Shown here: piece by piece, positions 1-64,000 of the stretch
How the letters are laid out: the number at the start of each line of letters is the position of its first letter
Numbering within the stretch: position 1 is the first letter of the stretch
Assembly (NCBI GenBank): GCA_049281195.1
Contig: JBAPRR010000428.1
Span: 8,267 to 72,266 of the forward strand
Source: Acidimicrobiales bacterium
GTDB taxonomy: Bacteria > Actinomycetota > Acidimicrobiia > Acidimicrobiales > CAVXTF01
Direction of reading: 5' to 3'
DNA length: 64,000 nt
The notes under the pieces: model-generated
Database searches by the model: none
The model's input: only the letters and a program-made list of their open reading frames with translations
Told to the model about the DNA's origin: nothing
Made by a program: the position numbers and the translations under genes

Positions 1-102
1 TGCGAGGTCTTCGCCACCATGGCTCAAGCGGCCACCTCGACGATGGCGAAGGGGATCTACCGGTGGGCGTCAACACAATCGAAGAAGGAAATCGCCGACT
101 GA
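1..102 (+). CDS. 3' end of an unidentified CDS entering from upstream of the window
   Basis: Frame 1 is open from base 1 to TGA at 100-102, with G/C-rich third positions. Only 33 codons are visible and there is no recognisable motif. Confidence 0.3.
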   Translation, partial: CEVFATMAQAATSTMAKGIYRWASTQSKKEIAD

Positions 103-214
103 CCGGCTCCCCGGTGCCCGACTGACCGGCTCCCCCGTGCCCGACTGATCGGCTCTCCCGAGCCCCGCTGATCGGCTCCCCCGACCCGATTTATCGGCTC
201 CTCCTACCCCTCCC
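97..214. repeat. About 5 degenerate tandem copies of a 23-24 nt unit (core CTGAYCGGCTCYCC)
   Basis: Read directly: units at 97-119, 120-142, 143-166, 167-189 and 190-214. The first copy overlaps the stop codon at 100-102. The array lies upstream of ctaC. Confidence 0.8.
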
Positions 215-305
215 GGCGGGCTTCACAATCCCACAATGACCAGCGCACAAACGAACACAAAACCCGTGTTCAAAAGGTTCGGGCCCCCAGGCCCTCCCAA
301 CTACC

Positions 306-1268
306 TTGCAGCGTGCGACGTTGGCTAGTGTCGGCCCGGTGAAGCGGTCCTCCGACCCGAGCGGCGCCGTGGCGCCGGAGGCAAAGAATCACACAGGCGC
401 CGGCATGGGCGTAGGCACTGGCGACGCCACGGCGGGTACTGAGGTCCTCGGGACCCCCACCACAACCACCAGTCGCTGGCCTTCCAAGCGGCGCACGCTC
501 GCCCTCGGAATCTTCGCCCTCCCCGTTCTGCTCGGGGGGTGCCAGCTGCCAGCCTTCTGGGGCTACAAGGGCAGCACCACCCAGGGACACGACGAGTTCC
601 TCATGTACGCCTGGACGGTCATCGCGGGGCTGATCGTGGGTGGGATAGTCACTCTGCTGATCCTGTATCCGATTCTCTTCAACAGGCGTAAGAAGAACAC
701 CGACGTGATGCCCCGTCAGTTCCAGTACCACACCGGGCTCGAGATCTTCTACACGGTGACCCCGATCATCATCGTGCTCATAATCTTCGCCTTCACCGTC
801 ATCTCGGAGAACCACATCGACGCTCTGGCGTCTTCGCCGACGGTGGATGTGAAGGTCACCGCGTTCCAATGGGGCTGGGAGTTCCAGTACCCGACGGAGA
901 ACATCATCGTGCTCGGTCACACCACGCAGGACCCGGACATGGTCCTACCGGCGGGTCAGACCGCCCAGGTGACTCTCGTCTCGCAAGATGTCATTCACGG
1001 TTTCTACGTCCCCGAGTTCAACTTCAGCCGCTACGCGCAGCCCGGAGTGACCAACAAGTTCGACCTGACGGTGAACAAACCCGGGGACTACAGAGGGCAG
1101 TGCACCCAGTTGTGCGGCCTGTACCACGCGTTGATGTTCTTCCATGTGACAGCCCTCCCGCCGGCGCAATTCCAGGCTTGGCTGACCAGGAATTCGAACC
1201 GAAGCTTCATAGGAGAGTCGTCGCACCTCGCCGCGAGCGGGACCGGCGCACTGTCCGGATCGGGGTGA
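306..1268 (+). CDS. ctaC: Cytochrome c oxidase subunit II (CuA subunit), probable lipoprotein
   Basis: CuA motif CTQLCGLYHALM and HGFYVPEF. Two TM helices. Lipobox-like LLGGC after a basic/hydrophobic leader. Directly precedes ctaD. The start is uncertain: TTG at 306 is the longest ORF, and ATG at 405 is an alternative. Confidence 0.9.
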   Translation: MQRATLASVGPVKRSSDPSGAVAPEAKNHTGAGMGVGTGDATAGTEVLGTPTTTTSRWPSKRRTLALGIFALPVLLGGCQLPAFWGYKGSTTQGHDEFLMYAWTVIAGLIVGGIVTLLILYPILFNRRKKNTDVMPRQFQYHTGLEIFYTVTPIIIVLIIFAFTVISENHIDALASSPTVDVKVTAFQWGWEFQYPTENIIVLGHTTQDPDMVLPAGQTAQVTLVSQDVIHGFYVPEFNFSRYAQPGVTNKFDLTVNKPGDYRGQCTQLCGLYHALMFFHVTALPPAQFQAWLTRNSNRSFIGESSHLAASGTGALSGSG

Positions 1269-1275
1269 CCAGCAG

Positions 1276-3036
1276 ATGACGCTTCTCGAAGAACGCAAGG
1301 CCTCTCATGCAGATGAGGGCGGCGCTCATGGAGAACACGGCGGCCACGATGACCATTACGGGCACCACGAGGGCCCGCGGGGGATCCTGCTCTGGCTGAC
1401 GAGCACCGACCACAAGATCATCGGGCTCAACTACATGATCACGTCGCTGGTCATGTTCTTCTTCGCCGGGAGCATGGCCCTGGTGATCCGGATCCAGCTG
1501 GCTTCGCCACAGAGTTCGTTCCTCTCGTACCAGACGTACAACGAGCTGTTCACCATGCACGGCAGCTTGATGCTCTATCTGTTCGCCGGGCCATTCGCCT
1601 TCGGTGGACTGGCCAACTTCATCGTTCCCCTGCAAATCGGCGCTCCGGACATGGCGTTCCCCAGGCTGAACGCGCTCTCGTACTGGCTGTACCTGAGCGG
1701 GTCCATAACGATGCTTTTGGGTTTCTTCACCGCGGGCGGCGCTGCTGCCTTCGGCTGGGTCGGGTACGCCCCGCTCTCTAATGCGGTCAACTCTCCGGGA
1801 ACCGGTGCCGACCTTTGGATCCTCGCCCTCGGATTAACGGGATTCTCGGCCATCTTCACCGGGGTGAACCTGATAACCACCATCTTCTATCTGCGCGCGC
1901 CCGGCATGACCATGTTTCGAATGCCGATCTTCACCTGGAACATGCTTGTCACCGCGCTATTGATCCTGGTGGCATTCCCGGTGCTCACGAGCGCCATGAT
2001 CATGCTGTGGGCGGACCGACATTTCGGCACCCATTTCTTCGAAGTCCAAGGCGGTGGTGCGCCGATCCTCTATCAGAACCTGTTCTGGTTCTTCGGGCAT
2101 CCCGAGGTGTACATCCTTGCGCTGCCGTATTTCGGCATCGTCACAGAGGTGATCCCTGTCTTCTCCCGCAAGCCCTTGTTCGGCTACAAGGGGATGGTCT
2201 TCGCCACCATGGCGATCGCTGCGCTTTCGACAGGGGTGTGGGCGCACCACATGTTCACCACGGGAACGGTTCTTCTGCCGTTCTTCTCGTTGTTGTCGCT
2301 TCTGATCGCGGTGCCTACCGGCATCAAGTTCTTCAACTGGATCGGGACGATGTGGGGAGGGCAGATCTCCTTCAAGACTCCGATGTTGTTCTCGATCGGG
2401 TTCTTATTCGCGTTCTTGATGGGTGGGATCACCGGCGTCATGCTGGCTTCGCCGCCCATCGACTTCGCCACACACGACACCTACTTCGTGGTGGCGCACT
2501 TCCACCAGGTCCTCATCGGGACAACGGTGTTCGCGGGCTTCGCCGGCTTCTACTTCTGGTATCCCAAGATGTTCGGTCGAATGCTCAACGAAGCCTTGGG
2601 CAAGGCCCACTTCTGGATGCTCTTCGTCGGCTTCTGGGTGATGACCATGCCCCAGTACCTGCTGGGTCTGTACGGGATGCCCCGTCGTGTGGCCACCTAT
2701 CCCAATCTGCCCGACTGGCACTGGCTGAACGTGCTGGCCAGCATCGGCGGTTGGATGATCGGACTGTCGTTCGTGTTCATGTTCGTGAACATCGGGCTGT
2801 CCATATGGGGCAAGAACATCGTGAAGGCGCCGGACAACCCCTGGGACGGAGGGGCGCTCGAATGGTTCACCATGTCGCCGCCTTCACATCACAACTTCGA
2901 GAAGCTGCCCCCGATCCGTTCGGAACGGCCGGTGTGGGATTACAACCACCCCGATTACGTTGCCATCGACCACGTGGCCGAGCATCGAGCTCATCAGCTG
3001 GCAGCGGGCGTCGGATCCTCGACGAGTCGGGAGTGA
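1276..3036 (+). CDS. ctaD: Cytochrome c oxidase subunit I (heme-copper oxidase catalytic subunit)
   Basis: Conserved strings WFFGHPEVYIL, HHMFTTG and VAHFHQVL. About 12 TM helices, 586 aa. Confidence 0.97.
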   Translation: MTLLEERKASHADEGGAHGEHGGHDDHYGHHEGPRGILLWLTSTDHKIIGLNYMITSLVMFFFAGSMALVIRIQLASPQSSFLSYQTYNELFTMHGSLMLYLFAGPFAFGGLANFIVPLQIGAPDMAFPRLNALSYWLYLSGSITMLLGFFTAGGAAAFGWVGYAPLSNAVNSPGTGADLWILALGLTGFSAIFTGVNLITTIFYLRAPGMTMFRMPIFTWNMLVTALLILVAFPVLTSAMIMLWADRHFGTHFFEVQGGGAPILYQNLFWFFGHPEVYILALPYFGIVTEVIPVFSRKPLFGYKGMVFATMAIAALSTGVWAHHMFTTGTVLLPFFSLLSLLIAVPTGIKFFNWIGTMWGGQISFKTPMLFSIGFLFAFLMGGITGVMLASPPIDFATHDTYFVVAHFHQVLIGTTVFAGFAGFYFWYPKMFGRMLNEALGKAHFWMLFVGFWVMTMPQYLLGLYGMPRRVATYPNLPDWHWLNVLASIGGWMIGLSFVFMFVNIGLSIWGKNIVKAPDNPWDGGALEWFTMSPPSHHNFEKLPPIRSERPVWDYNHPDYVAIDHVAEHRAHQLAAGVGSSTSRE

Positions 3037-3043
3037 GGACCTC

Positions 3044-3469
3044 ATGAAAACCGAAGCCAAACTGCTGATCGGGGTCGGGTCGTTCTTCTCCATCACCGAC
3101 ATCGTGTACTGGTTCTGGGGCTATCACTTCCTCGCCGGCAACGACAAGGTAGGCCCGGAACAGTCCGGGACGGTCATGCTGATCGGCACGGTGCTCCTCG
3201 GCTTTGTGCCCGGCCTTTATTACCTGTGGTGGTCGCGCCACATGAAGCCGAGGCCCGAAGACCGGCCCGATGCCACCATCGAAGAGGGATCCGGCGTGAT
3301 CGGCTCCTTCCCGAGTTCCAGCATCTGGCCGTTCGTCTTCGGGATGGGCTGCCTCGGTATCGCCCTTGCCGCCGCGTTCGGCTTCTGGCTGATCGTCCCT
3401 GCCTTCTCTCTCATATTCGGTGCTGCAATCGGTTACACCGTCGAGAGTCGCCGAGGCGGCCAGGTCTAA
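3044..3469 (+). CDS. ctaF: Cytochrome c oxidase subunit IV (actinobacterial CtaF type)
   Basis: Small 4-TM protein (MKTEAKLLIGVGSFFSITDIVYWFWGY...) immediately after ctaD. ATG at 3044 is preceded by GGGAGTGAGGA. Position and size fit CtaF. Confidence 0.75.
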   Translation: MKTEAKLLIGVGSFFSITDIVYWFWGYHFLAGNDKVGPEQSGTVMLIGTVLLGFVPGLYYLWWSRHMKPRPEDRPDATIEEGSGVIGSFPSSSIWPFVFGMGCLGIALAAAFGFWLIVPAFSLIFGAAIGYTVESRRGGQV

Positions 3470-3560
3470 CTGCGCGCTTGCGGGCGGACTAGTGCCGCCT
3501 GTATAGGCATCCTCAGCCACTTCAACTCGGCTCCTGTGCTCTGGAGCCATCGCCAACGCT

Positions 3561-3610
3561 GAGTCCCCACCTGACTGAGTCCCCACCCTGACTGAGTCCC
3601 TGCCCGGAGT
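3561..3610. repeat. Three tandem copies of a 16-17 nt unit (GAGTCCCCACCTGACT)
   Basis: Read directly: 3561-3576, 3577-3593, 3594-3610. Intergenic, downstream of ctaF. Confidence 0.8.
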
Positions 3611-3697
3611 TACCTACTCGTTGACGGCGTTCGGCTGACTGTCACACCACGCCAGTAGTCAATTCGGACACCACCACCGAATTGAGAGAAGCCGTTC

Positions 3698-4177
3698 ATG
3701 CCGTTTGTAGAGGGTGACCTTCCCGTAACGCCCGCCACCCAGAAAGAGTGGCCGCCCGTTAACTCGACGATGGCACTGCACCTCAGCTCCATCGCCGCAG
3801 CACGGGCCTTCTATCCGAACCACAAGGCCGGCGAGATCGACTGCCCGGATTGCAAGGCGGCGGTTGTCGGTATCGCTGAGGAGTTCTCTCGCTGGGTAGC
3901 TCAGAACGTTGAAACCTTCGAGCCCCAACGCGATGACATCGTGGCCGACGTAGGGCGTCAGGTGTTCGACGGAGTGGGAGCGACGAAGGATCATTCCATC
4001 TCGCATACGCAATACCTGGTAGTGGGACGGGCGTGCCACGGATCTCGTTTCGTCGCCGATTGGCTGGAGGAGACCGGACGGATCACGGACCGTTTCGAGG
4101 TCGAGAAGTGGCTTATGCGCGTGGTCATCGACTGGGTCGACATTCACCTGCGCGTCGAGTCGCGGAACTTCAACTAA
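3698..4177 (+). CDS. Hypothetical protein (159 aa)
   Basis: ATG ORF whose third codon positions are predominantly G/C (counted by eye), unlike the overlapping - strand ORF 3659..4360. No recognisable domain; contains DCPDCK. Confidence 0.55.
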   Translation: MPFVEGDLPVTPATQKEWPPVNSTMALHLSSIAAARAFYPNHKAGEIDCPDCKAAVVGIAEEFSRWVAQNVETFEPQRDDIVADVGRQVFDGVGATKDHSISHTQYLVVGRACHGSRFVADWLEETGRITDRFEVEKWLMRVVIDWVDIHLRVESRNFN

Positions 4178-4328
4178 TGCCGGGCCAGACAGCGTGCGCA
4201 TCGTCAGTGGTGTCGTCGGTGGCATAAACGGTGGCGTCACTCCGACCTCATGTCCTCCTTGGCTGGTCGTCAGCCGCCCGACGTAATCTGGCACGCTGTT
4301 CTCAACCCACATCCGAGGAGGTCGGGTC

Positions 4329-5087
4329 ATCACGCACGACAATCGCATCGCCCTGGTCACCGGGGCGAACCAAGGTGTCGGTTTTCAGGTGACAAAGGAA
4401 CTCGTCGCTCACGGCCACACGGTGTTGCTCGGATCGCGCAACCTCGAGCGTGGTGAGGCCGCTTCGCGTCAGATTGGGTCGGGAGCGATCGCTATTCAGA
4501 TCGACGTAACCGATGCGACATCGATCGTTGCGGCCGCGGAGCGTGTCCGCCAGGAGTTCGGTCGTCTCGACCTGCTGGTCAATAACGCCGCAATCTCGAA
4601 CACAAGAAAAGGCAGCTTGTCCCTCGAAGAGTACGCAATGCTGTCCAAAGCGAGCAACGCATCACTCGACGAGGTACGAGCTGTCTGGGATACCAACGTG
4701 TTCGGCGTCTTGGCCGTTTATCAAGCGTTCTTGCCGCTGCTACGCGAGGGGTCGAATCCGCGCATCGTCAACGTGTCGAGCGGAGTTGGCTCGTTGGCGA
4801 CGAATGCAGACCCGGCATTCCCCTACCACGCGATGTTCGGCCCCATCTACCCTGCATCCAAGGCGGCCCTCAACGCCGTCACGCTTGCCATGATGATCGA
4901 GTTGGAGTCGACAGACATCAAGATCAACTTGGTCTCGCCGGCTTTCACCAGTACGAATCTCAACGGATACGCGGGCACGGAGTCTGTCGAGGACGGCTCT
5001 CGTGAGGTAGTGCGCGTTGCGCTACTCGGTCCGGACGGCCCAACAGGCACTTTCACCAGATGGGAGAACGAGACGATTCCGTGGTGA
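4329..5087 (+). CDS. Short-chain dehydrogenase/reductase (SDR), probably with a non-canonical start
   Basis: Classical SDR motifs NNAA and YPASK, with Rossmann motif ALVTGANQGVG. That motif lies upstream of the first canonical start (GTG 4389) in the same open frame. ATC at 4329 sits 8 nt after GAGGAGG. The 5' boundary is uncertain. Confidence 0.8.
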   Translation: MTHDNRIALVTGANQGVGFQVTKELVAHGHTVLLGSRNLERGEAASRQIGSGAIAIQIDVTDATSIVAAAERVRQEFGRLDLLVNNAAISNTRKGSLSLEEYAMLSKASNASLDEVRAVWDTNVFGVLAVYQAFLPLLREGSNPRIVNVSSGVGSLATNADPAFPYHAMFGPIYPASKAALNAVTLAMMIELESTDIKINLVSPAFTSTNLNGYAGTESVEDGSREVVRVALLGPDGPTGTFTRWENETIPW

Positions 5088-5173
5088 ATCGTCGTCCCAG
5101 TGTGATTTACGGCGCAGCAGACACGACCCCGTTGGCGGCCTGAGAAAGCGGTAGCTACCCACGCCGGGCTACG

Positions 5174-5719
5174 TCAGGTGGCTGATGAGTCCGACCGTTT
5201 CGCTCCGAGCAACGTCACGAAGATCGTCACGGGCTGGTCGGACCGGTTCCGCCACGCATGACGAACGCCGTTCATGACGACACAGTCCCCGGCCTTCATG
5301 TGGACCTCTTCGCCGTCGTCGAGCTCCAGATCGACCTCGCCCGAGATGATCACATCGATGTCGACGGTGTCGGTCCGATGCATCCCGGGGTTGCCGGGTT
5401 CCATGGATTCTGCGAGTCCGGGAAGCTTGATCGCGATCTCGTTCAGCGCGTTGCCGATGTCGATGTCCGGCGGGATGGCCACCGAATCGGGTCCCAAGGT
5501 GAAGAAGTTGAAGCGATAGCCCATCTCCGGTGGGAAGTAGGCCGGCATGTCGGGCTGATTGCCCTCTGTCGGCAGCGCCGGAGGCCCATCAGAACCCCAC
5601 ATCCGGTGGAACTCTGTTCCGGGCAGTAACGCGATATCTACCGGTTCGACCTCCGTGTCCGAGACAAACACGGACTTTCCCGCTTTGTCCTGCCCCGTCA
5701 CGATCCGGCGGATCTTCAT
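5174..5719 (-). CDS. Cupin-domain protein
   Basis: MKIRRIVTGQDKAGKSVF... with a C-terminal beta-barrel segment GEVDLELDDGEEVHMKAGDCVVMNGVRHAWRN typical of cupin_2. ATG at 5719 is preceded by GAGGAG. The longer ORF to 5959 would overlap the upstream gene. Confidence 0.7.
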   Translation of the reverse strand: MKIRRIVTGQDKAGKSVFVSDTEVEPVDIALLPGTEFHRMWGSDGPPALPTEGNQPDMPAYFPPEMGYRFNFFTLGPDSVAIPPDIDIGNALNEIAIKLPGLAESMEPGNPGMHRTDTVDIDVIISGEVDLELDDGEEVHMKAGDCVVMNGVRHAWRNRSDQPVTIFVTLLGAKRSDSSAT

Positions 5720-5736
5720 GCCGTACTCCTCTCTGC

Positions 5737-6300
5737 TCAACGCACCTTCTGAAGCAACGCGTTCACATTGGCCAAGTTGAACTCTGCAGGATCGAAGGAG
5801 CCTCCGACCAGATCGAGACAGCTTTGATGCTCTCCGTTCGAGGGATCGGAGATCGCCTCGAGGAAACCCGCATAACCCGAGATTCCTCCCACGTCCTCCG
5901 GAGGACAGGAGTTGGCACCGTCGACACACACCCCGTATTTCAAACGGAAGTACGACCACCCGAGTTCCTCGATGACAACCTCATGCTTCCAAGAATCGCC
6001 GAAGTCATATTCGAAGGTGAAGTGCTTTACATCACTGAGCGCCTGCAGAACGGTGACGTCCTTCTCGTCGACCTGGCCTTCAGGAACGTCGTCAAAGTCG
6101 ATCCCGTAAGACGCGCCACCCACCTTGAACTCGTGCAGGTGGAACTTCGTCCAACCCATGGCGGCAATGAGCATGCCCGCCAGCTTGGCCATACTGACCT
6201 CACCAGGAACAAGGAGCCGGCGCCAGATCACCGGATCGATGTCGTCGAGCTGAATTCGTAAGCGCAGGAAACTCTGGTCAGAAGGCTGGTTCAGTGGCAT
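5737..6300 (-). CDS. pRiA4b ORF-3-like (MM3350-like) domain protein
   Basis: Family signature FLRLRIQLDDIDPVIWRRLLVP...MGWTKFHLHEF...YG...FEYDFGDSWKHEVVIE. It ends 17 nt before the cupin gene on the same strand. Confidence 0.85.
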   Translation of the reverse strand: MPLNQPSDQSFLRLRIQLDDIDPVIWRRLLVPGEVSMAKLAGMLIAAMGWTKFHLHEFKVGGASYGIDFDDVPEGQVDEKDVTVLQALSDVKHFTFEYDFGDSWKHEVVIEELGWSYFRLKYGVCVDGANSCPPEDVGGISGYAGFLEAISDPSNGEHQSCLDLVGGSFDPAEFNLANVNALLQKVR

Positions 6301-6317
6301 TGGTGGTGCTCGAGCCC

Positions 6318-6349
6318 GGTACGTCGGTACATCGGTACATCGGTACGTC
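6318..6349. repeat. Four tandem 8-mers GGTACRTC
   Basis: GGTACGTC GGTACATC GGTACATC GGTACGTC read directly. Degenerate continuation to about 6367. Lies 18-49 nt upstream of the pRiA4b-like start, in the 92-nt gap after qcrB. Confidence 0.8.
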
Positions 6350-6392
6350 GATGTCGCTACGTCAGCGAATCTGCCCAGATGAAATGGGGCCC

Positions 6393-7985
6393 CTAGCGCT
6401 CCGCGCGCCGCACGCCGGCCGGGACAGGATCGAGGCCCTCGTCTTTGACCGCCGGGATGTCGATCTCGCCGGGGACGGTGATCGGCTCGTTCTCGACGTG
6501 ACCGTCGCCCGGACGGGGAGCGGACTCCACGGTGGCGTACTGCCCCGTCGCGGTACGGACGACCACCACCGCACGCTTGCGCTTACCGATTCCGGGAACG
6601 CCTGCCATGTCCAGGCAGATTCGCCACGTCACAAAGCCCACGATGATCGGCACGATCATGACGATGAACCGGAACGACCACAACACGATGTTCAACGAGA
6701 TCTTGAAGAAGTTCGCCATGACGTCGGTCGAGCTGGCCGCGAACAGGCAGAAGTAGAAGGTGAGGAAGGCCGCACCGATGGCGGTCCTCTTGGGTCTGTC
6801 ACGCGGTCTGTCCAACAGCTGGTGTTCGGCATGGTCGCCGGTCAGCCAGGCCTCCACGAACGGCCACGCATAGAAGAGCCCGAACGTGAGCCCGGGGAAC
6901 AACACCGCGGGTAAGAAGACCTCGAACGGGATCGTATGGCCGAAGCCGGCAAACTCCCAGCTCGGCATTATTCGAAGCGCACCGTCCAACCACCCCATGT
7001 ACCAGTCCGGTTGAACGGCGTAAGAGATCTTGTCGGGCTGATATGGACCGAACTGCCAGATCGGGTTGATCTGCACCAGACCACCGAGGGCCCACAGAAC
7101 GCCGGCCACCATGAACATGAACCCGGTGGTCTTCAGGATGAAGTTCGGGTACATCGGCGAACCGACGACGTTCTTCTCGGTCCGTCCCGGCCCCGGGAAC
7201 TGGGTGTGCTTCTGTTTCACCAGCAGTCCCAGGTGGGCTGCCAGCAAACCGAAAATTATGAGCGGAATTACCAGGACGTGAAGTATGAACAGGCGCGGAA
7301 TGATGGACCCGTCCCCCGGGAAGTTCCCTCCGAACACGAACCACGCCAGGTAGGTACCGACCAGCGGCACCGACAAGATGATGGAGAAGGCGATCCGCAG
7401 TCCGGTACCCGACACCAGGTCGTCGGGAAGCGAGTAGCCGAGGAAGCCGTTGACGATCGCAAGCGTGAGCAGCGTCACCCCGACGATCCAGTTCAGCTCG
7501 CGGGGACGGCGGTATGCGCCGGTGAAGAACACGCGGGCCATGTGAACCGCGATGGATCCGACGAACACGTCGGCCGCCCAGTGGTGCATCTGGCGTATGA
7601 CGAGACCGCTTCTGACGGCGAAAGAAAGGTTGACCGACGACGCGTACGCCGCGGACATCGACTGACCGCGTAAGGGCTTGTAGATGCCCTCGTAGACCAC
7701 CTGCGCCGATGACGGCTCGTAGTACAACGACAGGAAGATCCCCGTCAGGATCAGGATGATGAACGAGTAGAGCGCGATCTCACCGAGCAGGAACGACCAG
7801 TGGTCGGGGAAGATCTTGTCCAGGAAGGTCCGTCCGCCTTTCGCCACGCCAAGGCGTTGGTCGGCCCACTTGACGCCGCCACCGATCGCCTTGCGCGGCT
7901 CGATCTCCGGCAGCTTGGGGCCGCGACCGCCGCGCTTCGCTCCCGCGGCGGCAGAGCCGTTTCCTTCGAGGGGCGGAGGTGTCAT
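6393..7985 (-). CDS. qcrB: Cytochrome bc1 complex cytochrome b subunit
   Basis: Multi-TM cytochrome b with IRQMHHWAADVF and PDWYMGW-type strings and a long C-terminal extension. Follows qcrA with a 4-nt overlap. Confidence 0.93.
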   Translation of the reverse strand: MTPPPLEGNGSAAAGAKRGGRGPKLPEIEPRKAIGGGVKWADQRLGVAKGGRTFLDKIFPDHWSFLLGEIALYSFIILILTGIFLSLYYEPSSAQVVYEGIYKPLRGQSMSAAYASSVNLSFAVRSGLVIRQMHHWAADVFVGSIAVHMARVFFTGAYRRPRELNWIVGVTLLTLAIVNGFLGYSLPDDLVSGTGLRIAFSIILSVPLVGTYLAWFVFGGNFPGDGSIIPRLFILHVLVIPLIIFGLLAAHLGLLVKQKHTQFPGPGRTEKNVVGSPMYPNFILKTTGFMFMVAGVLWALGGLVQINPIWQFGPYQPDKISYAVQPDWYMGWLDGALRIMPSWEFAGFGHTIPFEVFLPAVLFPGLTFGLFYAWPFVEAWLTGDHAEHQLLDRPRDRPKRTAIGAAFLTFYFCLFAASSTDVMANFFKISLNIVLWSFRFIVMIVPIIVGFVTWRICLDMAGVPGIGKRKRAVVVVRTATGQYATVESAPRPGDGHVENEPITVPGEIDIPAVKDEGLDPVPAGVRRAER

Positions 7986-9046
7986 CCGGTGGTGCGCTCC
8001 CAGAACCCGGGTCCGATGGCCTCGTGGTAGTCGCTCTGCGCCCTCACCATTCCCTCGTCATCGATATAGATCGGGAGTTGCGGCAACGGCCGCGGAGCGG
8101 GTCCGAAGACCTGCTGGGCGCCGAAGCGCACGTCGAACAGGGATTGGTGACAGGGACAGAGGAGTTGCTCGGTCTGTTCCTGGTAGAGGCCGACAGGACA
8201 TCCGGCGTGGGTACAGACCTTGGAGTAGGCGACCATCCCCTGTGGTCCCCAGGTCTCGCGTCCCGGCCTCGTGACGATGGCAGGAGGCGGCGCCCCGGTC
8301 GGGCTGAACCCGTCGAGGCGGATGATGAGGGTCTGGTCGATGGCCTGAGCGTCGGGGTTGTTCTCGAAGCCCTGCGGAAAGACGGTGAGGAGGCCGCCCT
8401 TTTCGAGCGTCGTGTTCGTCACCGGATTCCCGTTGATGTCCACCAGCAGCGCGCCCTGCTTCCAGTCCGTGTGGTACATCGAGCTCTTGGGGACAGGGCC
8501 GAGAGAACGCAGCAACGGGAACCCCAGCACCACTCCCATCACAGCTCCACCGGCGCCGAGGACCGCCCCGAGGAACCCGCGCCGGCGGAAGATCATCTGG
8601 CCGCGCTCGTAGATCGCAGCCGTCATGAGCTCCTGCTCTTCCGGCGTGGACTCGTGCGGGTGGCGCTCCTCCTCGAACGGACCTTGAGGCAGCAGGTATT
8701 TGCCGTAAGCCGACATCCCGAATCCGAACAGGAAGAGGCCGGCACCCATGAAGACGCCCTCCCACTGGGTCTGACCGCCCACCCAGTAGAGAGCTCCGTA
8801 ACCGCAGAATGCGGCGAGGGCGACTATGAGGACAAGGGCGATGACCGCTTCCGCACGGCGGGGGTTCTTGGCGAACGGCTGAAGATGCGGATCGTCCAGG
8901 CTGGCGAAATGCGTCACTCCGCCGTTGCTGTCTGGTCCGCCGCCATGCGAGCCGCCGCCGCCACCGCCATGACCAACAGCTCCAGCCACGACTTCCCCGG
9001 TCACGTCCGTCGTGGTCGCGTCGCTCACGTCGCTCACGTCACTCAC
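7982..9046 (-). CDS. qcrA: Cytochrome bc1 complex Rieske iron-sulfur subunit
   Basis: Rieske boxes CTHAGCP and CPCHQSLF with three N-terminal TM helices. GTG at 9046 forms a GTGA overlap with the qcrC stop (9043-9045). The longer ORF to 9370 is Arg-rich shadow sequence. Confidence 0.9.
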   Translation of the reverse strand: MSDVSDVSDATTTDVTGEVVAGAVGHGGGGGGSHGGGPDSNGGVTHFASLDDPHLQPFAKNPRRAEAVIALVLIVALAAFCGYGALYWVGGQTQWEGVFMGAGLFLFGFGMSAYGKYLLPQGPFEEERHPHESTPEEQELMTAAIYERGQMIFRRRGFLGAVLGAGGAVMGVVLGFPLLRSLGPVPKSSMYHTDWKQGALLVDINGNPVTNTTLEKGGLLTVFPQGFENNPDAQAIDQTLIIRLDGFSPTGAPPPAIVTRPGRETWGPQGMVAYSKVCTHAGCPVGLYQEQTEQLLCPCHQSLFDVRFGAQQVFGPAPRPLPQLPIYIDDEGMVRAQSDYHEAIGPGFWERTTG

Positions 9047-10032
9047 GCGTTGGCCGTCCGGTCGCCGAGCCAGAAGGCCACGAGCATCAGTCCTCCGACA
9101 CCGATCAGAAGTGCAATGAAACCTTCGGCAACCGGGCCGATTCCGCCGAGTCCGAGACCACCCCGGTTGTTCGGCTTCTGGATCGGACCTGTCACGTAAG
9201 CCACGATGTCGGCCACCTGCTGATCGCTCAGGGTTCCGGGTCCGAATCGCGGCATGTTGCCGGGCCCCGTGCGCATGGCTTCGACCACCTGATACGGCGT
9301 CGCCTGGTGCAGGGTAGGTGCGTAGTAGTTGTCGGCGATGGCATCGCCGGCACCGGTGATCGTGTGACAACCCGCGCAGTTCAAAACGAACAGTGAGTTG
9401 CCCGTCGTCAGGTTCGAACCCGAAAGATCAATGCGGGGGATTTGGATGTTCCCCTCTGTCGGCGTACGGATCGAGTTGACGAAGGCCACGATCTGGAGGA
9501 TCTGCGTGTTGCTGAAGCGCGGGGGCTTCTGCACCGCGGACTGAGCGGCGTCGGCGAGTGGCATACGGCCGGTCGACAGCCAGAAGTCGATGGTCCCCGC
9601 GCCCAGACCTTGAAGGTTCGGGGCGATCGCAGAACCCGACGCATCTGAGCCGTGACATGAAGAGCAGTTCTGCTCGAAAAGAATGTGGCCCGGAGCTATG
9701 TACGAGTCAGGTGGTAGGTAGTACTTGATCGGCGAGCCGGGCTTGCCCGGTGGGACGCCGTAGCCGGCGTCAGGATTCGGAGCCTGCGTATGCACAGCCT
9801 GCGACTGCGCAGACTGCGTGTGCACGGCCAGAGTGTGCGCAGACTGCGTGTGCACAGCCTGCGTGTGCGTCGACTGGGCCGAAGCAGGCGTGATCATCAG
9901 CCCGATGTAGATGACGAACCCCACCAGCACGACGGGCAGGAACCTCTTGGGCTTGAGGCTCGACGCCTGAAAAGCCCGTGAAATCCTCGAAATCCCAGAA
10001 GTCCTCAACGACACGTAGCGATCCCTAGCCAC
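9043..10032 (-). CDS. qcrC: Cytochrome bc1 complex diheme cytochrome c subunit
   Basis: Two heme-binding motifs CSSCHG and CAGCHT. N-terminal signal/TM and C-terminal TM anchor. Overlaps the ctaE stop by 8 nt. Confidence 0.92.
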   Translation of the reverse strand: MARDRYVSLRTSGISRISRAFQASSLKPKRFLPVVLVGFVIYIGLMITPASAQSTHTQAVHTQSAHTLAVHTQSAQSQAVHTQAPNPDAGYGVPPGKPGSPIKYYLPPDSYIAPGHILFEQNCSSCHGSDASGSAIAPNLQGLGAGTIDFWLSTGRMPLADAAQSAVQKPPRFSNTQILQIVAFVNSIRTPTEGNIQIPRIDLSGSNLTTGNSLFVLNCAGCHTITGAGDAIADNYYAPTLHQATPYQVVEAMRTGPGNMPRFGPGTLSDQQVADIVAYVTGPIQKPNNRGGLGLGGIGPVAEGFIALLIGVGGLMLVAFWLGDRTANA

Positions 10033-10657
10033 TCTTCAAGAGGAATAGGCAGCTGAAAATTCCGATCCACATGAAGTCCACGAAGTGCCAGTAGTAACCG
10101 ACGGCCTGGTAGACGTTCACCTCTCCCGGGTCACCGGCCCGGCCCTTCATTCGGCCGAGCAGGAAGAGCATTGCGATGAGGCCGAGAACGACGTGGATGC
10201 CGTGAATCCCGGTCATCACGTAGAAGAGCGACCAGTAGGCGTTGGTGTGCGGCGCGAATCCCCGGTGAAGGAAGTCGTGCCACTCGTAGAGGGTGTTGGA
10301 GACGAAAGCCGCGCCCATGATGAAGCTGACGTAGATCCAGATGCGCGCCTTGTTTCGTTCGCCGCGCTCGACAGCCCACACACCGAGCTGGAATGTGGGG
10401 CTCGACGCAAGAAGTACGACGGAGAAGATTCCGGCCTGAACGAGGTCGAGGTGAAAGTTCCCCAACGGCGGCCATTGCTTGCTCGGGTAGTTCGCCCTGA
10501 TCGTGAAGTACGCGGCGAACAGGCCGCTGAAGAACATCAGCTCGGAGCCAAGCCAGATCATGACCCCGACCGCTAGAAGCGGGGGCCGTTCTGGGCGGTG
10601 TCTGATGCCCGGGGCCGCCCCCGGGGCTTGTGGGTCGACCGACAGGGCCTGGCTCAC
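10025..10657 (-). CDS. ctaE: Cytochrome c oxidase subunit III
   Basis: 5-TM protein with the YWHFVDFMWI signature. First gene of ctaE-qcrCAB. Confidence 0.92.
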   Translation of the reverse strand: MSQALSVDPQAPGAAPGIRHRPERPPLLAVGVMIWLGSELMFFSGLFAAYFTIRANYPSKQWPPLGNFHLDLVQAGIFSVVLLASSPTFQLGVWAVERGERNKARIWIYVSFIMGAAFVSNTLYEWHDFLHRGFAPHTNAYWSLFYVMTGIHGIHVVLGLIAMLFLLGRMKGRAGDPGEVNVYQAVGYYWHFVDFMWIGIFSCLFLLKSG

Positions 10658-10938
10658 ACGTCTTTCCTAGCTGACGGAAGACCCCTAGCGCCAGAACACT
10701 CGGCCCACGGCCTCGGAACTCTCGCTCGACGACGACTCGGCACGCGCTCCGCACGCACGCAGCTCCGGCTCCGCGCCGCGTTCGTTCGTTCAGCCGCGGA
10801 ATTTCGGTGCTCGGATGACGCCTATTGCACCCTTAGTCGGGTCCCCTGCTGCGAGCCCAGGGAGACGCCACCCGGCGGCCTCAGCCTTTCGCCAACCGTG
10901 AGCTCAGCCAGTCGTCAGCCGTGAGCTCAGCCGTCAGC

Positions 10939-13395
10939 TCAGTCGCCCGCCGGCACCGGGTCCATCTGGCGCAGCGACGCGGGAAGCGGGCGCGCATGAA
11001 GAACCGCCAGGCGCCTCGTGGGCCGTGTCAGTGCGACGTACAGGCGCCTCAGACCCTGACGCGATTCTTCGACAACGGCCGCGGGCTCCACGACGATCAC
11101 GCCGTCGAATTCAAGACCGTTGGCGAGATCCACCGGGAGCAGGTTGACCGGCGCGCCCAGCCCGTCGAGACGGGGGTCCCGGGCCCGCACTCCGGCCGCG
11201 TCGAGAGCCATCGCCAATTCCGCCACCAGCGACGCCGGGGAGAGCACGGCCACGGTTCCCGGCTGGAGCTCCGCCGAAAGCTCGGCGGCCGCCTGAGCGA
11301 CCTCTGCCGCCAGATCCTCGGGGGTCGTCTGCTTGAACGTGGGCAGGAATCCGGTGTGTCTGATCGCAGTAGGCGGTTGGAGGGACGGCGCCGCGGCCTC
11401 GAGCACCTTGGAGGCCACCTGCATCACCTCCGCCGGAGTCCGGTAGCTGACCGACAGCTCGACCACTCGAGGCGGGCGTTGCTTGGGCAGGTGGGCGAGC
11501 ACCACATCCCATCTGTCGGCGGCCCAGGGACCTGTCGCCTGCCCGATGTCCCCCACTACGGTCACAGATCCCGACAGCGACCGTCTGGCCACCATCCTCA
11601 GCTGCATGGGGGAGAGATCCTGAGCCTCGTCGACGACGATGTGCCCGTAGGTCCTGGGGCCTTCTTCTTCGGCTGCTCTCTGGCCATGGGCCTGGGTGAT
11701 GCCGGCGTCGGATGCTCCGGAACGTCGGGCATACCGTGGGCCGAGTACGACACGCGCCTCGTCCACCAACGCCGCGTCCGCGGCCGTGAAAGACACTTCG
11801 ACCAACGACGTGCTGCGCTTGCGGTACAGAAGCCGGTGTTCTTCGGGCGTCAGCAATCCATTGGCGGCGGCCGCCAGAAGCGGCGGGGCTCCGTACATGT
11901 CGTGCAGCAGCTCTTCTGCACTCAACCTCGGCCAGATGCGGTCGAGCGCTTCGGTCAGTTGGGGCACCTTGCGCAGCTGGCGGCCGAAGTCGGCGAAGTC
12001 GAACTCCTGGGTCTCGAATTCTTCCGTGTCGACACCGTCGTCGGCCCCGTCCTCGTTTTCATCAGCGAATACATCAGCCCAGGTGGAGGCACCTTTGTCG
12101 TTGTCGCGAGTGGTGGCCAGAGTCTCCCGGGTCTTCAGGTACTCGTCAGCCAGACGCCTGACCAGAATCTGCTCGACGAACCGTCTTCTGGCGTTGTGGG
12201 TCCCCGGACGCCTGCGCGCGGCCGAAACCACTTCTGCTGACATCTCCGGAGTCAGGTGGAGGACCGCGGAGCCGAACGGGATGTCGAAGGCTTTGCGCAA
12301 CGGTCGCTGGCGGGTCCTTACCGCGCGGGATATCACCCGCTCCATGCGGGCATCACCTTTCAACCTCGCCGTGTCAGGCGGATCGTCCCCACGGACGCTG
12401 AAGCCGTGCACGAGCCCGCTGATCGTGGAGAGCGTCACGCCGCTTTCACCGAGCGAGGGAAGGACCTTCTCGATGTAGCGCAGGAACAGAGGGTTCGGAC
12501 CGATAACGAGAACGCCTTGGCGCTCGAGCGGGAAGCGGTGCGTGTAAAGGAGATAGGCCGCCCGGTGGAGGGCGACAGCGGTCTTTCCGGTCCCCGGGCC
12601 GCCCTGGACCACCAGCACTCCAGCCAGCTCGGAACGGATGATCTCGTCCTGCTCTCCCTGGATGGTGGCGACGATGTCGCGCATCCGTCCCGTTCGAGCT
12701 CCCTCCAGCGCAGCAAGAAGCGCTCCAGGCCCTCCCACCTGCAGGTCGTCCGCAAGCGCCGGTCCTCCGTTCGAAGCCGTTGCGCCGTCAGAACCTGCTG
12801 CCCCACTCTCCGAACCAGCAGCCACGCCGGCGGCACCCAGGCCGTCTGGCACGAATCTCTCGTCTTCGATGTCGGTCACCTGCCGACCGGTGGAGGCGAT
12901 GTGGCGTCTCAAAACGAGACCCATGGGCTCTCGTCCCGTCGCCCTGTAGAAGGGTTCGGCCACGGGAGCGCGCCAGTCGACCACCAGAGGATCGAGGTCG
13001 TCGCCCGAGATGCCCAGGCGCCCGACGTGGAAAGTCTCGATCCGTCTTCCGGCCCCTTCGACCTTCGACCCGGCCTCTTCGACTTTCGACGCACCTTCTT
13101 CGCCCGTCGGCCCGGGTTCTTCCACCCGTCGGGCAGGCGGCACGTCGGGCATGTCGGTGGCTATGCGGTCTATCCGACCGAACAGAAGCGCTTGATCACC
13201 GATTTCGAGCTGCTCCAGGCGCGCCAGGCTCGTCCTTACGATGACGTCCCGCTCTTCTAGGTATTGATGCGTGCCGGTTCCCTGGGCCAAAGCCGCTCGC
13301 AGTCGATCACGCGTATCGTCCCTGAGCTGCTCGAGCCGGTCGTACGCGCGCGACAAGTGGGCTTGCTCCGACTGGAGCTCAGGGTGTTGATCCAC
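10939..13395 (-). CDS. helD: HelD-like UvrD/Rep superfamily 1 helicase (RNA polymerase-associated ATPase type)
   Basis: Walker [25 protein letters not shown]-terminal [22 protein letters not shown] coiled segment typical of HelD. C-terminal helicase motifs HIVVDEAQD and [13 protein letters not shown] at 13395 has GGAGGG 7 nt upstream. The longest ORF starts at ATG 13443. Confidence 0.8.
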
Positions 13396-13443
13396 TCGAG
13401 TCCCTCCTCGGTCACCCGCCCGAGTGACCGAACTAGAGATCAT

Positions 13444-14553
13444 ATGTCGGCGGCCGGCTTCTCCCGGCGGTCAGCTACTTTTCGGGGCGTGCCTGCACCA
13501 GTCTCAGAAAAAGAGTCGGTTTTCCTGCGGGCTTGCAAGGGTGAGCCCACCCCTTTTGTGCCCGTGTGGTTCATGCGCCAGGCGGGCCGATCGCTTCCTG
13601 AATACCGCGAGGCACGCGGGACCGGGAACATCCTCCAGGCACTGGCCGATCCGGTTCTCGCGGCCGAGCTGACCCTGCAGCCGGTGAGGCGCTACGGGGT
13701 GGACGCGGCGATCTTGTTCTCTGACATCGTCGTGCCGGTCGCGGCCATCGGGTTCGGGGTGGAGATTCGAGCCGGCGTGGGCCCGGTGACCGACAAGCCG
13801 TTCAAAGGACCTGACGACCTCGACCGGCTGAGACCTCTCGATGTGGAAAACGATGTCCCCTACGTGGCCGAAGCGGCGCGCCTGGCCTGCGAACAGCTGC
13901 GGCCTCTCGGAGTGCCGCTCATCGGGTTCGCCGGCGCTCCCTTCACTGTGGCGTCGTACCTGGTGGAAGGGGGCCCATCCAGGAACTACGCCAAAACCCT
14001 CACCCTGATGAGGAGCGACCCCGAAACGTGGACTCTGCTGCTCGACAGGCTCGCCGACCATGCAGTGGCGGTACTGCGGGCCCAGGTCGCAGCCGGCGCC
14101 CAGGCGGTCCAGCTCTTCGACAGTTGGGCGGGAGTGCTGTCTGCGTCGGAATACGAGCGGTTCGTGATGCCGGCTTCGAGGAAGGTGCTTGCCGATCTGG
14201 ACGACCTCGGCGTCCCTCGCATCCACTTCGGGGTGGGAACTGGGGAGTTGCTGCATCTGATGGGAAAGGCAGGGGCCGAGGTCGTCGGCGTCGATTGGCG
14301 GGTGCCTCTGGACGAGGCAAAAAAGCGGGTCGGACCCCACAAGGCTCTCCAGGGCAATCTGGATCCCACTATCTGCTTCGCCCCGTGGTCGGTTGTAGAG
14401 GACGCCACCCGGCAGGTACTCCGGCAAGGTGGCGGTCAGGGGCACGTGTTCAATCTTGGTCACGGCGTCCTCCCCGACACCGATCCCGACGTGCTTCACC
14501 GGATCGTCGATCTCGTCCACGGTTGGCAACCGGACGCGGGCCAGAAGCACTAG
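13444..14553 (+). CDS. hemE: Uroporphyrinogen decarboxylase
   Basis: [28 protein letters not shown] signature. An alternative GTG start lies at 13489. Confidence 0.93.
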
Positions 14554-14574
14554 AACCGCGCCACGAGTCTTCCG

Positions 14575-15687
14575 ATGAGCGACACACAACCCCGTGACGA
14601 CCGCCCGACCAGCGGCCCAGATCCAGTTGCTGCCCGTCCGTCCCCGCAGATCGACCCCTCCGAGCAGATCCGCCCTTCTGGGCAGGTCGGCCAATCCGGG
14701 CAGATCGGGGTGGTGCTCATGGCGCACGGGACCCCACCGAGCCTCGAAGAGCTTGCCCCTTTCGTCACAGAGCTACGCAGGGGTCGTCCCCCTGAGCCTC
14801 AGCTCCTGGCCGAGCTCGAGCGTCGATACCTTGCCATCGGCGGGATCTCGCCACTCGCTGAACGCAGTCGCTGGCACGCCGAGGCGCTCGCCGAGGCGCT
14901 CGAAGCCCGCGCTCCCGGTCGTTTCGTCGTCGAGCTGGGCTACAAGTACGCGGCCCCGAGAATCGAAGACGCGGTCAAGGCGCTCGGCCGAAGAGGCGTG
15001 ACCAAAGCCGTCGGGCTTGTTCTCGCACCGCACTACTCGGTGATGAGTATCGGCGACTATGCCAAGCGCGCTTCAGATGCCGGGGCAATGCTTGACCCGC
15101 CGATCGAAGTGTCGACTGTGCATCAGTGGTATCTGGCGCCCGGGTTCGTCCCCCTGGTAGCGGAGCTCGTGAGAAAGGCGATAACCGAGCTTCCCGAAAA
15201 CGAACGGTTCGCTGCAACGGCGGTTTTCACCGCCCACAGCCTTCCGGAGCGAATCCTCGATATCGGAGATCCCTACCGGGATCAGCTACTCGAATCTGCT
15301 GCGGCGATCGCAGCCGCCGCAGACGTGGAACGTTTCATGGCTGCATGGCAATCCGCGGGTAGAAGCGCAGAAAAGTGGCTCGGTCCCGACGTGGTCGACG
15401 TCATCGCCGAACTTCCGGCTACGGGCACTACGGCGGTCGTGATCTGTCCGGTCGGATTCGTATCGGAGCACCTTGAGGTTCTCTTCGACCTCGACGTCGA
15501 GGCTCGCGCTGCTGCCGAGAGAGCCGGGATCCGCTACATGAGGACCGCTTCTTTGGACTACGACCCCCGCCTGTCAGAGGTGCTCGCAGGTGTCATTACC
15601 GACACTGCCAATGCACTGGAAGCCAAAGCACTGGAAACAGGATCCGCAGTGCAACCAGACACCAAGAATCAGCTCGCAGACAAGTGA
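14575..15687 (+). CDS. hemH: Ferrochelatase (probably the coproporphyrin ferrochelatase type)
   Basis: VVLMAHGTPPSLEEL...YLAIGGISPL...FTAHSLP...CPVGFVSEHLEVL motifs. The start is uncertain: ATG 14575 gives a 45-aa repeat-containing leader, and GTG 14710 is an alternative. Confidence 0.88.
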   Translation: MSDTQPRDDRPTSGPDPVAARPSPQIDPSEQIRPSGQVGQSGQIGVVLMAHGTPPSLEELAPFVTELRRGRPPEPQLLAELERRYLAIGGISPLAERSRWHAEALAEALEARAPGRFVVELGYKYAAPRIEDAVKALGRRGVTKAVGLVLAPHYSVMSIGDYAKRASDAGAMLDPPIEVSTVHQWYLAPGFVPLVAELVRKAITELPENERFAATAVFTAHSLPERILDIGDPYRDQLLESAAAIAAAADVERFMAAWQSAGRSAEKWLGPDVVDVIAELPATGTTAVVICPVGFVSEHLEVLFDLDVEARAAAERAGIRYMRTASLDYDPRLSEVLAGVITDTANALEAKALETGSAVQPDTKNQLADK

Positions 15688-17210
15688 GCGTGGCGCAGAA
15701 GAACCACAAGACCGTTGCTGTCATAGGCGCAGGAATATCCGGTTTGTCTGCCGCGTGGGAGCTTGCCAACTCTGCACCGGCAGGCACGCGCATCGTCGTC
15801 ATCGAAGCCACGGATCGCGTCGGAGGACTGCTGCGGTCGATCGATGTCGACGGGCAGACTGTCGATGCGGGCGCCGATGCGTTTCTCGCCAGAAGGCCCG
15901 AGGCGATCGAGCTGTGCCAACAGATCGGGATAAGGGAATCCCTGGTTGCTCCTTCCGCCTCGTCGGCCTGCGTCTGGTCACGAGGAGCGTTGCGCCGGCT
16001 GCCGGACGGTCTGGTGCTCGGCGTGCCGACGAAACTCGGTCCTCTCGCTGAGTCGGGAATCCTTTCTACAAAGGGCCTCGGCAGAGCCGCGCTGGATCTC
16101 GTTCTTCCATCCACCGAGTGGTCAGACGCCGAGGATCACTCGGTCGGCGAACTCGTAGAGGGCCGGTTGGGTGAAGAGGTCAAGGATCTACTAACGGGAC
16201 CACTGGTCGGCGGGATCAATGCCGGGCGCATCGATGAGCTGAGCGCGGAAGCGGTCTTTCCGGCTCTGGCCGAAGCCATACGAAAAGGCGGGAGTCTGAT
16301 GCTCGCGCTACGTCCCGACTCCAAGCCGTCGACAGGACCGACTCCATCCACCGCGCCTCCTCCTGTATTCCTCGCGCCGGGCAAGGGTATGTGGAGCCTT
16401 CCCGATGATCTCCGCACGGCCCTGATTGCCCGAGGTGTCGAAATCTCCACCTCGGAGAAAGTCGAACGACTTAGCCGTACGACAAACCCCGACTCTCACG
16501 ACCAAGTCAGTGCGTCTGACGACATGGACCCTGTGTCGAACGATCAAAGCAGTTTGTCGAGCACTCACCGCGGAGAACGAGGTGACACGTGGAAACTGAC
16601 CACCACATCGAGGACGCTCGAGTGTGACGCGTTGATCATCTCGACTCCGGCGTCTGATGCTTCACGACTGATCAGTGAAGTCGAACCCGAGTTGGCGTCG
16701 ACCTTGTCCGAGATCAAGACCGCATCCGTGGCCCTCGTCACCTTCCTGCTCGCACGCGAGTCACCATCTGCGTTGATGGAAGGAAGTGGCTTCCTAGTTC
16801 CTCAGCTCCATTCCGACCGGATGGTGACGGCGTGCACGTTCATGTCCCAAAAGTGGGCGCATTTGAATCGTGCCGGAATGACACTTATGCGAGCTTCGCT
16901 CGGAAGGTCCGGAGATGAGCGCATCATCCAAATGAGCGACCGACAAGTGGAGAATGCCGCTCAAAAGGAGTTGGAAAGCATGCTCGGCTCGATCGGGAAG
17001 GTCGTGGCGAGCGTCGTAAGCAGGTTCGACAGGTCCTTTCCGCAATACACGGTCGGCCACCTCGACAGAGTCGACACGATCGAGGAATCCACTTCCAAGC
17101 TGCGTCCTCCGGTCGCATTGGCCGGATCGTCATATCGGGGAATCGGGGTTCCAGCCTGCATAGCAAGTGGACGTCGGGCCGCACGCCGAGTTTCGGAGGC
17201 GTTGGCGTGA
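15684..17210 (+). CDS. hemY: Protoporphyrinogen/coproporphyrinogen III oxidase (HemY family flavoprotein)
   Basis: FAD fingerprint VAVIGAGISGLSAAWELA, GGLLRS and a C-terminal GSSYRGIGVPACIASG. GTGA overlap with the hemH stop. Confidence 0.88.
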   Translation: MSVAQKNHKTVAVIGAGISGLSAAWELANSAPAGTRIVVIEATDRVGGLLRSIDVDGQTVDAGADAFLARRPEAIELCQQIGIRESLVAPSASSACVWSRGALRRLPDGLVLGVPTKLGPLAESGILSTKGLGRAALDLVLPSTEWSDAEDHSVGELVEGRLGEEVKDLLTGPLVGGINAGRIDELSAEAVFPALAEAIRKGGSLMLALRPDSKPSTGPTPSTAPPPVFLAPGKGMWSLPDDLRTALIARGVEISTSEKVERLSRTTNPDSHDQVSASDDMDPVSNDQSSLSSTHRGERGDTWKLTTTSRTLECDALIISTPASDASRLISEVEPELASTLSEIKTASVALVTFLLARESPSALMEGSGFLVPQLHSDRMVTACTFMSQKWAHLNRAGMTLMRASLGRSGDERIIQMSDRQVENAAQKELESMLGSIGKVVASVVSRFDRSFPQYTVGHLDRVDTIEESTSKLRPPVALAGSSYRGIGVPACIASGRRAARRVSEALA

Positions 17211-18880
17211 GGGTCCGAAAACGAGTGGTCTCCTTTTCGCGCAACAGCCTCCCCGCCCTGGTTGGTGGCTTCGGGCTCGCTCTTTCGATCCCGCCGTGGG
17301 GATTCTGGATATTGGCGTTTCCCGGAGCGGCGCTGTTGTGGTGGAGGCTCGGCGGAGGACTCAACCCTGACGAGCCGCCGCGCCTTCGCTCCAGGTTGTG
17401 GCTCGGCTGGGTCGCCGGAATAGGGCTCTACGGACCGGGACTTTTCTGGGCAACTTCGTTCAATCTGTATGGCGGGATCATCATGATCCTCATCGAGTCG
17501 TTAGCGCTCGGCCTCGCATGTGCAGCCTGTGGAACGGGACGAGGAAGGCTCCTAGCTCTACCCGGGGCGATGATCTTGGCCGAGTGGTTGCGCGAAATAT
17601 GGCCGTTCGGCGGACTTCCATTGGGGGGAGTTGCTCTTGGCCAGGTGGCCGGACCCCTGGGGGTGGCGGCCCGTATCGGCGGACCCCTGTTGCTTACCGG
17701 TCTTGTGTGGCTGGCCGGAGCGGGGCTCGGATCGCTCGTCATGGGCCTGATCGGGAACCGACGCAGTACCCGCCCAGGACCAAGCGGTACGGCATCGGGC
17801 AACACAGAGGACGCCTGCGCCATAGACGCCGACGGCATAAGCGGACGAATCGACACCGATACGCCTGCAACTGGACACGATCGCAAGAAGTTGACCGCGG
17901 GAGTGATCGGCATCGCTGTGGTCGTCGTGATCTGCGCCTATGGGGTGGTTGCACCGAACGGAGGCCCGTCTCTGAAGACGCTGCACGTCGCTTCGGTGCA
18001 AGGCGGAGGAACCAGAGGCCTTCGAAAGGCTCAGGTCAATCCGCAGATCGTCTACGACGCGCAGTTGGAAGCGACCGCGGAGCTGTCCGAACCGAAGTAC
18101 TCATTCGGAAAGAAATACGGCGATGCACCCGACGACAATCTCGTCGTGTGGCCGGAGGACGTCGTGTCGCTCAACGGTCCTCTCGTCGGGACGACGACCC
18201 AGGGCCAGCTGGCACAGATCGCTCGTAGCGTGGGTGCCAGCCTGCTCGTCGGGGTCACCTACACGGTCACTCCTTCGACATTCAGGAACGAAGTGGTGGC
18301 ATTCGCTCCGTCTGGTTCGATCGTCGGAACCTACGAAAAGGTCCACCGCGTTCCGTTCGGTGAGTATGTGCCTTACCGCGGCTTCTTCAAACATTTCGCC
18401 AACCTTTCCGGCGTTCCGCAAGATGCGATTCCGGGAACACGCCCGGGGTACATCCGGACACCAAGTGCACCGGTGGGTTTGATGGTCTCTTACGAGGTTT
18501 TCTTTGCGGATTCCGGACGATCCGCAACCCGCGCAGGAGCGGAGCTGCTGGTCGTCCCGACGAATACGTCTTCATATTCGACGAGCCAGGTACCCACTCA
18601 GGAGGTGGCTGCAGCGCGTCTCCAGGCGATCGAGGAGGGCCGCGATCTCATTCAGACTGCACCCACCGGATACAGCGCGATCATCAACAACGACGGGCAG
18701 GTTCTACAACGGTCCGTTCTCGGTGCGCGACAGGTTCTCATCGCAAATGTCTCTCTCAGAGATGGCGCAACTATCTACGAAAGAATCGGTGATCTGCCGA
18801 TCTTGTTGCTAGCCCTTTTGTGCCTGATCCTCGGGTGGGCACTCGATCTGGCCAAGCGACGCCCGCGGGCTCAGTCGTAG
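17207..18880 (+). CDS. lnt: Apolipoprotein N-acyltransferase homolog (Lnt; CN-hydrolase domain) with Ser at the nucleophile position
   Basis: Polytopic N-terminal domain plus a CN-hydrolase domain with VVWPEDVV (Glu) and YEKVHRVPFGEYVP (Lys). It reads GLMVSYEVFF where Lnt has xCYE. GTGA overlap with the hemY stop. Confidence 0.8.
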   Translation: MRVRKRVVSFSRNSLPALVGGFGLALSIPPWGFWILAFPGAALLWWRLGGGLNPDEPPRLRSRLWLGWVAGIGLYGPGLFWATSFNLYGGIIMILIESLALGLACAACGTGRGRLLALPGAMILAEWLREIWPFGGLPLGGVALGQVAGPLGVAARIGGPLLLTGLVWLAGAGLGSLVMGLIGNRRSTRPGPSGTASGNTEDACAIDADGISGRIDTDTPATGHDRKKLTAGVIGIAVVVVICAYGVVAPNGGPSLKTLHVASVQGGGTRGLRKAQVNPQIVYDAQLEATAELSEPKYSFGKKYGDAPDDNLVVWPEDVVSLNGPLVGTTTQGQLAQIARSVGASLLVGVTYTVTPSTFRNEVVAFAPSGSIVGTYEKVHRVPFGEYVPYRGFFKHFANLSGVPQDAIPGTRPGYIRTPSAPVGLMVSYEVFFADSGRSATRAGAELLVVPTNTSSYSTSQVPTQEVAAARLQAIEEGRDLIQTAPTGYSAIINNDGQVLQRSVLGARQVLIANVSLRDGATIYERIGDLPILLLALLCLILGWALDLAKRRPRAQS

Positions 18881-19362
18881 TAACCCGAGTGGATATAGAT
18901 GCAGGGAACCCCTTCTGCACGAAACATGTCCCTGTTGCGGGGATCATCTTCGAACGAGAGCTGAAGGTCAAAGCCGTAGTCACGCAAGTCATGCACCGCA
19001 CGTCTCTTGAAGGACGACACCTGTGCGTAATCCCCACGGTCGCGCATGACAAGAAGGTCCCAGCGCAGTCGGTAGTGGTGCAGCCACGCGAGAGTCTGAG
19101 GCATCACCCGAAACGGCCTACCGGTGAGAAGGACTATCCGCAGGGCGGGCTCGAGAAGTCCGAGCAGATGGGCCACGTCCTCGACAAGAGGATCTTCGCC
19201 GCAAGCCTCGAAGAACGCGTTCCAATCCTGCCTTCCGGATTCGATGAAATGCTGGCGCCCGGCGGCATCGGACAGAACCCCGTCGATGTCGAAGACGACC
19301 GTGCGTCCCGGCTCGACGGGATCGGTGCGCCAGTGCCAGTTGGGGTGAATTTGATCGAACAT
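18871..19362 (-). CDS. HAD-superfamily phosphatase
   Basis: Motif I VVFDIDGVLSD, motif II LLTGR, Lys motif SFKRRA, acidic motif SFEDDPRN. ATG at 19362; the longest ORF extends to 19479. Confidence 0.65.
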   Translation of the reverse strand: MFDQIHPNWHWRTDPVEPGRTVVFDIDGVLSDAAGRQHFIESGRQDWNAFFEACGEDPLVEDVAHLLGLLEPALRIVLLTGRPFRVMPQTLAWLHHYRLRWDLLVMRDRGDYAQVSSFKRRAVHDLRDYGFDLQLSFEDDPRNRDMFRAEGVPCIYIHSGYYD

Positions 19363-19601
19363 ACCGCTACGGGAGTCCGACTCAGACCGGGCGATGACGC
19401 GATCCGATCCACCACGTCTCGAGTCTCCCGTCACATTCCGCAGCGTAGGTCGAGCAGACCGCAGCCGAGAGTGAGGCAATTGCCCGGACTATCAACCGAC
19501 ACTGTCGCTTTCGAGGCGACACCCATTCTGTTTTTGCATTCGGGCCTGATCACCTGTGTGGAAGCGGGTAAGGGGCTCGACAATGGCAGGATTGAGGGTG
19601 C

Positions 19602-22600
19602 ATGTCTGACCTGAGCCTCGCTGCCCGGGGGGTCGTTGGCATTTCGGGCACAGAAGAGCTCGAAGAGGTACTGCTGGTACCCGAAAGCCAGACCGATCCC
19701 CGAACGATCGAAGCAGAGATCGGGATAGGCCGCAGGGTGGTAGTTCTCGCCAATCTGGGCCTCGCTCCTGACGCCTCTCCGGTCTCATTACAAGCCGGGT
19801 CAGTCGTTGCCGATGCCCTCGACTCCTGGCAGGGGCCGGGAACGGTTGTTATCGCGGGGAACTTTCTGGATCTCCGGCGATGCCAGGACGCCGACAGCGG
19901 CGTTACTGCGCAACCCGATGCCGACGCTTCCACGACCAAACAGGCCCTCGACACTCACTCGCGACTCAGCAAGTCGCTTCGCGACTTCGCGTCAGGGCCT
20001 GAGAGGCGTCTGATCTGCCTGCCCGGGAGCACCGACTCAGCGATACAGACGGACCCGCAAGTGAGGGCGGCCATCGAGAAGCTCGGCGCCAACGTCGCAC
20101 CGGCAGTCGACCTCGTGTGCGAAACCACGGCAGGGGCGAAACGGGTGAGGGTGCTCCCCGGTCCTGTGTCGGGAGCAAAGGGTGATGATTTTGCGACTTC
20201 GCCGGAGCCCGAGCCCGAAGTCGGTTGGCAAGGCGGGATGGATCGCCTGGCGGACGCCTCGGCGCTCGAACGTCTGGTCAAGTCACGAACCGTCTACCGA
20301 TGGCTGAGCGGTCACGCGTGGCTGTTCGCAATTCCGTTCCTGATTGTCCTCGTTCTGAGCCTGCCCGCGACGTCGTGGGTCTTCAGCCACGTGCTACCGA
20401 CACATCCGGGGCCCGTTAAGGCCCTACACCGCGTGCGCGACACGCGCCTCGGCGCCAGGCTGCTGGTAGCTGTTCTGGTAGCGATCGTCGAGATCGCGGC
20501 GGCCGGCATAGTCCTGCTCTTCGTTGGCAGGAGACGCTGGTCACGCGTCGGTGGAGAACGCCTGGAGCGGGTGTTCGGGTTCGACGAATTCCATTCAGGG
20601 GCCACGGGCAACGACGAAGCTCGCGACACTGCGACAGCCCTTGTCTCTGCCGGATATGCCGGTGTCGTATCGGGCGCCACGCTTCAGGCGGAACTGACTC
20701 ACTTGGGAACCGGGTTCTTCGCATGCCCCGGGACCGCCGGTGAGGTGGTCGAGGAGTATCCCGGCCGGATGGGCCTCCCTCCTGTTTTCCTCGCGCACCG
20801 ACAGGTCGCCTGGGTGGAGCTCGAAACGGGAGCCGATCTTCACGCCCGACTCCTTTTGGCTCGATCCGACATCCCGGCGGCGACACTCCTCGAGCGCATC
20901 GCTGCACGGCATCATGCGGAACACGAGACAACCCCGGTCGTGGTCGCTGCCCACCCGAGCGGCGGATCGTGGCCACCGGCCCCCGACCTCTCCTCGACCA
21001 GAAGGCGCTCGCGCAGAGCACGTCGACTTGCGTCAGTTTCCATTGCGATCGCCGGTCTGCTCGACCTCATCACTTCGGTAACCCCTCCACTTAGAAGTCA
21101 CTTGCACCTGGTGAGGCAGGTACTTCCTCTTGGTGCGACCCAGGCCGCGGGTGCCCTGGTGGCACTTGCGGGGCTTGGCCTTCTTGCTCTGGCAAGAGGG
21201 GTCCGGCGCGGACAGCACAGGGCTTGGGCTATTTCCGTAGGAGTCCTCGCGAGCACCCTCGTGCTTCACATTGCACGAGGAGCGGACATAACCGCATGGG
21301 TCGTCTCAGCGGTCGTTCTGGCCATACTTCTGGTGTTCCGCCAGGAGTTTCAAGGTGCTTCCGACCGTCCGTCCCTACGGTCGGCGATCATCGCTCTGGT
21401 CGGAGGAGTCGTAGGTATCACCATCGTCGCGACGATCGCGGCTCAAATTGCGATGCTTCTGCATCACGACCGTCGCGTGAGTTTCTGGACGACCGGCGAA
21501 GCCGTAGCGGAGCGCTTGGTGGGCGTTCAGACGATTGTGTTGCCGAAAGGCCTGAACGGCTTCCTTGCACCAAGCCTGGCCACGATCGGGGTGAGCCTCG
21601 CCGCCATAGCCCTGTGGCTGGCTACGCGGCCTGTCGTAGACAGACACACCACTGGGCGATCCGCAGAGGCCAGAGCGCGCGACATCGTCCGGCGCCACGG
21701 AGCCGGCACGCTCGACTATTTCGCCTTACGGAGCGACAAGAAGCGCTTCTTTCATCGCGACAGCGTGGTGGCTTACGCCATCTACGGAGGTGTTTGCCTG
21801 GTCTCTCCTGACCCGATAGGTCCTCTGACTGAGCGGGCACAGACATGGGCCGCGTTCCGGAGATTCGCCGACAGTCGTGGATGGGTGCTCGCGATCATGG
21901 GTGCTTCGGAAGAGTGGCTGCCGATCTACAGGGCGACCGGCATGCACGAGATCTATATCGGCGATGAGGCGGTCGTAGACGTCCAGAAGTTCTCGCTCGC
22001 CGGGGGACACATGAAGGGACTCCGGCAGGCCGCGAACCGCATCGCCAAGTACGGCTACACGGCAACATTCCACGATCCTGCGACCCTCGACCAGACAACC
22101 GGAGCAAAGCTCGCAACTCTGATGGCGCAGAGCCGCCGCGGCGAGATGGAGCGCGGTTTCTCCATGACGCTCGGCCGCATATTCGATCCCAGAGACGAGG
22201 GGCTCGTTCTGTGCGCGGTGTGGGCACCGGACGGGACTCCTGCGGCGATGTGCCAGTTCGTCCGGGCATCGGGAATCGGCGGCTACTCACTGGACCTGAT
22301 GAGGCGCGATCGCGGTGAGCACCCGAACGGCCTTGTCGACTTCGCACTCGTTTCGACGATTGAGTACCTGCGCGAGAAGGGAGCGCGCGGGCTCAGTCTC
22401 AACTTCGCCGCGATGCGCTCGATCCTCGATGGGGAACGCGGCGACGGCGTGGCCCAGCGAGTCGAACGCTGGGCACTCAAGAAGATGTCCTCGTTTCTCC
22501 AGATCGAGACCCTTTGGCGCTTCAACTCGAAGTACGGACCGTCGTGGATTCCCCGCTATATCGTCTACGACACTCCGGAGCACCTGGTACCCGCAGTGCT

Positions 22601-22733
22601 TGCCATTCTTCGGGCCGAGTCGCTGTGGGAGGTGCCGGTCATCGGCAAGATGCTCGGCGCAGCGGAGCGCAGGATTCACACCGATCCGGAGGACCCCGTC
22701 TCACAAAGGATCGGAACAGAAGATCTCGCGTAG
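19602..22733 (+). CDS. MprF-like aminoacyl-phosphatidylglycerol synthase/flippase family protein with an extra N-terminal region
   Basis: The C-terminal about 330 aa matches the DUF2156/LPG-synthase C domain (RHGAGTLDYFALRSDKKRFF...YSLDLMRR...KGARGLSLNFA...RFNSKYGPSW), preceded by multiple TM helices. The N-terminal about 440 aa is additional. Confidence 0.75.
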   Translation: MSDLSLAARGVVGISGTEELEEVLLVPESQTDPRTIEAEIGIGRRVVVLANLGLAPDASPVSLQAGSVVADALDSWQGPGTVVIAGNFLDLRRCQDADSGVTAQPDADASTTKQALDTHSRLSKSLRDFASGPERRLICLPGSTDSAIQTDPQVRAAIEKLGANVAPAVDLVCETTAGAKRVRVLPGPVSGAKGDDFATSPEPEPEVGWQGGMDRLADASALERLVKSRTVYRWLSGHAWLFAIPFLIVLVLSLPATSWVFSHVLPTHPGPVKALHRVRDTRLGARLLVAVLVAIVEIAAAGIVLLFVGRRRWSRVGGERLERVFGFDEFHSGATGNDEARDTATALVSAGYAGVVSGATLQAELTHLGTGFFACPGTAGEVVEEYPGRMGLPPVFLAHRQVAWVELETGADLHARLLLARSDIPAATLLERIAARHHAEHETTPVVVAAHPSGGSWPPAPDLSSTRRRSRRARRLASVSIAIAGLLDLITSVTPPLRSHLHLVRQVLPLGATQAAGALVALAGLGLLALARGVRRGQHRAWAISVGVLASTLVLHIARGADITAWVVSAVVLAILLVFRQEFQGASDRPSLRSAIIALVGGVVGITIVATIAAQIAMLLHHDRRVSFWTTGEAVAERLVGVQTIVLPKGLNGFLAPSLATIGVSLAAIALWLATRPVVDRHTTGRSAEARARDIVRRHGAGTLDYFALRSDKKRFFHRDSVVAYAIYGGVCLVSPDPIGPLTERAQTWAAFRRFADSRGWVLAIMGASEEWLPIYRATGMHEIYIGDEAVVDVQKFSLAGGHMKGLRQAANRIAKYGYTATFHDPATLDQTTGAKLATLMAQSRRGEMERGFSMTLGRIFDPRDEGLVLCAVWAPDGTPAAMCQFVRASGIGGYSLDLMRRDRGEHPNGLVDFALVSTIEYLREKGARGLSLNFAAMRSILDGERGDGVAQRVERWALKKMSSFLQIETLWRFNSKYGPSWIPRYIVYDTPEHLVPAVLAILRAESLWEVPVIGKMLGAAERRIHTDPEDPVSQRIGTEDLA

Positions 22734-22883
22734 CGCGAGCCAGGTATGGCTACATGTTGCGCAAACTGGCGGCCGGCCACAAAGGTCCCCGCTTTCGGCC
22801 ACGAGCACGCGAACCTCTCTATAGGCCCCCGCCTGTGGCCTGCGTTCGAATGAGAACCCTGACCATCCTGTTATTTTTGAGCC

Positions 22884-24380
22884 GTGATCGATCTGCCCCT
22901 GCTCCTCGATATGGCCGTATCGAACGACCCCGGTCGGACTGCAGTGACCGGTCCGGATGGCCGGAGCCTCACGGGCCTTCAGCTCTCGGAAACGGCTAAG
23001 GCTGCTTCATCTCTCTTCTCGACGCTTGAAGGAACACACATCGGGTTTTGTGGAACCAGCGGCGTTGCATTTCCGGTGTCACTGTTCGGCGCTTCTATGG
23101 CGGGCCGGCCCTTCGTTCCATTGAACTACCGACTGGGAGATGATCAGCTCGGCCTGATCATCCAATCCCATGATCTCGCTGTCGTTGCCGATCCGGTCCA
23201 AGCCGTGCGACTCAGGAATCTCGGTGTGGAACGCATCTTGGAAGTTGATGAGCTTCTGGGCGCCTCGTCCGCAGCCAGCCTGGAATCACCGTTGTCGCCG
23301 GTCAGTCCAGATGACGTTGCGCTCGTGCTCTATACGAGTGGTACTACTTCGAGGCCCAAGGCCGCGATCCTCCGTCATCGGCACCTGACGACCTACATCT
23401 TGAACACCATCGAACTCGGAGCCTCGACTCCCGAAGACGCCGCGTTACTGGCCGTTCCGCCGTACCACATCGCTGGCGTCATGAACCTTCTATCGAACCT
23501 CTATATGGGCCGCAGGATCGTTTACATGAGCGACTTCGACGCGGCACGATGGCTCGATCTGGTGGAGAGCGACGCAATAACCCACGCCATGCTTGTCCCT
23601 ACGATGCTCTCGCGGATCGTGGCCACGCTTGGAGACTCTCGCGTACAAAACACCAGTCTTCGCACCATTTCCTACGGTGGCGCAAAGATGCCGATGCCCG
23701 TCATCAGAGCCGCCCTCGAACTGTTCCCGGCGGTCGACTTCTCGAATGCTTACGGACTCACAGAGACAAGCTCAACTGTTTCGGTTCTGGGCTCGGAGGA
23801 TCACCGGGTCGCCTTTCAATCCGACGATCCAGTCCTAAGAGCGCGCCTCGGGTCCGCAGGTCAGCTTCTGCCAGGCGTTGAGGTCGAAATCCGTGACGAT
23901 CATGGAACTGTCTTGCCAACCGCAGAGACCGGGGAGATTTTCGTCAGAGGTGAACAGATCGCCGGTGAGTACCTGGAAGGCAGTCGGTTAGATGACAAGT
24001 GGTTCGCAACCCGCGATCGGGGCTACATCGACAGTGACGGATATCTCTTCATCGAGGGTCGTGCAGACGACACGATCATCCGAGGTGGAGAGAACATTGC
24101 CCCTGCAGAGATCGAGGACGTCTTGCGAGAGCATGGAGACGTCGTTGATTGCGCGGTGGTTGGTATCGACGACGAAGAGTGGGGTGAGAAGGTGGGGGCT
24201 GCGGTCGTGCTGGCCCAAGGAGCGAAATCATCACCGGAGGATCTGAAGGCGTTTGCACGTCTTCACCTGAGGACCTCTAAGACTCCGGACTCGATCGTGA
24301 TCGTCGATGCTTTGCCATTCACGGAAACGGGAAAGCTTCTCCGACGCAAGGTGCGTGAGGAAGTATTCGGCCAGCTCTGA
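22884..24380 (+). CDS. AMP-dependent acyl-CoA synthetase/ligase
   Basis: AMP-binding motifs LYTSGTTSRPKAA, YGLTETS and GYIDSDGYLFIEGRADDTIIRGGENI. GTG start. Confidence 0.88.
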   Translation: MIDLPLLLDMAVSNDPGRTAVTGPDGRSLTGLQLSETAKAASSLFSTLEGTHIGFCGTSGVAFPVSLFGASMAGRPFVPLNYRLGDDQLGLIIQSHDLAVVADPVQAVRLRNLGVERILEVDELLGASSAASLESPLSPVSPDDVALVLYTSGTTSRPKAAILRHRHLTTYILNTIELGASTPEDAALLAVPPYHIAGVMNLLSNLYMGRRIVYMSDFDAARWLDLVESDAITHAMLVPTMLSRIVATLGDSRVQNTSLRTISYGGAKMPMPVIRAALELFPAVDFSNAYGLTETSSTVSVLGSEDHRVAFQSDDPVLRARLGSAGQLLPGVEVEIRDDHGTVLPTAETGEIFVRGEQIAGEYLEGSRLDDKWFATRDRGYIDSDGYLFIEGRADDTIIRGGENIAPAEIEDVLREHGDVVDCAVVGIDDEEWGEKVGAAVVLAQGAKSSPEDLKAFARLHLRTSKTPDSIVIVDALPFTETGKLLRRKVREEVFGQL

Positions 24381-24594
24381 GCATGGCTCGGCGAAGGCAG
24401 GGCCATCTCTGGACGGCGGAGGAGAGATCGCCCGAAAGAGGCCGCGGCCACGAGGCTCCCGACGACCAGTTCGTCACCGCTCCACGATTTCCGGTCCCCC
24501 GCCGCGGCGGGCGATGCCCGTTCGAAACTCGCTGCACACCCCAATGGTCGGAGGAGCATCTGGTTCGTTCGGTCCTGAATTCAAGCGCAAATCT

Positions 24595-24634
24595 ACGAAG
24601 GACCCGGCCTCCCATAAGAGGCCGGGTCCTTCGT
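24595..24634. terminator. Bidirectional intrinsic-terminator-like hairpin between convergent genes
   Basis: Perfect 17-bp stem ACGAAGGACCCGGCCTC / GAGGCCGGGTCCTTCGT with the 6-nt loop CCATAA. A second small hairpin (24639-24658) is followed by a T-rich run. Confidence 0.7.
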
Positions 24635-24678
24635 GTTCAGTAAGTTCTAGGACTTACTTTTCGCTCTTTGCCTTTGAG

Positions 24679-26127
24679 TCAGTTGTTGCCATCACCGTCG
24701 GTTGTGGTGATTCGGCAGTAGCCGTCGTCACCCGAAGGCGTTGGCTCCGCTGCCGCATATCCCGCGTCATACCCCGACTGAGAGGGGTCCGGCGGAGTCG
24801 CAATCGACCCGTCACCCATATTGCCCTCGGGGATCGGGAAGAAACCGTTGGTCGTAATGATCGATTGAATCTCCTGTCCGTACGTTTGACCGGTCGGACT
24901 AATCGGGTCAGTCACCGCAAAGCTCGACGGGTTGCAGAGGAACCCGTACGTGCCGACGAAGTTCTGCACCGCCTGACTCGTTACGGGTGGTAACGATCCC
25001 GAGTTCGCGAAAGGAAGATTCGCGTTCGAGCCGTCCGAGTAGACGTTGTAGAGCTGACGGTCCGTGAAGTAGGAGCCGTTCTGGATTGTCGTCTGGTCAG
25101 CGGTGACACCGTTGATCTCTCCGAGTTTTGACTTGGACCCCTTTCCGGGACCACTCGCCGGCTCTCCCACGCATTTGCCACTCGGGCAAAGGATCGAGTA
25201 CTTCCCGTAAGAGAAGAAGAAGATCGCGTTGCATGCGACGTCCTGGCTGAAGGCGTCAGGGTTGGAGAAGATGTCACTGACCTCGTTCTCGAAGATCTCG
25301 AAGTCGCTGACGGGCAACCCCAACCTTGTGGCCGTTGCGGAAGCACCACCGTAGGGGTACGAACCCGAAAGCCCGAGATCCGTTGCCCATGTCGATTCCG
25401 TGCCGGAACCAGACTGCGCAATGAAGACGTCGATCGGAGCGCTTGAGCCACCTACTGTCGACCAGTTAGTGGTGTTGCCCTCGTAGATGCTCGCCAGCTG
25501 GGTGTTCGTCAAGCTCGTGATGGTCTTGGACGGCGTCGACGTCGATCCGGTGCTGCAGGTCGTGCCCTTGACCGTCGTGAAGTGGAACCACGGAACTGCG
25601 TCTTCTGCATAGGCGACGAAGTTCAGGCCACTCTTGTCAGGCGTGGAGCCTGTGGTGATAGCTGCTCTTGACGAACGCGCGAAGTCGACCTGAGCGATTT
25701 CGTTGTTAGGAGGACTGGTTGGAGTATCGGCCCCCTCAAGCTCGAGCTCCTTGATGCCGTTGCCGGAGCCCAGAGCAGATTCCTGCCAGACGACGTCGTT
25801 GTAAGGGTTCAAAGGAGGAGTAAGGGTATATCCGTTCTCCCCGCCAGTCGCTGCGGTCGAGTAGCTCGACGCACAGGCGTAGTTGAGCTCTTGGTTGTTG
25901 CTGTTCGCCGTAAGCAGGTTACAGCCCGGCGAGGAGTTGTAGAGGTCCGACAACTGCTGCATCATCGCGTAGGTCGTGTAAGACCCACCGCCGTTGAGCA
26001 CAGTGTTGGCCGGAGCCACGGTCGTAGCACCGGCGGGTACTGCCGTCGCAAGAACAATCATTGATGCCGCAACTGCGGCGCTCAACACGACGGCTCCCCT
26101 CCGGTACCTCCGAAGCATCATGCGCAT
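24679..26127 (-). CDS. Secreted PstS-family (PBP_like_2) substrate-binding protein, paralog 3
   Basis: Signal peptide MRMMLRRYRRGAVVLSAAVAASMIVLATAVPAGA, then NGGGSYTTYAMMQQL and DFARSS-type PstS-like strings. ATG at 26127 is preceded by AGGAGG. No C-terminal anchor. Confidence 0.65.
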   Translation of the reverse strand: MRMMLRRYRRGAVVLSAAVAASMIVLATAVPAGATTVAPANTVLNGGGSYTTYAMMQQLSDLYNSSPGCNLLTANSNNQELNYACASSYSTAATGGENGYTLTPPLNPYNDVVWQESALGSGNGIKELELEGADTPTSPPNNEIAQVDFARSSRAAITTGSTPDKSGLNFVAYAEDAVPWFHFTTVKGTTCSTGSTSTPSKTITSLTNTQLASIYEGNTTNWSTVGGSSAPIDVFIAQSGSGTESTWATDLGLSGSYPYGGASATATRLGLPVSDFEIFENEVSDIFSNPDAFSQDVACNAIFFFSYGKYSILCPSGKCVGEPASGPGKGSKSKLGEINGVTADQTTIQNGSYFTDRQLYNVYSDGSNANLPFANSGSLPPVTSQAVQNFVGTYGFLCNPSSFAVTDPISPTGQTYGQEIQSIITTNGFFPIPEGNMGDGSIATPPDPSQSGYDAGYAAAEPTPSGDDGYCRITTTDGDGNN

Positions 26128-26268
26128 ACTTTTGAGCCTCCTTGGTTGGCAATTCGCGTGGACGGGCCGCGACCACCTGTCGCAGGCATGGCTGTCCACG
26201 AGGCGCACGTTACGAAGCGAAAGTGAACTCCACGTGACTGTTTGGTCCCATGAAGGCAAACTCTTGTC

Positions 26269-26302
26269 AATTACTAGGTGCACGTAATTACTAGGTGCAA
26301 TC
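26269..26302. promoter_or_regulatory. Two tandem 17-nt direct repeats (AATTACTAGGTGCAnnn) in the AT-richer region upstream of PstS paralog 3
   Basis: AATTACTAGGTGCACGT and AATTACTAGGTGCAATC read directly, about 140-175 nt upstream of the start at 26127. A regulatory role is inference only. Confidence 0.3.
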
Positions 26303-26473
26303 AACGCCTTTTGCGCCACACACTTGAAGCCACACGTTCAACGTTTCTCCCGTTCGCAACATAAAATTCTTTCGATTCCACTCCATACCGTCACGTCGCA
26401 GTACGCAGTTCAACGGTGGCATGGGCCAACGACTGCAGGGAAGCTGCGGGAAGCGCCGCTCCTGAAAGGTGCC

Positions 26474-26992
26474 TCAGCTGCTGGTTGGGGTCGTTAACGG
26501 AGTCGGGTACTGAAGAACCAGCAATCCGTGGAAACCCGAGGCTGAATGGTAAGTATTGCTTCCCCCGAAATTTGGTTTCCATACAAAGGACCAATGCGGT
26601 GGAATGGTCTGCGAACTAACCGGTATGTGGTCGAATACGACCTTTTGGGGCACCGAACTGAGGTTTATCCAGGTCACGGCCACTTGGTCATTGGCGTAAA
26701 GGGTTTCGGGCCAAAAGCCACTTGATTCGATCAGGATCGTATTTCCGGAACCCTGATCCTGCGTTATTGGAATGTCATGGTTGTTGCCTTCTCCAGGCTT
26801 GGTGGTAGGAGTGCTCGGAGGGGCGACCAATTGTCCTTGCGGATACGGATTGGTCGTGCTCGTCGTACTGCCGGTGCCCCCGTTTGTGGTCGAAGTCGTC
26901 GAGCCAGAGGCCTTACCGGAACTTCCGCCGCAGGCAGAGATGCAGCTTACGAACGTGATTACTGCCAAAAGGACGCCGAGGCGGCGCAACAT
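26474..26992 (-). CDS. Lipoprotein with a cupredoxin-like domain (copper ligands apparently not conserved)
   Basis: Lipobox VSCISAC-G, a Ser/Thr/Gly linker, then FWPETLYANDQVAVTWINLSSVPQKVVF...YHSASGFHGLLVLQ. This resembles the cupredoxin pattern F.P..l.v..G..V.W.N.D..PH ... Y.C..H..M.G, with Gln and Ser at the ligand positions. Confidence 0.45.
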   Translation of the reverse strand: MLRRLGVLLAVITFVSCISACGGSSGKASGSTTSTTNGGTGSTTSTTNPYPQGQLVAPPSTPTTKPGEGNNHDIPITQDQGSGNTILIESSGFWPETLYANDQVAVTWINLSSVPQKVVFDHIPVSSQTIPPHWSFVWKPNFGGSNTYHSASGFHGLLVLQYPTPLTTPTSS

Positions 26993-27014
26993 ATAAATCA
27001 GATCTTTCCGGTAC

Positions 27015-28004
27015 TCAAAGGGTTGATGGGAGACACCTCGCGAGAGTCTCGCAAGCGAAGAGCCCGCAAGCCAGCAAGAGAGGAGATGCGAGCAGCCATG
27101 ATACCCACGGCTGGCGCCACTTTCTGATCGAGAACATCATGAAGCCGAGGATGAAAATGAAGGCGATGGCCCACAACGCGGCAAGGATCCCCGCCGCGTT
27201 GTCTCCGACGAAGCTCGGAATGGTTACCGCTCTGGACGCTTTCCCGCTCCCTACTGGCTGACCGTCGAGACGAGCTACGACCACGGATCGGCCGGTTGGA
27301 AGCCATGCCGAGTTGGAGGTGACCAGTACGAGCCAGCTGCGGCCGTATCTGGGGGTCGAAATCGTCCCCTGCGAAATAGTCTCCACGTTGGTCACGGAGT
27401 AGCTGAAGTCGCCTGCGCCGTCGATCACTTGAATGGTGTCTCCGGGTTGAAGACTCGAGATGCCTCTGAAGGCGCCTCCGAAGCTCACGCGTCGACCGGC
27501 GATAACCGTGTTGCCAGGCTCACCGGGAACGATGAACTTTCCCCCTGAAGCTTCGGCAAGGCCCGGACCCATTTGGAGGTCTGCAGATGAGGTTCCGTTT
27601 ACAACAGCCTGGTGAACCCCGAGGACAGGAATGTTGAGCACCGCAACCGGCGCTCCGTTCTTCGGAGCATTTCCTTCCGCAAGGCTGAACACGGCCCGGG
27701 GGTCGCTGCTCAAGGTGTGCAGGAGCCTGTTCTGGCTCCGAGCGGCGCTGAGACCGGAGAAGACATAGAGGTAAAGGATGAACATGGCGAGCAACACGCC
27801 GGCCAGGGTCATGGCCAGTCCGATGAGCTCGACCCGTCGGCTCTTCGGTCCGCCGGAAGCCTTCGCTCCTTCTGTGGAAGTGAGGTTGTCGGGAACCTCG
27901 GCCAAATGAAGTCTGTCGTGGTTTGAACCGGCAACTTCATCTGGCGGGAACTGGCGTACAGGATCCCGTTCGAGAGGTAGCGAGGACGCGATCGTTTCAC
28001 TCAT
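27015..28004 (-). CDS. Sortase-fold membrane protein lacking the canonical catalytic His and Cys
   Basis: Aligns with class E sortases: PVAVLNIPVLGVHQAVVNGT...GPG...PGEPGNTVIAGRR...LQPGDTIQV...WLVLVTSNS...GRSVVVARL. AGHR becomes AGRR (codon 27492-27494) and TLxTC becomes LVTS (codon 27315-27317). One N-terminal TM and two C-terminal TMs. ATGA overlap with the upstream stop (28001-28004). Confidence 0.75.
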   Translation of the reverse strand: MSETIASSLPLERDPVRQFPPDEVAGSNHDRLHLAEVPDNLTSTEGAKASGGPKSRRVELIGLAMTLAGVLLAMFILYLYVFSGLSAARSQNRLLHTLSSDPRAVFSLAEGNAPKNGAPVAVLNIPVLGVHQAVVNGTSSADLQMGPGLAEASGGKFIVPGEPGNTVIAGRRVSFGGAFRGISSLQPGDTIQVIDGAGDFSYSVTNVETISQGTISTPRYGRSWLVLVTSNSAWLPTGRSVVVARLDGQPVGSGKASRAVTIPSFVGDNAAGILAALWAIAFIFILGFMMFSIRKWRQPWVSWLLASPLLLACGLFACETLARCLPSTL

Positions 28005-30478
28005 GTTTGTACGTGCGCTTTCCTGAGTCTGCGTCGAGCCCTCGGAGCGAGGACGAGCAGTGGTCCGACGATTAGACCGAGCAGGGCGGCTCCACCGAGA
28101 CCGGCGACGATCCACCGTTCCGTCCCCTGAGCTAGGGCGAGGACCTCAGGCTCGAAGCCCTTACCCGGGCCTTTGGGTGGTGGAGTAGAGGCAGAAGACC
28201 TGATCACCGGTTTCGAAGTCACCGGCGGTGCGGTCACCGGGCTAGTCGAAGGAGTCGAAACCGGCGTGGTGGCGACGACCCCGCTCGTGATCGGAGTCGT
28301 CGTATTGACGCGAGTGGTGGGGATCGGAGTCCTAGGAGCGGTCGGCGTTGTCGTTTTTTTCCCAGTGGATCCGCTGGAGCTTCCCGGAAGAGCCGGAGGA
28401 GTTCCGTTGCAGGACGACTCCGTGTAAGGGAACGTGCTCGAGATTGTTTGTCGGGCCTGGTTGTAGAGACTTTGAGTCAACGGCACGTATCCGGTAGGCA
28501 TGGGGACACTGCTCGTTCCACCCTCGTACGAGTAGCAAACGAGGTTCGTTAGGAGGTCCCCTTCCGCTTGCGAATTCGCGGGTGTCTGAGCGGATGTAGG
28601 AACGACGGCGTAGGTGACTAGCGGCATCGGGTAAGCGAGGGGATCCCCGGTGTCGTCGTAGTTGTACGCCAAAACGCCATTCGATCCAACCGTCGCATCT
28701 CCAAGGGCCGCGTCGATGGATTTCTGTGAAGGAGTTACGAAAACCCCGGCGGCATTTTGAATCGCCGCGGAGTTCAGGCCGAGGTACGAAGCCTCTGACC
28801 AGTCGAGCGCTCCAAACCCTGCGGTGGGGTGTTGGGTTCCCGTGGGAGGTGCTGCACCACCGGAAAAGACATAGCCGCGCAGCCGGTACGCCTGCAGCTC
28901 GGGTGTCGAGTCGAATTGATATTGATCAGTCGCCGACGCAAGCACCGGCAGATCTGAGTAGGGAGTGCACGACGTGTAAGGCCAAACCGCGCTGCCATTG
29001 CCGTTAGGAGGGGGCCACGCCACCCCGGCTGTGGGCGGGGTCACAAGTGTCGTCGTCGCGACATTCGGATCGGTGACGCTTTCGGGAGTCGGCACCGGTT
29101 GGCCGTGCACTTTCAGGGGAACCGTTACCGTTATCGGAACATTCGGAGCACTGCAGGCCCAGTTCGTCACCTGGTAGCTCGAACCGCTCGCGGTGCTCGA
29201 GAAGAACATCCCGAAGGCGCCCGGCGCCAATGTACCGGAAGGAACCGGGTTCAGAAGATCGAACGTGTCGTAATTATCGGGACCGGTGGTGTCTCCCGAC
29301 TTTGTTCCACACTCGTAAATCTTGTTGCAGTCCAGGGGAGGCATTACCAGATCGGACCCATAACCCTCCGCGTACGTACTGGTTATGAGCCCGGCAACCA
29401 TGTTCGGTGTCAGCTCGTAGGTGCTCACGGGGAACGATTGGGAATCTGCCTGATCAAAGTCACCGTCCAGGAATCCCATCACGGTCGCTGATACCGCGAT
29501 AGGGATGTATTTCACGCTCATACCCGAAAGCGTCTGTTGTTGGGCCGTGTCTTGTGGCTCGTCGGTAAAAGCGACGGGGACCGTCCCGGTAGAAAAGTCA
29601 GAGATGACCTGGTCGGTGTTGGTGGCGACGTTCAGGGCGGATACACCGCCGGCGCCGGTACATGTGGCGTCGACGGCAGCAGGAAGGAAATGTTCGACAC
29701 TGAACGCGCTTTCGGTCTGGATCTGCGGATCTGAGGTCGGACACCCGTTGGTCGTTGATGCGAACGTTATGGGAATTATCGCCGTGTTGGCAGAGGTCTC
29801 GTCAGTGCTCGTGGCGCCATTCGGCAGGTCCTCAACTTCGATGCCACAGTAGTCAGGTCCGTTGTCACAGTAGAACGGCACCTTTGGATCTGCGTTCGAG
29901 ATGATCGGATCGGCCGGCAAGGGCGCGTTCCCATCCCCCGACGGTTGAAACTGGGTCGGGTAGCTGGCAGTCGCCGTGCCGTCCGGCTCCACGGGAATCG
30001 CGATCGGACTGAACGAAACCTGATCGGGATCGAGACCATTTGCACATTGCGGGTCGCCGCCGGGAACGATCTCGGGCGGATCTGTTATCGGGCAGTACGC
30101 GACTCTCACGAAATCGGTCGTCGGGAAGTTCGTCATGTCTATGTATACGTACTCACCGTTCCCGACGTTGGTGGTCGGGCCGATGGTTACCGTGGGACAA
30201 GACGAGGAGCAACCCGAGCCGATTTGGACGGTCACGCATTGCGACACACCGCCCGGGCAGTTCTGTGGCGTGTCTGCGACGGCGGCGGAGTTGAAGACGT
30301 TGCCCGCAGGAGTGGAGAAGAGCACCGCGGAGAACACGAACAGCGCGATGCCGTAGCGCACTAAGCGGACGCTGTTGAAGGTAGACGCACCGGGGCGAGC
30401 AGGGTGTGACCTGCGCTCAGGGCCCCGCACCTTTTGGTGCAACCCCTTCGTGCGCTTGAAGCGGATATTGAAGAACAT
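28001..30478 (-). CDS. Large secreted PstS-like (PBP_like_2) domain protein with a Cys-rich N-terminal region, Thr/Pro-rich stalk and C-terminal TM anchor
   Basis: Signal peptide VRLVRYGIALFVFSAVLFS. Central region KYIPIAVSATVMGFLDG... resembles PstS-family proteins. C-terminus reads TTTPTAPRTPIPTT...STPPPKGPGKG...WIVAGLGGAALLGLIVGPLLVLAPRARRRLRK. ATG at 30478 lies 5 nt after the upstream stop. Confidence 0.6.
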   Translation of the reverse strand: MFFNIRFKRTKGLHQKVRGPERRSHPARPGASTFNSVRLVRYGIALFVFSAVLFSTPAGNVFNSAAVADTPQNCPGGVSQCVTVQIGSGCSSSCPTVTIGPTTNVGNGEYVYIDMTNFPTTDFVRVAYCPITDPPEIVPGGDPQCANGLDPDQVSFSPIAIPVEPDGTATASYPTQFQPSGDGNAPLPADPIISNADPKVPFYCDNGPDYCGIEVEDLPNGATSTDETSANTAIIPITFASTTNGCPTSDPQIQTESAFSVEHFLPAAVDATCTGAGGVSALNVATNTDQVISDFSTGTVPVAFTDEPQDTAQQQTLSGMSVKYIPIAVSATVMGFLDGDFDQADSQSFPVSTYELTPNMVAGLITSTYAEGYGSDLVMPPLDCNKIYECGTKSGDTTGPDNYDTFDLLNPVPSGTLAPGAFGMFFSSTASGSSYQVTNWACSAPNVPITVTVPLKVHGQPVPTPESVTDPNVATTTLVTPPTAGVAWPPPNGNGSAVWPYTSCTPYSDLPVLASATDQYQFDSTPELQAYRLRGYVFSGGAAPPTGTQHPTAGFGALDWSEASYLGLNSAAIQNAAGVFVTPSQKSIDAALGDATVGSNGVLAYNYDDTGDPLAYPMPLVTYAVVPTSAQTPANSQAEGDLLTNLVCYSYEGGTSSVPMPTGYVPLTQSLYNQARQTISSTFPYTESSCNGTPPALPGSSSGSTGKKTTTPTAPRTPIPTTRVNTTTPITSGVVATTPVSTPSTSPVTAPPVTSKPVIRSSASTPPPKGPGKGFEPEVLALAQGTERWIVAGLGGAALLGLIVGPLLVLAPRARRRLRKAHVQT

Positions 30479-30483
30479 CTGCC

Positions 30484-32250
30484 TCACCCGGCCGCCTTCG
30501 TGGAGGGACGTCGCCTTCGACGGCCGAGGATGAAGACCGGCAGGAAAACTGCGGCAAGGAACACGATGCACCAGCAGGCGATCTGGACTGCAGGTGAAGA
30601 GAAGCCGAGTGCGGTCGCCGCGCCGGCCCTGAAATCTGCAGATCGCGCGTAGATACTCGGGCCACTCGTCTTCTCGACCTTCTTGAGATGCTTTAGGTAC
30701 TTCTGAGCGGCGGCCGCGGCGGGCGACGTGGTAGCGGTGGTCGATCCTTTGCCCCCAGTCGAGGGGTTCGTATCTCCTGGGGTCGTCGTACCCGTCGATC
30801 CGCCCGGACCGTTGGTGCCGGTACTTCCCGGATTGGATCCACTCGTAGTCGTAGAAGTATGGCTGCCGGACTTACCCTCCCCACCCCCACCAGATGGCAC
30901 CGTCTGGTTGGTAGTCGGAGGATTACCCCCGATGATCGAAGGTTCGCCCGGAAGGACGGTCTGTCCATCGACATATGGATTCTTGCAATCCGCCGAAGAC
31001 ACTTGCGGGGGCTGTTGTCCGCCGTTCATCCGGCCAATGGCGTTGAAGTCCTCCTGCACCAGGTTGGGTGGCAGCGGCGAATAGCCCAATACGGCCATCT
31101 GCTGCTGCCCCGCGCACGCCAGGAATTGGACGAATTGGCCCAGAGCTTGACCCTTTACAGCCGGGAACGGGGATGAAGCTCCGGTGCCGCTGCACTTGGT
31201 CGTCGAACCCGCCGCCACCAAATTCGGAGAACACGGCGTGACCAGGTAGCTGTACGAGGAAAGGGGGTAGGCGTTGGGAAGAGGGTTCGTATAGACGCTG
31301 GCGAGGTTCTGAGTCAGGTCGGCATATAGAACGGCATCCTCGAGCGCGGTTGCGTCGTTGACCGAGGTCGGTTGCACGGGGTTTCCATCGGCATTCACGA
31401 CGGACGCCACCGGGTCGCTGTGCTGAATTGCGTAAGCGGTCTCGACATAGGTGATCGCGCCATTGCTCGAAGCAGCTGCCACATAGTTGGCAGCGTTGTC
31501 CGATCCGCTCTGTCCTTGCAGGTTGTTATTCGTCCAACCCGGGTAGCCAGGAGGCACTACGGTTCCGGGGGGCGGCGTCGGCCACGTCGCCGACGGAGCG
31601 TCGATCGGCGACGCCTGCATCGCATTCTGGTAGGCAACGAAGTCCGAGTTGTCCTCGTGAAGCAGGTAGTCGGAAAGAAGGTAATTCTCACCTGACGCAT
31701 CAACCCGATACACGGGGATGATGGTGGTGCACGGCATGTTTCCCTGTATCGAAGGGGGCTGGATCTGGACGATCTGGGGAGCGCACCACGTGGTGATGAC
31801 GCCGGTGAAGATCTCCTCGATCACCTGCGTCGTCAGAACGAGGCTCTTGATCTGCGTTCCCGATTGGGACCCTTGAAGGTTGTACATGAAGGCCAAGGCG
31901 CCGGCGACGTCCGGCAGGTACTGATAAGGCTGATTCGGCTCTTCGAGGGCCTGGCCGGAGCTGTAAGGAATGTCGGAGGCACCGAAGTCGATCTGGTTCT
32001 CGGCGAAGTCGTCCAGACCGACCACAGAAGAAGAAACCTGAAAGTTGATGCTGAGCCCGTAAAGCGTGGACGCCTCACCGATCCATTGTTCGATCGCCAC
32101 GCCGGCGAAGCTGGAGCCGGTCGACTCGAGAGCGGGTGAAGCGGCGGCCTGGGTGGCCGGAGCAAGCGCGGCAAACAGCCCGACCGCGTTCACTGCAATG
32201 AACGTGGCCAGCCACTTGATACGGCGAATCCGGGTGCGGCGGAGTTTCAT
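30484..32250 (-). CDS. pstS: PstS-family phosphate-binding protein with a Gly/Thr/Ser-rich stalk and C-terminal TM anchor
   Basis: Signal peptide MKLRRTRIRRIKWLATFIAVNAVGLFAALAPATQAAA. PstS-like STGSSFAGVAIEQW...NFQVSSSVVGLDDFAENQIDFGASDIPY. C-terminus IACWCIVFLAAVFLPVFILGRRRRRP. Directly follows pstB. Confidence 0.75.
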   Translation of the reverse strand: MKLRRTRIRRIKWLATFIAVNAVGLFAALAPATQAAASPALESTGSSFAGVAIEQWIGEASTLYGLSINFQVSSSVVGLDDFAENQIDFGASDIPYSSGQALEEPNQPYQYLPDVAGALAFMYNLQGSQSGTQIKSLVLTTQVIEEIFTGVITTWCAPQIVQIQPPSIQGNMPCTTIIPVYRVDASGENYLLSDYLLHEDNSDFVAYQNAMQASPIDAPSATWPTPPPGTVVPPGYPGWTNNNLQGQSGSDNAANYVAAASSNGAITYVETAYAIQHSDPVASVVNADGNPVQPTSVNDATALEDAVLYADLTQNLASVYTNPLPNAYPLSSYSYLVTPCSPNLVAAGSTTKCSGTGASSPFPAVKGQALGQFVQFLACAGQQQMAVLGYSPLPPNLVQEDFNAIGRMNGGQQPPQVSSADCKNPYVDGQTVLPGEPSIIGGNPPTTNQTVPSGGGGEGKSGSHTSTTTSGSNPGSTGTNGPGGSTGTTTPGDTNPSTGGKGSTTATTSPAAAAAQKYLKHLKKVEKTSGPSIYARSADFRAGAATALGFSSPAVQIACWCIVFLAAVFLPVFILGRRRRRPSTKAAG

Positions 32251-32281
32251 CACAGTCTCACCTCGGCTGCTAATGCTGCGC

Positions 32282-33103
<822 letters not shown>

Positions 33104-33131
33104 CTGCGCTCTCTCTTGTCGCTTCCGTTCA

Positions 33132-34388
33132 TCAAATGTCTGTCCGTGAATCGTCGTCACCGAGCAACGCCAGAATGTCGGAGTCAACGGCGGCCATCAC
33201 CGGAGTTCTGGCGTCCTTGCGTCGTGAACTCAACTTCAGTCGCTTTCCACCGCGGGTGCGGCCTGCGATCCGTGCCAAGACGAAAAGGATGAGAACTAAC
33301 GAGATCAAGACGAACCCGGATTGATAGGCGAGGTCGATCAGAACCGGCTGGGCTTGGCGGACGTTCGTGTAAACCTCCAAGGGGAGGCTCTCTTGGGGAT
33401 TGTGGAACACATTGGCGTTCATGATCTGAGATCCGAAGGCTGTGAAGAGAAGCGGTGCCGTCTCGCCGACGATTCTGGCGATCCCGAGGAGTACAGCGGT
33501 CACGACACCCGAACGCGCCGTCGGTAGAACAACCGACCAGACCGTCCTCCACTCTGGCGCGCCTAGCGCTGCTGATGCTTCTCTAAGTCCGGAAGGAACG
33601 ACCCTGAGGACCTCCTCTGTCGTCCTCGTTACTGCCGGGAGGAGCAGCACGAACAGAGCGAGGGAGGCGGCGATGCCGGAGTAGCTGAGCCAGTGATTGA
33701 TTATGAAGATCGAATAGATGAACAGTCCGGCGACGATGGAGGGGAGGCCGCTCATTGCGGTAACGACGGTCCGGACCATCCGCGTGCCGCGCCCCCCTAC
33801 CTCGTTCAAGAACACTGCCGTCGCCACCGCTATCGGAACGCCGATCACCGCGGCCACGCCTACTTCTTCAAGAGTCCCGACAATCGCATGTTCGATTCCG
33901 ACGTGTGCCAAAGCGTTGGGCTCCGCCGGTTCGAAGCCTTTCTGCGTCTTTGTGAAGAGCGCTCCCCAGTGGATGTGTCCGATTGCCTTCAAGAAGACGT
34001 AGACGATGATGAAGATGACGAGACCGATGACGATTGCCGCCCCGGTCGTCATGATGACCGTGACGATCCGGTCCGTAGCCATCTGGGATTCAGTCAGCTT
34101 GGCCGTCACGATCCAGTACAGGACCAGGAATGCGAAGTACCAGCACAACAGGAAGCCGAAGCCGCCCGAAAGAAGGGTCAGCTGGTAGAAGAGCACCCAA
34201 ACGAAAGCAAAGGCCGAAAGGGCCGAAAGCAGCAGCAGGGCGACGTCGGACCTGGTGAAGTTCTTCGGTCTGATCGGCGACGACCGCGTTGGCCTGGGTG
34301 GCCGCGCTGTCGGCGGGACTGCAGGAGGCGCACTGTCAGTTGTTACGCCACCAGTCGCGCCTTCTGGCGGGTTTAGGAGCTGCGTCAC
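33132..34388 (-). CDS. pstA: Phosphate ABC transporter permease PstA (with a Pro-rich N-terminal extension)
   Basis: Permease core GIEHAIVGTLEEV...EASAALGAPEWRTVWSVVLP (EAA loop). GTG at 34388 forms a GTGA overlap with the pstC stop. The longer ORF to 34712 is Arg-rich shadow sequence. Confidence 0.88.
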   Translation of the reverse strand: MTQLLNPPEGATGGVTTDSAPPAVPPTARPPRPTRSSPIRPKNFTRSDVALLLLSALSAFAFVWVLFYQLTLLSGGFGFLLCWYFAFLVLYWIVTAKLTESQMATDRIVTVIMTTGAAIVIGLVIFIIVYVFLKAIGHIHWGALFTKTQKGFEPAEPNALAHVGIEHAIVGTLEEVGVAAVIGVPIAVATAVFLNEVGGRGTRMVRTVVTAMSGLPSIVAGLFIYSIFIINHWLSYSGIAASLALFVLLLPAVTRTTEEVLRVVPSGLREASAALGAPEWRTVWSVVLPTARSGVVTAVLLGIARIVGETAPLLFTAFGSQIMNANVFHNPQESLPLEVYTNVRQAQPVLIDLAYQSGFVLISLVLILFVLARIAGRTRGGKRLKLSSRRKDARTPVMAAVDSDILALLGDDDSRTDI

Positions 34389-35380
34389 AGTTCGACCCCA
34401 GCTCCACTGCGACTGCGGTTGACGATCGCCGATGCGATGAGGTTCACGACGAGCGTCAGGGCGAACAGGACGAAGCCGCACATCAGAAGGTCCTCGAGAC
34501 CATGCTGTCCGCCGGAGCCGAAGTTGATGGCGATGAGACTGGCGATCGTCGAACCGCCGTGGCCGAGAATGTGTGGCGAGATGACGAACGCCTGACCGAG
34601 GATGATCGACACGGCGATCGTCTCTTCGAGCGCGCGGCCCATGCCGAGCATCACCGCTCCGATCATTCCGCCTTTGCCGAATGGCAGCACGACCGTCCTG
34701 ATCATCTGCCAACGGCTCGCTCCGAGCGCCATCGCGGCCTCACGCTCGCCGGCAGGCGCTAGAGAGAAGACCTCGCGGCTGACCGAGGCCACGATCGGAA
34801 CGATCATCAGGCCGACGACCAGTCCCGCGATGAAAAGCGAGGCGTTGTACGGAGGGTGCAGGACCTTGAAGATCGGGATGAACCCAAGATGGTTGGACAT
34901 CCATGAGCTGATGCCGACCACGTTCGGCTGGAGCTCGAAAAAGCCCCATAGCCCGTAGATGACCGACGGGATGGCCGCGGCCAGGTCGACCAGGGCGATC
35001 AGAGTGCGCCTGCTCCACGGGGGGGCGTATTCGCTCAGGAACAGGGCGGTCGTGAGTGCTACAGGCACTCCGACTACGAGAGCGACCAGAGCCACGACGA
35101 CGGTCCCGTAGAGGGAGGCGAGTACTCCGAAAGTGGGATGGGCCCCGAGCGTCTGGTATCCCGAGGTGGTGAAGAACTTGAACCCGCGAACCTTGATGGC
35201 CGGGAGTCCGTGGATCAGGAGGAACAGCCCGATCAGGAACAAGAGGATCAGCGCGCCGTATCCGGCCCCGCGCACAGTCCCGCGATAGATCCGATCTTCC
35301 TTGGACCGCAGGTTCTTGAGTGTTATGGGGCGCGGCCCTAGGGGCGACGCCGCCCGTGGCAAATCAGCTGTCTGTGACAC
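34385..35380 (-). CDS. pstC: Phosphate ABC transporter permease PstC
   Basis: 6-TM permease with the EAA loop EREAAMALGASRWQMIRTVVLP. First gene of the operon. Confidence 0.9.
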   Translation of the reverse strand: MSQTADLPRAASPLGPRPITLKNLRSKEDRIYRGTVRGAGYGALILLFLIGLFLLIHGLPAIKVRGFKFFTTSGYQTLGAHPTFGVLASLYGTVVVALVALVVGVPVALTTALFLSEYAPPWSRRTLIALVDLAAAIPSVIYGLWGFFELQPNVVGISSWMSNHLGFIPIFKVLHPPYNASLFIAGLVVGLMIVPIVASVSREVFSLAPAGEREAAMALGASRWQMIRTVVLPFGKGGMIGAVMLGMGRALEETIAVSIILGQAFVISPHILGHGGSTIASLIAINFGSGGQHGLEDLLMCGFVLFALTLVVNLIASAIVNRSRSGAGVEL

Positions 35381-35767
35381 GAATTCCCCGCCTACCTGCC
35401 CGGTGGTCCCAGAGATGTATTTGTCGTAGGCGCCGGCTGTGTCGCCGGCTCGGCTATCAAGCTCGTAGTCATGTGACTGCAGAACTGAACGTCAGGGACG
35501 CTAGGTCTCGGAGGTTAACTAAACGCGAACTTTTCGTGACCTGCCGATGATCCCTGCATGAAACTCTAGAAGTAGACGAGTTCGCGTTTTATCGACTCAA
35601 TGTGCTGGGAGTACTCGAAAGCCGCGCATTGTGTTTGCATCGACACAAAGACACGTCGGGCTATTCGGGGCGACTGGCGCGCACTTTATTAACCCAAGCA
35701 AGAATATTGCGCCTGCCGACCTCGATGTCACGTAGAGCTGAACCCGGAAGAACCATGGCTGGATCAG

Positions 35768-36385
35768 ATGCACATTAGAGAAGCGACTCCTGAGGACGCG
35801 TTGGCGATCGCGGACGTCCACGTGCGGTCTTGGAAGTCGGCATACCCGGGTCTGCTCCCTCAGGACTACCTCGACCAGCTGCGCCCAGAGCACCGTGTGG
35901 CCCAATGGGAGACCACACTGGCTTCGACTCACTGGCCGGGTAGCGGAATGTTCGTTCTCGTGGACGGTGCAGACGGGATACGGGCCGACGGGATACGGGC
36001 CGACGGGATACGGGCCGACGGGATGCACGGGATTGCGGCTGACGAAAAACAGGACGTGAAAGGGTTCTCGCACCTGTGCCCGACGCGTGACGATGATCTC
36101 GATCCTGCGACCACGGGAGAGATCACGTCCATTTACCTCGCCCCGGAAGCCTGGGGCGGAGGAAATGGAGTTGCCCTGATCAAACGATCGCTCGACCAAC
36201 TGGCGACTGCCGGCTACGAGACCGCGACCTTGTGGGCACTCGACACCAACACCAAGGCTCGCCGCTTCTACGAGATCGGTGGATGGCGGCATGACGGAAC
36301 CACCAAGATTCATGACTGGGGGCAATTCGTCTGTACAGATGTTCGCTATGTACTCGATCTGACCGACTGGCCTACCCGAATCTGA
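35768..36385 (+). CDS. GNAT-family N-acetyltransferase
   Basis: IREATPEDALAIADVHVRSW... and the acetyl-CoA binding-like region IYLAPEAWGGGNGVALIKRSL...ARRFYEIGGW. Confidence 0.85.
   Translation: MHIREATPEDALAIADVHVRSWKSAYPGLLPQDYLDQLRPEHRVAQWETTLASTHWPGSGMFVLVDGADGIRADGIRADGIRADGMHGIAADEKQDVKGFSHLCPTRDDDLDPATTGEITSIYLAPEAWGGGNGVALIKRSLDQLATAGYETATLWALDTNTKARRFYEIGGWRHDGTTKIHDWGQFVCTDVRYVLDLTDWPTRI
35972..36031 (+). repeat. In-frame 15-nt tandem repeat (GACGGGATACGGGCC x3 plus one diverged copy) encoding (ADGIR)n inside the GNAT gene
   Basis: Units 35972-35986, 35987-36001 and 36002-16 are identical. The fourth copy (36017-36031) has diverged. Confidence 0.9.
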
Positions 36386-36465
36386 GAGCATTCGGCGCGT
36401 GGCGCCCTAACGAATCGGCGCTCGGCGCGCTGCCCATCGGCCGTGCTGCTTGGCGCGCTACCCGA

Positions 36466-38160
36466 TCAGTGGAAGAGCAGTGTGGCGCCGTGGGCGAAGT
36501 TGATGATCGGAGAGGGCCACACCCCGAACAACACGGTCACCAGAGCACATAGGAAGATGCCCGTGGCGATCGAAAGGGGGATCGGCAATGCCGCCGCCGC
36601 CTGGGTCCGAATCGTGGTCAGCACGGTCGCTCCGCCGACATCAGCAGCTGCAAGGACTGGTGATCCCACAACCACTGCACCGCCCGAGCCTCGGTTCCCC
36701 AAGCCGGCTGGGCCTTCGTCGGCAACATCAACGTCAACGACGTCACCTATGTCACCCTGAGCCGCATTCGGGTTCTGGACCATGTAGAGCACCAGGCGCA
36801 GGTAGAAGAACCCGGCGATGACGGCCGAGACCATGGCGATGATCGACAGGGCTATGCCTCCCGGCGTGCCCGTTGCCCCCTCGATCACATAGATCTTCGC
36901 CCAGAGACCCGTCGTGGCCGGCATGCCCGCCTGTGCGAGCAGGAAGATGATCATCGGCACCGCCAACCAGGGTTGTCGGAAGGCCAGGCCTCTCCAGCTG
37001 TCGAGGTCGTGGTTGGCATCACCGAGGCCCGCGACCACGGTTACCACGCCGAAGCTCCCCATCACCATGAACGAATAGGTGAAGAGGTAGTAGAGGGACC
37101 CGGACACGCCTCTCTGTGTGGCGAGGTACAGGCCCAGAAGGATGAAGCCGGCGTGGTTTATGGACGAGTACGCCAGCATGCGCTTCACGTCGCGCTGCAC
37201 GACACCTACGACCGCGCCGAACAGCAGGGTGATCACAGCCAGCACCCAGATGATCGGCTGCCAATCAGCTCGAACCGTCGGAAAGGAGGACACGAAGACG
37301 CGGAGCAACGCCGCGAACCCCCCGGTCTTCGCCACCGCGGCCATGAAGCCGGTGACCGGGCTGGGCGATCCCTGGTACACGTCGGGTGTCCACAGATGGA
37401 ACGGCACTGCGGCGATCTTGAACGCGAAGCCGACGAGCAGCAGTGCGATGCCGGCCAGTAACAGCCCGTTGTGCAGAAGGATGTTCTTCGAAAGGAAGTC
37501 GGCGATCTGGGCCAGGTTGGTAGACCCTGTGGCTCCGTAGACGAGGGCCATGCCGTAGAGGAAGACGGCCGAAGAGAACGAGCCGAGGACGAAGTACTTG
37601 AGCGCCGCTTCGCCGGACTCTTCCCTGCGGGCGTTACCCGCAGCCAGCACGTACAGGGCGATCGACATGATCTCGAGACCGAGGAACACTAGGATCAGGT
37701 CATTCGCCTCGCCCATGAGCATGGCGCCCATGGCGGAAACGAGCATAAGGGCGTGCATCTCCGGTCCGTCGCTCTTCTCGCGTACCAGCCAGCCCTGGCC
37801 GATGAACGCAGTGACGATCACCGCGCACGACACCAGGATGGTGATGAATGCGCTGAAGCCGTCCTGGATGACAGAAGAGTCGATCGTTACGTGGGCACCA
37901 TGGGCTGTGGTGTTGATCCATTGCCCGACGCCGGCTATGAGGCTGGCCGACCCGGTGAGGATCGTGAGGCTCGCTGCAGTCGTCGCCTCCATCCGCTTGC
38001 GTAGAAGCGCGGAGCTTCCGAGCATCACAAGGGCGCCACCCAAGGTGAGCAACTCGGGGAGGATCGCCAGGTAGGTGATCGAAGGAAGCTTCAGATGCTG
38101 AGCGCTTGCCGCGTTAGCAGTGGTGGCGAACGCCGCAGTGGCGAGAAACGACAGGCTCAT
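36466..38160 (-). CDS. nuoN: NADH-quinone oxidoreductase subunit N
   Basis: Polytopic antiporter-like subunit and last gene of the nuo operon. 4-nt overlap with nuoM. Carries a low-complexity acidic/Gly insert near the C-terminus. Confidence 0.9.
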   Translation of the reverse strand: MSLSFLATAAFATTANAASAQHLKLPSITYLAILPELLTLGGALVMLGSSALLRKRMEATTAASLTILTGSASLIAGVGQWINTTAHGAHVTIDSSVIQDGFSAFITILVSCAVIVTAFIGQGWLVREKSDGPEMHALMLVSAMGAMLMGEANDLILVFLGLEIMSIALYVLAAGNARREESGEAALKYFVLGSFSSAVFLYGMALVYGATGSTNLAQIADFLSKNILLHNGLLLAGIALLLVGFAFKIAAVPFHLWTPDVYQGSPSPVTGFMAAVAKTGGFAALLRVFVSSFPTVRADWQPIIWVLAVITLLFGAVVGVVQRDVKRMLAYSSINHAGFILLGLYLATQRGVSGSLYYLFTYSFMVMGSFGVVTVVAGLGDANHDLDSWRGLAFRQPWLAVPMIIFLLAQAGMPATTGLWAKIYVIEGATGTPGGIALSIIAMVSAVIAGFFYLRLVLYMVQNPNAAQGDIGDVVDVDVADEGPAGLGNRGSGGAVVVGSPVLAAADVGGATVLTTIRTQAAAALPIPLSIATGIFLCALVTVLFGVWPSPIINFAHGATLLFH

Positions 38161-39905
38161 CGCACCTCACCCTGGTCCGCCAGATCGCGGACGATGCGTC
38201 CGGCGGCCATTCCCTCCCGGTTCGACACACCCGAGACGTAGAAGCTCTGCAGCCGGTAGACGCCGGCCAGAGAGCTCACGTGCAGGTTCTTCGGTTGAGC
38301 GATCCCTGAAGAGCCCGACGTCGAAGATCCCGTTGACGCTGCCGTGGCGGCGGGGGCCGAGGGGGTCTGCGATCCCGGGTCCGGCTGGTGGGTGTTGTCC
38401 TGCTGATCGATACGGTTCACGAGCGCTGTCACAGTGGGATTGATCCGGTCGAGAACCGGCTTCGGATACACCCCGAGGAAGATGATCAGCCCTACGAGCG
38501 GCACCATCACGGCGCCTTCACGCCAGTTCAGGTCGCGCGTCTTGGCGTTCTTCTCGTCAGGGCGGTGATGGAACACCTGCTGGTATGCCCACAGGACGTA
38601 TATCGCAGAGAACACGACGCCGATCGTTGCCACGACCGCCCACCACCGGTGGGTGATGAACGTCCCTGAGAGGATCAGGAACTCCCCTACGAAACTATTG
38701 AGACCCGGCAGACCCAAAGAGGCCATCATCACCAGGGTGAACACCGCCGCGAGGAGCGGAGCGGGGCGTTGGATCCCTCGCAACTCCGTCGTCTGCCAGC
38801 TGCGCCTTCGCTCGTAGATCCATCCGATCAGGATGAACAGAGCCGCGGTGACCAACCCGTGGTTGACCATCTGAAGGACGCTTCCGGACAACGCCTGGGT
38901 GGTCAGTGCGAAGGTCCCGAGGATGATGAACCCGAGGTGCGCCAGTGACGAGTACGCCACAAGTCGCTTGAGGTCGCGCTGCACGCAGGCCACGATCGCC
39001 CCGTAGAGGATCCCGATGACTCCGAGCGTCAGCAGCAGCGGCGCCAGATCGACGGCCGCCCTCGGGAACAACGTCAGGTCGAACCGGATGATCCCGTACG
39101 TCCCGAGTTTGGCCATGACCGACGCGAGAATTACTGAGCCGCTCGCGGGGGCCTCTGAGTAGGCGTCGGGAGACCACGTATGGAACGGGAAGATCGGAGC
39201 TTTGACCGCGAACGCCGCGGTGAATGCCAGGAACAACAGGACCTGAGCCGTGGTGCCCAGATGAGTCGAGCTGAGTGAAACCAGGTCGAAGGTGAGCTTG
39301 CCGGTCTGCTGATCGTGAAGGACCGCCAGGGTCACGATCCCGACCAGCAAAAAGGCGGACCCGAAGAACGTGTAGAGGAAGAACTTGACCGCCGCCGCAC
39401 CCCGGTTCTGGAATCCCCATCCGGCGATGATGAAGTAGACGGGAATGAGCGTGAGCTCGAAGAACAGGAAGAACAGAACCAGGTCGAGTGACACGAAGCT
39501 CCCGAGGCACGCGGCCTCGAGCAGCAGCATCCACACGACGAACGAACGCGGATCGCGCTTGACCCTGGCGCCGGCCAGAGCGATCGGGAACAGCACCGCG
39601 GACATGAGGATCAGGAACAGCGATATCCCGTCCACTCCGAGGTGCCAGCCGATGCCCAGCTGTCCGGTCCACGAGTGGTTGCTCACCATCTGGAAGCCAC
39701 CGTCGCCGGTGTGGAAACGCACCGCGATGGTGATGGCCAGAGCAAGCGTGGCGAGCATCGACACCGCCGCGATCAGCTCGACCACCAATCGCTGACGGTT
39801 GCCCGACGAACGAGGCACGAGAGCGGTCAAAAGCGCCGCCCCGGCGGGGAGCAGCACCAGCACCGTCAGGAACGGGAACGAGGTGTCCGTGATTCCGGGG
39901 CTCAC
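38157..39905 (-). CDS. nuoM: NADH-quinone oxidoreductase subunit M
   Basis: Antiporter-like subunit (HLWLPDAH-type region as FHTWSPDAYSEAP). Positioned between nuoL and nuoN. Has a Ser/Thr/Ala-rich C-terminal tail. Confidence 0.9.
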   Translation of the reverse strand: MSPGITDTSFPFLTVLVLLPAGAALLTALVPRSSGNRQRLVVELIAAVSMLATLALAITIAVRFHTGDGGFQMVSNHSWTGQLGIGWHLGVDGISLFLILMSAVLFPIALAGARVKRDPRSFVVWMLLLEAACLGSFVSLDLVLFFLFFELTLIPVYFIIAGWGFQNRGAAAVKFFLYTFFGSAFLLVGIVTLAVLHDQQTGKLTFDLVSLSSTHLGTTAQVLLFLAFTAAFAVKAPIFPFHTWSPDAYSEAPASGSVILASVMAKLGTYGIIRFDLTLFPRAAVDLAPLLLTLGVIGILYGAIVACVQRDLKRLVAYSSLAHLGFIILGTFALTTQALSGSVLQMVNHGLVTAALFILIGWIYERRRSWQTTELRGIQRPAPLLAAVFTLVMMASLGLPGLNSFVGEFLILSGTFITHRWWAVVATIGVVFSAIYVLWAYQQVFHHRPDEKNAKTRDLNWREGAVMVPLVGLIIFLGVYPKPVLDRINPTVTALVNRIDQQDNTHQPDPGSQTPSAPAATAASTGSSTSGSSGIAQPKNLHVSSLAGVYRLQSFYVSGVSNREGMAAGRIVRDLADQGEVR

Positions 39906-39909
39906 CGCG

Positions 39910-41889
39910 TCACCACGCCTTCAACAGCATGAAGGCGAGGAGCAGGACCGCGCCGAGCACGATGCCGAGCGCGTACTGCCTCACGAATCCGGTCTGAACC
40001 TTGCGCAGCCCCGCACCGATGCGTTGAGTGAGACCGGCGATGCCCATCACGGCGCCGTCGATCACGCGCTTGTCGAACAGCGATGCGGCTTGCGCGACCG
40101 AAACGCTCGGCTTCGCGATGAACTCGTCGAAGCTCGAGTCGATGTACCAGGCGTTGCTCAGGAAGGCGGGCTCGAGCGCGGGCTGATCGGCCTTGCGCCG
40201 CCACAGAGCCCATGCCACCGCGATGCCGCCTATGGCGATGATGCCGTCAGCCACCGAAAGGATGATCCTGGTGGCGACAGAGCCGCCCGGCAGGTGCTGG
40301 TGCAACCCGAGTACGGGGTCCAACCAGGAAAGCGGGGCACCGATCCCGGAGTGGGCCCAAGGTAGGTCGAGCAGGCCGCCGAGCAGCGACAAGGCGGCCA
40401 GGACGATCAGCGGGATCGTCATGACCCACGGTGACTCGTGCGGGTCGCCCGGGGCATGCACGTCACGGTGGGCGCCGTGATCCGACCGGGATACTGCCGG
40501 TGCGGTTGACCGGGCTGCGGTTGCGGTCGACCGCGATGGCGATCCCGAGGCCATGGCCTCCTGCCAGCGCGGGTCGCCGTCGAACGCCAGTACGTAGAGA
40601 CGCGTCATGTAATACGCGGTCAACAGCGCAGTGACGATACCGATGGCCCACAGCGCTGGGAACCTCTCGAAGGCGTTGGACAGCACGTCGCCCTTCGCCC
40701 AGAAGCCCGCCAGCGGGAACATGCCGGCGATGGCGAGCCAGCCGAACACGAAAGTTGCCGCGGTGATCGGCATGAAGGCACGGAGTCCACCCATGCGTTT
40801 CAGGTCCTGCTCGTCGTGCATGCCGTGGATGACCGAGCCCGCGCCCAAGAAGAGCTGACCCTTGAAGAACGCATGGGCGACCATCAAGAAGATGGCCGCT
40901 ATGTACGCGCCCGAGCCGACGGCGAGGAACATGTACCCGAGCTGAGAGATGGTCGAGTACGCGAGGACCTTCTTGATGTCGTTCTGAGCACACGCGATCG
41001 TCCCCGCGATGAACGCCGTCGCCACACCGATGCTCGCTATGACGATCTGGGCATCGTAACTGAGCGCGAGCAGAGCGTTCATGCGCGCCAACAGGTAGAC
41101 ACCCGAGGTGACCATCGTCGCCGCGTGGATGAGAGCGGATACAGGAGTCGGGCCTTCCATGGCGTCTGCCAGCCACGGGAAAAGGGGTATCTGGGCAGAC
41201 TTGCCGGCTGCGCCGAGGAACAGGAGCAGGACGGTCCCTGTCGCGGCGGCCGGGCCGAACTTATCCAGGTTGCTGAAGATGACCGTGTACTGGAGCGAGC
41301 CGGTCTTCGAATAGATCAGGAACATGGCCAGCAGAAAGCCGACGTCCCCGATCCTGTTGTAGATGAAGGCCTTCTTGCCGGCACTGGCGGCGCTGTCGCG
41401 CTCGAACCAGAAAGCGACGAGCCAGTAGGAACAGGCACCCACACCTTCCCAACCGACAAAGGTGAACAACAGGTTGCCCGACAGGACGAGCACGAGCATG
41501 GAGAAGACGAACAGGTTCAGGTACAGGAAGAATTTGGCGAAGTCCGGATCGCCCTTCATGTAGCCGATCGAGTACAGGTGGATCAGGAAGCTGATCCCGG
41601 TGATGAACAGCGCCATCGTCATCGACAGCGGATCGACGAGCAGCGAAACGCTCACGTGCAGGGGACCGGTCGAGATCCAGTTGTAGATGTTCTCCGTCAC
41701 CTCACGACCGGGTCCGGCGTGGCGTCCGAGCAGGCCGATGAAGCTGATCAGGGTCAGAACGAACGAGCCGCCCACCGCGGTCGTGCCGATGATCCCCGCC
41801 CACGGCTCGCCAATGCGCCGGCCCGCGACCACGAGGATCGCGAAGCCGATGAGCGGCAGGAGGATTATCTCTGGAGCGGCGTAGACCAT
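39910..41889 (-). CDS. nuoL: NADH-quinone oxidoreductase subunit L
   Basis: 659-aa antiporter-like subunit with a long C-terminal lateral-helix region. Follows nuoK. Confidence 0.92.
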   Translation of the reverse strand: MVYAAPEIILLPLIGFAILVVAGRRIGEPWAGIIGTTAVGGSFVLTLISFIGLLGRHAGPGREVTENIYNWISTGPLHVSVSLLVDPLSMTMALFITGISFLIHLYSIGYMKGDPDFAKFFLYLNLFVFSMLVLVLSGNLLFTFVGWEGVGACSYWLVAFWFERDSAASAGKKAFIYNRIGDVGFLLAMFLIYSKTGSLQYTVIFSNLDKFGPAAATGTVLLLFLGAAGKSAQIPLFPWLADAMEGPTPVSALIHAATMVTSGVYLLARMNALLALSYDAQIVIASIGVATAFIAGTIACAQNDIKKVLAYSTISQLGYMFLAVGSGAYIAAIFLMVAHAFFKGQLFLGAGSVIHGMHDEQDLKRMGGLRAFMPITAATFVFGWLAIAGMFPLAGFWAKGDVLSNAFERFPALWAIGIVTALLTAYYMTRLYVLAFDGDPRWQEAMASGSPSRSTATAARSTAPAVSRSDHGAHRDVHAPGDPHESPWVMTIPLIVLAALSLLGGLLDLPWAHSGIGAPLSWLDPVLGLHQHLPGGSVATRIILSVADGIIAIGGIAVAWALWRRKADQPALEPAFLSNAWYIDSSFDEFIAKPSVSVAQAASLFDKRVIDGAVMGIAGLTQRIGAGLRKVQTGFVRQYALGIVLGAVLLLAFMLLKAW

Positions 41890-41899
41890 CTGCCGGCGG

Positions 41900-42205
41900 T
41901 CAGCCCTTCATCACGTTGAGATCGTCGGCCGTGGCGCCCTTGCGCCGCCTGAACACCGAAACCGTTATTCCGAGGCCGACGACGACTTCGGCAGCCGCGA
42001 CCACAAGGACGAAGAAGACGATCGCCTCGCCACCAATGTCGTTGAGCATCCTCGACATGGCCACGAACGCGATGTTGGCCGCATTGAGCATCAGCTCCAC
42101 GCACATGAACATCACGAGCACGTTGCGGCGTAGAAGAAGGCCGAGAGCGCCGATCGAGAAAAGGATCGCCGACAAAACCAGGTACCAGGAACCGGGAACG
42201 CTCAT
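41900..42205 (-). CDS. nuoK: NADH-quinone oxidoreductase subunit K
   Basis: 101-aa 3-TM protein with the conserved Glu in [12 protein letters not shown]. Confidence 0.92.
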
Positions 42206-42966
42206 GCCTTCACCTCCTCGTCTTTCGTCTCGTCAGGGGCTGTGAGCTCCCTGATGGATTCCGCTTCGATCGCGATGTCCTGCGCTTCATCCTCGGGGGA
42301 GATCAGATCCTTCGCCGTATCTGTGCCCTGGCCCGCAGTGCCGCCTGACGGGCCGCCGTCTCCGTCCGAGTCCTCCGTTTCCGGTGACGCCGCAGACGAC
42401 GTGGACGTCGAATCGAGCGGACCGGACTGCCTGGAGAGAACAACTGCACCGACGACGGCGATCACCAGAAGAGCGGCGGTGACTTCGAACGGGAAAAGGT
42501 ACGTCGTGAAGACGGATCTGCCCAATGCGGCAACGTCGCCGCCGGTCTGGTTGCGAGGTCCGGCCACGGAATGCGCGCCAACGGACCAGTGTGTTTCGAA
42601 GCCCAGGCCGAGCACGCCGCCGAGCGCCAAGGCCACCAACGCGACGGCTATCGGCCTCTGGCCCCGCAAAGGCTCTTTCTCCAGGTTCTCTTTTTTATCG
42701 ACGCCGAGGAGCATGATCACGAACAGGAACAGAACGACTATCGCCCCGGCGTACACGATCACCTGCACCGCGGCCAGAAAGTTGGCCTGAAGCTCGATGA
42801 AGATGATCGCAACCCCGAAGAGGGTCATGACGAGCATCAAGGCCGAGTGCACGGGGTTGCGCGCGATCACCACTCCGAGCGCCCCGAAGATGATGATGAC
42901 CGACGACCATACGAAGGTGAGCGCGTCGGGCCGTGTGGCTCCGACCAAGGGCAGGAGGTGGATCAT
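42202..42966 (-). CDS. nuoJ: NADH-quinone oxidoreductase subunit J (with an acidic C-terminal tail)
   Basis: 5-TM NuoJ-like core and operon position. About 70 aa of Asp/Glu/Ser-rich C-terminal tail. Confidence 0.88.
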
Positions 42967-43745
42967 CTCCCCCCTCGTTTTCCGGGCCTGGGAATGCTGT
43001 CTCTGAAGATCTCGGCCTTCTTGCGGGTGCGGGCGATCATTCCGGGAATACCGCGTTGCGCTGCCGGCCTCTCGGAGTCGTCCAGGTGCATCGCCATGGT
43101 GTCGCGCAGCTGGATGTTGCCGGTGGCGGCGTCATCACGATTGCCTGACTGCCCCCCTTCAGGCGCACGGATCCCGTAGCCCAGCTCGGCGGACCACTGC
43201 ACAGTGCCTTCGTAGTCCGCCGCGCCACCTGGAGAGGTCGCCCGCATCCACGATGACGTGTTGCGGTCGTCGCCCTGGCGCCAGTCCTCCCAGGGGAGCT
43301 GACGAGGCTTGCCGTCGTCGTCGACCAGGAGCTCGCGCTTTGTGTAGATGGCGTCGGCGCGGTTGGTGAACGAGAACTCGAACATCTTGGACTCGGTGAT
43401 CGCTTCCGTCGGGCATGCCTCCACGCACATGTCGCAATGGATGCACCGCAGGAAGTTGATCTCATACACGAAGCCGTAGCGCTCACCGGGTGAGACCGGG
43501 TGATCGGGAGGATTGTCCGCCCCGCGCACGTAGATGCAGTCGGCCGGACACACACCGGCGCACAGCTCGCAGCCGATGCACTTCTCCATGCCGTCTTCGT
43601 AGCGGTTGAGAACGTGTCGGCCATGGGCGCGAGGCGGCTTGACGTGCTTCTCCCGCGGATACTGAACGGTGATGCGCGGGCGCGACATCTGCTCGAGGGT
43701 CACTTTGAAGCCACCGAGGAACTTGACGGGGTCGAAACGGTCCAT
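42963..43745 (-). CDS. nuoI: NADH-quinone oxidoreductase subunit I (2x[4Fe-4S] ferredoxin) with a C-terminal extension
   Basis: CIGCELCAGVCP and CIHCDMCVEACP motifs. About 90 extra C-terminal residues. Confidence 0.93.
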   Translation of the reverse strand: MDRFDPVKFLGGFKVTLEQMSRPRITVQYPREKHVKPPRAHGRHVLNRYEDGMEKCIGCELCAGVCPADCIYVRGADNPPDHPVSPGERYGFVYEINFLRCIHCDMCVEACPTEAITESKMFEFSFTNRADAIYTKRELLVDDDGKPRQLPWEDWRQGDDRNTSSWMRATSPGGAADYEGTVQWSAELGYGIRAPEGGQSGNRDDAATGNIQLRDTMAMHLDDSERPAAQRGIPGMIARTRKKAEIFRDSIPRPGKRGGR

Positions 43746-43750
43746 TGCGG

Positions 43751-45010
43751 CTACCGATGCCCTTCTCCGCCGGTCACTCCGAACGGTGCTGGTGAGCTCG
43801 GGCCACCATCAGATCCGTCGCGCACGCGTCCGACCCGTACGGCCCGGAACAGAAGGCCTCCGGCCAGGATCACGATCCCGACCGTGGCCCAGAACTGCCA
43901 GCCGGCGCCGAAGATCTCGGCGACGGCCACGAACAGCAGCCATGCCAGTGACACCGGGATCAGGAACTTCCAGCCCAGATCCATCAGCTGGTCGTACCGC
44001 AGCCGCGGCAGTGCGGCGCGGAGCCACACGTATATGAAGAGGAAGACTCCCGTCTTTCCGAGGAACCACAGGATCGGGAACACCCAACGAAGGATCTGGA
44101 CGTGGGGTGCCGGTCCGTCCGGACCGCCGAAGAAGAGGGTCACCACGACCGCCGACATCGTGATGGTGTTCATGAACTCCGCCATGAAGAACAGAGCGAA
44201 CCGGATCGACGAGTACTCCGTGTGGAATCCTCCGACGAGTTCGGTGTCGGCCTCGGCAAGGTCGAAGGGCGGTCGTTGCAGCTCGGCTGTGATGGCCACC
44301 AGGAATATGACGAAGGGCACGATGCCGAGGCGCAGGACGTTCCAGTCCCAGAAATGGGCGCCCTGGCTCTGGACGATCGCCCTCGTCGACAGGGACCCCA
44401 CGGTCACCGCGGTCCCGGTGACGATGATCGTGGTCACGATTGCGAGCCCGAGCGCAGCTTCGTAGGAGATCATCTGCGCGCTGGCTCTGACCGAACCGAG
44501 CAGCGGGTACTTGGAACCGGAAGCCCATCCGGCCAACATCACTCCGTACACGGAGACCGAAGACATGGCCAGCAGAAGCAGGATCCCGATCGGCGGGTCG
44601 GCGACCTGCAGCTCGAAGGTGTGGCGGCTGATGGTCAGATAACCGCCCACCGGAACGATCGTGAACGCGACCAGCGCGGGGATGATCGACAGGTAAGGCG
44701 CCAGGTTGAAGACGAATGTGTCCGCCTTCTTCGGTTGCAGGTCTTCCTTGAAGAACAGCTTGATTCCGTCGGCGAGCGTCTGTAGGAGTCCGAACGGACC
44801 GGCTCGGTTGGGCCCGATGCGGTCCTGCATGTCCGAGATCAGCTTGCGCTCGAACCAGATCATCAGCGTTACAGAGCCGAGCAGTGCTCCGAACGCGACG
44901 AGCACCCTTACGACGATCACGAGCAACTCGGCCCAGTGCATGCCCTGGTCGAGCAGCGGGTCACCGGCTTGGGCGATGAACGAGCCGAAGAAAGAAGTGA
45001 GCGCGGTCAT
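43751..45010 (-). CDS. nuoH: NADH-quinone oxidoreductase subunit H
   Basis: ERKLISDMQDRIGPNRAGPFGLLQTLADGIK signature. 8-TM protein. Confidence 0.95.
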   Translation of the reverse strand: MTALTSFFGSFIAQAGDPLLDQGMHWAELLVIVVRVLVAFGALLGSVTLMIWFERKLISDMQDRIGPNRAGPFGLLQTLADGIKLFFKEDLQPKKADTFVFNLAPYLSIIPALVAFTIVPVGGYLTISRHTFELQVADPPIGILLLLAMSSVSVYGVMLAGWASGSKYPLLGSVRASAQMISYEAALGLAIVTTIIVTGTAVTVGSLSTRAIVQSQGAHFWDWNVLRLGIVPFVIFLVAITAELQRPPFDLAEADTELVGGFHTEYSSIRFALFFMAEFMNTITMSAVVVTLFFGGPDGPAPHVQILRWVFPILWFLGKTGVFLFIYVWLRAALPRLRYDQLMDLGWKFLIPVSLAWLLFVAVAEIFGAGWQFWATVGIVILAGGLLFRAVRVGRVRDGSDGGPSSPAPFGVTGGEGHR

Positions 45011-48000
45011 GCGCGCTCCAACTGAAGTTCGGTTACGACGTCCTCGATGCTCGTAAGGCGCGCGGCTGACTCGTCGTCGCCGCGGCTCGGCCTGATGTTC
45101 GCGCTGACCTCGACTACGCCCGGTAGGACGCCGGAGTCGCCGACCACCTCGATCTCGAGGGATGAGGCGCCGGAGCGGAGTCGGACACTCGAGCCGGAGG
45201 AGATCTCCCGCGAGGAGAGCTCGGACGGATTGACCTTGGCAACCAATTTCTCGACCATCCCGGCCAGAAATTCGCTTTCGAGCATCTGCACACCGTGGTC
45301 GTAGAGACGCCTGGGAGAGACGAGCCTGAGCGATCCGTCTGCACGTTCCGGCACCGATACCGGCATCGAAGATCCATCGCCGGCCTTCGCCTTCGCCAGC
45401 TGGATCATCGCCGGGCGCTTCTGGGCGCCGTTACCTGCTGCGGTGGAACCTGCGTCGCTACCGGCCGCGTTTCCGGTTGACTCGGCGGATGAGTCAGCGG
45501 TTGGCTCGGTGGCTGAGTCAGCTGGTTCTGCGTTCTGAACCCTGGCAATGGGACCTTGCACCTCGACCGATTCGATGCCCGGAGTGGCCATCGGGTCGAA
45601 CCGGGCGTCGGGAGCGGGAGCGGGAGCAGGACCGTGACCGGGAGCGTCCTCGCCCGATGCATCTGAGCCGCCGGCACCACCTCGACGCCCGATGACAACC
45701 TTGTGCGCCTTCAACGGGACCACCACACCGTCGCGGGCACCGGGAGCGTCGAGCAGATCGTGGGTCAGCCCGGCGTGAGATGACGCCAGCCTTTCGATCT
45801 CGTCCCAGATCTCGGCGATGGAAAAGAGTCCCAGATCGGCACCCATTCGTGCCGCCAGCTCCGAAGCCACCATCCAGTCCGGCCAGCACAAGACGGGCGG
45901 GGTGAGCTTCTGACCGACCCTCAGGACCCGGCCTTCGATGTTGGTGGTCGTACCGGGGCGTTCGTGGTGCATGGCTGCCGGAAGAACCACGTGGGCGTGC
46001 TTTACGGACTGAGAATTAAGCCCGTCGACCGCGATGACGAGATCGGCCGCCTCGAGAGCTGCCGAGGCAAGACCCAGATCGGGAAAGTCGCCGAGAGGAT
46101 CGGCGCCAATCAGGATCACGGCCTTCATCGAACCGTCGGCCAGTCCCTGGAGTATCCCCGTCGTGTCGCGGCCACGCCCGGTCGGAAGGGCGGACCACCC
46201 GGAGCTCGAGGAGCTCGAGGAGCTCGAGGAGCTCGAGGAGCCTGAGGAACTCGAAGAGCTCGAGGAGCTCGAGGAGCCCGAAGAGACGAACCACTCCCGT
46301 CCGGCTTCGAGAGAAACGCGACCGGGCAGCACCCCGGGAGCGAGACCCATGTCGAGTGCACCCATCACGTTTCCGCGCCGGAGAGCAGGAAGGAAACGGG
46401 CTTCCGGGTACGCCTCGGCCAGCACCGCAGCTGCCTCGGCCACGACAGATTCGGACTCGGCCACCGATCCCCGCCCGACCACGATCACCAGGCCGGCACC
46501 GCCGCCCACTGCGCCACCGGCACCAACTGCGCCGAGCGCGGTTCGAACCGCGGACCACACACCGTCAGAAACTCCGTCAGGCGCCGGTCCCTGCGCTCCC
46601 CCCACCAACGCGCGAGCAATCGTCGCGGCCGCACCAGGTGCGGTCGGCACCGTCGCCGCGGCGCTACGGCTCAGGTGCGTCGTGCGCGGAGACAGTTCGA
46701 TGATCGGCAAGCCGGCTTCCTCCGCTGCGGCCCGCAGCCGGAGGAACAGGATGGGAAGCTCCTCGTACAGGTCGCCAGACAGGGTGATCAGGCACTTGGC
46801 ATCGCACGCCTCGTCGATGGTGGCTCGAGGAAGACCGAGCACCAGCTCTGCGGGCAGGCCGTCGCCGAGTTGAGCATCGACCGAATCGGTTCCGATGATC
46901 CCCTTGGCGAACTTCGCCCACGCATAGGCGTCTTCGTTGGTCAAACGCGCGCCGCCGATGACTCCGATCGATTCCGGGCCGGTGGCGCTTCTGATGGCCG
47001 ACAACCGGTCAGAAGCGAATGACAGCGCCTCTGACCACGACACCGTCTCCAGATCACCGGAGCCCGAGCCGGAGCCCGCGCCCGCTCCGGCGCCAGAGCC
47101 TGAACGGGACCCGGAAACGCGCCTGATCTTCGGCTCGGTCAGCCGGTTCGGAGAGTTGACCGCCTCGTAGCCGTAGCGGCCCTTGTCGCACAACCAACTC
47201 TGGTTGACCGGATCGGCGTCCATACCAAGAAGCCGGGTGACACGGTTCGATGACGACTGCACCGCAGCACGGCACCCGACTGAGCAGGTGGTGCAGGTCG
47301 ACTCCACCTGGTCCAAGTCCCACGGGCGCGCGGTGAACCGGTATGGCGTCGACGTCAGCGCACCAACCGGGCAGATCTGAACCGTGTTGCCGCTGAACGG
47401 TGAGCTGAAGACGTGCCCCTCGGCTATCGAGACCTCGATCTCGTCACCGCGGCCCAAAAAGTCGATCATCGGCTCGCCGGCCACCTCGAGGGCGAAGCGC
47501 GTGCAGCGCCCGCACTGGATGCAGCGCTCCCGGTCGAGCAGAACGAGCGGTGAAAGAGCGATCGGCTTTGCGAAGTGGCGCTTCTCCTCCATGAACCGGC
47601 TCTCGCCCGGGCCGTACGCGAGCGTCTGGTCCTGGAGGGGACACTCGCCGCCCTTGTCGCACACCGGACAGTCGAGGGGGTGGTTGACCAGAAGGAACTC
47701 CAGAACGCCGTCCTGGGCCTTTTTCACCCGGTCGTTCGTCGTGTCCACGACCATGCCTTCGGCAACCGGCATGTAACAGGCGGGCTGCAGCGTCGCTCCG
47801 CGCGGACCGGTTATGTCGACCAGGCACATGCGGCACATACCGACGGGCTTCATGCGGGGGTGGTAACAGAAGCGCGGGATGAAGACGCCGTTGTCTTCGG
47901 CCGCGGCGATGAGGAACTGTCCCGCCGGAACGGTCAGCTCGCGACCGTCGAGTGTTATCGACACCGTTGCGCCGGGCTCGGCCTTGGGGGCGATCCCGTG

Positions 48001-48027
48001 GTGAGAGGTAACGGTGGGATCAGCCAC
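45007..48027 (-). CDS. nuoG: NADH-quinone oxidoreductase subunit G (unusually long, with low-complexity inserts)
   Basis: N-terminal 2Fe-2S/4Fe-4S Cys clusters (CYHPRMKPVGMCRMCLV, CPVCDKGGECPLQD, CIQCGRCTRF) and a molybdopterin-oxidoreductase-like body. 1006 aa, including Gly/Ser/Ala and poly-Ser tracts. Confidence 0.92.
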   Translation of the reverse strand: MADPTVTSHHGIAPKAEPGATVSITLDGRELTVPAGQFLIAAAEDNGVFIPRFCYHPRMKPVGMCRMCLVDITGPRGATLQPACYMPVAEGMVVDTTNDRVKKAQDGVLEFLLVNHPLDCPVCDKGGECPLQDQTLAYGPGESRFMEEKRHFAKPIALSPLVLLDRERCIQCGRCTRFALEVAGEPMIDFLGRGDEIEVSIAEGHVFSSPFSGNTVQICPVGALTSTPYRFTARPWDLDQVESTCTTCSVGCRAAVQSSSNRVTRLLGMDADPVNQSWLCDKGRYGYEAVNSPNRLTEPKIRRVSGSRSGSGAGAGAGSGSGSGDLETVSWSEALSFASDRLSAIRSATGPESIGVIGGARLTNEDAYAWAKFAKGIIGTDSVDAQLGDGLPAELVLGLPRATIDEACDAKCLITLSGDLYEELPILFLRLRAAAEEAGLPIIELSPRTTHLSRSAAATVPTAPGAAATIARALVGGAQGPAPDGVSDGVWSAVRTALGAVGAGGAVGGGAGLVIVVGRGSVAESESVVAEAAAVLAEAYPEARFLPALRRGNVMGALDMGLAPGVLPGRVSLEAGREWFVSSGSSSSSSSSSSSGSSSSSSSSSSSSSGWSALPTGRGRDTTGILQGLADGSMKAVILIGADPLGDFPDLGLASAALEAADLVIAVDGLNSQSVKHAHVVLPAAMHHERPGTTTNIEGRVLRVGQKLTPPVLCWPDWMVASELAARMGADLGLFSIAEIWDEIERLASSHAGLTHDLLDAPGARDGVVVPLKAHKVVIGRRGGAGGSDASGEDAPGHGPAPAPAPDARFDPMATPGIESVEVQGPIARVQNAEPADSATEPTADSSAESTGNAAGSDAGSTAAGNGAQKRPAMIQLAKAKAGDGSSMPVSVPERADGSLRLVSPRRLYDHGVQMLESEFLAGMVEKLVAKVNPSELSSREISSGSSVRLRSGASSLEIEVVGDSGVLPGVVEVSANIRPSRGDDESAARLTSIEDVVTELQLERA
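46201..46285 (-). repeat. 9-bp tandem repeat (TCCTCGAGC)n encoding a poly-Ser tract inside nuoG
   Basis: On the + strand it reads GAGCTCGAG repeated about 9 times with a few substitutions. It translates on the - strand as SSGSSSSSSSSSSSGSSSSSSSSSSSSSG. Confidence 0.9.
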
Positions 48028-49324
48028 GGGTGCACCCTCCGTGCTTCACGTGCTCGAGGAACTCGTCGCGGAACATCCTGATCCCCGACGCTATGGAAGA
48101 CGGGATCGAAGGACCGAGCACACAGATCGTCGTCTGCTGTGGGGGCCAGTTGACTCCGGGGGAGAGGTTGTCGCACAGGTCCATCAGCAGATCGACGTCC
48201 ATATCGCGTCCAGTTCCAGTTTCGATGCGGGCCAGGATGTTCTCCAGCCATCCGGCACCTTCACGGCACGGCGTGCACTGGCCGCACGACTCGCGGTGGA
48301 AGAAGCGCGTGATCCTCCATGCCGCCCGGACGATGCAGGTCGAGTCGTCCATGGCCACGATCGAGCCCGATCCGAGCATCGATCCGGCCGCGCCGACCTC
48401 GTCCTGTCCCAACGGCAGGTCGAGCTGGTCCGGTCCGAACCACGGAGCCGACACGCCACCGGGAATGATGGCCTTGAGCGAACGGCCACCGGGGATGCCT
48501 CCACCGAGCGAGGGGTCGAAGATCAGGTCCCTGAAGGTCGTCTTCACCATCTCGATCTCGTATACGCCGGGATTCTCGACGTGGCCGGCCAGTGCGAACA
48601 ACCGGGTGCCGCACGACCGGCCTTCACCGAGGGCGGCAAATGCGGCGCCACCGTTTTGAATGATCCACGGCAGGTTGGACATCGTCTCGACGTTGTTGAC
48701 CACGGTCGGCTCGCCATACAACCCGATAGCGGCCGGAAAGTACGGCGGCTTGATCCGCGGAAATCCGCGCTTTCCTTCCAGACTCTCCAACAGCGCAGTC
48801 TCTTCTCCGCAGATGTAGGCACCGGCTCCAGGGTGCACGACCAGGTCGATGCTGAGCTCGGACCCGAAGATGTTCCGCCCCACCGCGCCGTATTCGTAGG
48901 CCTCGTTCAAAGCGGCCTGCATCCGCTCCAGCCCGAGTGCGAACTCACCGCGTATGTAGATGAATGCCTGCGCCGCTCCGATCGCGTACGAGCAGATGAG
49001 AACACCCTCGATGATCTGGTGTGGATCACGCTCGATGAGGAGATGGTCCTTGAACGTCGCGGGCTCGCTCTCGTCTCCGTTTATGACGAGGTACGTGGTC
49101 GGGGCCTTGCGGAGCATCGACCATTTGCGCCCCGCGGGGAAACCGGCTCCTCCCCGTCCTAGAAGGCTCGCCGCGTCGACCTCGGCCGCGACCTCCTCGC
49201 GGGTCATGGTCAACGCCTTGCGCAGTCCTTCGTAACCACCGGTCGCCAGGTATCTCGTGATCGTGTACGAGTCGTCGAAGCCCAGGCGCGATGTGACGAT
49301 CTTCGGCGCTTCAGTGATCGTCAC
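48020..49324 (-). CDS. nuoF: NADH-quinone oxidoreductase subunit F (FMN/NADH-binding)
   Basis: GRGGAGFPAGRKWS, ESCGQCTPCREG and the 4Fe-4S Cys motif. Confidence 0.96.
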   Translation of the reverse strand: MTITEAPKIVTSRLGFDDSYTITRYLATGGYEGLRKALTMTREEVAAEVDAASLLGRGGAGFPAGRKWSMLRKAPTTYLVINGDESEPATFKDHLLIERDPHQIIEGVLICSYAIGAAQAFIYIRGEFALGLERMQAALNEAYEYGAVGRNIFGSELSIDLVVHPGAGAYICGEETALLESLEGKRGFPRIKPPYFPAAIGLYGEPTVVNNVETMSNLPWIIQNGGAAFAALGEGRSCGTRLFALAGHVENPGVYEIEMVKTTFRDLIFDPSLGGGIPGGRSLKAIIPGGVSAPWFGPDQLDLPLGQDEVGAAGSMLGSGSIVAMDDSTCIVRAAWRITRFFHRESCGQCTPCREGAGWLENILARIETGTGRDMDVDLLMDLCDNLSPGVNWPPQQTTICVLGPSIPSSIASGIRMFRDEFLEHVKHGGCTRG

Positions 49325-49956
49325 GAGCCGCCCTTCTCCGCGCCCGCGTGCCCTGCACCCGCGTGTCCCGCTCCGGCGTGCCCTGCTCCGGCGTGCCCCG
49401 CTCCCGGCGTCACCTCGAGCCCACCCTTGCGCCTGACCCTGACCAACGTCCCGTGCTGCGGAACGTCATCGGCCAGGCGACCGGCGGCAAGGTCACCGGT
49501 CAACTTGTCGAAGTCGTCGTTGGTGACGTTTCCGAAGAAGCGGTGATTCACCTGCAGACACGGGGCTCTTCCGCAGTCCGCGATGCACTCCGCCTCTTCG
49601 AGTGTGAAATTCCCGTCCGCAGTCGTTCCGCCGGTACGCACACCGAGATGCTCTTCGGCGTGCTCCATCAACTCGTACGCTCCGCGCAGCATGCACGCGA
49701 TGTTCGTGCAGATCGACACCAGGTACTTGCCAACCGGCTCGACGTGGAGCATGTCGTAGAACGACGCGGTCCCCACGACCTCCGCCGGCGCGATGTCGAG
49801 CATGTCGGCTATCTCTTCCACGGCTTCTGGGGTGAGCCAGCCGTCCTGCTCCTGCGCCAGGTGGCAGATGGGGATGAGCGCGGAGCGCTTGTGCGGGTAG
49901 AGACCGATGATCTGCTTGGCCTGTTCGACTATCTCGTCAGAAAGGTGACCGCTCAA
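49321..49956 (-). CDS. nuoE: NADH-quinone oxidoreductase subunit E (2Fe-2S) with a C-terminal (GAGHA)n tail
   Basis: Thioredoxin-like 2Fe-2S subunit (ICTNIACMLRG...CIADCGRAPC). 4-nt overlaps with nuoD and nuoF. Confidence 0.93.
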   Translation of the reverse strand: MSGHLSDEIVEQAKQIIGLYPHKRSALIPICHLAQEQDGWLTPEAVEEIADMLDIAPAEVVGTASFYDMLHVEPVGKYLVSICTNIACMLRGAYELMEHAEEHLGVRTGGTTADGNFTLEEAECIADCGRAPCLQVNHRFFGNVTNDDFDKLTGDLAAGRLADDVPQHGTLVRVRRKGGLEVTPGAGHAGAGHAGAGHAGAGHAGAEKGGS

Positions 49957-51386
49957 CGGTCCACCTCCCCCATCACAGGATCGACCGACGAGATGGTGGC
50001 TATCGCGTCCGCGATCAGACCCTTGTGCATCATGACGGCCGCGCTCTGCAGGTTCACGAAAGATGGCGCACGGATGTGCATGCGGTAGGGCTTGGCGGAG
50101 CCGTCAGAGACCAGGTAGCAACCGAGCTCGCCCCGCGGCGACTCGATCGCGACATAGACCTCACCTTCTGGAACCTTGAATCCTTCGGTGAAGATCTTGA
50201 AGTGGTGGATCAATGCCTCCATCGACTGGTCGATGCGTGCGCGTGGCGGCGGCGTGACCTTCTTGTCCTGGACGCGGTAGTCGCCTGCCGGCATCCGCTC
50301 GAGAGCCTGGCGGACGATCTTGATCGACTCGCGGACCTCGTTGAAGCGACAGGCGTAGCGGTCGAAGTTGTCGCCGTAGGTCCCGACGATCACGTCGAAG
50401 TCGACCTGGTCGTAGGCGAGGTAAGGAATTGAGCGACGCAGGTCCCACGCCACACCGGTAGACCGCAGGATCGGTCCCGTAGCGGACAAGGCGAGAGCCT
50501 CTTCAGAAGTGATGGCTCCGACACCTTCCATGCGCTGGCGGAAGATCGGTTGACCTGTGATCAGCTCGTCGTACTCATCGAGGCGCGTCTCGACGTTGTC
50601 ACAGATGACCTTGACGTCGTCTTCCCACCCGTCGGGCAGATCCGCGGCCGTTCCACCGGGACGGATGAAGTTGTGGTTCATCCGCAGACCGGTCGTCTTC
50701 TCGAAGAACGCCAAGATGAGCTCGCGTTCGCGGAACCCGAAGATCATCATCGTGGTCGAGCCGAGGTCCATGCCGTTCGTGGCGAGCCACATCAGATGCG
50801 AGGACATCCGCTGCATCTCGGAAAGAAGCATCCGGATCCAGATCGCTCGCGGCGGCAGCTCGACTCCCAACAGTGCTTCTGTCGCCATCGAGAACACGAG
50901 CTCGTTGTTGAGCGGCGACAGGTAGTCCATGCGGGTGACGTTCGTGCACCCCTGGACATAGGTGAGCTCTTCGCCGGTCTTCTCCATACCGGTGTGGAGG
51001 TAGCCGATTATCGGTTTGGTGCGCAGCACCGTTTCGCCATCGAGCTCGATCATGAGACGCAGCACACCGTGGGTGGACGGGTGCTGCGGACCCATGTTGA
51101 TGATCATCGTCTCGTCGTCTGTGACCTCGATGTCGACTTCCGCGTCGGAGCCGCGACCACCTTCGGGGAGGCGGAGCACCGCGCCGATCTCGCGCCGCAG
51201 CTCATCGGGCGGAGTCGCAGAACGCGGCGCTATCTCCTGGGAACCTTCGGCCGTCTCCGCGAGCAGGCGCTCGGCCCCGGCGTCCTCTGCATCAAGGGCC
51301 AGTTCGGCGGCAGTCTCCTCGGAGTCGTCGTCCACGTCGGCATCCGCCTCGCCGGCGCCGTTGTCAATGTCAGAAGGCGTCGTCAT
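49953..51386 (-). CDS. nuoD: NADH-quinone oxidoreductase subunit D (with an acidic N-terminal extension)
   Basis: NMGPQHPSTHGVLR signature about 97 aa from the start, preceded by an Asp/Glu/Ala-rich leader. Confidence 0.94.
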   Translation of the reverse strand: MTTPSDIDNGAGEADADVDDDSEETAAELALDAEDAGAERLLAETAEGSQEIAPRSATPPDELRREIGAVLRLPEGGRGSDAEVDIEVTDDETMIINMGPQHPSTHGVLRLMIELDGETVLRTKPIIGYLHTGMEKTGEELTYVQGCTNVTRMDYLSPLNNELVFSMATEALLGVELPPRAIWIRMLLSEMQRMSSHLMWLATNGMDLGSTTMMIFGFRERELILAFFEKTTGLRMNHNFIRPGGTAADLPDGWEDDVKVICDNVETRLDEYDELITGQPIFRQRMEGVGAITSEEALALSATGPILRSTGVAWDLRRSIPYLAYDQVDFDVIVGTYGDNFDRYACRFNEVRESIKIVRQALERMPAGDYRVQDKKVTPPPRARIDQSMEALIHHFKIFTEGFKVPEGEVYVAIESPRGELGCYLVSDGSAKPYRMHIRAPSFVNLQSAAVMMHKGLIADAIATISSVDPVMGEVDR

Positions 51387-51424
51387 CGTGAACCCGCCGT
51401 CATCGTGAACCCGCCGTCATCGTG
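51382..51424 (-). repeat. 17-bp tandem repeat x2.5 (- strand ATGACGGCGGGTTCACG) spanning the nuoC stop and nuoD start
   Basis: + strand units GTCATCGTGAACCCGCC at 51382-51398 and 51399-51415, with a partial copy at 51416-51424. Confidence 0.9.
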
Positions 51425-51860
51425 GGCCCGGGGATTCTTTGAATTGCACCGGAACCCGTCCGACGCTGTAGTCCTTGCGGAGCGGGAAGCCTTCCCAGTC
51501 CTCGGGCATCAGGATGCGGGTGAGATCCGGGTGACCCTCGAAGGTGATCCCCATCATGTCGAAGGCCTCGCGCTCCATGGCCTCGACCCCGGGGTACAGA
51601 TCCCACAGAGAGTCGAGTCTGCAATCGTTCTCCGGCACTTGGACGCGAACACGTGACTTCTTCCTCTGCGACACCGAAGTCATGACAACTTCGATCTCGA
51701 AGCGCTCTGCGTCGACGCCTTCAGGCAACGTACGGCCCGGATGCGTCAGATAGTCGACCGCGACGAGATCCGACAGGAGTTCGAATCCTTCGTCGCGCAT
51801 CCGGCTGACCGCGTCGTGATACTCGCTTCGCGCAACGAACCGAACGTCTACCGAACTCAC
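51417..51860 (-). CDS. nuoC: NADH-quinone oxidoreductase subunit C (short form)
   Basis: LSDLVAVDY...[36 protein letters not shown] signature. GTG at 51860 forms a GTGA overlap with the nuoB stop. Confidence 0.9.
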
Positions 51861-52411
51861 TTGGGGGTGCCCAGCCGCACGGCGTCGGGAACCTCCGGGA
51901 CCCAACCGGCCAACTCAGGTGTACCCGTGGCCTTCTCCGGCCTGCGGGTGATCTCGCCCGTACGGATCTTCTCGTGGAGGGTGAGGATGGCGTGAAGCAA
52001 CGTCTCGGGGGCGGGAGGACAACCGGGCGCATACACGTCGACCGGCACGATCTGGTCGACGCCCTGGATGATGGCGTAGTTGTTGAACATGCCGCCGGTG
52101 GATGCGCATACGCCCATCGAGATGACCCACTTGGGCTCCATCATCTGGTCGTAGACCTGACGGAGAACGGGGGCCATCTTCTGAGAGACGCGCCCGGCGA
52201 CGATCATCAGGTCCGCCTGGCGGGGAGAGGCCCTGAAGACCTCCATCCCGAAGCGGCTGATGTCGTAATCGGCGGTACCGACGGCCATCATCTCGATGGC
52301 GCAACAGGCCAGACCGAAGGTGGCCGGCCACACGCTGTTACGGCGCGCCCATTTGACCAGGTCTTCAAGCCTGCCGGTCAGAAAGTTGTGGTGGAGATCC
52401 TCGAGCCCCAC
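51857..52411 (-). CDS. nuoB: NADH-quinone oxidoreductase subunit B
   Basis: [23 protein letters not shown] and GCPP motifs. GTG start preceded by AGGAG. Confidence 0.96.
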
Positions 52412-52420
52412 TTCCAGCTC

Positions 52421-52882
52421 CTAGGCGGCTTCTTCGGCTTCGGCCTCAGGCCCTACGCGCACCACGGTCGAGCGCGTCGTACGGGTCTGAGTCGAGCCGG
52501 CTGGACGGAGGCGCTTGACCGGTCCCCAGTTCAGGGCACCGTTGCTCACCAGATAAAGGAAGGAGATGAAGACGGCTCCCGCGAAGACCAGGATCTCGAC
52601 GAAGCCGAACGAGTGAAGCTGCCGGTAGACGACGGCCCACGGGTAGAGGAAGACGATCTCGATGTCGAAGATGATGAAGATCATCGCTATGAGGTAGAAG
52701 CGGACTGGAAAACGCTCCGCCGGCTCGCGGTCGGGAACGATGCCGCACTCGTAAGGAGCCAGCTTCGCGTCGGTCGGCTTTCTCCTGGGACCCAGCGTCA
52801 CCGAGGCCACCAGCGAGCCGGCCGCGAAAAGGAAGCCCAGCACGACCATTATGAAAACCGGCAGATAAGAGTCCATGAGCAA
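52421..52882 (-). CDS. nuoA: NADH-quinone oxidoreductase subunit A
   Basis: 3-TM protein with YECG...F.VRFYLIAMIFIIFDIE. First gene of the operon. Confidence 0.93.
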   Translation of the reverse strand: MLMDSYLPVFIMVVLGFLFAAGSLVASVTLGPRRKPTDAKLAPYECGIVPDREPAERFPVRFYLIAMIFIIFDIEIVFLYPWAVVYRQLHSFGFVEILVFAGAVFISFLYLVSNGALNWGPVKRLRPAGSTQTRTTRSTVVRVGPEAEAEEAA

Positions 52883-52947
52883 TTCGGTTCTACCACGGGT
52901 GCGTTACCGGGAGCACATTTACCGGCGTCCACCTAGCATCGGTTGTT

Positions 52948-54288
52948 GTGACGTTTGAACCCAACCCCGGAACGGTCCATGACGTGGTCGTCATCGGAGG
53001 CGGTCCATCGGGGTCTTCGTGTGCCTACTGGCTCGCAGATGCCGGCTGGGACGTCGTTTTGGTCGAGAAGAAGAGGTTCCCGCGAGACAAGACCTGTGGG
53101 GACGGCCTCACCCCGCGGGCGGTGCGCCAAATCGAGGACATGGGTCTCGGCGGGGCTATGGCCGGTTCTCACAAATATGTGGGCCTCCGCTCTTGTGCAT
53201 TTGGGAAAACGCTCGAGATGCATTGGCCGGAGCATCCGTCCTTCCCGTCGTACGGATACACGATCACCCGAAGGAATCTCGACCAACTGGTGGCCGAAAG
53301 AGCAGCAAAGGCCGGTGCCCACGTTCTGCAGGGCACAGAGGCAAACGAGGTTCTGCGGGCCGCGCCCGGTAACGGCCACACGGTCGGCCTCACGGCCCGC
53401 GATACGGCTACGGCCGACTCCCGCTCGATTCCCGTGCTGGACGGGGTCCGCGTCTCCGAGGTGGCCTCCAAGGAGACCGGCGAGATCAAGGCCCGTTACG
53501 TCGTGATCGCCGACGGCTCGAATTCCCGCATCGGGAGGTCCCTCGGGACCAGCCGTGACCGCAACCTCCCGCTCGGGATGGCCTTGCGGGGCTACTACAA
53601 CTCTCCCCGCCACGACGATCCGTACATCGAGTCCCACCTCGAGATCCGTGACGCCGACGGCGAGCTCGTCCCCGGCTACGGCTGGATCTTCCCGTTGGGC
53701 GACGGACGTGTGAACGTCGGGGTCGGGCTTCTGACGGTCAACGGAAGGTGGAAGGGCGTCAACACGACCCGGCTGATGGACGCCTTCGTAGCCAGGGCCC
53801 CCGGATCATGGGGACTTTCCGAGGCCACGTCATGTGGTCCCCCGACCGGGGGGAAGCTCCCGATGGGCCTGGCGCTTCGGCCGAGGACGGGACCGAATGC
53901 GATCTGCATCGGGGACGCCGCCGGCTCGATCAACCCGTTCAACGGCGAGGGGATCGCCTACGGGTACGAGACCGGCAGGCTCGCTGCCGCGTGCATCAGC
54001 AATGCCCTCGCCGGTCGCAAGACCTCGGTGGGTGAGGATTACGAAAGAAGGCTCCACGAGGCGTACGGCGATTACTACAGGGTCGCCCGGGCCTTCGTGA
54101 AGCTGATCAGCAATCCTCAGGTGCTCAGGGCCTGCGTGCAGACCGGGATGCACGTTCCGCCGGTGATGAACGGATTGCTCAGGATCATGGCCAACCTGAT
54201 GCGCCCCGACTCGGCGCACCTCCCCGAGATGTCTTATAGAGCCATGGAAGCAGTCGGTCGCCGCCTGCCGGACGCCTCGGACGACTGA
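52948..54288 (+). CDS. Geranylgeranyl-reductase-family FAD-dependent oxidoreductase (MenJ-like candidate)
   Basis: DVVVIGGGPSGSSCAYWLADAGWDVVLVEKKRFPRDKTCGDGLTPRAV and GDAAGSINPFNGEGI motifs. Divergent from nuoA. GTG start. Confidence 0.8.
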   Translation: MTFEPNPGTVHDVVVIGGGPSGSSCAYWLADAGWDVVLVEKKRFPRDKTCGDGLTPRAVRQIEDMGLGGAMAGSHKYVGLRSCAFGKTLEMHWPEHPSFPSYGYTITRRNLDQLVAERAAKAGAHVLQGTEANEVLRAAPGNGHTVGLTARDTATADSRSIPVLDGVRVSEVASKETGEIKARYVVIADGSNSRIGRSLGTSRDRNLPLGMALRGYYNSPRHDDPYIESHLEIRDADGELVPGYGWIFPLGDGRVNVGVGLLTVNGRWKGVNTTRLMDAFVARAPGSWGLSEATSCGPPTGGKLPMGLALRPRTGPNAICIGDAAGSINPFNGEGIAYGYETGRLAAACISNALAGRKTSVGEDYERRLHEAYGDYYRVARAFVKLISNPQVLRACVQTGMHVPPVMNGLLRIMANLMRPDSAHLPEMSYRAMEAVGRRLPDASDD

Positions 54289-54313
54289 GGCCCGAGACCC
54301 GAAGGCCGGCCCC

Positions 54314-55477
54314 TCAGACTGAGGCCCGGTTCCCGTCGGAGTGCATGACCTGAATCGCCGGCACAGATCCGTGGTTGGTACGCCCGCTGTTCGAGTTGTG
54401 ATTCAGGAAGAAGAAGACCAGCACCAGTTCCGCCAGAAGGATCACGATCACCAGCGCGATCAACGCCACCAGCGTGTGCAGCATGCGCAGGTCACGCTTG
54501 TCGGCACTATCGCTCCCCTCGGTATCGCTTTCCACGCCGGCTACGACGTCGGCCTCGTGATTCTGGTTGACCGCCACCGGCTTCTTCGCCGGCTCAACGA
54601 CGGCTTGCTCTTCGACAGCGTCCTCCTCGACAGCGTCCTCTTCGAAAGCCAGCTCAACGACATCGGGCTGTGCGACAACGACCGACGCCTGGGAGACAGC
54701 CGATCGCGGATCATCAGCATGCTCATTATTTGGAATTTCCCTGGGCGCCGGAGCAGTGGTGGTGCTCTGGACCTTCGGTGCCGTAGGAGGCTGAACGGAT
54801 CGGACCGGCTCGCGAGACTCGCGAGGAATGACCGGCTCCCTCGTAGGGGGTGCCTGCTCCCTCGTAGGCGGTGCCTGTTCCCTCGGAGGCGGCGCCGGCA
54901 GCTGAGTCTCCCGCTGCAGTGAAACCGGGCCCGAAGCGCCGTTGGTCGTCGCTCCGACGGCAGAAACCATGGGTTGCAGTACCGCTTCGGCAGCCGCCAT
55001 TTGGTGGGTGTCGGCGGGTATCTCCTCTTTCACCGGGACGGTGATCCTCGGGCCGGCATCGGCCATCAAGCTTTGAGCCACCTCCTCGACCAAGGCCTGA
55101 TCGGCCTCGGGGGAGCGGCGGAACCGGTTCGACATGGCCGAGAGCTCGGTCTCGACCACCAGGGTCTCGCTAGGAGGGACCAGGCTGACCGGAAGCAGGA
55201 GCTGCAGCGTGCGGCCGTTGGCCAAGCCGATCTCGAGAACCGTCGCCGGCGAGCCGTCTCGCAGCCTGGTCGGCTGATGACAGCTGAACCTGGTGGTCTG
55301 GCTCCACGGGATCGTCCGCTCGGTGACCGTGTTAGCTCCCGCAATCGTCAGGCCGCGCGAGTCGGCCGTCACCGACAGCCCGGGGACCTGCCACGGACCT
55401 TCGGGGGAGTCGGTCGAGAGCCACACTCCGTCCAGCTCAAGAACCCTCTGACCGGGCCTGCCCGGCATTGTGGTCAT
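54314..55477 (-). CDS. Hypothetical single-pass membrane protein, paralog A (conserved N-terminal domain, repeat-rich linker, C-terminal TM)
   Basis: The N-terminal about 115 aa is alignable with the neighbouring gene (TAD.RGL, RTIPW, L.DG, EI). In-frame repeats PPTREQA and EDAVE. TM helix LHTLVALIALVIVILLAELVLVFFFL. Confidence 0.55.
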   Translation of the reverse strand: MTTMPGRPGQRVLELDGVWLSTDSPEGPWQVPGLSVTADSRGLTIAGANTVTERTIPWSQTTRFSCHQPTRLRDGSPATVLEIGLANGRTLQLLLPVSLVPPSETLVVETELSAMSNRFRRSPEADQALVEEVAQSLMADAGPRITVPVKEEIPADTHQMAAAEAVLQPMVSAVGATTNGASGPVSLQRETQLPAPPPREQAPPTREQAPPTREPVIPRESREPVRSVQPPTAPKVQSTTTAPAPREIPNNEHADDPRSAVSQASVVVAQPDVVELAFEEDAVEEDAVEEQAVVEPAKKPVAVNQNHEADVVAGVESDTEGSDSADKRDLRMLHTLVALIALVIVILLAELVLVFFFLNHNSNSGRTNHGSVPAIQVMHSDGNRASV

Positions 55478-55514
55478 TGCTTCACCCGCCCTCTGTGAGG
55501 CGCCAGCCGTTTCT

Positions 55515-57029
55515 TCACGACTGAGCCGCCACGCTTTGCTGGACGCCTGCCAACAGGTGTGCCGCCGTGGTCGCCGGGAAAGGTTGCTGAGACATCGTCT
55601 CGAGAGCGGCGATGATGCGACCTCCCCCGACCAGGTTCACGTTCTCGGAGTAGAGCCCTTTACCGATCCCTGCCGTCTTGTCGAACACCATTCCGATCTG
55701 GATCGTCTCGGCCGTGCTCACGGGGTTGCCCGCCGCGACCGACCCCGTACCGGCCGACCCGGCGCCCGTAGACACAGTCGACCCGGCGCCCGTAGGCCCA
55801 GTCGCCCCGGCGCCGGCACCCGCGGTGACCTTCGGAGGTGTGATGAAGATCGCTCCCACGGTTCCTCCCGAAAGCGGCCCTCCGACAAGTGCCGGGATCA
55901 CCGACACCAGGTAGGCGCGGTAACAGGTGGAGAAGACAGGGTCGGCGAGCATCGACAGGTCAGCGGTCTCGTCAGGAATCGACTGAAGGACGATCGCCGA
56001 AGACTCCGCCGAGGTCGAGACGACCGACGGATCCTCGTAGAGCAGCGAGGTCGACTGCGCAGTCATCTCGGGCTCCACTGACAGTCCGTCCGAAAATCCG
56101 AGGACTGCCAGAACCGGATCCACGTCGCCGGCGGTCAGGCTCGTGCATTTGGCGAACGCCGCCGCCGCGGTGACGGTCACCGAGCCGGTGGTCCCTACTG
56201 CGCTGCTGAGTCCACTGGCCCCGAGCGCCCCGCCCATGGTGCCCGGAACACCCTTCCAGCCGGGTAGGTCCCCCGGTGTGATGTTCGCCGCCGCGGCGGC
56301 AGTGGCGTCCGCGGCGGACGATCCCGAAGATGAGCTCTTGTGCTTCACGAAGTAGTAGCCGGCGCCTCCCACGACGATCGCCACCACTACGACCACAGCG
56401 GCGATCCGCTTTCCGCCGCGACCGCGCCTGACCTTTTTGGGCTTCACGTACTGACCGCCGGCGTGACTTCCCAGACCGGTCAGGGTCCCGCCCGCAGCAG
56501 GAGCAAGGGTGTTGACACCGTTTTGCAACCCGTTTCCGCCCGCCGCATCGGTAATCGGCCCACTCGATGGTGCCTGGACGCCCGGTGGAAGTCCGCCACC
56601 TGATGGCGCAGCCTGCACTCCGGGAGGAAGTCCGCCGCCCGATGCCGCTGCCTGAACCGCCGGATCGGGGGAGCCGATCGGGATCCGCGCCAGGCCGGCA
56701 AGATGCGCCTCGAGCATCTCAGCTCCCTGCGGCCCCAGATCGACCGATGGCACCAAGAACCTCAGAGACAGACCATCGATGGCGATCTCGACCGAGACCG
56801 CGTCGCGTCCATCGGGCAGCTGCGCTGACCGGCGGCAGGCGATCGTTGTCGCCCTGGTCCAGGGGATGGTCCTGACCGACGAGGGCTCAGGACCGAGAAC
56901 CGCGAGCCCGCGTTGGTCAGCCGTCAGGGCGAGACCGCCCACGACCGCCGGACCTCCGGCCGTGGCGCCCGACAGGTACACCTCGTCGAGATGAACCTGC
57001 CCGCCTCCGATCGCCACGGGTGCGGTCAC
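55515..57029 (-). CDS. Hypothetical single-pass membrane protein, paralog B (same N-terminal domain, TM, about 270-aa extracytoplasmic domain)
   Basis: GTG start preceded by AAGGTGG. N-terminal domain shared with 54314..55477. TM helix IAAVVVVVAIVVGGAGYYFV. The C-terminal domain has no recognisable motif. Confidence 0.55.
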   Translation of the reverse strand: MTAPVAIGGGQVHLDEVYLSGATAGGPAVVGGLALTADQRGLAVLGPEPSSVRTIPWTRATTIACRRSAQLPDGRDAVSVEIAIDGLSLRFLVPSVDLGPQGAEMLEAHLAGLARIPIGSPDPAVQAAASGGGLPPGVQAAPSGGGLPPGVQAPSSGPITDAAGGNGLQNGVNTLAPAAGGTLTGLGSHAGGQYVKPKKVRRGRGGKRIAAVVVVVAIVVGGAGYYFVKHKSSSSGSSAADATAAAAANITPGDLPGWKGVPGTMGGALGASGLSSAVGTTGSVTVTAAAAFAKCTSLTAGDVDPVLAVLGFSDGLSVEPEMTAQSTSLLYEDPSVVSTSAESSAIVLQSIPDETADLSMLADPVFSTCYRAYLVSVIPALVGGPLSGGTVGAIFITPPKVTAGAGAGATGPTGAGSTVSTGAGSAGTGSVAAGNPVSTAETIQIGMVFDKTAGIGKGLYSENVNLVGGGRIIAALETMSQQPFPATTAAHLLAGVQQSVAAQS

Positions 57030-57048
57030 CTGGTGCCCACCTTGGACA

Positions 57049-59475
57049 TCACCCGGTCCCTGACATCCCGACTACCGGCTTGTGGAGGACCATGTTCCCG
57101 GTCGAACCCCGGAAGAAGGCGTCTCCGAACGAGAAGATCCCGCCATCAGCGGCGACCAGCCAGTAGCCGTCGCCGTCGGACGTGGAGGACATCCCCACGA
57201 CAGGCTTGACCAACCTCATGGCGCCGGTCGATCCGTAGAAGTGGGGACCGAAGGAGAAGATCCCTCCGTCGGACGCCACCTCCCAGTAGCCGGCTCCGGT
57301 CGGGTCAGAGGCCATACCGACGATCGGATCGTTCAGGTGTTTCCCGCCCATGGAACCGTCGAAATGAGCACCGGGTCCGAACGAGAAGATCCCTCCGTCG
57401 GAAGCGACGAGCCAGTAGCCATCTCCACCAGGCGCGACGGCCATACCGACGATGGGTTTGTTCAGATGCTTGCCACCCATGGACCCGTAGAACTGGGCGT
57501 CGCCGAAGGCGAAGATCCCGCCGTCAGACGCGACCTCCCAATAGCCGCCGCCGTTCGGTGTGCTGGCCATCCCCACTATCGGCGCGGTCAGGTGCTTGCC
57601 GCCCATGGATCCGTGGAACAGAGCGCTACCGAACGAGAAGATCCCGCCGTCGGACGCGACCTCCCAATAGCCGCCGTCGTTTGGAGCCTCGGCCATCCCT
57701 ACGACCGGTTTGGCCAGGGGCTTGCCTCCCATCGACCCGGCGTAGGTCGCGGTCCCGAACGCGAAGATCCCGCCGTCTGAGGCGTCCAGCTGGTAGCCCT
57801 CGATGCTGCAGGGGGGAACGTCGGGGTTGCACGTTCCCGGCGGCACGGGCGGCGCAGCAGTTGCGATCGTGCTCCCGGTGAGCTGCGGGTCGTGGTGGAA
57901 CTCGGGCCATGCGTTGGCGCCGACCGAGTTGGACCCCCCGGTGACCTGGTAGTCGGCGATGAATCCCTGGGTGTTGTCCCCGCCGGTGCCGGCGTAGCTC
58001 CCGGCGACTATCACGTCGACCCCGTTGCCCGACGGGTCGGCTACGACGAGCGGCGAGTTCGACATGGCCAGGTTCGCTGGTGTCTGTCCGGGCCAGGTGA
58101 TGTTGAGACCGTTGGCCGGGTACAAGCTCCCCGAACGCCCGTCGATGATGTACCAGCCGAGCCCTGTTGCAGCCACCACGTCTTGGTAGCCCCCGCCGAA
58201 GTCGGCGGTCGCCACGCTGCCGGCGATCGTCGTGTTGCCGGGGGTGACCGGACCCCACAGCTTCTGACCGATGGGGTTGAACGCGTACACCGCTCCGCCC
58301 GTGGTCGAGCCTGTGGCCGTCCAAGTCGGCTCGACCACGTCGAGCTGATCGTTGCCGAGCAGGTCCGCCAGAGCGGGGGTGGCCCGGGTGTACCCGTTGA
58401 GGTACTCCTCCCACTCCTTCGCTCCGTTGGTGGCGTTGTCTGCGGTAAGGCCGGTGTCGTCGCTAGAACCCCAGTAGTGACCGTGCCCGTACACAGCGAC
58501 AGGGCCGGCACCGTCGAGGTTCCCGACCACTGGTGAAGACGTGACGACCTCGTTCGACTGCGCCGTCCACAGGGTCCCGCCGTTCGCGTTCATCAACCGG
58601 ACCGATCCACCGTTCCAGTTGTTCAGAGCTCCCGGACCGGCGGTCGAGTCGCTGGCCGCCACGATCTGCTGGGTGTTGTTCACATTGGCGATCGATGCTG
58701 TCGCAAACGTGGTGTCCGCGGTCTTCTGCGGCCAACCGGGCTCGGTCGCACCGTTGGTCGGGTTGATGGCGTAGAGCGACTGGCTGATTCCCCCCACCAC
58801 GATCTCGGGAGAACCGTTTCCGAGGGCTCCGATGGTCGGGGAGGCGAAGATCGGAGGATGCGCGCCCTCGCCCCCGAATTTGTCGGGGAGGTAGCGGCTC
58901 CAGATCGTGTTTCCTGAAGGACCGAACGCGTACAGGGCGCCGATGCAGTTCGCCTCGTCAGAACCGCACGTCTCGTTGTAGACGGGGGGCTCCTCTCCCG
59001 GTGTGTCGCCGGTCGACACGTAGACGTTGTCCAGCCCGTCAGAGGACGGATATACCGACGGGGTCGAGTCGATGCCGGCATCGGTGCACTGCGGCCAGCC
59101 CGGCGTGGTGCTCCCGTTCGCCAGGTGGACGGCGTACACGCAGCCGTTGCCGCGCGAGCCCACCACGATCGAGGATCCGTCGTTGTCGAGGGTCGCCAGC
59201 GTGGGCGACGATTCGACGATCTGCGTGTTGTCCCCGAGCAGCCTTTCCCACTTCAGGGTGACGGTCAGCGCCTGCGGGCTGAGTTGTTGATTGCTCTGGG
59301 CGGACGACAGAGCCGCAGTGGTGGTACCAGCTCCAAGACACAACGCAGCAACAAGTCCAATGGATCCGACAAGGCCTGCGGCGATGCGCCCCTTCGAACG
59401 GGATCCAGCGATGCGCCCCTTCGAACGCTTAATGGGGTTCTGGATACGGCCGCGCAAAGGCGAAGATGAGGTCAT
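57049..59475 (-). CDS. Large secreted repeat protein: N-terminal FG-GAP/PQQ-like propeller region plus six C-terminal ~41-aa GYWxVASDGGIFSFG repeats
   Basis: Signal peptide AAGLVGSIGLVAALCLGAGTTTAALS. The C-terminal repeats are read directly from the translation. ATG at 59475 is preceded by GGAG; the longest ORF extends to 59559. Confidence 0.6.
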   Translation of the reverse strand: MTSSSPLRGRIQNPIKRSKGRIAGSRSKGRIAAGLVGSIGLVAALCLGAGTTTAALSSAQSNQQLSPQALTVTLKWERLLGDNTQIVESSPTLATLDNDGSSIVVGSRGNGCVYAVHLANGSTTPGWPQCTDAGIDSTPSVYPSSDGLDNVYVSTGDTPGEEPPVYNETCGSDEANCIGALYAFGPSGNTIWSRYLPDKFGGEGAHPPIFASPTIGALGNGSPEIVVGGISQSLYAINPTNGATEPGWPQKTADTTFATASIANVNNTQQIVAASDSTAGPGALNNWNGGSVRLMNANGGTLWTAQSNEVVTSSPVVGNLDGAGPVAVYGHGHYWGSSDDTGLTADNATNGAKEWEEYLNGYTRATPALADLLGNDQLDVVEPTWTATGSTTGGAVYAFNPIGQKLWGPVTPGNTTIAGSVATADFGGGYQDVVAATGLGWYIIDGRSGSLYPANGLNITWPGQTPANLAMSNSPLVVADPSGNGVDVIVAGSYAGTGGDNTQGFIADYQVTGGSNSVGANAWPEFHHDPQLTGSTIATAAPPVPPGTCNPDVPPCSIEGYQLDASDGGIFAFGTATYAGSMGGKPLAKPVVGMAEAPNDGGYWEVASDGGIFSFGSALFHGSMGGKHLTAPIVGMASTPNGGGYWEVASDGGIFAFGDAQFYGSMGGKHLNKPIVGMAVAPGGDGYWLVASDGGIFSFGPGAHFDGSMGGKHLNDPIVGMASDPTGAGYWEVASDGGIFSFGPHFYGSTGAMRLVKPVVGMSSTSDGDGYWLVAADGGIFSFGDAFFRGSTGNMVLHKPVVGMSGTG

Positions 59476-59701
59476 CACTACTCCAGTTCGTCGGCGCAGG
59501 CCGACTTCTTGAGGCCCTCTGCTCGGCAATTGCCCACTACTTGTGGTTCGTGGGCTCAATTGCCCCGCGCTTGTTGTGAGCTACTCCGGGAGAGGCCTTC
59601 GGACATTTGTAAGTCGTGAGGACCTACCCGAAAGTGCCTTGGAGGTTGGACAACAAACGAGCTACAAAAAAGCGACCATCAGAAGAATCTTCGGATCGAC
59701 A

Positions 59702-61348
59702 CTACGAACGTTGCGCAAACTGCACGAGCTGCATCGGCTCGTAATACGGCCCGGGATCAAGCGGCACCACTTCATGTTCGACCAGATTCGGGTCCGCGCT
59801 GAGCGCTGATTGGATCTTTTGACACTTGCTGCCGAACGTGGCGTAACCAGGGGCCCAGACGTACCAGATCGAGTGGCCGGATCCGGCCATCTGCTCCAGA
59901 CGGTCGGAGAATGCCGAGACAGAAGCCGATTCCGACACGTGCGCGTAGTTGACCCAGTCGACGAAGTCCGGGCTTCCCCCGCGCGGAAATGTGATCTGTT
60001 GGTACTTCTGATCAAGTAGCAGGCGGCTGGCGTCGGGACCCAGCTGGTCCGGACAGTACGCGACCACGTCTCCGGTTTGACCCGACCGGTCGAGCGCAGC
60101 TGCGATCTGGACCGCCTGACTGCGCTGCGTCCAGATGTTCGGTATCGCCTGATCGAAGCCCCACCAACCGGCCACGACAAGAACGACGCAAGCGATCCGC
60201 TTGTCGGAAAACGTGTTGATTCCCATCGCCACCAACAACAGCAGCGGGACGAAGATCACAGACGCGTAGCGTGGCGAGAGAGTGGCCTTGCCGAAGTAGC
60301 TGAAGATGACGGCGGCCGTGGCGGTCCCGACTACCGCGATGGCCAATCCTCGGGCCTTCGGGTTCCCACGTAGATCGACAAGTATCTGTGAGCGGTTCCG
60401 CGCGAACCCGAATATCCCGAGCAGCGCTATTGCGAAGTAGAGCATCGTCAGGGCGAAACCCGGATCGCTCGGCCCGCCCCCGAACGTGATGAACGCCCAG
60501 ATGAGATCGGCGAAGTTCGCGGGCGTGGCCCAAGGCGTGCCTGTGTGTTGCGACTGGTAGATGAAAGTCGGCACCCAGGGAACGAAGAGAACGCATCCGA
60601 CCACCATGGCCGCCAGTGACATGCGCGCCGCGTGGCGCTTCTGTGCCGGAGCGCGCCATGCGCGGTAGATCACCAATAGACCGGTCACCCCGACGAGATA
60701 AAGGCTCCAGTAGTGCGCGTAAAGCAGCAGTGCCGTAATCGCGCCTACCGCGATCAGGTTCCACTTGGTCGGCTTGCGAAGTGAATTATCAAGCGCCAGA
60801 AAACCCGCTGCGGTGAGGAAGGCGACAAGCGAGTACATGCGCGCTTCGGTGCCGTAGTAAACGGCAAATGGAGAAGTAACCACCAGAACCGTGACCGACA
60901 CCGCCACGGTTCGGCCGCCCAGACGTCTCCCGGCGAGCCACACGCACGGCAATGTGGCCACGCTGAACACGCCGGAGAGAGCTCGGATCGCAGCGTTCGA
61001 AGTGCCGAACGCCGTCATCCAGAAATGCAGCAGGTAGTAGTAGAGAGGCGGCGAACCGTCCCTCATCAGGTAGCTATGGATCTCGGTGACCGGGAGGCTC
61101 GCGATGTTGACCGTCAGCGCCTCGTCCAGCCACATGTCCGAGCTGGTCCAGAAACGCAGCACTATCCCGAAACAGATGACGGGGACTGCGATCCACAGTG
61201 CCAGGTCCGCAGGTGGCCATCTGGAATCCAGGCTCCGCCAGGAGGCGAAACGAGACGAACGACCCGGAGGGGGCTCGTGGCGTGGGCTGCTCGACCCCGC
61301 CGGGGGGACGAGCACAGCAGTAGAAGGTGCGTCGTCCACCACGTCCAT
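59702..61348 (-). CDS. GT-C fold membrane glycosyltransferase (GT39/PMT_2 / ArnT-like)
   Basis: Polytopic protein with the first-loop acidic motif SSDMWLDEALT, then PPLYYYLLHFW, typical of the family 39/83 mannosyl/arabinosyl transferases. Confidence 0.7.
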   Translation of the reverse strand: MDVVDDAPSTAVLVPPAGSSSPRHEPPPGRSSRFASWRSLDSRWPPADLALWIAVPVICFGIVLRFWTSSDMWLDEALTVNIASLPVTEIHSYLMRDGSPPLYYYLLHFWMTAFGTSNAAIRALSGVFSVATLPCVWLAGRRLGGRTVAVSVTVLVVTSPFAVYYGTEARMYSLVAFLTAAGFLALDNSLRKPTKWNLIAVGAITALLLYAHYWSLYLVGVTGLLVIYRAWRAPAQKRHAARMSLAAMVVGCVLFVPWVPTFIYQSQHTGTPWATPANFADLIWAFITFGGGPSDPGFALTMLYFAIALLGIFGFARNRSQILVDLRGNPKARGLAIAVVGTATAAVIFSYFGKATLSPRYASVIFVPLLLLVAMGINTFSDKRIACVVLVVAGWWGFDQAIPNIWTQRSQAVQIAAALDRSGQTGDVVAYCPDQLGPDASRLLLDQKYQQITFPRGGSPDFVDWVNYAHVSESASVSAFSDRLEQMAGSGHSIWYVWAPGYATFGSKCQKIQSALSADPNLVEHEVVPLDPGPYYEPMQLVQFAQRS

Positions 61349-61385
61349 CGACCGCGAAGGTTACGCAATCGATAGCCTCCCGCAG

Positions 61386-62303
61386 GTGCCAGCCGCCGAC
61401 GACACACCGACAAGCGCTGCCTCCGACCTGGATGATCGCCAGCCGAACGCCCGTGATCTGAAGGAGAAGATCGCCGCCATCTCGTGGTACCACTCGATCG
61501 ACCTGGGCCGGGCAGGCGGCGGGATCGTCACTCCGGGTAACCCACCCGACCAGAAGGTCGTCAGCGGCGGGCTGCCCGACCTTGCCGGCAAGACCGTCTT
61601 GGACATCGGCGCCTGGGACGGGTTCTGGTCGTTCCTGGCCGAGAAACGGGGAGCTTCCGAGGTAAAGGCGATGGACCACTACGCCTGGTGCGTCGACTTC
61701 GCCACGCGCCTGGAGTACTGGGAACGGTGCGAAGCCGAGGGCAGAACACCGGACTACCGCTTCGACTTCACGGAGTTCTGGCGTCCCGACACCATGCCCG
61801 GGAGGGCGGGGTTCGACCTGGCGCGCAGCGTCCTATCGAGCTCAGTCGAACCGATCGTCGCGGACTTCATGACGGCGGACCCCGCGGATGTAGGGACCTT
61901 CGACGTCGTGCTGTTCCTCGGGGTGCTCTACCACCTGCGCGAACCACTCACCGCTCTGGAACGGGTGAGGATGCTCACCCGCGAGGTGGCTGTCATCGAG
62001 ACAGAGGCGATAGCCGTCTTGGGGTTGCCCGGAGCGAGGTTCCTCGAGTTCCACGAGTCGGGCGGCCTGAGGGGCGATTACACGAACTGGTTCGTGCCAA
62101 CCGAAAGGGCGCTCCACGCCCTGTGCGACGCGGCCGGCTTTACGCGAACGGTCACCAAGGTCGGCCCGCCGGCCACCTCGCGGCTGGTCAAGTCGGCGGC
62201 CCGGCGCATGACCGATCGCTCGCCCGATCCCGACCGGCGAAGCCGCGACACTTCGGGCGCGGCGGTGACCCGTTACCGGATCGTGGTCCATGCCTTTCCG
62301 TAG
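61386..62303 (+). CDS. Class I SAM-dependent methyltransferase
   Basis: Motif I GKTVLDIGAWDGFWSF and post-I/II FDVVLFLGVLYHLREP. GTG at 61386 is the first start that avoids overlap with the divergent glycosyltransferase. The longest ORF starts at 61086. Confidence 0.7.
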   Translation: MPAADDTPTSAASDLDDRQPNARDLKEKIAAISWYHSIDLGRAGGGIVTPGNPPDQKVVSGGLPDLAGKTVLDIGAWDGFWSFLAEKRGASEVKAMDHYAWCVDFATRLEYWERCEAEGRTPDYRFDFTEFWRPDTMPGRAGFDLARSVLSSSVEPIVADFMTADPADVGTFDVVLFLGVLYHLREPLTALERVRMLTREVAVIETEAIAVLGLPGARFLEFHESGGLRGDYTNWFVPTERALHALCDAAGFTRTVTKVGPPATSRLVKSAARRMTDRSPDPDRRSRDTSGAAVTRYRIVVHAFP

Positions 62304-62442
62304 CGGCGGTAAAAGTCCGGCTCAGACGAGCTAGAGGACGACTGACGCGATAACTGAAACCAAAGGCCAACGCGTCGAATTCGATTTCCCAGGGACATTG
62401 GATGAGCGACCGCGCGTTTGGCGACGAAGTACCTCGATTGGT

Positions 62443-63714
62443 CTACGGCCTTTCCGAGACGAGCTGAATCGCTGCGGAGGCTGCGGCTTCCACGACGATG
62501 TCGAGCTCTTCGGTCCCATGCGCCATCCCCGGGAAGAGCGCCTCGTATGGTCCGGGAGCGAGAGCCACGTCGCGCTCGAGCATGGCGGTGAAGAACCGCT
62601 TGTACTTGCCGTTCGACGCAACGCCCTTGGCTTCGTGGTAATCGTTCACCGGCAGCCCTGAGAAGAAGATTCCGACCAACGGGCCGACGACGGGAACCTG
62701 CACCTCGACACCGGCCGATTCGATCGCCGCCCGAAGGTCCTTCGCGAACGCCGAGACGCGGGCCGCAAGATCTTCGTAGTCGGACGGGCCCACAGCCTCG
62801 ATGGCAGCGAGTCCCGCGGACATCGTCACCGGGTTAGCGGACAACGTTCCCGCCTGGTACACGGGACCGTTCGGCGCCAGCACGTCGAGAATGTCGCGCC
62901 TTCCGCCGAATGCGCCCACTGGAAGACCGCCTCCGATCACCTTGCCGAAACACCACAGATCAGGCGTCACACCGGTCAGCATCGACGCCCCGCCGGGCCC
63001 GACCCGGAATCCGGTGATCACCTCGTCGAAGATGAGCAGAGCGCCGGCGTCGTCGCACGCTTTTCTGAGGCCCTCCAAAAAGCCGTCTTTCGGAGCGACG
63101 AGTCCCATGTTGGCTGCGAACGGCTCGACGATCACGCACGCGACCTGTTCGTCGAGATCCGGTACGACGTTGTAGGGAGCCACGATCGTGTTCTCGACCG
63201 CACTACGGGGCACGCCGGCCGAATCCGGCAGGCCGAGCGTCGCCACGCCGCTTCCACCCCCGGCGAGGAGTTGATCGGAGTGCCCGTGATAGCAGCCGTC
63301 GAACTTCACCACGCGGTCGCGGCCGGTGAAGCCACGTGCGACGCGTAGCGCGCTCATCGCCGCCTCGGTGCCGGAGGACACGAACCTGACCTGTTCGCAG
63401 CCGTCGACGCGTTTGCAGATGGCCTCTGCCAGCAGCACCTCCGACGGGGTCGGCGCCCCGAACGTGGTCCCGCGTGCCGCGGCACGGTCGATGGCGTCGT
63501 TGATTACCGGATTCGCATGCCCGAGCAGCACTGCACCGTAGGACTGGACCAGGTCCAGGTATCTCCGCCCTTCGACATCGAAAACGTAAGCCCCCTCGGC
63601 GTGCTCGACGACATACGGGATGCCACCGACGGAACGAAATGATCGAACGGGCGAGCTGACCCCTCCGGGAATCACCTCGAGAGCGCGCTCGAACCATTCA
63701 CGATTGGTTTCCAC
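62443..63714 (-). CDS. hemL: Glutamate-1-semialdehyde 2,1-aminomutase
   Basis: GGVSSPVRSFRSVGG, DEVITGFRV and the PLP-lysine region FGKVIGGGLPVGAFGGR. Confidence 0.95.
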   Translation of the reverse strand: METNREWFERALEVIPGGVSSPVRSFRSVGGIPYVVEHAEGAYVFDVEGRRYLDLVQSYGAVLLGHANPVINDAIDRAAARGTTFGAPTPSEVLLAEAICKRVDGCEQVRFVSSGTEAAMSALRVARGFTGRDRVVKFDGCYHGHSDQLLAGGGSGVATLGLPDSAGVPRSAVENTIVAPYNVVPDLDEQVACVIVEPFAANMGLVAPKDGFLEGLRKACDDAGALLIFDEVITGFRVGPGGASMLTGVTPDLWCFGKVIGGGLPVGAFGGRRDILDVLAPNGPVYQAGTLSANPVTMSAGLAAIEAVGPSDYEDLAARVSAFAKDLRAAIESAGVEVQVPVVGPLVGIFFSGLPVNDYHEAKGVASNGKYKRFFTAMLERDVALAPGPYEALFPGMAHGTEELDIVVEAAASAAIQLVSERP

Positions 63715-63725
63715 GGGACCTGCTC

Positions 63726-64000
63726 CTACCTGTCAGCGAGAAGTTCAGCGACGCGCGCCGAGAAGTAGGTGAGCACCGCGCTCGCACCGGCCCGCTTGAT
63801 GGCGGTCAACTGCTCGATGGCGGCCGCGTCAGCGTCTATCCACCCGCGCTCCGCGGCGGCTTGGACCATCGAGTACTCGCCTGACACCTGGTATGCGGTC
63901 ACAGGAACGTCCACGGTTGCCGCGGCGGCTGAGATCACGTCGAGGTAAGGCAGCGCCGGCTTGATCATCACCATGTCCGCACCTTCTGCGATGTCGAGAG
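63726..64000 (-). CDS. hemB: Porphobilinogen synthase (delta-aminolevulinate dehydratase), 3' part only; continues beyond the window
   Basis: C-terminal sequence MIKPALPYLDVI...AYQVSGEYSM...ILTYF-type (here VLTYFSARVAELL). The frame is open to the window edge. Confidence 0.85.
   Translation of the reverse strand, partial: LDIAEGADMVMIKPALPYLDVISAAAATVDVPVTAYQVSGEYSMVQAAAERGWIDADAAAIEQLTAIKRAGASAVLTYFSARVAELLADR

Follow-up and report, generated by a model that had tools for sequence, protein, structure and literature searches.

The apolipoprotein N-acyltransferase Lnt and the nitrilase superfamily to which it belongs are defined by a cysteine nucleophile. In the characterised Lnt enzymes, this cysteine forms the thioester acyl-enzyme and is essential, and the Escherichia coli C387S mutant is the standard "dead" control. 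The Cys-type Lnts of actinobacteria (Mycobacterium smegmatis MSMEG_3860, the M. tuberculosis Rv2051c Lnt-Ppm1 fusion, and Streptomyces Lnt1/Lnt2) are from monoderm hosts in which Lnt is non-essential, and they are frequently fused to Ppm1 or next to it; in mycobacteria, a role as an anchor or activator of Ppm1 has been suggested for the Lnt/Ppm2 domain. The C387S protein self-acylates to an oxyester (PMC6828757; PMC5500888), does not complete N-acyl transfer in most assays (PMC5500888; PMC6828757), and is termed "low activity" in one study (PMC10313180). A natural counterpart is BCG_2279c (Rv2262c-Rv2261c), a full-length Lnt homologue with serine at the C387 position, which accompanies a functional Cys-type Lnt as an additional paralogue and which, in an lnt-deletion strain, left four lipoproteins without N-acylation (PMC3850990). 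On naturally occurring Ser-type Lnts, as on the Lnt of Acidimicrobiia, our literature search returned nothing beyond that paper.

Within the 64,000-nt stretch of Acidimicrobiales DNA that was analysed (the window), we identified a full-length Lnt gene encoding a 557-aa protein with serine at the nucleophile position. We read it as the only apolipoprotein N-acyltransferase orthologue of the organism, a natural variant with a serine nucleophile that would be active via an oxyester, and we give this reading a probability of about 0.6. The assignment to the family, already made in a first-pass annotation of the DNA, is borne out by the whole-protein TIGR00546 score (169.5 bits against a cut-off of 132.9), by both Pfam domains (LNT_N, 65.6 bits; CN_hydrolase, 58.7 bits), and by an AF2 model (pLDDT, 86.5; pTM, 0.89) for which the top 24 Foldseek matches are all Lnt. 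The protein shares with the E. coli and Pseudomonas aeruginosa enzymes (TIGR00546; PDB codes 5n6h, 5n6m, and 8b0k-p) a polytopic N-terminal membrane domain, a CN-hydrolase domain of the periplasmic type, and a final transmembrane helix, with a fold match of TM 0.70 to 0.81 to the solved structures despite an identity of about 21%. A loop between the membrane helices is without consensus in an alignment of 72 sequences. The features are collected in the table below.

Features of the lnt locus, with positions in the window
Feature	Position	Strand	Evidence
hemE (uroporphyrinogen decarboxylase)	13264..14553	+	TIGR01464, 388.6 bits
hemH (ferrochelatase)	14575..15687	+	PF00762, 238 bits
hemY (protoporphyrinogen/coproporphyrinogen oxidase family)	15684..17210	+	TIGR00562, 235.9 bits
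GTGA overlap (lnt start GTG, 17207-17209; hemY stop TGA, 17208-17210)	17207..17210	+	Sequence read directly
lnt homologue	17207..18880	+	TIGR00546, Pfam, AF2, Foldseek
LNT_N membrane domain, residues 21-172	17267..17722	+	PF20154; AF2 helices over 2-188
Variable low-confidence loop between membrane helices, about residues 185-223	17759..17875	+	pLDDT 50-58 over blocks 190-220
CN-hydrolase (nitrilase-like) catalytic domain, about residues 255-520, Cys-free	17969..18766	+	PF00795 (331-519); PDB alignment 311-551
E317 (GAG, in VVWPEDVV); E. coli E267, general base	18155..18157	+	Invariant in all aligned homologues
K378 (AAG, in YEKVHRVPFGEYVP); E. coli K335	18338..18340	+	Invariant
E386 (GAG); E. 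coli E343	18362..18364	+	Invariant in Ser and Cys types
S428 (TCT); E. coli C387 nucleophile position	18488..18490	+	phmmer against PDB chains; MAFFT
E466 (GAG); E. coli His425 position, adjoining the nucleophile	18602..18604	+	Invariant in 72 close homologues
C-terminal transmembrane helix, residues 530-550	18794..18856	+	AF2 helix; hydrophobic segment 521-552
Convergent gene for a HAD_PNKP-like phosphatase, sharing 10 nt with the lnt 3' end	18871..19479	-	PF25109, 40 bits

The first-pass annotation had also proposed that serine replaces the nucleophilic cysteine in the motif GLMVSYEVFF, and two independent alignments uphold this. A phmmer search of PDB chains pairs S428 with residue 387 of E. 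coli Lnt, with the C387S mutant itself as the top chain (5vrh; ...MVSYEVFF against ...AISYEIIL), and a MAFFT alignment including the E. coli K-12 lnt gene puts S428 in the same column as C387. Thus, the triad is Glu-Lys-Ser, identical to that of the engineered mutant (5vrh and 8b0m), rather than the Glu-Lys-Cys of the nitrilase superfamily, and the position of the thioester-forming cysteine of Lnt is occupied by S428. The cysteines of the protein are residues 105, 108, 204, 243, and 539; a search for an alternative cysteine nucleophile in the CN-hydrolase domain (about residues 255 to 520) found none. A different cysteine at the nucleophile site, the alignment result that would have told against the proposal, is thereby ruled out because the catalytic domain is free of cysteine.

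The remainder of the catalytic site is preserved. The Glu and Lys that the annotation regarded as retained are indeed E317 and K378, and the E. coli residues E267, K335, E343, Y388, and E389 are matched by E317, K378, E386, Y429, and E430. The equivalents of E317, K378, E386, and E430 do not vary within the clade. More broadly, those of E267, K335, E343, P346, and E389 are invariant, that of N412 is nearly so, that of S411 is always Ser or Thr, and the Tyr that follows the nucleophile (Y388) is invariant or conservatively replaced; these catalytic residues are equally conserved in Ser-type and Cys-type Lnts. The fold, the domain order, and the catalytic constellation except for the nucleophile are those of Lnt. 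The pocket around the nucleophile, in contrast, differs from that of the E. coli and P. aeruginosa enzymes, with Glu in place of His425 (a residue whose role in Lnt is described in PMC5500888) and Tyr in place of F416. The His425 column holds Gln or Glu in Acidimicrobiales, Leu or Phe in other Ser clades, and His or Gln in Cys types; in Ser types, the F416 position is mostly Tyr and the D413 position is neither Asn nor Asp. In the membrane domain, Acidimicrobiales also depart from E. coli at the W148 position. Covariation of columns 413, 416, and 425 (E. coli numbering) with the nucleophile was not significant because just 3 to 4 independent contrasts exist.

Whether serine is lineage-wide among orthologs was a check suggested at the outset, and serine is indeed the prevailing residue. 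All 120 of the closest homologues have serine (121 of 121 aligned sequences with the query, at 49 to 100% identity). By genome, the count is 39 of 40 for Acidimicrobiales and 6 of 7 for the other orders of Acidimicrobiia, so that the opposite pattern, relatives with cysteine and a strain-specific serine, does not obtain. Two of the sampled Ser-type genomes are complete and consist of one contig each. The site is covered by 142 of the nearest 50%-cluster representatives, and of these 134 have Ser, 4 have Cys, and 4 have odd residues; the only recurrent alternative to serine is cysteine. The codons used are TCC, TCG, TCT, and TCA, with AGC at two loci. Passing between the TCN and AGC families takes two substitutions, with TGC (Cys) among the possible single-step intermediates. 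One syntenic orthologue (L023) with TGC nests inside the Ser clade. These comparisons indicate that serine is held across Acidimicrobiia under purifying selection and that it is neither an error nor a quirk of the strain.

Phylogenetic analysis separates the Ser-type Lnts of Acidimicrobiia from those of mycobacteria. A sampled Ser paralogue of Mycobacteriaceae (e.g., from Mycolicibacterium rutilum), which we took as the BCG_2279c type without a direct alignment to BCG_2279c, uses AGC codons and nests in a Cys-bearing Lnt2-like clade (SH-aLRT, 100). A tree with all Ser types in a single clade is rejected (AU test, P = 3.7 × 10−6), and with it the membership of the Acidimicrobiia Ser types in the BCG_2279c-type clade. 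On the evidence of the tree, Ser-type Lnts have at least two origins, of which the mycobacterial BCG_2279c type is a separate one; the failure of BCG_2279c, the sole Ser-type homologue with a genetic test, carries the caveat that it comes from a different clade. One relative encodes an extra Cys-type, Lnt2-like paralogue.

The genome itself, a metagenome-assembled genome (MAG) of 457 contigs that is 93% complete, was searched for a second Lnt, including the Cys-containing copy that the earlier annotation had suggested looking for, and none was recovered; the one further CN hydrolase, of 277 aa, is soluble, belongs to the Nit type, and keeps its cysteine. The genome also supplies the context for N-acylation of diacylglyceryl-Cys apolipoproteins, namely, Lgt (PF01790; 125.7 bits), LspA (score above the cut-off), as in the hosts of the E. 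coli and P. aeruginosa enzymes, and lipobox proteins, one of which, CtaC (lipobox LLGGC), is encoded in the window. Since the protein is the only Lnt in its genome and serine is present in almost all relatives, it is probably functional, as a version of the enzyme with an oxygen nucleophile. In the mechanism that we propose, S428, activated by E317, would attack the sn-1 ester of a membrane phospholipid, with the oxyanion stabilised by K378, E386, and the elbow backbone. With serine instead of cysteine, the covalent intermediate would be an O-acyl (oxyester) enzyme rather than the usual thioester. Transfer of the acyl group to an amine would follow, the likeliest acceptor being the alpha-amino N-terminus of the diacylglyceryl-Cys lipoproteins produced by Lgt and LspA. 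We infer both that the oxyester is turned over productively and that lipoproteins are the acceptor.

The first-pass annotation had left three options, namely, an inactive Lnt paralog, a variant with a serine nucleophile, and a protein of changed function. The serine-nucleophile variant is the best supported of these because serine is fixed throughout the lineage, no other part of the catalytic site varies, and cysteine is the only recurrent alternative. The term paralogue is mistaken because the protein is the sole Lnt homologue of its genome and a syntenic, class-wide orthologue. A sequencing or assembly error, or strain noise over a true TGT codon, draws on the single base that separates TCT from TGT and on the fragmentation of the MAG, but the same serine recurs in homologues from independent assemblies and in five different codons; given that conservation, a base-call error is very unlikely, and the chance of it is negligible. 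A protein that is catalytically dead or trapped would need a structural role, whether as a membrane anchor, by activating a partner enzyme, or as a membrane protein that stays O-acylated. The stable oxyester of E. coli C387S, for which that mutant serves as an inactive control (PMC5500888; PMC6828757), could be cited for it, as could the absence of any Lnt from 4 of 41 Acidimicrobiales genomes, from which it follows that some members of the order can dispense with the function, a point that also counts against the active enzyme favoured here. However, a dead enzyme would not retain its Glu, Lys, second Glu, Asn, and nucleophile site invariant throughout the class, nor would it restrict the nucleophile position to Ser or Cys, and no partner is fused or adjacent to it, the neighbours being hemY and the convergent HAD phosphatase gene. 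We regard this explanation as improbable.

A more serious competitor, though still an unlikely one, retains the fold and the acyl-enzyme chemistry and changes the acceptor to a glycolipid, lipoglycan, or lysolipid, or makes the protein a slow phospholipase or transacylase. The inability of Ser-type BCG_2279c to replace Cys-type Lnt on four lipoproteins (PMC3850990), the departure of the pocket from Cys types at E. coli positions 413, 416, and 425, the change in Acidimicrobiales at the W148 position of the membrane domain, and the poor suitability of an oxyester for aminolysis in the E. coli scaffold (PMC5500888; PMC6828757) all point in this direction. Against it, no other Lnt homologue accompanies the Lgt, LspA, and lipobox proteins of this genome, copies with Cys, L023 among them, are syntenic orthologues of the Ser-type gene, and the residues needed for Lnt function (equivalents of E343, Y388, and E389) are retained. 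The engineered E. coli C387S protein carries one substitution in a scaffold adapted to Cys and stalls after self-acylation or has low activity, whereas the natural clade has borne serine for the whole history of the class and has altered neighbouring residues.

The active serine enzyme favoured here can be extended to a broader and more tentative proposal, which we consider possible though somewhat less than an even bet. Acidimicrobiia, perhaps together with a second group, a large uncultured family of Actinomycetota, and part of a third family, may represent the first branch of the nitrilase superfamily that is both natural and fully functional with a serine nucleophile. Its members would be Glu-Lys-Ser(-Glu) enzymes that N-acylate lipoproteins via an oxyester, enabled by a retuned pocket (Glu/Gln at His425 and Tyr at F416), with Ser and Cys freely exchangeable over evolutionary time. 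In this class-wide clade of thousands of members, serine is the conserved state of the sole Lnt. Either the scaffold can be tuned for oxyester acyl transfer or abundant soil and marine Actinomycetota use the Lnt fold otherwise. Thiol-directed inhibitors and assays (e.g., MTSES) would presumably be ineffective on Ser-type Lnts, which annotation pipelines label plainly as "apolipoprotein N-acyltransferase" without qualification. The di- versus triacyl state of lipoproteins also shapes their recognition by innate immune receptors, and the natural Ser/Cys pairs are ready material for mutational tests.

The gene lies at the end of a haem operon, unlike those of E. coli and P. aeruginosa, and follows hemY rather than accompanying Ppm1 as the Cys-type actinobacterial genes often do. 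The order hemE-hemH-hemY-lnt and the GTGA overlap noted initially were confirmed with Pfam, NCBIfam, and direct reading, and an RTGA overlap of hemY and lnt is conserved in 10 loci, including the present one. GGAGG stands at positions 17195 to 17199, 7 nt upstream of the lnt GTG, and a promoter and terminator scan of positions 13000 to 19800 found nothing above chance between hemY and lnt. The lnt gene is co-transcribed with hemE-hemH-hemY and is probably translationally coupled to them. Neither the operon context nor the site of ChdC/HemQ, which is simply encoded on another contig, yielded a functional link between Lnt and haem synthesis; a haem function for Lnt is accordingly unsupported, and we read the linkage as conserved operon architecture. 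The HAD_PNKP-like phosphatase gene occupies the same place in relatives. At the other end of the operon, the hemE domain begins only at residues 84 to 87 of the annotated product, and the proteins of relatives are 322 to 357 aa long; the true hemE start is probably downstream of position 13264.

P0001, the 557-residue product of the lnt homolog in the window, is a genuine Ser-type apolipoprotein N-acyltransferase (Lnt), found lineage-wide and the sole Lnt copy of its genome. It combines LNT_N and CN_hydrolase domains and scores 169.5 bits against TIGR00546, the NCBIfam equivalog model for lnt (curated cutoff, 132.9). When all PDB chains were searched with the phmmer program, every match was an Lnt entry (E = 1e-15 to 1e-17), the best being the engineered C387S mutant of Escherichia coli Lnt (PDB code 5vrh), save for two marginal ones (E = 5.5e-4 and 7.8e-3) that were soluble nitrilase-family enzymes. 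A confident AlphaFold2 model made from 72 homologs (mean pLDDT, 86.5; pTM, 0.89) was used in Foldseek searches of the PDB, where all 24 of the 24 best matches were Lnt structures (TM-scores, 0.70 to 0.81). P0001 is thus derived from Lnt and is predicted to work like Lnt.

The first-pass annotation had proposed that Ser replaces the Cys nucleophile while the catalytic Glu and Lys are kept, and both the phmmer matches and an alignment including E. coli K-12 Lnt bear this out. In the phmmer matches, E. coli Lnt residue 387 lies opposite S428 (in LMVSYEVFF; codon TCT at 18488 to 18490, as first read), and the alignment equates E317, K378, E386, S428, Y429, E430, and N453 with E. coli E267, K335, E343, C387, Y388, E389, and N412. 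All five cysteines of P0001 (105, 108, 204, 243, and 539) lie outside the catalytic domain; thus, a different Cys cannot be the nucleophile, and Ser stands at that position. A Cys nucleophile is a defining feature of the Lnt family and the nitrilase superfamily, and it is in this one feature that P0001 departs from them.

That Ser might be lineage-wide, a point the annotation had marked for checking, is confirmed. Together with Glu317 and Lys378, it is invariant in all 121 aligned sequences (query included; 49 to 100% identity), with neither Cys nor any other residue at the site; the proteins closest to P0001 are listed in the sources as "Acidimicrobiales bacterium." When 1.84 billion cluster representatives were searched exhaustively with HMMER, the 142 nearest 50%-identity representatives covering the site had Ser in 134 cases, Cys in 4, and another residue in 4; among the few with odd residues at catalytic columns, some are fragments. 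Ser is likewise found in 29 of 30 same-order genomes sampled one per family (Cys in the other), in all 12 further genomes of the order, and in 6 of 7 from other orders of Acidimicrobiia (Cys in 1). The codons in use are TCC, TCG, TCT, and TCA, with AGC in two order members (loci L020 and L025), and this full synonymous spread implies that the Ser state is old. Passing from TCN to AGC takes two substitutions, with TGC (Cys) among the possible single-step intermediates, and the one Cys-bearing order member (L023; TGC), which has hemY upstream like its relatives, is placed by the tree within the Ser clade, beside L020. Taken together, the position of L023 and the AGC and TCN codons suggest that Ser and Cys are the sole accepted nucleophile residues and have been swapped over time.

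In a phylum-wide sample of 301 Actinomycetota genomes, from which 80 Lnt loci were fetched, the nucleophile outside Acidimicrobiia is Cys in the sampled loci, apart from three exceptions. (i) The uncultured family f45, of another class, has Ser in 11 of 11 genomes checked and in 118 of 120 database homologs; its loci (L104 to L113) carry the motif ISFEGDFG and form a second large uncultured Ser clade. (ii) Family f88 is mixed, with Ser in two of six genomes (VVSWEVTFA; L071 and L117) versus Cys in L070 and L114 to L116; its Ser copies, which group with Acidimicrobiia, may reflect horizontal transfer or paralogy. (iii) A second paralog of Mycobacteriaceae (e.g., in Mycolicibacterium rutilum) has SFE in 116 of 120 homologs and is taken, without direct alignment to BCG_2279c, to be the BCG_2279c/Rv2262c-Rv2261c type (PMC3850990). 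In maximum-likelihood trees, Acidimicrobiales form one clade (SH-aLRT, 100), which groups with the remaining Acidimicrobiia and with the Ser sequences of f88 (SH-aLRT, 84), and the mycobacterial Ser paralogs sit within a Cys-bearing Lnt2-like clade (SH-aLRT, 100). By the AU test, placing every Ser type in a single clade is firmly rejected (p = 3.7e-6), but a single clade of the Ser types other than the mycobacterial ones is not (p = 0.33). This rejection, along with the use of AGC in the mycobacterial paralogs as against mostly TCN in Acidimicrobiia, shows that Cys gave way to Ser independently at least twice. BCG_2279c is the one natural Ser-type Lnt in the searchable literature, our searches on Lnt in Acidimicrobiia or on natural Ser nucleophiles in Lnt having returned nothing beyond it; equated with the mycobacterial paralog, it has by the trees an origin separate from that of the Acidimicrobiia Ser type. 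BCG_2279c, itself a paralog, was judged to be probably inactive because it left four lipoproteins without N-acylation in a BCG lnt mutant (PMC3850990).

We favor, with a probability of roughly 0.6, the reading that P0001 would be an active acyltransferase operating via an oxyester intermediate. The E. coli C387S mutant completes the first half-reaction and forms a stable oxyester (PMC6828757; PMC5500888); one structural study enters it as "low activity" (PMC10313180). The barrier is the second step, aminolysis, which an adapted pocket could plausibly lower. The main rival, a Ser-type enzyme with an altered acceptor, we consider rather unlikely. A noncatalytic role is improbable, since Ser and Cys types conserve the other catalytic residues equally well: there is little or no variation at the positions of E. 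coli W265, E267, K335, F341, E343, P346, and E389 and little at those of G342 and N412, and the S411 position is Thr or Ser in every case. A pseudoenzyme would not have held these residues, or admitted only Ser and Cys as the nucleophile, throughout the history of the class.

E. coli His425 adjoins Cys387 and possibly raises its nucleophilicity (PMC5500888). Its position is occupied by Glu466 in P0001 (invariant among the 72 closest homologs), by Gln or Glu across the order, by Leu or Phe in the Ser types of other Acidimicrobiia, f88, and mycobacteria, and by His or Gln in Cys types; unlike Acidimicrobiia, f45 retains His. Ser and Cys types also differ at two more positions next to the nucleophile: most Ser types carry Tyr or Trp where E. 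coli has F416, and the D413 position is Asn/Asp in 40 of 45 sampled Cys-type sequences (about 90%) versus 1 of 43 Ser types. Correlation with the nucleophile at 413, 416, and 425 is not significant, there being only three to four independent contrasts, and these differences would serve as leads for mutagenesis, not as evidence. In the membrane domain, where residues 139 and 137 of P0001 correspond to E. coli W148 and F146, the Trp of nearly all other Actinomycetota Lnts (including Ser types of other clades) is Leu, Met, Ile, or Val throughout Acidimicrobiales.

The source genome, a 457-contig MAG (93% complete), yielded no second, Cys-containing lnt of the kind the annotation had suggested seeking: it has one Lnt, and TIGR00546 otherwise matches only a Nit-type hydrolase, a soluble 277-aa enzyme that has the canonical Cys. 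Both Lgt (125.7 bits with PF01790) and LspA (above the TIGR00077 cutoff) are present, and CtaC, whose gene precedes lnt by 16 kb and shares its respiratory/heme neighborhood, is a likely lipoprotein substrate. No Lnt homolog was found in 4 of 41 genomes of the order (G015, G017, G024, and G039), two of them 99% complete at about 2 Mb; Lnt is thus dispensable in part of the order. Another Acidimicrobiales genome, G021, has an extra full-length Lnt (locus L124) besides its Ser-type copy.

Features of the lnt locus, the domains of P0001, and the additional paralog of G021
Feature	Location	Strand	Details
CtaC (cytochrome oxidase subunit II homolog)	306-1268	+	lipobox LLGG-C after signal-like segment
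hemE, longest ORF	13264-14553	+	start TTG 13264
lnt (P0001)	17207-18880	+	start GTG 17207
LNT_N domain	P0001 residues 21-172		Pfam, 65.6 bits
CN_hydrolase domain	P0001 residues 331-519		Pfam, 58.7 bits
HAD_PNKP-like phosphatase gene	18871-19479	-	converges on lnt, 10-nt overlap with lnt 3' end
MprF/LysX-like protein, 1043 aa	19602-22733	+	LPG_synthase_C + lysyl-tRNA-synthetase TM region
L124, Cys-type Lnt2-like paralog	G021:C18, 847-2436	+	motif PLICFEETFP

The gene order hemE-hemH-hemY-lnt and the GTGA shared by the lnt start and the hemY stop, both noticed at first reading, hold; GGAGG lies 7 nt upstream of the start. An RTGA overlap of hemY and lnt is found in 10 loci, the source locus counted, and the four-gene order, followed by the convergent HAD_PNKP-like gene and the MprF-like gene, recurs in contigs at 52 to 65% identity. 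More distant order members still have hemY upstream of lnt, though not adjoining; outside the order, no fetched locus, each with short flanks only, has hemY beside lnt. No promoter or terminator signal between hemY and lnt rose above chance. We read the arrangement as probable conserved cotranscription in a respiratory/heme/envelope neighborhood. The idea that lnt replaces an absent heme enzyme is ruled out by a ChdC/HemQ gene on another contig of the genome. As the URO-D domain of hemE starts at about residue 84 and HemE of relatives is 322 to 357 aa long, the true hemE start is probably an ATG near 13444. The MprF/LysX-like protein, kept downstream of lnt in relatives, has a long N-terminal extension.

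Follow-up and report, generated by a model that had tools for sequence, protein, structure and literature searches.

A candidate variant of the Pst phosphate importer in Acidimicrobiales, with binding proteins tethered to the membrane and a sortase-fold protein devoid of catalytic residues

Analysis of a 64,000-nt stretch of Acidimicrobiales DNA (hereafter the window) points to a variant of the Pst phosphate importer, presumably Pho-regulated, in which the binding proteins would be tethered to the membrane and a non-catalytic sortase-fold protein would act as accessory subunit, a reading that we hold with middling confidence. Seven tightly packed minus-strand genes encode, in order, PstC, PstA, PstB, a 588-aa PstS, an 825-aa PstS-fold protein, a sortase-fold membrane protein and a cupredoxin-like lipoprotein, separated by -4 (GTGA), 28, 31, 5, -4 (ATGA) and 22 nt. 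The gene for a third PstS-like protein (24679-26127, minus strand), eighth in the conserved cluster, lies 343 nt past the lipoprotein gene. All seven packed genes and their junctions are as the initial annotation had given them, and so is the order, with the binding-protein genes placed after those of the transporter, which makes this an extended pst cluster. Compared to the canonical PstSCAB of E. coli, Streptomyces and M. tuberculosis, the last with the lipoproteins PstS1-3, the order is thus pstCAB followed by pstS, phoU is absent from the gene cluster, and two further PstS-fold proteins, the sortase-fold protein and the cupredoxin-like lipoprotein are added. The cluster is probably expressed as a single transcript.

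The transporter subunits and the phosphate ligands of PstS are recognisable as in the canonical systems. PstC (331 aa, 34385-35380, minus strand) scores 252.7 bits with TIGR02138 (cut-off 196.45) and matches PF00528, and PstA (418 aa, 33132-34388, minus strand, its gene overlapping pstC by GTGA) scores 232.2 bits with TIGR00974 (cut-off 193.45). The PstA match is confined to residues 107-377, and the preceding ~106 residues, with two additional hydrophobic segments, are an N-terminal extension relative to canonical PstA. For PstB (273 aa, 32282-33103, minus strand), TIGR00972 is the best model with 317.3 bits, slightly below its cut-off of 343.2, and PF00005 matches at 3.3e-34. PstC, PstA and PstB are the translocator of a Pst importer. 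The 588-aa protein (30484-32250, minus strand) matches PBP_like_2 (5.5e-23) and the PstS model TIGR00975 (148 bits), and alignment to E. coli PstS shows that the phosphate ligands are kept, namely T10 (as S), F11, S38, D56, R135, S139, G140 and T141 (as E). The acidic residue at the T141 position has a counterpart in M. tuberculosis PstS-1, where it is Asp. Judged by its sequence, the 588-aa protein is a genuine PstS.

The 825-aa protein (28001-30478, minus strand), which starts with a signal peptide, gave no match in a Pfam search and only a partial PstS match (2.3e-9) among the NCBIfam models. Its AlphaFold model (mean pLDDT 79.3) has PstS proteins as top Foldseek matches, with TM-scores of 0.72-0.80 for a domain at ~28379-29731, while the N-terminal domain (~29744-30265) is a beta-sandwich matched by neocarzinostatin and macromomycin (TM-score 0.75). 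Profile-profile comparison by hhalign relates it to the 588-aa PstS with 98.4% probability; the 825-aa protein retains the equivalent of D56 as well as the SG motif and has Ser in place of R135. Homology to PstS, which the initial annotation had beforehand made decisive for its reading of this protein, is therefore found both by hhalign and in the fold.

The sortase-fold protein (329 aa, 27015-28004, minus strand) matches the Pfam Sortase family (PF04203, 3e-15), and its Foldseek matches are sortases exclusively. The best NCBIfam match is class E sortase with 66.8 bits (cut-off 160), and the score is far below the cut-off of every NCBIfam sortase class. Class E sortases (Streptomyces coelicolor SrtE1/SrtE2, Thermobifida fusca SrtE) are the nearest by sequence and share the beta-barrel and the N-terminal membrane helix (here TM1, 27750-27827); relatives of the protein already bear the label 'class E sortase' in public annotation. 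However, alignment to the class E structures 5GO5 and 5GO6 (the closest match, 4e-9) shows that both the catalytic His and the nucleophile are lost, AGHR having become AGRR in the segment IAGRR (27489-27503) and the TC of TLxTC having become TS in LVLVTSNS (27309-27332; TLVTS). The same losses are seen in an alignment of 29 close homologues, and the Cys position is occupied by S, A or T across 79 genomic copies. An unbiased profile search covered 1.84 billion representatives, and among the best 150 matches examined none has Cys at the catalytic position, where Ser is found in most members, Ala, Gly or Thr in about a quarter of the representatives, and Ala and Gly are evidently tolerated. Most members have Arg, Lys or Ser in place of the catalytic His, which persists in ~16% of representatives, and the Arg that completes the triad is only partly kept. 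By its residues, the protein is a pseudoenzyme (hereafter the pseudo-sortase) with neither nucleophile nor catalytic His, and no cysteine transpeptidase. It also differs from class E sortases in two extra C-terminal transmembrane helices followed by an LPxTL end, in having no LAXTG/LPXTG substrates nearby and in its location in a pst cluster.

As the initial annotation had proposed, the 588- and 825-aa proteins each combine a signal peptide with a disordered Thr/Pro/Gly/Ser stalk, a single C-terminal transmembrane helix and a polybasic tail, and LPXTG or LAXTG was found neither in their tails nor anywhere else in the window. In the 588-aa PstS, the signal peptide (32140-32250) is followed at the other end by a Gly/Thr/Ser/Pro stalk (30706-30930), a conserved juxtamembrane segment (30592-30654), the helix (30523-30591) and the tail RRRRRP (30505-30522). 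The corresponding elements of the 825-aa protein are a Thr/Pro stalk (~28163-28372), the juxtamembrane segment KGFEPEVLALAQGTER (28115-28162), the helix (28043-28114) and the tail RARRRLRK (28019-28042). The C-terminal anchor is present in 109 of the 120 best homologues of the 588-aa PstS, an LPXTG-like string in just 2. Relatives keep the transmembrane helix and the basic tail, and conserved juxtamembrane and GPPL/GPLL motifs come after hypervariable stalks; their tail alignments contain no conserved Thr-Gly-type scissile motif ahead of the helices, and no sortase motif was found in the proteins encoded beside the sortase-like gene.

The further idea of the initial annotation, that the sortase-fold enzyme anchors or processes these proteins, did not hold up, given the degenerate His-Cys-Arg triad and neighbours devoid of a sortase motif, and for the same reasons the tails are most simply read as permanent, probably uncleaved transmembrane anchors. 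An active atypical sortase or Ser-based hydrolase, which would cut tails lacking LPXTG and link the proteins to the wall or release them, could account for a tail topology that is that of a sorting signal except for the motif, for the tight coupling of its gene to the binding-protein genes and for the prevalence of Ser at the Cys position. We nevertheless consider it quite improbable, since the Cys position, being Ala, Gly or Thr in about a quarter of representatives, is no conserved nucleophile, the His is replaced in most members, the genomic copies vary in the third triad residue, a scissile motif is lacking ahead of the helices and the NCBIfam class scores fall far short. A parallel that could favour cleavage comes from the znu zinc ABC cluster of Corynebacterium diphtheriae, whose ZnuE and ZnuF likewise serve nutrient capture in an actinobacterium and are encoded beside an ABC importer; a similar C-terminal region is mentioned for heme-uptake proteins. 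The ZnuF tail has the same topology without a sortase motif, yet the protein is located in the cell wall by an unknown route independent of the six known sortases, which shows that a tail of this kind need not be a simple anchor (PMC12445094). By this analogy, the tails of the 588- and 825-aa proteins may be cleaved by some route other than the sortase-fold enzyme, although ZnuE and ZnuF do not have substrate-binding-protein folds and no pseudo-sortase is reported in the znu cluster. A precedent for the tether is found in oligopeptide-binding proteins of the archaea Sulfolobus solfataricus and Aeropyrum pernix, where an SPase I signal and a binding domain are combined with a glycosylated stretch rich in Ser/Thr and a C-terminal transmembrane segment (PMC3387779). 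These differ in being archaeal, in their substrates and in lacking a sortase-fold partner; that the stalks described here are glycosylated too is a conjecture.

The C-terminal part of the pseudo-sortase, comprising TM2 (27126-27197), a basic loop (27105-27125), TM3 (27039-27104) and the terminal LPSTL (27018-27032), is a hallmark of its family. All of 135 full-length representatives (100%) retain the Pro of LPxTL and 99% a Pro within the third helix, and LP[AGS]T[LMF] ends 120 of the 150 best representatives. Helix order and the basic loop place this tail outside the cell in our prediction. The structure model is weak (mean pLDDT 59.9), with loops round the former active site below 50, so the position of the tail in the model carries no meaning. 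One could suppose that the pseudo-sortase is itself a substrate or wall-binding element, cut by a housekeeping sortase at LPxT|L and linked to peptidoglycan as a membrane-to-wall hub by the importer. The invariant Pro, the predicted extracellular tail and, in several relatives, a PASTA domain outside the cell, a module associated with peptidoglycan, speak for this, and together with one family member that forms a fusion with a glycosyltransferase and lies on a short contig without pst genes, the PASTA domains suggest that the ancestral role of the family may concern the cell wall and not phosphate. We regard such a hub as unlikely, because the residue after Thr is hydrophobic instead of Gly/Ala and is the last of the protein, because the window contains no true sortase or LPXTG protein, and because a distant clade ends in LPNLL without Thr, which makes the resemblance of the tail to a sorting motif partial.

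The IAGRR segment, though no longer catalytic, belongs to the most conserved parts of the protein, which could also fit a former active site turned into an anionic-ligand pocket (Arg171, Arg172, often Arg239, and Ser/Thr) that senses or regulates phosphate capture instead of docking proteins, with phosphate, polyphosphate, lipid-linked pyrophosphate or teichoic-acid phosphate as candidate ligands. The embedding of the gene in a phosphate operon would agree with this, as would the use of lipid II as second substrate by true sortases. We assign this possibility a low probability: it is deduced from residue chemistry, the persistence of His in part of the family runs against it, model confidence is too low there for defining a pocket, and the cytoplasmic N-terminus, a variable low-complexity stretch, has no evident output domain.

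In the reading that we favour, a tethered importer with a docking subunit, the 588- and 825-aa proteins would be exported via the Sec pathway and each held on the cell by its long disordered stalk and C-terminal helix, a tether that would stand in for the N-terminal lipid anchor usual among Gram-positive bacteria and found on canonical PstS. The pseudo-sortase keeps the sortase barrel and a three-helix membrane topology and, having no nucleophile and no catalytic His, could neither cleave nor transpeptidate; it would serve as a stoichiometric accessory subunit, probably in docking or as a scaffold. Through the groove that once took up substrate, or through its conserved transmembrane helices, it may dock the tethered binding proteins by their conserved juxtamembrane and transmembrane segments, chiefly those of the 825-aa type, encoded directly upstream, and so keep them at the transporter, and the LPxTL end may serve as a built-in pseudo-substrate. 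Inactive relatives of membrane proteases, such as the iRhoms among the rhomboids, are client-binding scaffolds. The analogy is that of a protein whose ancestors cleaved membrane-proximal segments and which, having lost its catalytic residues, may now bind clients; iRhoms have an unrelated fold and occur in unrelated organisms.

The arrangement, sortase-like gene included, is strongly conserved in relatives. The window comes from an uncultured soil actinobacterium, and all related sequences come from MAGs, several with frameshifts. Among 75 loci that represent different MAG species, 73 have pst-family genes beside the sortase-like gene. A binding-protein gene is directly upstream of it in 58 of 65 loci, with a transmembrane tail in 55 of these 58, the permeases are within 10 kb in 53 of 56, and pstB is so in 53 of 56. 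Distant family members from the unbiased search are surrounded by the same module. In a distant clade, the sortase-like gene is placed between pstA and pstB, with overlaps of 4 nt. Recurrence of the same gene order in dozens of species places the arrangement far beyond chance. That the genes for the sortase-like protein, the lipoprotein and the extra binding proteins are unrelated neighbours of a pst operon and share no function with it, as the 343-nt gap ahead of the third binding-protein gene might suggest, is strongly disfavoured and in our view exceedingly improbable: the order recurs in ~70 species with varied flanks, even where the sortase-like protein is only 29-35% identical, junctions include 4-nt start-stop overlaps, and the distant clade carries the gene inside the transporter genes. 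The variant is lineage-specific, occurring in uncultured Acidimicrobiales and some other Actinomycetota, and our literature search found no paper describing a Pst cluster with tethered binding proteins and a pseudo-sortase.

Upstream of pstC, 129-150 nt from its start, a PHO-box-like pair of 11-nt direct repeats, GTTCGCGTTTA GTTAACCTCCG (35509-35530, minus strand), is followed by a -10-like TAGCGT. This match is not above chance in the window taken alone. Of 43 regions upstream of orthologous pstC genes, 23 have an equivalent two-unit site at -110 to -168, compared to 3% of control segments. A second site, AGTCACGTGGA GTTCACTTTCG (26218-26239, minus strand), ~90-110 nt upstream of the gene for the third PstS-like protein and followed by TAACGT, is conserved in related loci (L001, L004, L005, L006, L002 and L009), its copy in the window being narrowly under the scan threshold. 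The two-unit, 11-nt architecture is that of the PHO-box direct repeats upstream of Streptomyces pstS (PMC7866108). These sites fit phosphate-starvation control of the cluster, with expression probably driven by a PhoP-type regulator.

The lipoprotein and the third PstS-like protein would round off the set. The lipoprotein (172 aa, 26474-26992, minus strand) has the lipobox ISAC (26927-26953) followed by a Ser/Thr/Gly linker. A Pfam search gave no match, and a C-terminal domain profile of 14 orthologues matched the cupredoxin domain of a nitrite reductase (1.1e-7), plastocyanin (3e-4) and amicyanin. In the segment WINLSSVPQK (26642-26671) of this cupredoxin-like domain without copper ligands, the His copper ligand of cupredoxins aligns to Gln, and the protein is predicted not to bind copper. 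Its orthologues come after the pseudo-sortase gene in many loci. The third PstS-like protein (482 aa) matches PBP_like_2 (5.7e-10) and partially TIGR02136; it has a signal peptide and is Cys-rich, with neither a C-terminal anchor nor a lipobox, and its gene occupies the same position in most Acidimicrobiales loci.

An ORF list and a check of the junctions recovered, at the claimed coordinates, all seven minus-strand genes of the extended pst operon proposed in the initial annotation: pstC (34385-35380), pstA (33132-34388), pstB (32282-33103), the genes of a C-terminally anchored PstS of 588 aa (30484-32250) and of a second anchored binding protein of 825 aa (28001-30478), and those of a 329-aa sortase-fold protein (27015-28004) and a 172-aa lipoprotein (26474-26992). 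The junctions, in gene order, measure -4 (GTGA), 28, 31, 5, -4 (ATGA) and 22 nt. Both permeases and the ATPase are recognised by NCBIfam models: PstC (252.7 bits, TIGR02138) and PstA (232.2 bits, TIGR00974) score over the equivalog cut-offs, and the top match of PstB is TIGR00972, slightly under its cut-off (317 bits vs 343). A third PstS-like gene lies 343 nt past the lipoprotein gene (24679-26127, minus strand; PBP_like_2, 5.7e-10), at the same position in most Acidimicrobiales loci, and this synteny is why we count it in the cluster. The gene order is thus pstC-pstA-pstB-pstS, which is kept in relatives, and not the canonical pstS-pstC-pstA-pstB; since no PstS gene lies 5' of pstC, the described placement of the binding-protein genes after the transporter genes is genuine. 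The PstA equivalog model covers residues 107-377 only, and the ~106 additional N-terminal residues of PstA (1-106) include two extra hydrophobic segments; this extension could be a contact site for accessory proteins. The cluster is flanked upstream by a GNAT acetyltransferase gene and nuoN and downstream by an AMP-dependent ligase gene. The acetyltransferase gene (35768-36385, plus strand) contains a perfect 15-nt tandem repeat in 3.5 copies (GACGGGATACGGGCC, 35972-36024), seen as ADGIR repeats in the protein.

The 588-aa protein matches PBP_like_2 (5.5e-23) and scores 148 bits with the PstS equivalog model, under its cut-off of 205, in keeping with its proposed family. Aligned to E. coli PstS, it keeps F11, S38, D56, R135, S139 and G140, with Ser in place of T10 and Glu in place of T141; M. 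tuberculosis PstS-1 has Asp at the position equivalent to T141. Because the ligand positions of the E. coli protein are retained, the 588-aa protein is plausibly a true phosphate receptor. For the 825-aa protein, Pfam gave no match and a sequence search of solved structures was also empty. An AlphaFold model built on 43 homologues has a mean pLDDT of 79.3, with the core mostly above 90, and Foldseek ranks PstS proteins of Xanthomonas, M. tuberculosis, cyanophages and E. coli as its closest structural relatives (TM-scores 0.72-0.80, lowest E-value 2e-12). The N-terminal domain of the model resembles neocarzinostatin, macromomycin and C-1027 apoprotein (TM-score of about 0.75). Profile-profile alignment (hhalign) of the 825-aa and 588-aa families gives a probability of 98.4%, so that the PstS homology on which the initial annotation had staked its reading of this protein is found by both approaches. 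As judged from its predicted structure, the 825-aa protein has a PstS fold. In the profile alignment it retains the equivalent of Asp56 as well as the second-lobe Ser-Gly, but the set of phosphate ligands is incomplete, the equivalent of Arg135 being Ser in the window protein and in the family consensus; its ligand may differ.

Both anchored proteins consist of a signal peptide, a disordered stalk, one hydrophobic helix and a polybasic tail, and no LPXTG/LAXTG-type pentapeptide precedes the hydrophobic segment in either of them or in their orthologues, as had been noted for the two proteins of the window. In having a positively charged tail behind a hydrophobic segment, they resemble sorting signals. 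The stalk of the 588-aa protein (residues 441-515) is rich in Gly, Thr, Ser and Pro, and that of the 825-aa protein (residues 703-784, pLDDT below 50) in Thr and Pro. Helix and basic tail are present in 109 of the top 120 homologues of the 588-aa protein, and only two of the 120 contain an LPXTG-like string. The stalks are hypervariable among orthologues, and the last ~60 residues are conserved. Comparison of orthologues gives a PstS-type tail pattern of y.R.daL..A, a helix with GPPL, then RRR, and an 825-aa-type tail with a short amphipathic segment, R-[W/Y/F]-[I/L]-L-P opening the helix, GPLL inside it and RRR after it. That motifs next to and inside the membrane are conserved, beyond a stalk that runs free, suggests that the tails have a binding partner at the membrane. 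The most obvious candidate for this role, as we infer, is the sortase-fold protein, which is translationally coupled. Neither a true sortase (TLxTC plus GH) nor an LPXTG/LAXTG sorting signal turned up in a scan of the window; two regular-expression matches, both in non-coding frames, were dismissed. The design proposed here, a stalk with a permanent C-terminal transmembrane anchor, is known from archaeal oligopeptide-binding proteins (PMC3387779). The tail of C. diphtheriae ZnuF is of the same kind and likewise lacks the motif, and this protein arrives in the cell wall independently of all six sortases (PMC12445094), so that sorting-signal-like tails are not always inert anchors.

The sortase-fold protein matches the Pfam Sortase family (PF04203) at 3e-15, above the gathering score, and solved structures at 4e-9, the best being the Streptomyces class E sortases 5GO5 and 5GO6. 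In the alignment to these structures, AGHR reads AGRR, replacing the catalytic His by Arg, and TLxTC on strand beta7 reads TLVTS, replacing the catalytic Cys by Ser. Both catalytic residues are missing in all 29 close homologues, and the Cys position holds Ser, Ala or Thr in 79 genomic copies. The genome scan relied on two peptide patterns, one of which demanded Arg or Lys at the His site and biased the counts there, so the census was repeated on the matches of an unbiased profile search against 1.84 billion representative proteins. Among the best 150 of its 501 matches below 1e-30, the Cys position was never Cys (Ser in 109, Ala in 27, Thr or Gly in the rest), and the His site was Arg in ~75%, His in ~16% and K, S, G or A otherwise. 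Since Ala and Gly are tolerated at the Cys position, Ser cannot be a conserved nucleophile there. A relocated nucleophile among the conserved Cys residues of the third helix (ACGLFACE) was considered and rejected, as distant clades lack these residues. In NCBIfam, the protein scores 66.8 bits with the class E model NF033747 (cut-off 160), falls far under every cut-off for classes C, D, F and GN, and narrowly misses the generic sortase model TIGR01076 (34.6 vs 39.35). Judged by these substitutions, the protein is not a sortase enzyme, and the suggestion that it processes or anchors the binding proteins as an enzyme is not supported, both Cys and His being replaced. A residual enzymatic role is possible but less likely.

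The topology of the sortase-fold protein is conserved: one N-terminal helix, the barrel, then two C-terminal helices with a basic loop (RRWRQ) between them, and a terminal LLPxT[L/M/F] motif. The Pro of this motif is present in all 135 full-length representatives (100%) and the Pro of the last helix in 99%. From the distribution of charges and the predicted helices, the terminal motif is predicted to be exposed outside the membrane, the side on which a sortase would encounter sorting signals. Such a motif would also fit a protein that is itself the substrate of a housekeeping sortase, which is possible but less probable; the window scan returned no true sortase. The AlphaFold model of the protein is weak (pLDDT 59.9, active-site loops below 50), and the location of the LPxTL tail is unreadable from it; all top Foldseek matches of this model are nevertheless sortases. 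R239 of the window protein aligns with a conserved Arg of beta8, present in about three quarters of the representatives, and in the genomic set this position varies between R, Q, H, K, V, L and A. Together with the Arg at the former His site, this residue could serve an anion-binding sensor, again a possible but less likely function.

Conservation of the neighbourhood in relatives, on which the initial annotation had made its proposal depend, was widespread. The eight-gene order is identical around two homologues on megabase contigs with different flanking contexts. Using one genome per GTDB species, we obtained 76 loci, all from MAGs, and searched the window proteins against all their six-frame ORFs; the loci are mostly from Acidimicrobiales/Acidimicrobiaceae of soil and peat, with a distant group labelled Pseudonocardiaceae or Actinomycetota. 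At least one pst-family gene was found in 73 of 75 loci. A binding-protein gene lies directly upstream of the sortase-fold gene in 58 of the 65 loci with enough upstream sequence, and its product ends in a transmembrane helix in 55 of these 58, the three exceptions being frameshifted assemblies. Within 10 kb, pstC or pstA occurs in 53 of 56 loci, as does pstB (53/56). The distant clade has the order pstC, pstA, anchored PstS, anchored 825-aa protein, two secreted-protein genes, sortase-fold gene and pstB; with the sortase-fold gene ahead of pstB and 4-nt overlaps at the junctions, the gene sits inside the transporter operon. One locus of this clade (L064, 4736-9317) has three genes between those of the anchored PstS and the sortase-fold protein, all before pstB, encoding a highly diverged anchored protein of the 825-aa type, a PstS-family protein of 335 aa and a protein of 303 aa that combines a Pro/Thr linker with Ig-like repeats.

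Three family members from the unbiased search also sit in the same module, one with a PASTA domain and one keeping the His. Some Cys-less sortase homologues (family members P0240, P0242, P0289 and P0291; locus L080) carry an extracellular PASTA domain before the barrel, and these PASTA-bearing relatives still adjoin pstCAB and a binding protein with neocarzinostatin-like plus PBP domains. The PASTA domains hint at contact with peptidoglycan. Another member (P0275, locus L083) is a fusion with a family 2 glycosyltransferase; no pst gene is visible on its 3.5-kb contig, and it may be an exception to the pst linkage. A 980-aa member with neocarzinostatin-like, PBP and sortase domains (P0200) was considered as Rosetta-stone evidence for an interaction and rejected: it comes from a frameshift-prone long-read MAG, has no transmembrane helix between its two parts and is probably an assembly artefact. 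In one relative, the cluster is preceded by the gene of a CYTH-CHAD protein (L002/L003, 1-1971), which the window lacks; CHAD domains are associated with polyphosphate, making this a further neighbour related to phosphate.

Sites of actinobacterial PhoP follow the consensus GTTCACC with 11-nt spacing. Upstream of pstC, at 35509-35530, a PHO-box-like pair is formed by two 11-nt direct repeats (GTTCGCGTTTA GTTAACCTCCG) followed by TAGCGT, and the Streptomyces pstS promoter has the same two-unit, 11-nt architecture (PMC7866108). Judged on the window by itself, the match is not significant (9 sites vs ~6 expected), so the case rests on conservation across species: a PHO-box-like site lies at -110 to -168 in 23 of 43 orthologous pstC upstream regions, compared with 3% of control segments. 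These conserved repeats support a putative induction of the cluster by phosphate starvation. A perfect 11-nt inverted repeat (35521-35531 and 35579-35589, 47 nt between the arms) overlaps the pair, one arm being the first PHO-box unit of pstC and the other an oppositely oriented copy of that unit further upstream. A second conserved PHO-box-like site (26218-26239) precedes the third PstS-like gene, which for this reason probably has its own promoter. Just upstream of that site is an intergenic, perfect 14-nt direct repeat (AATTACTAGGTGCA, 26269-26299; two copies, start-to-start spacing 17), which may be a regulator binding site. A scan for terminators and promoters from 24300 to 36000 returned counts at the level of chance and no such element between the genes, and no stable hairpin follows the lipoprotein gene (z = 1.2).

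The simplest account would be a Pho-regulated variant of the Pst importer in which stalks and permanent C-terminal transmembrane anchors hold the receptors, and a catalytically dead sortase homologue has been recruited as an accessory membrane subunit. This subunit would dock the anchored receptors, and its own LPxTL tail could fill the old groove. More specifically, and as a tentative proposal to which we give clearly less than an even chance, the Cys-less sortase homologues would be an undescribed pseudoenzyme family acting as a non-covalent 'sorting' hub, whose Arg-lined former groove holds either its own invariant extracellular LPxTL tail or the conserved juxtamembrane segments of the tail-anchored PstS proteins, assembling stalked phosphate receptors around PstCAB. 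The family comprises at least ~500 clusters at 50% identity below 1e-30; the inspection covered the best 150. Sortases are by definition regarded as enzymes. Full-text literature searches returned no description of sortases that are inactive or lack the Cys, nor of sortase homologues encoded in pst operons. Public annotation names the relatives "class E sortase" or "sortase A", names whose defining catalytic features these proteins fail. New here is a Pst importer whose receptors are tethered in an unusual way and whose accessory pseudoenzyme is unreported. If the hub proposal is true, ABC importers would gain a new class of accessory subunit, and the sortase fold its first non-catalytic role. 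Were a large conserved branch shown to lack the nucleophile and yet to be selected inside phosphate-uptake operons, the "class E sortase" annotation would be corrected and a pseudoenzyme class added to a heavily studied fold. For phosphate biology, the module would represent an alternative high-affinity importer design in monoderm soil and peat bacteria, combining stalked, tail-anchored receptors with a dedicated membrane partner. It also bears on a question raised in Corynebacterium, namely the fate of secreted proteins with a sorting-signal-like tail but no sortase motif. The docking hypothesis is directly testable with a handful of constructs.

The lipoprotein gene follows the sortase-fold gene in many clades and is missing in some. 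The window protein has the lipobox ISAC and gave no match in Pfam or NCBIfam even at E = 10. A profile of 14 orthologues searched against solved structures matched its C-terminal domain to the cupredoxin domain of nitrite reductase (1.1e-7) and, more weakly, to plastocyanin (3e-4) and amicyanin (6e-3), so that its designation as cupredoxin-like holds. The type 1 copper ligands (His, Cys, His, Met) are not all found: the first His aligns to a conserved Gln in a 'PQ' motif, and the Cys ligand position is not conserved among orthologues. From this alignment, the lipoprotein is probably copper-free. The third PstS-like protein, of 482 aa, is secreted and Cys-rich, with neither a lipobox nor a C-terminal anchor. 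Elsewhere in the window, a plus-strand gene (19602-22733) encodes a 1043-aa protein whose C-terminal domain is of the lysyl-phosphatidylglycerol synthase (MprF) type; at one related locus (L001), a gene with an MprF-type domain likewise lies beyond the third PstS-like gene, on the opposite strand.

Follow-up and report, generated by a model that had tools for sequence, protein, structure and literature searches.

Introduction

What is left of a sortase once two of its three catalytic residues are gone, and what would such a protein do in the operon of a phosphate importer? The question is raised by a gene for a 329-residue protein, here called pSrt (pseudo-sortase), in a 64,000-nucleotide stretch of contig JBAPRR010000428.1 from an Acidimicrobiales bacterium (hereafter the window). 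Sortases are treated as obligate Cys-His-Arg transpeptidases. A preliminary description of the DNA, based on its letters and open reading frames, saw a sortase-like central domain with Arg in place of the catalytic His and Ser in place of the catalytic Cys, and left two readings side by side: a non-catalytic pseudo-sortase that serves as docking or retention factor for the proteins encoded upstream, or an enzyme with a different nucleophile. We followed up both readings using profile searches, structure prediction, coevolution analysis and comparison of genome loci.

Results

pSrt combines a class E-like sortase fold with substituted catalytic residues

The sortase homology of the central domain is borne out by Pfam, by a phmmer alignment to a solved class E sortase and by Foldseek. 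The Pfam Sortase profile (PF04203), which the preliminary description had proposed to run, gives a significant match to residues 123 to 246 with 56.5 bits (gathering cutoff 26.6; E=3e-15). Aligned to the S. avermitilis class E sortase 5go6, pSrt has AGRR for AGHR and LVLVTS for LTLVTC. The codons (CGA and TCC) agree, so that both substitutions are as first described: pSrt lacks the His and the Cys of the sortase TLxTC motif and retains the catalytic Arg, R239. The Tyr of the class E β3/β4 loop, which reads the Ala of LAxTG (PMC5148588), has no counterpart, as GLGHY of 5go6 is GPGLA in pSrt with A150 at the Tyr position.

A first AlphaFold model from a 49-sequence alignment (pLDDT 63, active-site loops and tail below 50) was replaced by a second from a 150-sequence alignment with a mean pLDDT of 87.9 and a pTM of 0.79. 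Together with Foldseek this model supports the eight-stranded β-barrel of the sortase superfamily (MEROPS C60 fold). Using either model, Foldseek returned sortases only, from classes D and E, with 4d70 (TM 0.77) and 5go5 (TM 0.75) at the top.

Class E sortases (S. coelicolor SrtE1 and SrtE2, S. avermitilis SrtE 5go5, T. fusca SrtE 9iok; NCBIfam NF033747) are the best matches in both sequence and fold. They share with pSrt the actinobacterial origin, an N-terminal TM helix followed by a conserved linker helix, and the blocks GPG.., PGxxGN.., IAGxR, GD.I and LTLVT. The score against TIGR01076 is 34.6, slightly under its cutoff of 39.35, and NF033747 scores 66.8 bits against a cutoff of 160 with a match that ends ahead of the Cys block. 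Unlike class E sortases, in which the chain of SrtE1 ends with its catalytic domain (PMC5148588), pSrt not only has Arg for His, Ala for the loop Tyr and no catalytic Cys, but continues into two additional C-terminal TM helices and an LPxTL-COOH tail. Its gene lies in a pst operon, whereas those of class E sortases adjoin LAxTG substrates. Genome annotation labels the family 'sortase A' or 'class E sortase', and a protein identical to pSrt in public data (P0001) is annotated 'MAG: sortase [Acidimicrobiales bacterium]'. No second sortase was found in the window.

Table 1 Features of the pSrt locus. Positions refer to the window; residue numbers refer to pSrt unless stated otherwise.
Feature	Position	Strand	Basis and remarks
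PBP2, third PstS-like protein	24679..26319	-	PBP_like_2 E=9e-10
Small lipoprotein of the cassette, 172 aa, lipobox ISAC	26474..26992	-	conserved
pSrt CDS, 329 aa	27015..28004	-	ORF and Pfam Sortase; stop codon 27015-27017 included
C-terminal tail R-C-L-P-S-T-L-COOH, residues 323-329	27018..27038	-	sorting-signal-like; conservation, pLDDT, coevolution
TM3, about residues 300-322, inside to outside	27039..27107	-	AlphaFold helix 299-322; conservation
TM2, about residues 270-292, outside to inside	27129..27197	-	AlphaFold helix 270-296
Extracytoplasmic sortase-fold β-barrel, about residues 113-250	27255..27668	-	Pfam 123-246; AlphaFold block pLDDT 86-98; Foldseek
R239, catalytic Arg position (on β8), kept	27288..27290	-	codon and alignment
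S230 (TCC), catalytic Cys position, in ..LVLVTSNS..	27315..27317	-	codon and 5go6 alignment
R171 (CGA), catalytic His position (after β4), in ..IAGRR..	27492..27494	-	codon and 5go6 alignment
A150, class E β3/β4-loop Tyr position	27555..27557	-	5go6 alignment, GxGHY to GPGLA
TM1, about residues 59-84	27753..27830	-	AlphaFold helix 54-100
Variable cytoplasmic N-terminal region, residues 1-58	27831..28004	-	low pLDDT, no conservation
Protein X, large diverged PstS-like protein, C-terminal TM helix and Arg-rich tail	28001..30571	-	probable start M32 of X (30478)
Anchored PstS-like binding protein, 606 aa	30484..32304	-	PBP_like_2 E=6e-23; TIGR00975 E=3e-43
pstB-like ABC ATPase	32282..33187	-	ABC_tran E=4e-34; synteny
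pstA-like permease	33132..34712	-	BPD_transp_1 E=1e-20; longest ORF, true start probably internal
pstC-like permease	34385..35380	-	BPD_transp_1 E=7e-9

The C-terminal tail is predicted to occupy the former active site

The N-terminal region of pSrt is closed by the basic stretch KSRR just ahead of TM1, which extends into a conserved juxtamembrane helix up to residue 100 (R89, Q91, L94). C-terminal to the barrel, TM2 leads into the basic cytoplasmic loop IRKWRQPW, conserved in the family as an RRWRQ loop, and TM3, with the invariant P308 and E319 as well as the clade-specific C313 and C318, completes a hairpin that returns the chain to the outside. There it ends in L-P-x-T-L-COOH, the hallmark of the family. 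Coevolution contacts connect TM1 with TM3 (L79-A322, M74-C318, Y78-L315) and TM2 with TM3 (I293-S307, I293-A306). The two extra helices had been recognized in the preliminary description, while the conserved tail that follows them, apparently in the old active site, had been overlooked. The three Cys assigned there to both helices (C313, C318, C324) are in fact confined to the last helix and the tail. They are found only in the subclade of the query, and the Cys triplet was for this reason rejected as a substitute nucleophile or metal site of the family.

P326 is present in 189 of 190 aligned family sequences and T328 in 174. In the deep-alignment model the tail reaches a pLDDT of 93. We then have mean-field DCA from about 260 effective sequences, which recovered the expected strand pairings and in which the top coevolution partner of each of the tail residues 325, 327, 328 and 329 is an old active-site position. 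Among 36,585 pairs, T328-S230 ranks 53, L329-R171 ranks 67, S327-A150 ranks 77 and L325-T229 ranks 82, R171 and A150 being the strongest partners of L329 and S327. A top partner within the active-site set is thus seen for four of the five tail positions compared with 4% of other positions (binomial P 1e-5). When the clade with intact catalytic residues (see below) is left out, three of the four couplings persist at ranks 46-55; T328-S230 falls to rank 644 and is largely a between-clade signal.

Model confidence and coevolution together support a tail that sits in the former active site in substrate register. In the supported pairing, Leu329 (P1') would face the old His position, Thr328 (P1) the old Cys position and Ser327 (P2) the class E Tyr position, so that pSrt would be a self-liganded sortase fold. 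Such an arrangement would resemble that of class C (pilus) sortases, which fill the substrate groove with a segment of their own and also have a C-terminal membrane anchor. These are active enzymes, however, and their lid, an N-terminal loop of the DPW type, does not mimic a sorting signal, whereas the proposed plug of pSrt is its C-terminal tail; and they have one C-terminal helix where pSrt has a hairpin.

Catalytic residues are lost across a conserved family

The architecture of pSrt recurs in uncultured Actinomycetota, where more than 500 clusters at 50% identity have it; the hosts are mainly Acidimicrobiales but include MAGs labelled Gaiellales, 'Pseudonocardiaceae' and others. At E<1e-30 the homologue search gave 524 representatives; of the best 150, almost every one matches through to the C-terminal end of the profile. 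A further search from a broader alignment recovered for the most part the same close clade, with little gain.

The preliminary description had suggested a look at orthologues, and these bear it out: Cys never occurs at the Cys position, neither among 202 family sequences (S 159, A 26, G 5, T 3) nor at 75 GTDB genome loci (S 35, A 27, T 13). The His position is R in 158, H in 23, K in 14 and S in 4 of the 202 sequences. Counts for this position from the genome loci (L011-L086) are biased because the scan patterns, derived from a narrower alignment, demanded R or K there. In whole clades the catalytic Arg is replaced by Val, Ala or Leu, and 72 of the 202 proteins contain no cysteine at all. Fold and substrate-site residues remain under strong constraint. 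A family that has lost its catalytic residues while its members remain full-length and conserved bears the mark of a pseudoenzyme, and from these alignments the view of the pSrt family as a sortase-derived pseudoenzyme is well supported. Neither a dedicated family model nor a describing paper was found for the family, and literature searches on pseudo-sortases, inactive sortases, and sortase with PstS and Acidimicrobiia returned nothing relevant.

An intact sister clade has the same architecture

Intact three-helix class E sortases occur in Acidimicrobiales MAGs (e.g. P0252 and P0301). They keep AGHR, TLTTC and the Arg and pass the NF033747 cutoff with scores of 164.8 and 172.5. With pSrt they have 28% identity end to end, and they share its architecture, the TM hairpin, the RRW loop, P308 and the FEN/CES..AR.LP motif. 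The two groups differ at the tail end, which is LP[AS]N-[VFIY] in the intact clade and LPxT-L in the pSrt family, and in their neighbourhood, as the intact clade adjoins cytochrome c maturation (ccm) genes and pSrt adjoins pst genes. An NJ tree, calculated without support values, places the intact clade as sister of a single Cys-less clade. Since the intact clade has the same hairpin and an LPxN-hydrophobic tail, we take the pSrt family to be an inactive paralogue of a genuine class E sortase. This relationship had escaped the preliminary description, which listed the extra helices without the His-Cys-Arg clade that shares them; nor did we find a published description of the intact three-helix subgroup. 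P0205 proved to be a class E sortase of the ordinary kind, its gene lying in an unrelated context, and served as outgroup only.

The pSrt gene has a fixed place in loci of Pst-type phosphate ABC importers

At 66 of the 75 genome loci, pst genes lie at most 8 kb from pSrt, and the canonical order is pstC-pstA-pstB-PstS(anchored)-X-pSrt. X or the anchored PstS protein is encoded directly upstream of pSrt at 62 loci, and at 50 of these 62 its stop codon overlaps the pSrt start. In the window, the ATG of pSrt (28004-28002) and the TGA that ends the upstream ORF (28003-28001) share two letters. This ATGA at 28001-28004, noted before, is therefore present, and linkage and translational coupling to the upstream anchored PstS-like genes are confirmed. 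The earlier account of the context was right about these two genes but missed that the whole Pst transporter operon is conserved. In 'Pseudonocardiaceae'-type loci pSrt even lies within the transporter operon, between pstA/PstS and pstB. The cassette is kept at 31% identity, and at one locus (L009) it is found near PhoU, PhoR/P-like, PPK and CHAD genes.

The anchored PstS-like protein consists of a signal peptide, the PBP domain, a low-complexity linker, a C-terminal TM helix and the sequence RRRRR; its orthologues keep the anchor with GPPL and an Arg cluster. For protein X, the label 'PstS-like' given previously is weak in the window copy (TIGR00975 E=2.5e-9) and holds for less diverged orthologues, which combine whole-domain matches to PBP_like_2 with a neocarzinostatin-like domain. 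A comparison of X with solved structures gave no sequence match. On the other side of pSrt, the small lipoprotein follows in many loci, and profile searches gave it no family assignment. PBP2, syntenic in most loci, has an N-terminal signal and no C-terminal anchor.

The anchors of the PstS-like proteins combine R-aromatic/Leu-L-L-P-x at the membrane edge, a motif seen in X, with a hydrophobic helix that has GP(P)L and is followed by an Arg cluster. The R-x-L-L-P motif is absent from anchored PstS proteins, and X of the window's own subclade has lost the LLP motif (TERWIVAG). None of the anchored proteins adjoining pSrt contains LPXTG or LAXTG, while the hydrophobic segment and basic tail are present. 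Judged by its layout, the anchor may correspond to a three-part sortase sorting signal minus the cleavable LPXTG.

Discussion

On balance, and with modest confidence, we favour as best explanation that pSrt is a catalytically dead three-helix membrane protein of class E sortase descent, self-liganded, that acts as a non-catalytic adaptor for PstS-like proteins. Its work would involve no chemistry and be that of an adaptor or holdase in the membrane. The PstS-like anchors would dock on pSrt as substrates dock on the active sister enzyme, in this case against the TM bundle and possibly with the tail displaced. Because the anchors would never be cleaved, the proposed complex would be stable and could hold the binding proteins at the PstCA permease. 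Gene linkage and analogy are what suggest such a docking or retention role. As a counterpoint, a groove filled by the tail is free for a partner only if the tail is displaced.

More tentatively, what was once an enzyme with its substrate may have become fixed as a receptor with its ligand: a class E lineage would first have evolved a built-in pseudo-substrate tail as gate of its active site, and one paralogue would then have lost catalysis and would now hold the sorting-signal-like anchors of PstS-type phosphate-binding proteins uncut. The concept resembles that of the inactive rhomboids (iRhoms and Derlins), in which a dead intramembrane or juxtamembrane protease homologue keeps client recognition and becomes the non-catalytic partner of membrane-anchored clients, although these are eukaryotic and not homologous, and client binding by pSrt is a proposal. 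If true, an ABC importer of uncultured Actinomycetota would have a docking subunit that stems from a sortase. The pSrt family would then be the first among non-catalytic sortases to have a defined role in the cell, and would represent a new way of tethering binding proteins in monoderm bacteria.

The same linkage to pst genes would be seen if pSrt were a regulator and not a scaffold, be it a decoy that shields the PstS-like anchors from the active housekeeping sortase or a gate or sensor through which the Pst transporter is modulated. The active paralogue of the same architecture in the same lineages and the position of pSrt inside the transporter operon of 'Pseudonocardiaceae'-type loci would agree with this. 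The present data, however, fit a passive adaptor equally, and the anchors lack any motif that class E sortases are known to cut; we consider a regulator unlikely.

We regard it as very unlikely that pSrt is still an enzyme, using an unconventional nucleophile (Ser230, the near-invariant Thr229 or a tail-delivered Cys324) with Arg or Lys at position 171 for His and processing the neighbouring anchors or its own tail. Such an enzyme might explain why Ser is the commonest residue at position 230, why 185 of 202 sequences have Thr at position 229 and why the substrate site is so constrained; the LPxT motif modelled in the site and the conservation of C324 in the query's subclade would also suit it. 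Yet 17% of the 202 sequences have Ala, Gly or Thr in place of Ser230, and 40 of the 75 loci have Ala or Thr there, indicating that Ser230 is dispensable. Thr229 is just as conserved in true sortases (TLxTC) and its conservation is thus inherited. Arg is a poor general base, and C324 would be at about P5, distant from the scissile position, besides being clade-specific. Of the two initial readings, the different nucleophile is therefore disfavoured, while the non-catalytic pseudo-sortase gains support from the family-wide substitutions, the tolerance of Ala, Gly and Thr, the clades that have lost the Arg at position 239 and the many Cys-free members.

Alternatively, LPxTL could be a real sorting signal that an intact housekeeping sortase cuts after Thr, freeing only the last residue and linking pSrt and the Pst complex covalently to peptidoglycan. 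The tail is LPXTG-like and predicted to lie outside near the membrane, where sortases act, and an intact related sortase occurs in the same bacterial lineages. But the tail has neither Gly at P1' nor a downstream hydrophobic or charged segment, and class E sortases favour LAxTG and discriminate against Pro at P3 (PMC5148588). One clade, with Val or Ala at the catalytic Arg position, ends in LPNLL and so has no Thr. Considering also the coevolution of the tail with active-site positions of pSrt itself and the fact that the intact sister enzymes bear the same type of tail, cleavage of the tail appears highly improbable. Errors at the two codons or a drifting pseudogene can virtually be dismissed: fragmented or truncated copies occur in a few MAGs (L085, L057, L064, L054), but the pSrt ORF is full length, the substitutions are common to hundreds of independent sequences from different projects, strong conservation of the motifs extends to relatives with about 30% identity and the gene order is fixed.

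A large conserved branch of Cys-free proteins shows that the sortase fold has been reused without catalysis, and sortase counts as well as the predicted surface-anchoring capacity of Acidimicrobiia and related MAGs are therefore overstated. The predicted self-docking of the LPxT tail suggests an unnoticed autoinhibition or gating device, which the intact sister enzymes would carry too and which could serve sortase engineering. The fixed place in the Pst operon points to an unrecognised accessory subunit of phosphate uptake. The hosts are uncultured Actinomycetota that abound in soil and peat, and in them these binding proteins are anchored by C-terminal helices and not by lipid anchors.

A sortase fold without the catalytic cysteine and histidine

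The pseudo-sortase pSrt has the sortase fold but is a pseudoenzyme, the catalytically dead paralogue of a genuine class E sortase with three membrane helices. Its gene has a fixed place in a Pst-type operon, where its translation is coupled to that of an anchored PstS-like protein. The Pfam Sortase profile matches residues 123-246 of the 329 encoded with 56.5 bits (E=3e-15, gathering cutoff 26.6), a significant hit that bears out the fold assigned in the preliminary description. Using phmmer against PDB sequences, we aligned pSrt with the S. avermitilis class E sortase 5go6 (E=4e-9), which places AGHR over AGRR, LTLVTC over LVLVTS and the conserved arginine over R239, within PTGRSVVVA. R171 (CGA, 27492-27494, context IAGRR) stands at the catalytic His position and S230 (TCC, 27315-27317, context LVLVTSNS) at the catalytic Cys position; both substitutions and the retained arginine, first read from sequence, hold in the ORF, the codons and the alignment. 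Class E sortases have a tyrosine in the β3/β4 loop (GxGHY) that recognizes the Ala of LAxTG (PMC5148588), whereas pSrt has A150 at this position. Its best NCBIfam subfamily is class E sortase, but the score of 66.8 bits lies far below the cutoff of 160, and the match ends ahead of the Cys block. By profile and fold pSrt belongs to the sortase superfamily, yet it lacks the defining catalytic features and the loop Tyr and misses the class E cutoff; neither 'sortase enzyme' nor 'class E sortase' is therefore an appropriate label.

Loss of the catalytic residues is family-wide

Public data contain a protein identical to pSrt, annotated 'MAG: sortase [Acidimicrobiales bacterium]'; for another 55 clusters (90% identity), the identity to pSrt ranges over 45-86%. 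R172, S230 and a hyper-conserved C-terminus (..WRQxWVSWLLAAPVLLACGLFACESLARCLPSTL) are conspicuous in the alignment of these close relatives. A profile search of 1.84 billion representatives yielded 524 proteins at E<1e-30, and nearly all of the best 150 matches extend to the final profile position. The hosts are all uncultured and represented by MAGs, mostly Acidimicrobiales or Acidimicrobiaceae, with other labels being Actinomycetota, Gaiellales, Pseudonocardiaceae, one Mycobacterium sp. and one Dormiibacterota. Some MAGs have two separate pSrt loci (L021 and L027, L030 and L054, L070 and L072), each with its own PstS-like neighbors where flanks exist.

Among 202 aligned sequences the Cys position never holds cysteine; it is Ser in 159, Ala in 26, Gly in 5 and Thr in 3. 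The catalytic His was replaced less uniformly, with Arg in 158 sequences, His in 23, Lys in 14 and Ser in 4, and at the Arg position Arg occurs in 123, Lys in 16 and His in 15. In 75 loci of GTDB species representatives, collected with patterns that demanded R or K at the His position and are informative for the Cys position only, the latter is Ser (35), Ala (27) or Thr (13). The preliminary description had left a choice between a non-catalytic pseudo-sortase and an enzyme with a different nucleophile. The unconventional nucleophile is poorly compatible with these counts: S230 is not a conserved nucleophile, because the position accepts Ala, Gly and Thr, and no thiol is delivered from elsewhere, since 72 of the 202 proteins are cysteine-free. 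The counts support the non-catalytic branch.

The most degenerate version of the active site combines Thr in place of the Cys with Val in place of the Arg and goes with an LPN[LVI]L tail; the gene for this form lies between anchored PstS and pstB in MAGs labelled Pseudonocardiaceae or Mycobacterium (L073, L080, L084, also L071, L076, L079). In four loci (L085:7791-8817, L057:7785-8834, L064:7758-8788 and L054:7851-8693) the pSrt frame is fragmented or the tail missing, which could be long-read MAG frameshift error or real pseudogenisation.

A C-terminal hairpin and LPxTL tail

The N-terminus is predicted inside the cell, followed by TM1 (residues about 59-84), the sortase domain outside, TM2 (270-292), an inside basic loop (IRKWRQPW), TM3 (300-322) and the last seven residues outside, on the side of the sortase domain. 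Almost every full-length family member ends in [LF]-L-P-[ASGN]-T-[LMFVI]-COOH, with P326 in 189 of 190 aligned sequences and T328 in 174, while one clade ends in LPN[LVI]L. The extra C-terminal TM helices had been recognized before, the LPxTL hallmark overlooked. Three cysteines are indeed present there (C313, C318, C324), confined to the last helix and the tail rather than spread over both helices, and this triplet is restricted to the subclade of pSrt.

A first AlphaFold model from a 49-sequence alignment was poor (pLDDT 63). With 150 diverse family members the mean pLDDT rose to 87.9 (pTM 0.79), and residues 321-329 reached 93, so the tail placement is predicted as defined, not floppy. Foldseek searches with this model returned sortases only, with 4d70 (TM 0.77), 5go5 (TM 0.75) and the T. 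fusca and S. coelicolor class E enzymes among the matches.

Coevolution suggests that the tail sits in the old active site

We assessed the tail position by mean-field direct-coupling analysis of 345 non-identical sequences (~263 effective). The top couplings agree with the fold (β1-β2 A121-V134, β4-β7 N165-V226, β7-β8 L225-A244), also in the membrane, where they link TM2 with TM3 (I293-S307) and TM1 with TM3 (L79-A322, M74-C318, Y78-L315). Ranked among 36,585 pairs, the strongest partner of T328 is S230, the old Cys position (rank 53); that of L329 is R171, the old His position (67); that of S327 is A150, the loop Tyr position (77); and that of L325 is T229, the residue preceding the old Cys (82). 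This matches a substrate register, with P1' by the leaving-group His, P1 by the nucleophile and P2/P3 by the β3/β4 loop. The top partner falls within a set of 12 defined active-site positions for 4 of 5 tail positions compared with 4% elsewhere (binomial P ~1e-5). When the intact clade of His-Cys-Arg sister sortases was removed, L329-R171, S327-A150 and L325-T229 remained top per residue (ranks 46-55) and T328-S230 fell to rank 644, which makes the latter mainly a between-clade signal. Judged from the tail pLDDT and coevolution, with ~260 effective sequences and a simple mean-field method, the tail most likely fills the former active site, be it in cis or between protomers; these predictions support a plug formed by the protein's own LPxTL end.

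An intact sister clade

A search with the distant member P0088 recovered 31 proteins that keep the full triad (GNAAIAGHRTTYG ... RLTLTTCHP ... R) and share the TM hairpin, ending in FFENFARLLP[AS]N[VFIY]. Two score high enough for NCBIfam class E (164.8 and 172.5 bits) and one aligns end to end with pSrt at 28% identity, hairpin and tail included. Their genes lie outside pst loci, in two unrelated contigs divergent beside ccmABCEF cytochrome c maturation genes; examples are P0252 (L087:9858-10697) and P0301 (L088:10001-10981). Their LLP[AS]N[VFIY] tail may itself be an undescribed built-in pseudo-substrate or lid. The penultimate residue tracks the nucleophile: Asn accompanies Cys (29 sequences, plus 2 with Ser), Thr is found in 278 sequences without Cys, and the clade that has Thr at 230 carries Leu, Val or Ile.

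In a distance-based neighbor-joining tree without support values, with an ordinary class E sortase as outgroup, the intact clade is sister to a single clade of all Cys-less members, near the base of which lie those retaining His. S. coelicolor SrtE1 terminates with its catalytic domain (PMC5148588), whereas pSrt adds the hairpin and tail. The simplest reading is that a class E sortase lineage gained the hairpin and pseudo-substrate tail and that, in one paralogue, Cys was subsequently lost, followed by His and in some members by Arg. On one metagenomic contig a short class F-like sortase with intact Cys (..LRLITCGG.., L006:14845-15303) lies 4 kb downstream of the pSrt cassette.

pSrt is embedded in a pst operon

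Features of the pst cassette in the window
Feature	Position	Strand	Remarks
pstC	34385-35380	-	
pstA	within 33132-34712	-	
pstB	32282-33187	-	
Anchored PstS-like protein	30484-32304	-	
X (large PstS-like protein directly upstream of pSrt)	28001-30571	-	start probably M32 at 30478
pSrt	27015-28004	-	
Small lipoprotein	26474-26992	-	172 aa, lipobox ISAC, Thr/Ser/Gly-rich linker
Third PstS-like protein	24679-26319	-	N-terminal signal, without C-terminal anchor

X probably starts at M32, since its longest ORF would run 88 bp into the upstream gene. The pSrt ATG (28004-28002) overlaps the TGA of X (28003-28001), as described before. The same cassette occurs in contigs with pSrt homologs at 64%, 54%, 47% and 31% identity and in the distant half of the family, where one locus adjoins PhoU, a HisKA/response-regulator pair, polyphosphate kinase and CHAD genes. 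Among the 75 GTDB loci, pstA, pstB or pstC lies within 8 kb of pSrt in 66, the remainder being mostly short contigs. X or anchored PstS ends at the pSrt start in 62; the overlap is 4 bp (ATGA or GTGA) in 37 of these, 1 bp in 9 and 8 bp in 4. The order in Pseudonocardiaceae-labelled MAGs, pstC-pstA-PstS(anchored)-pSrt-pstB, places pSrt inside the transporter operon. Homology to PstS, PstC, PstA and PstB and neighboring Pho genes suggest that the transporter is phosphate-specific.

X is a strongly diverged PstS-family protein, with orthologs at L006:7827-10028, L008:8175-10004 and L009:7947-10004. In orthologs that have diverged less, the PBP_like_2 match covers the domain, and the N-terminal domain is neocarzinostatin-like. 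Both X and the anchored PstS finish with a hydrophobic helix and an Arg cluster. The X helix usually opens with R-[YFLW]-[LF]-[LV]-P-[ASGT] and contains GPLL, that of anchored PstS GPPL. With a motif, a hydrophobic stretch and a basic end, the anchors are built like a sortase sorting signal, except that they lack a cleavable LPXTG or LAXTG.

A putative adaptor for anchored binding proteins

We propose that pSrt would act as a non-catalytic membrane adaptor for C-terminally anchored binding proteins, whose anchors, by analogy, might bind it in the way that substrate sorting signals bind the active sister enzyme but would never be cleaved. Two points weigh against an adaptor: the groove is apparently already occupied, and in the window subclade the X motif has decayed to TERWIVAG. 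In rival readings another sortase would act on the tail and so tether pSrt to the cell wall, or pSrt would be a regulator or decoy. An artefact is poorly compatible with the data.

Public annotations call the family 'sortase A' or 'class E sortase'; NCBIfam and Pfam hold no pSrt-specific model, and neither a pseudo-sortase nor a PstS-linked sortase turned up in full-text literature searches. We rate the family as a pseudoenzyme branch with a new predicted architecture, a TM hairpin plus self-docked sorting-signal mimic, and its consistent pst-linked genomic role as new.

The small lipoprotein, which matches no Pfam or NCBIfam family, lies directly downstream of pSrt in many loci (e.g. L002:11014-11517, L006:11053-11508). 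The end of the third PstS-like protein (..GYCR[IV]TTTDGDGNN) is conserved, also in L001 and L004. An LPG_synthase_C gene flanks the cassette in these two loci as in the window (19602-22733, +), where it encodes a 1043-aa MprF-like protein with a lysyl-tRNA-synthetase-type TM region and a long extra N-terminal region. Mrp/Nuo-type antiporter subunit genes (Proton_antipo_M; 36466-41889, -) upstream of the pst genes recur in L001 and L004, so synteny reaches past the cassette.
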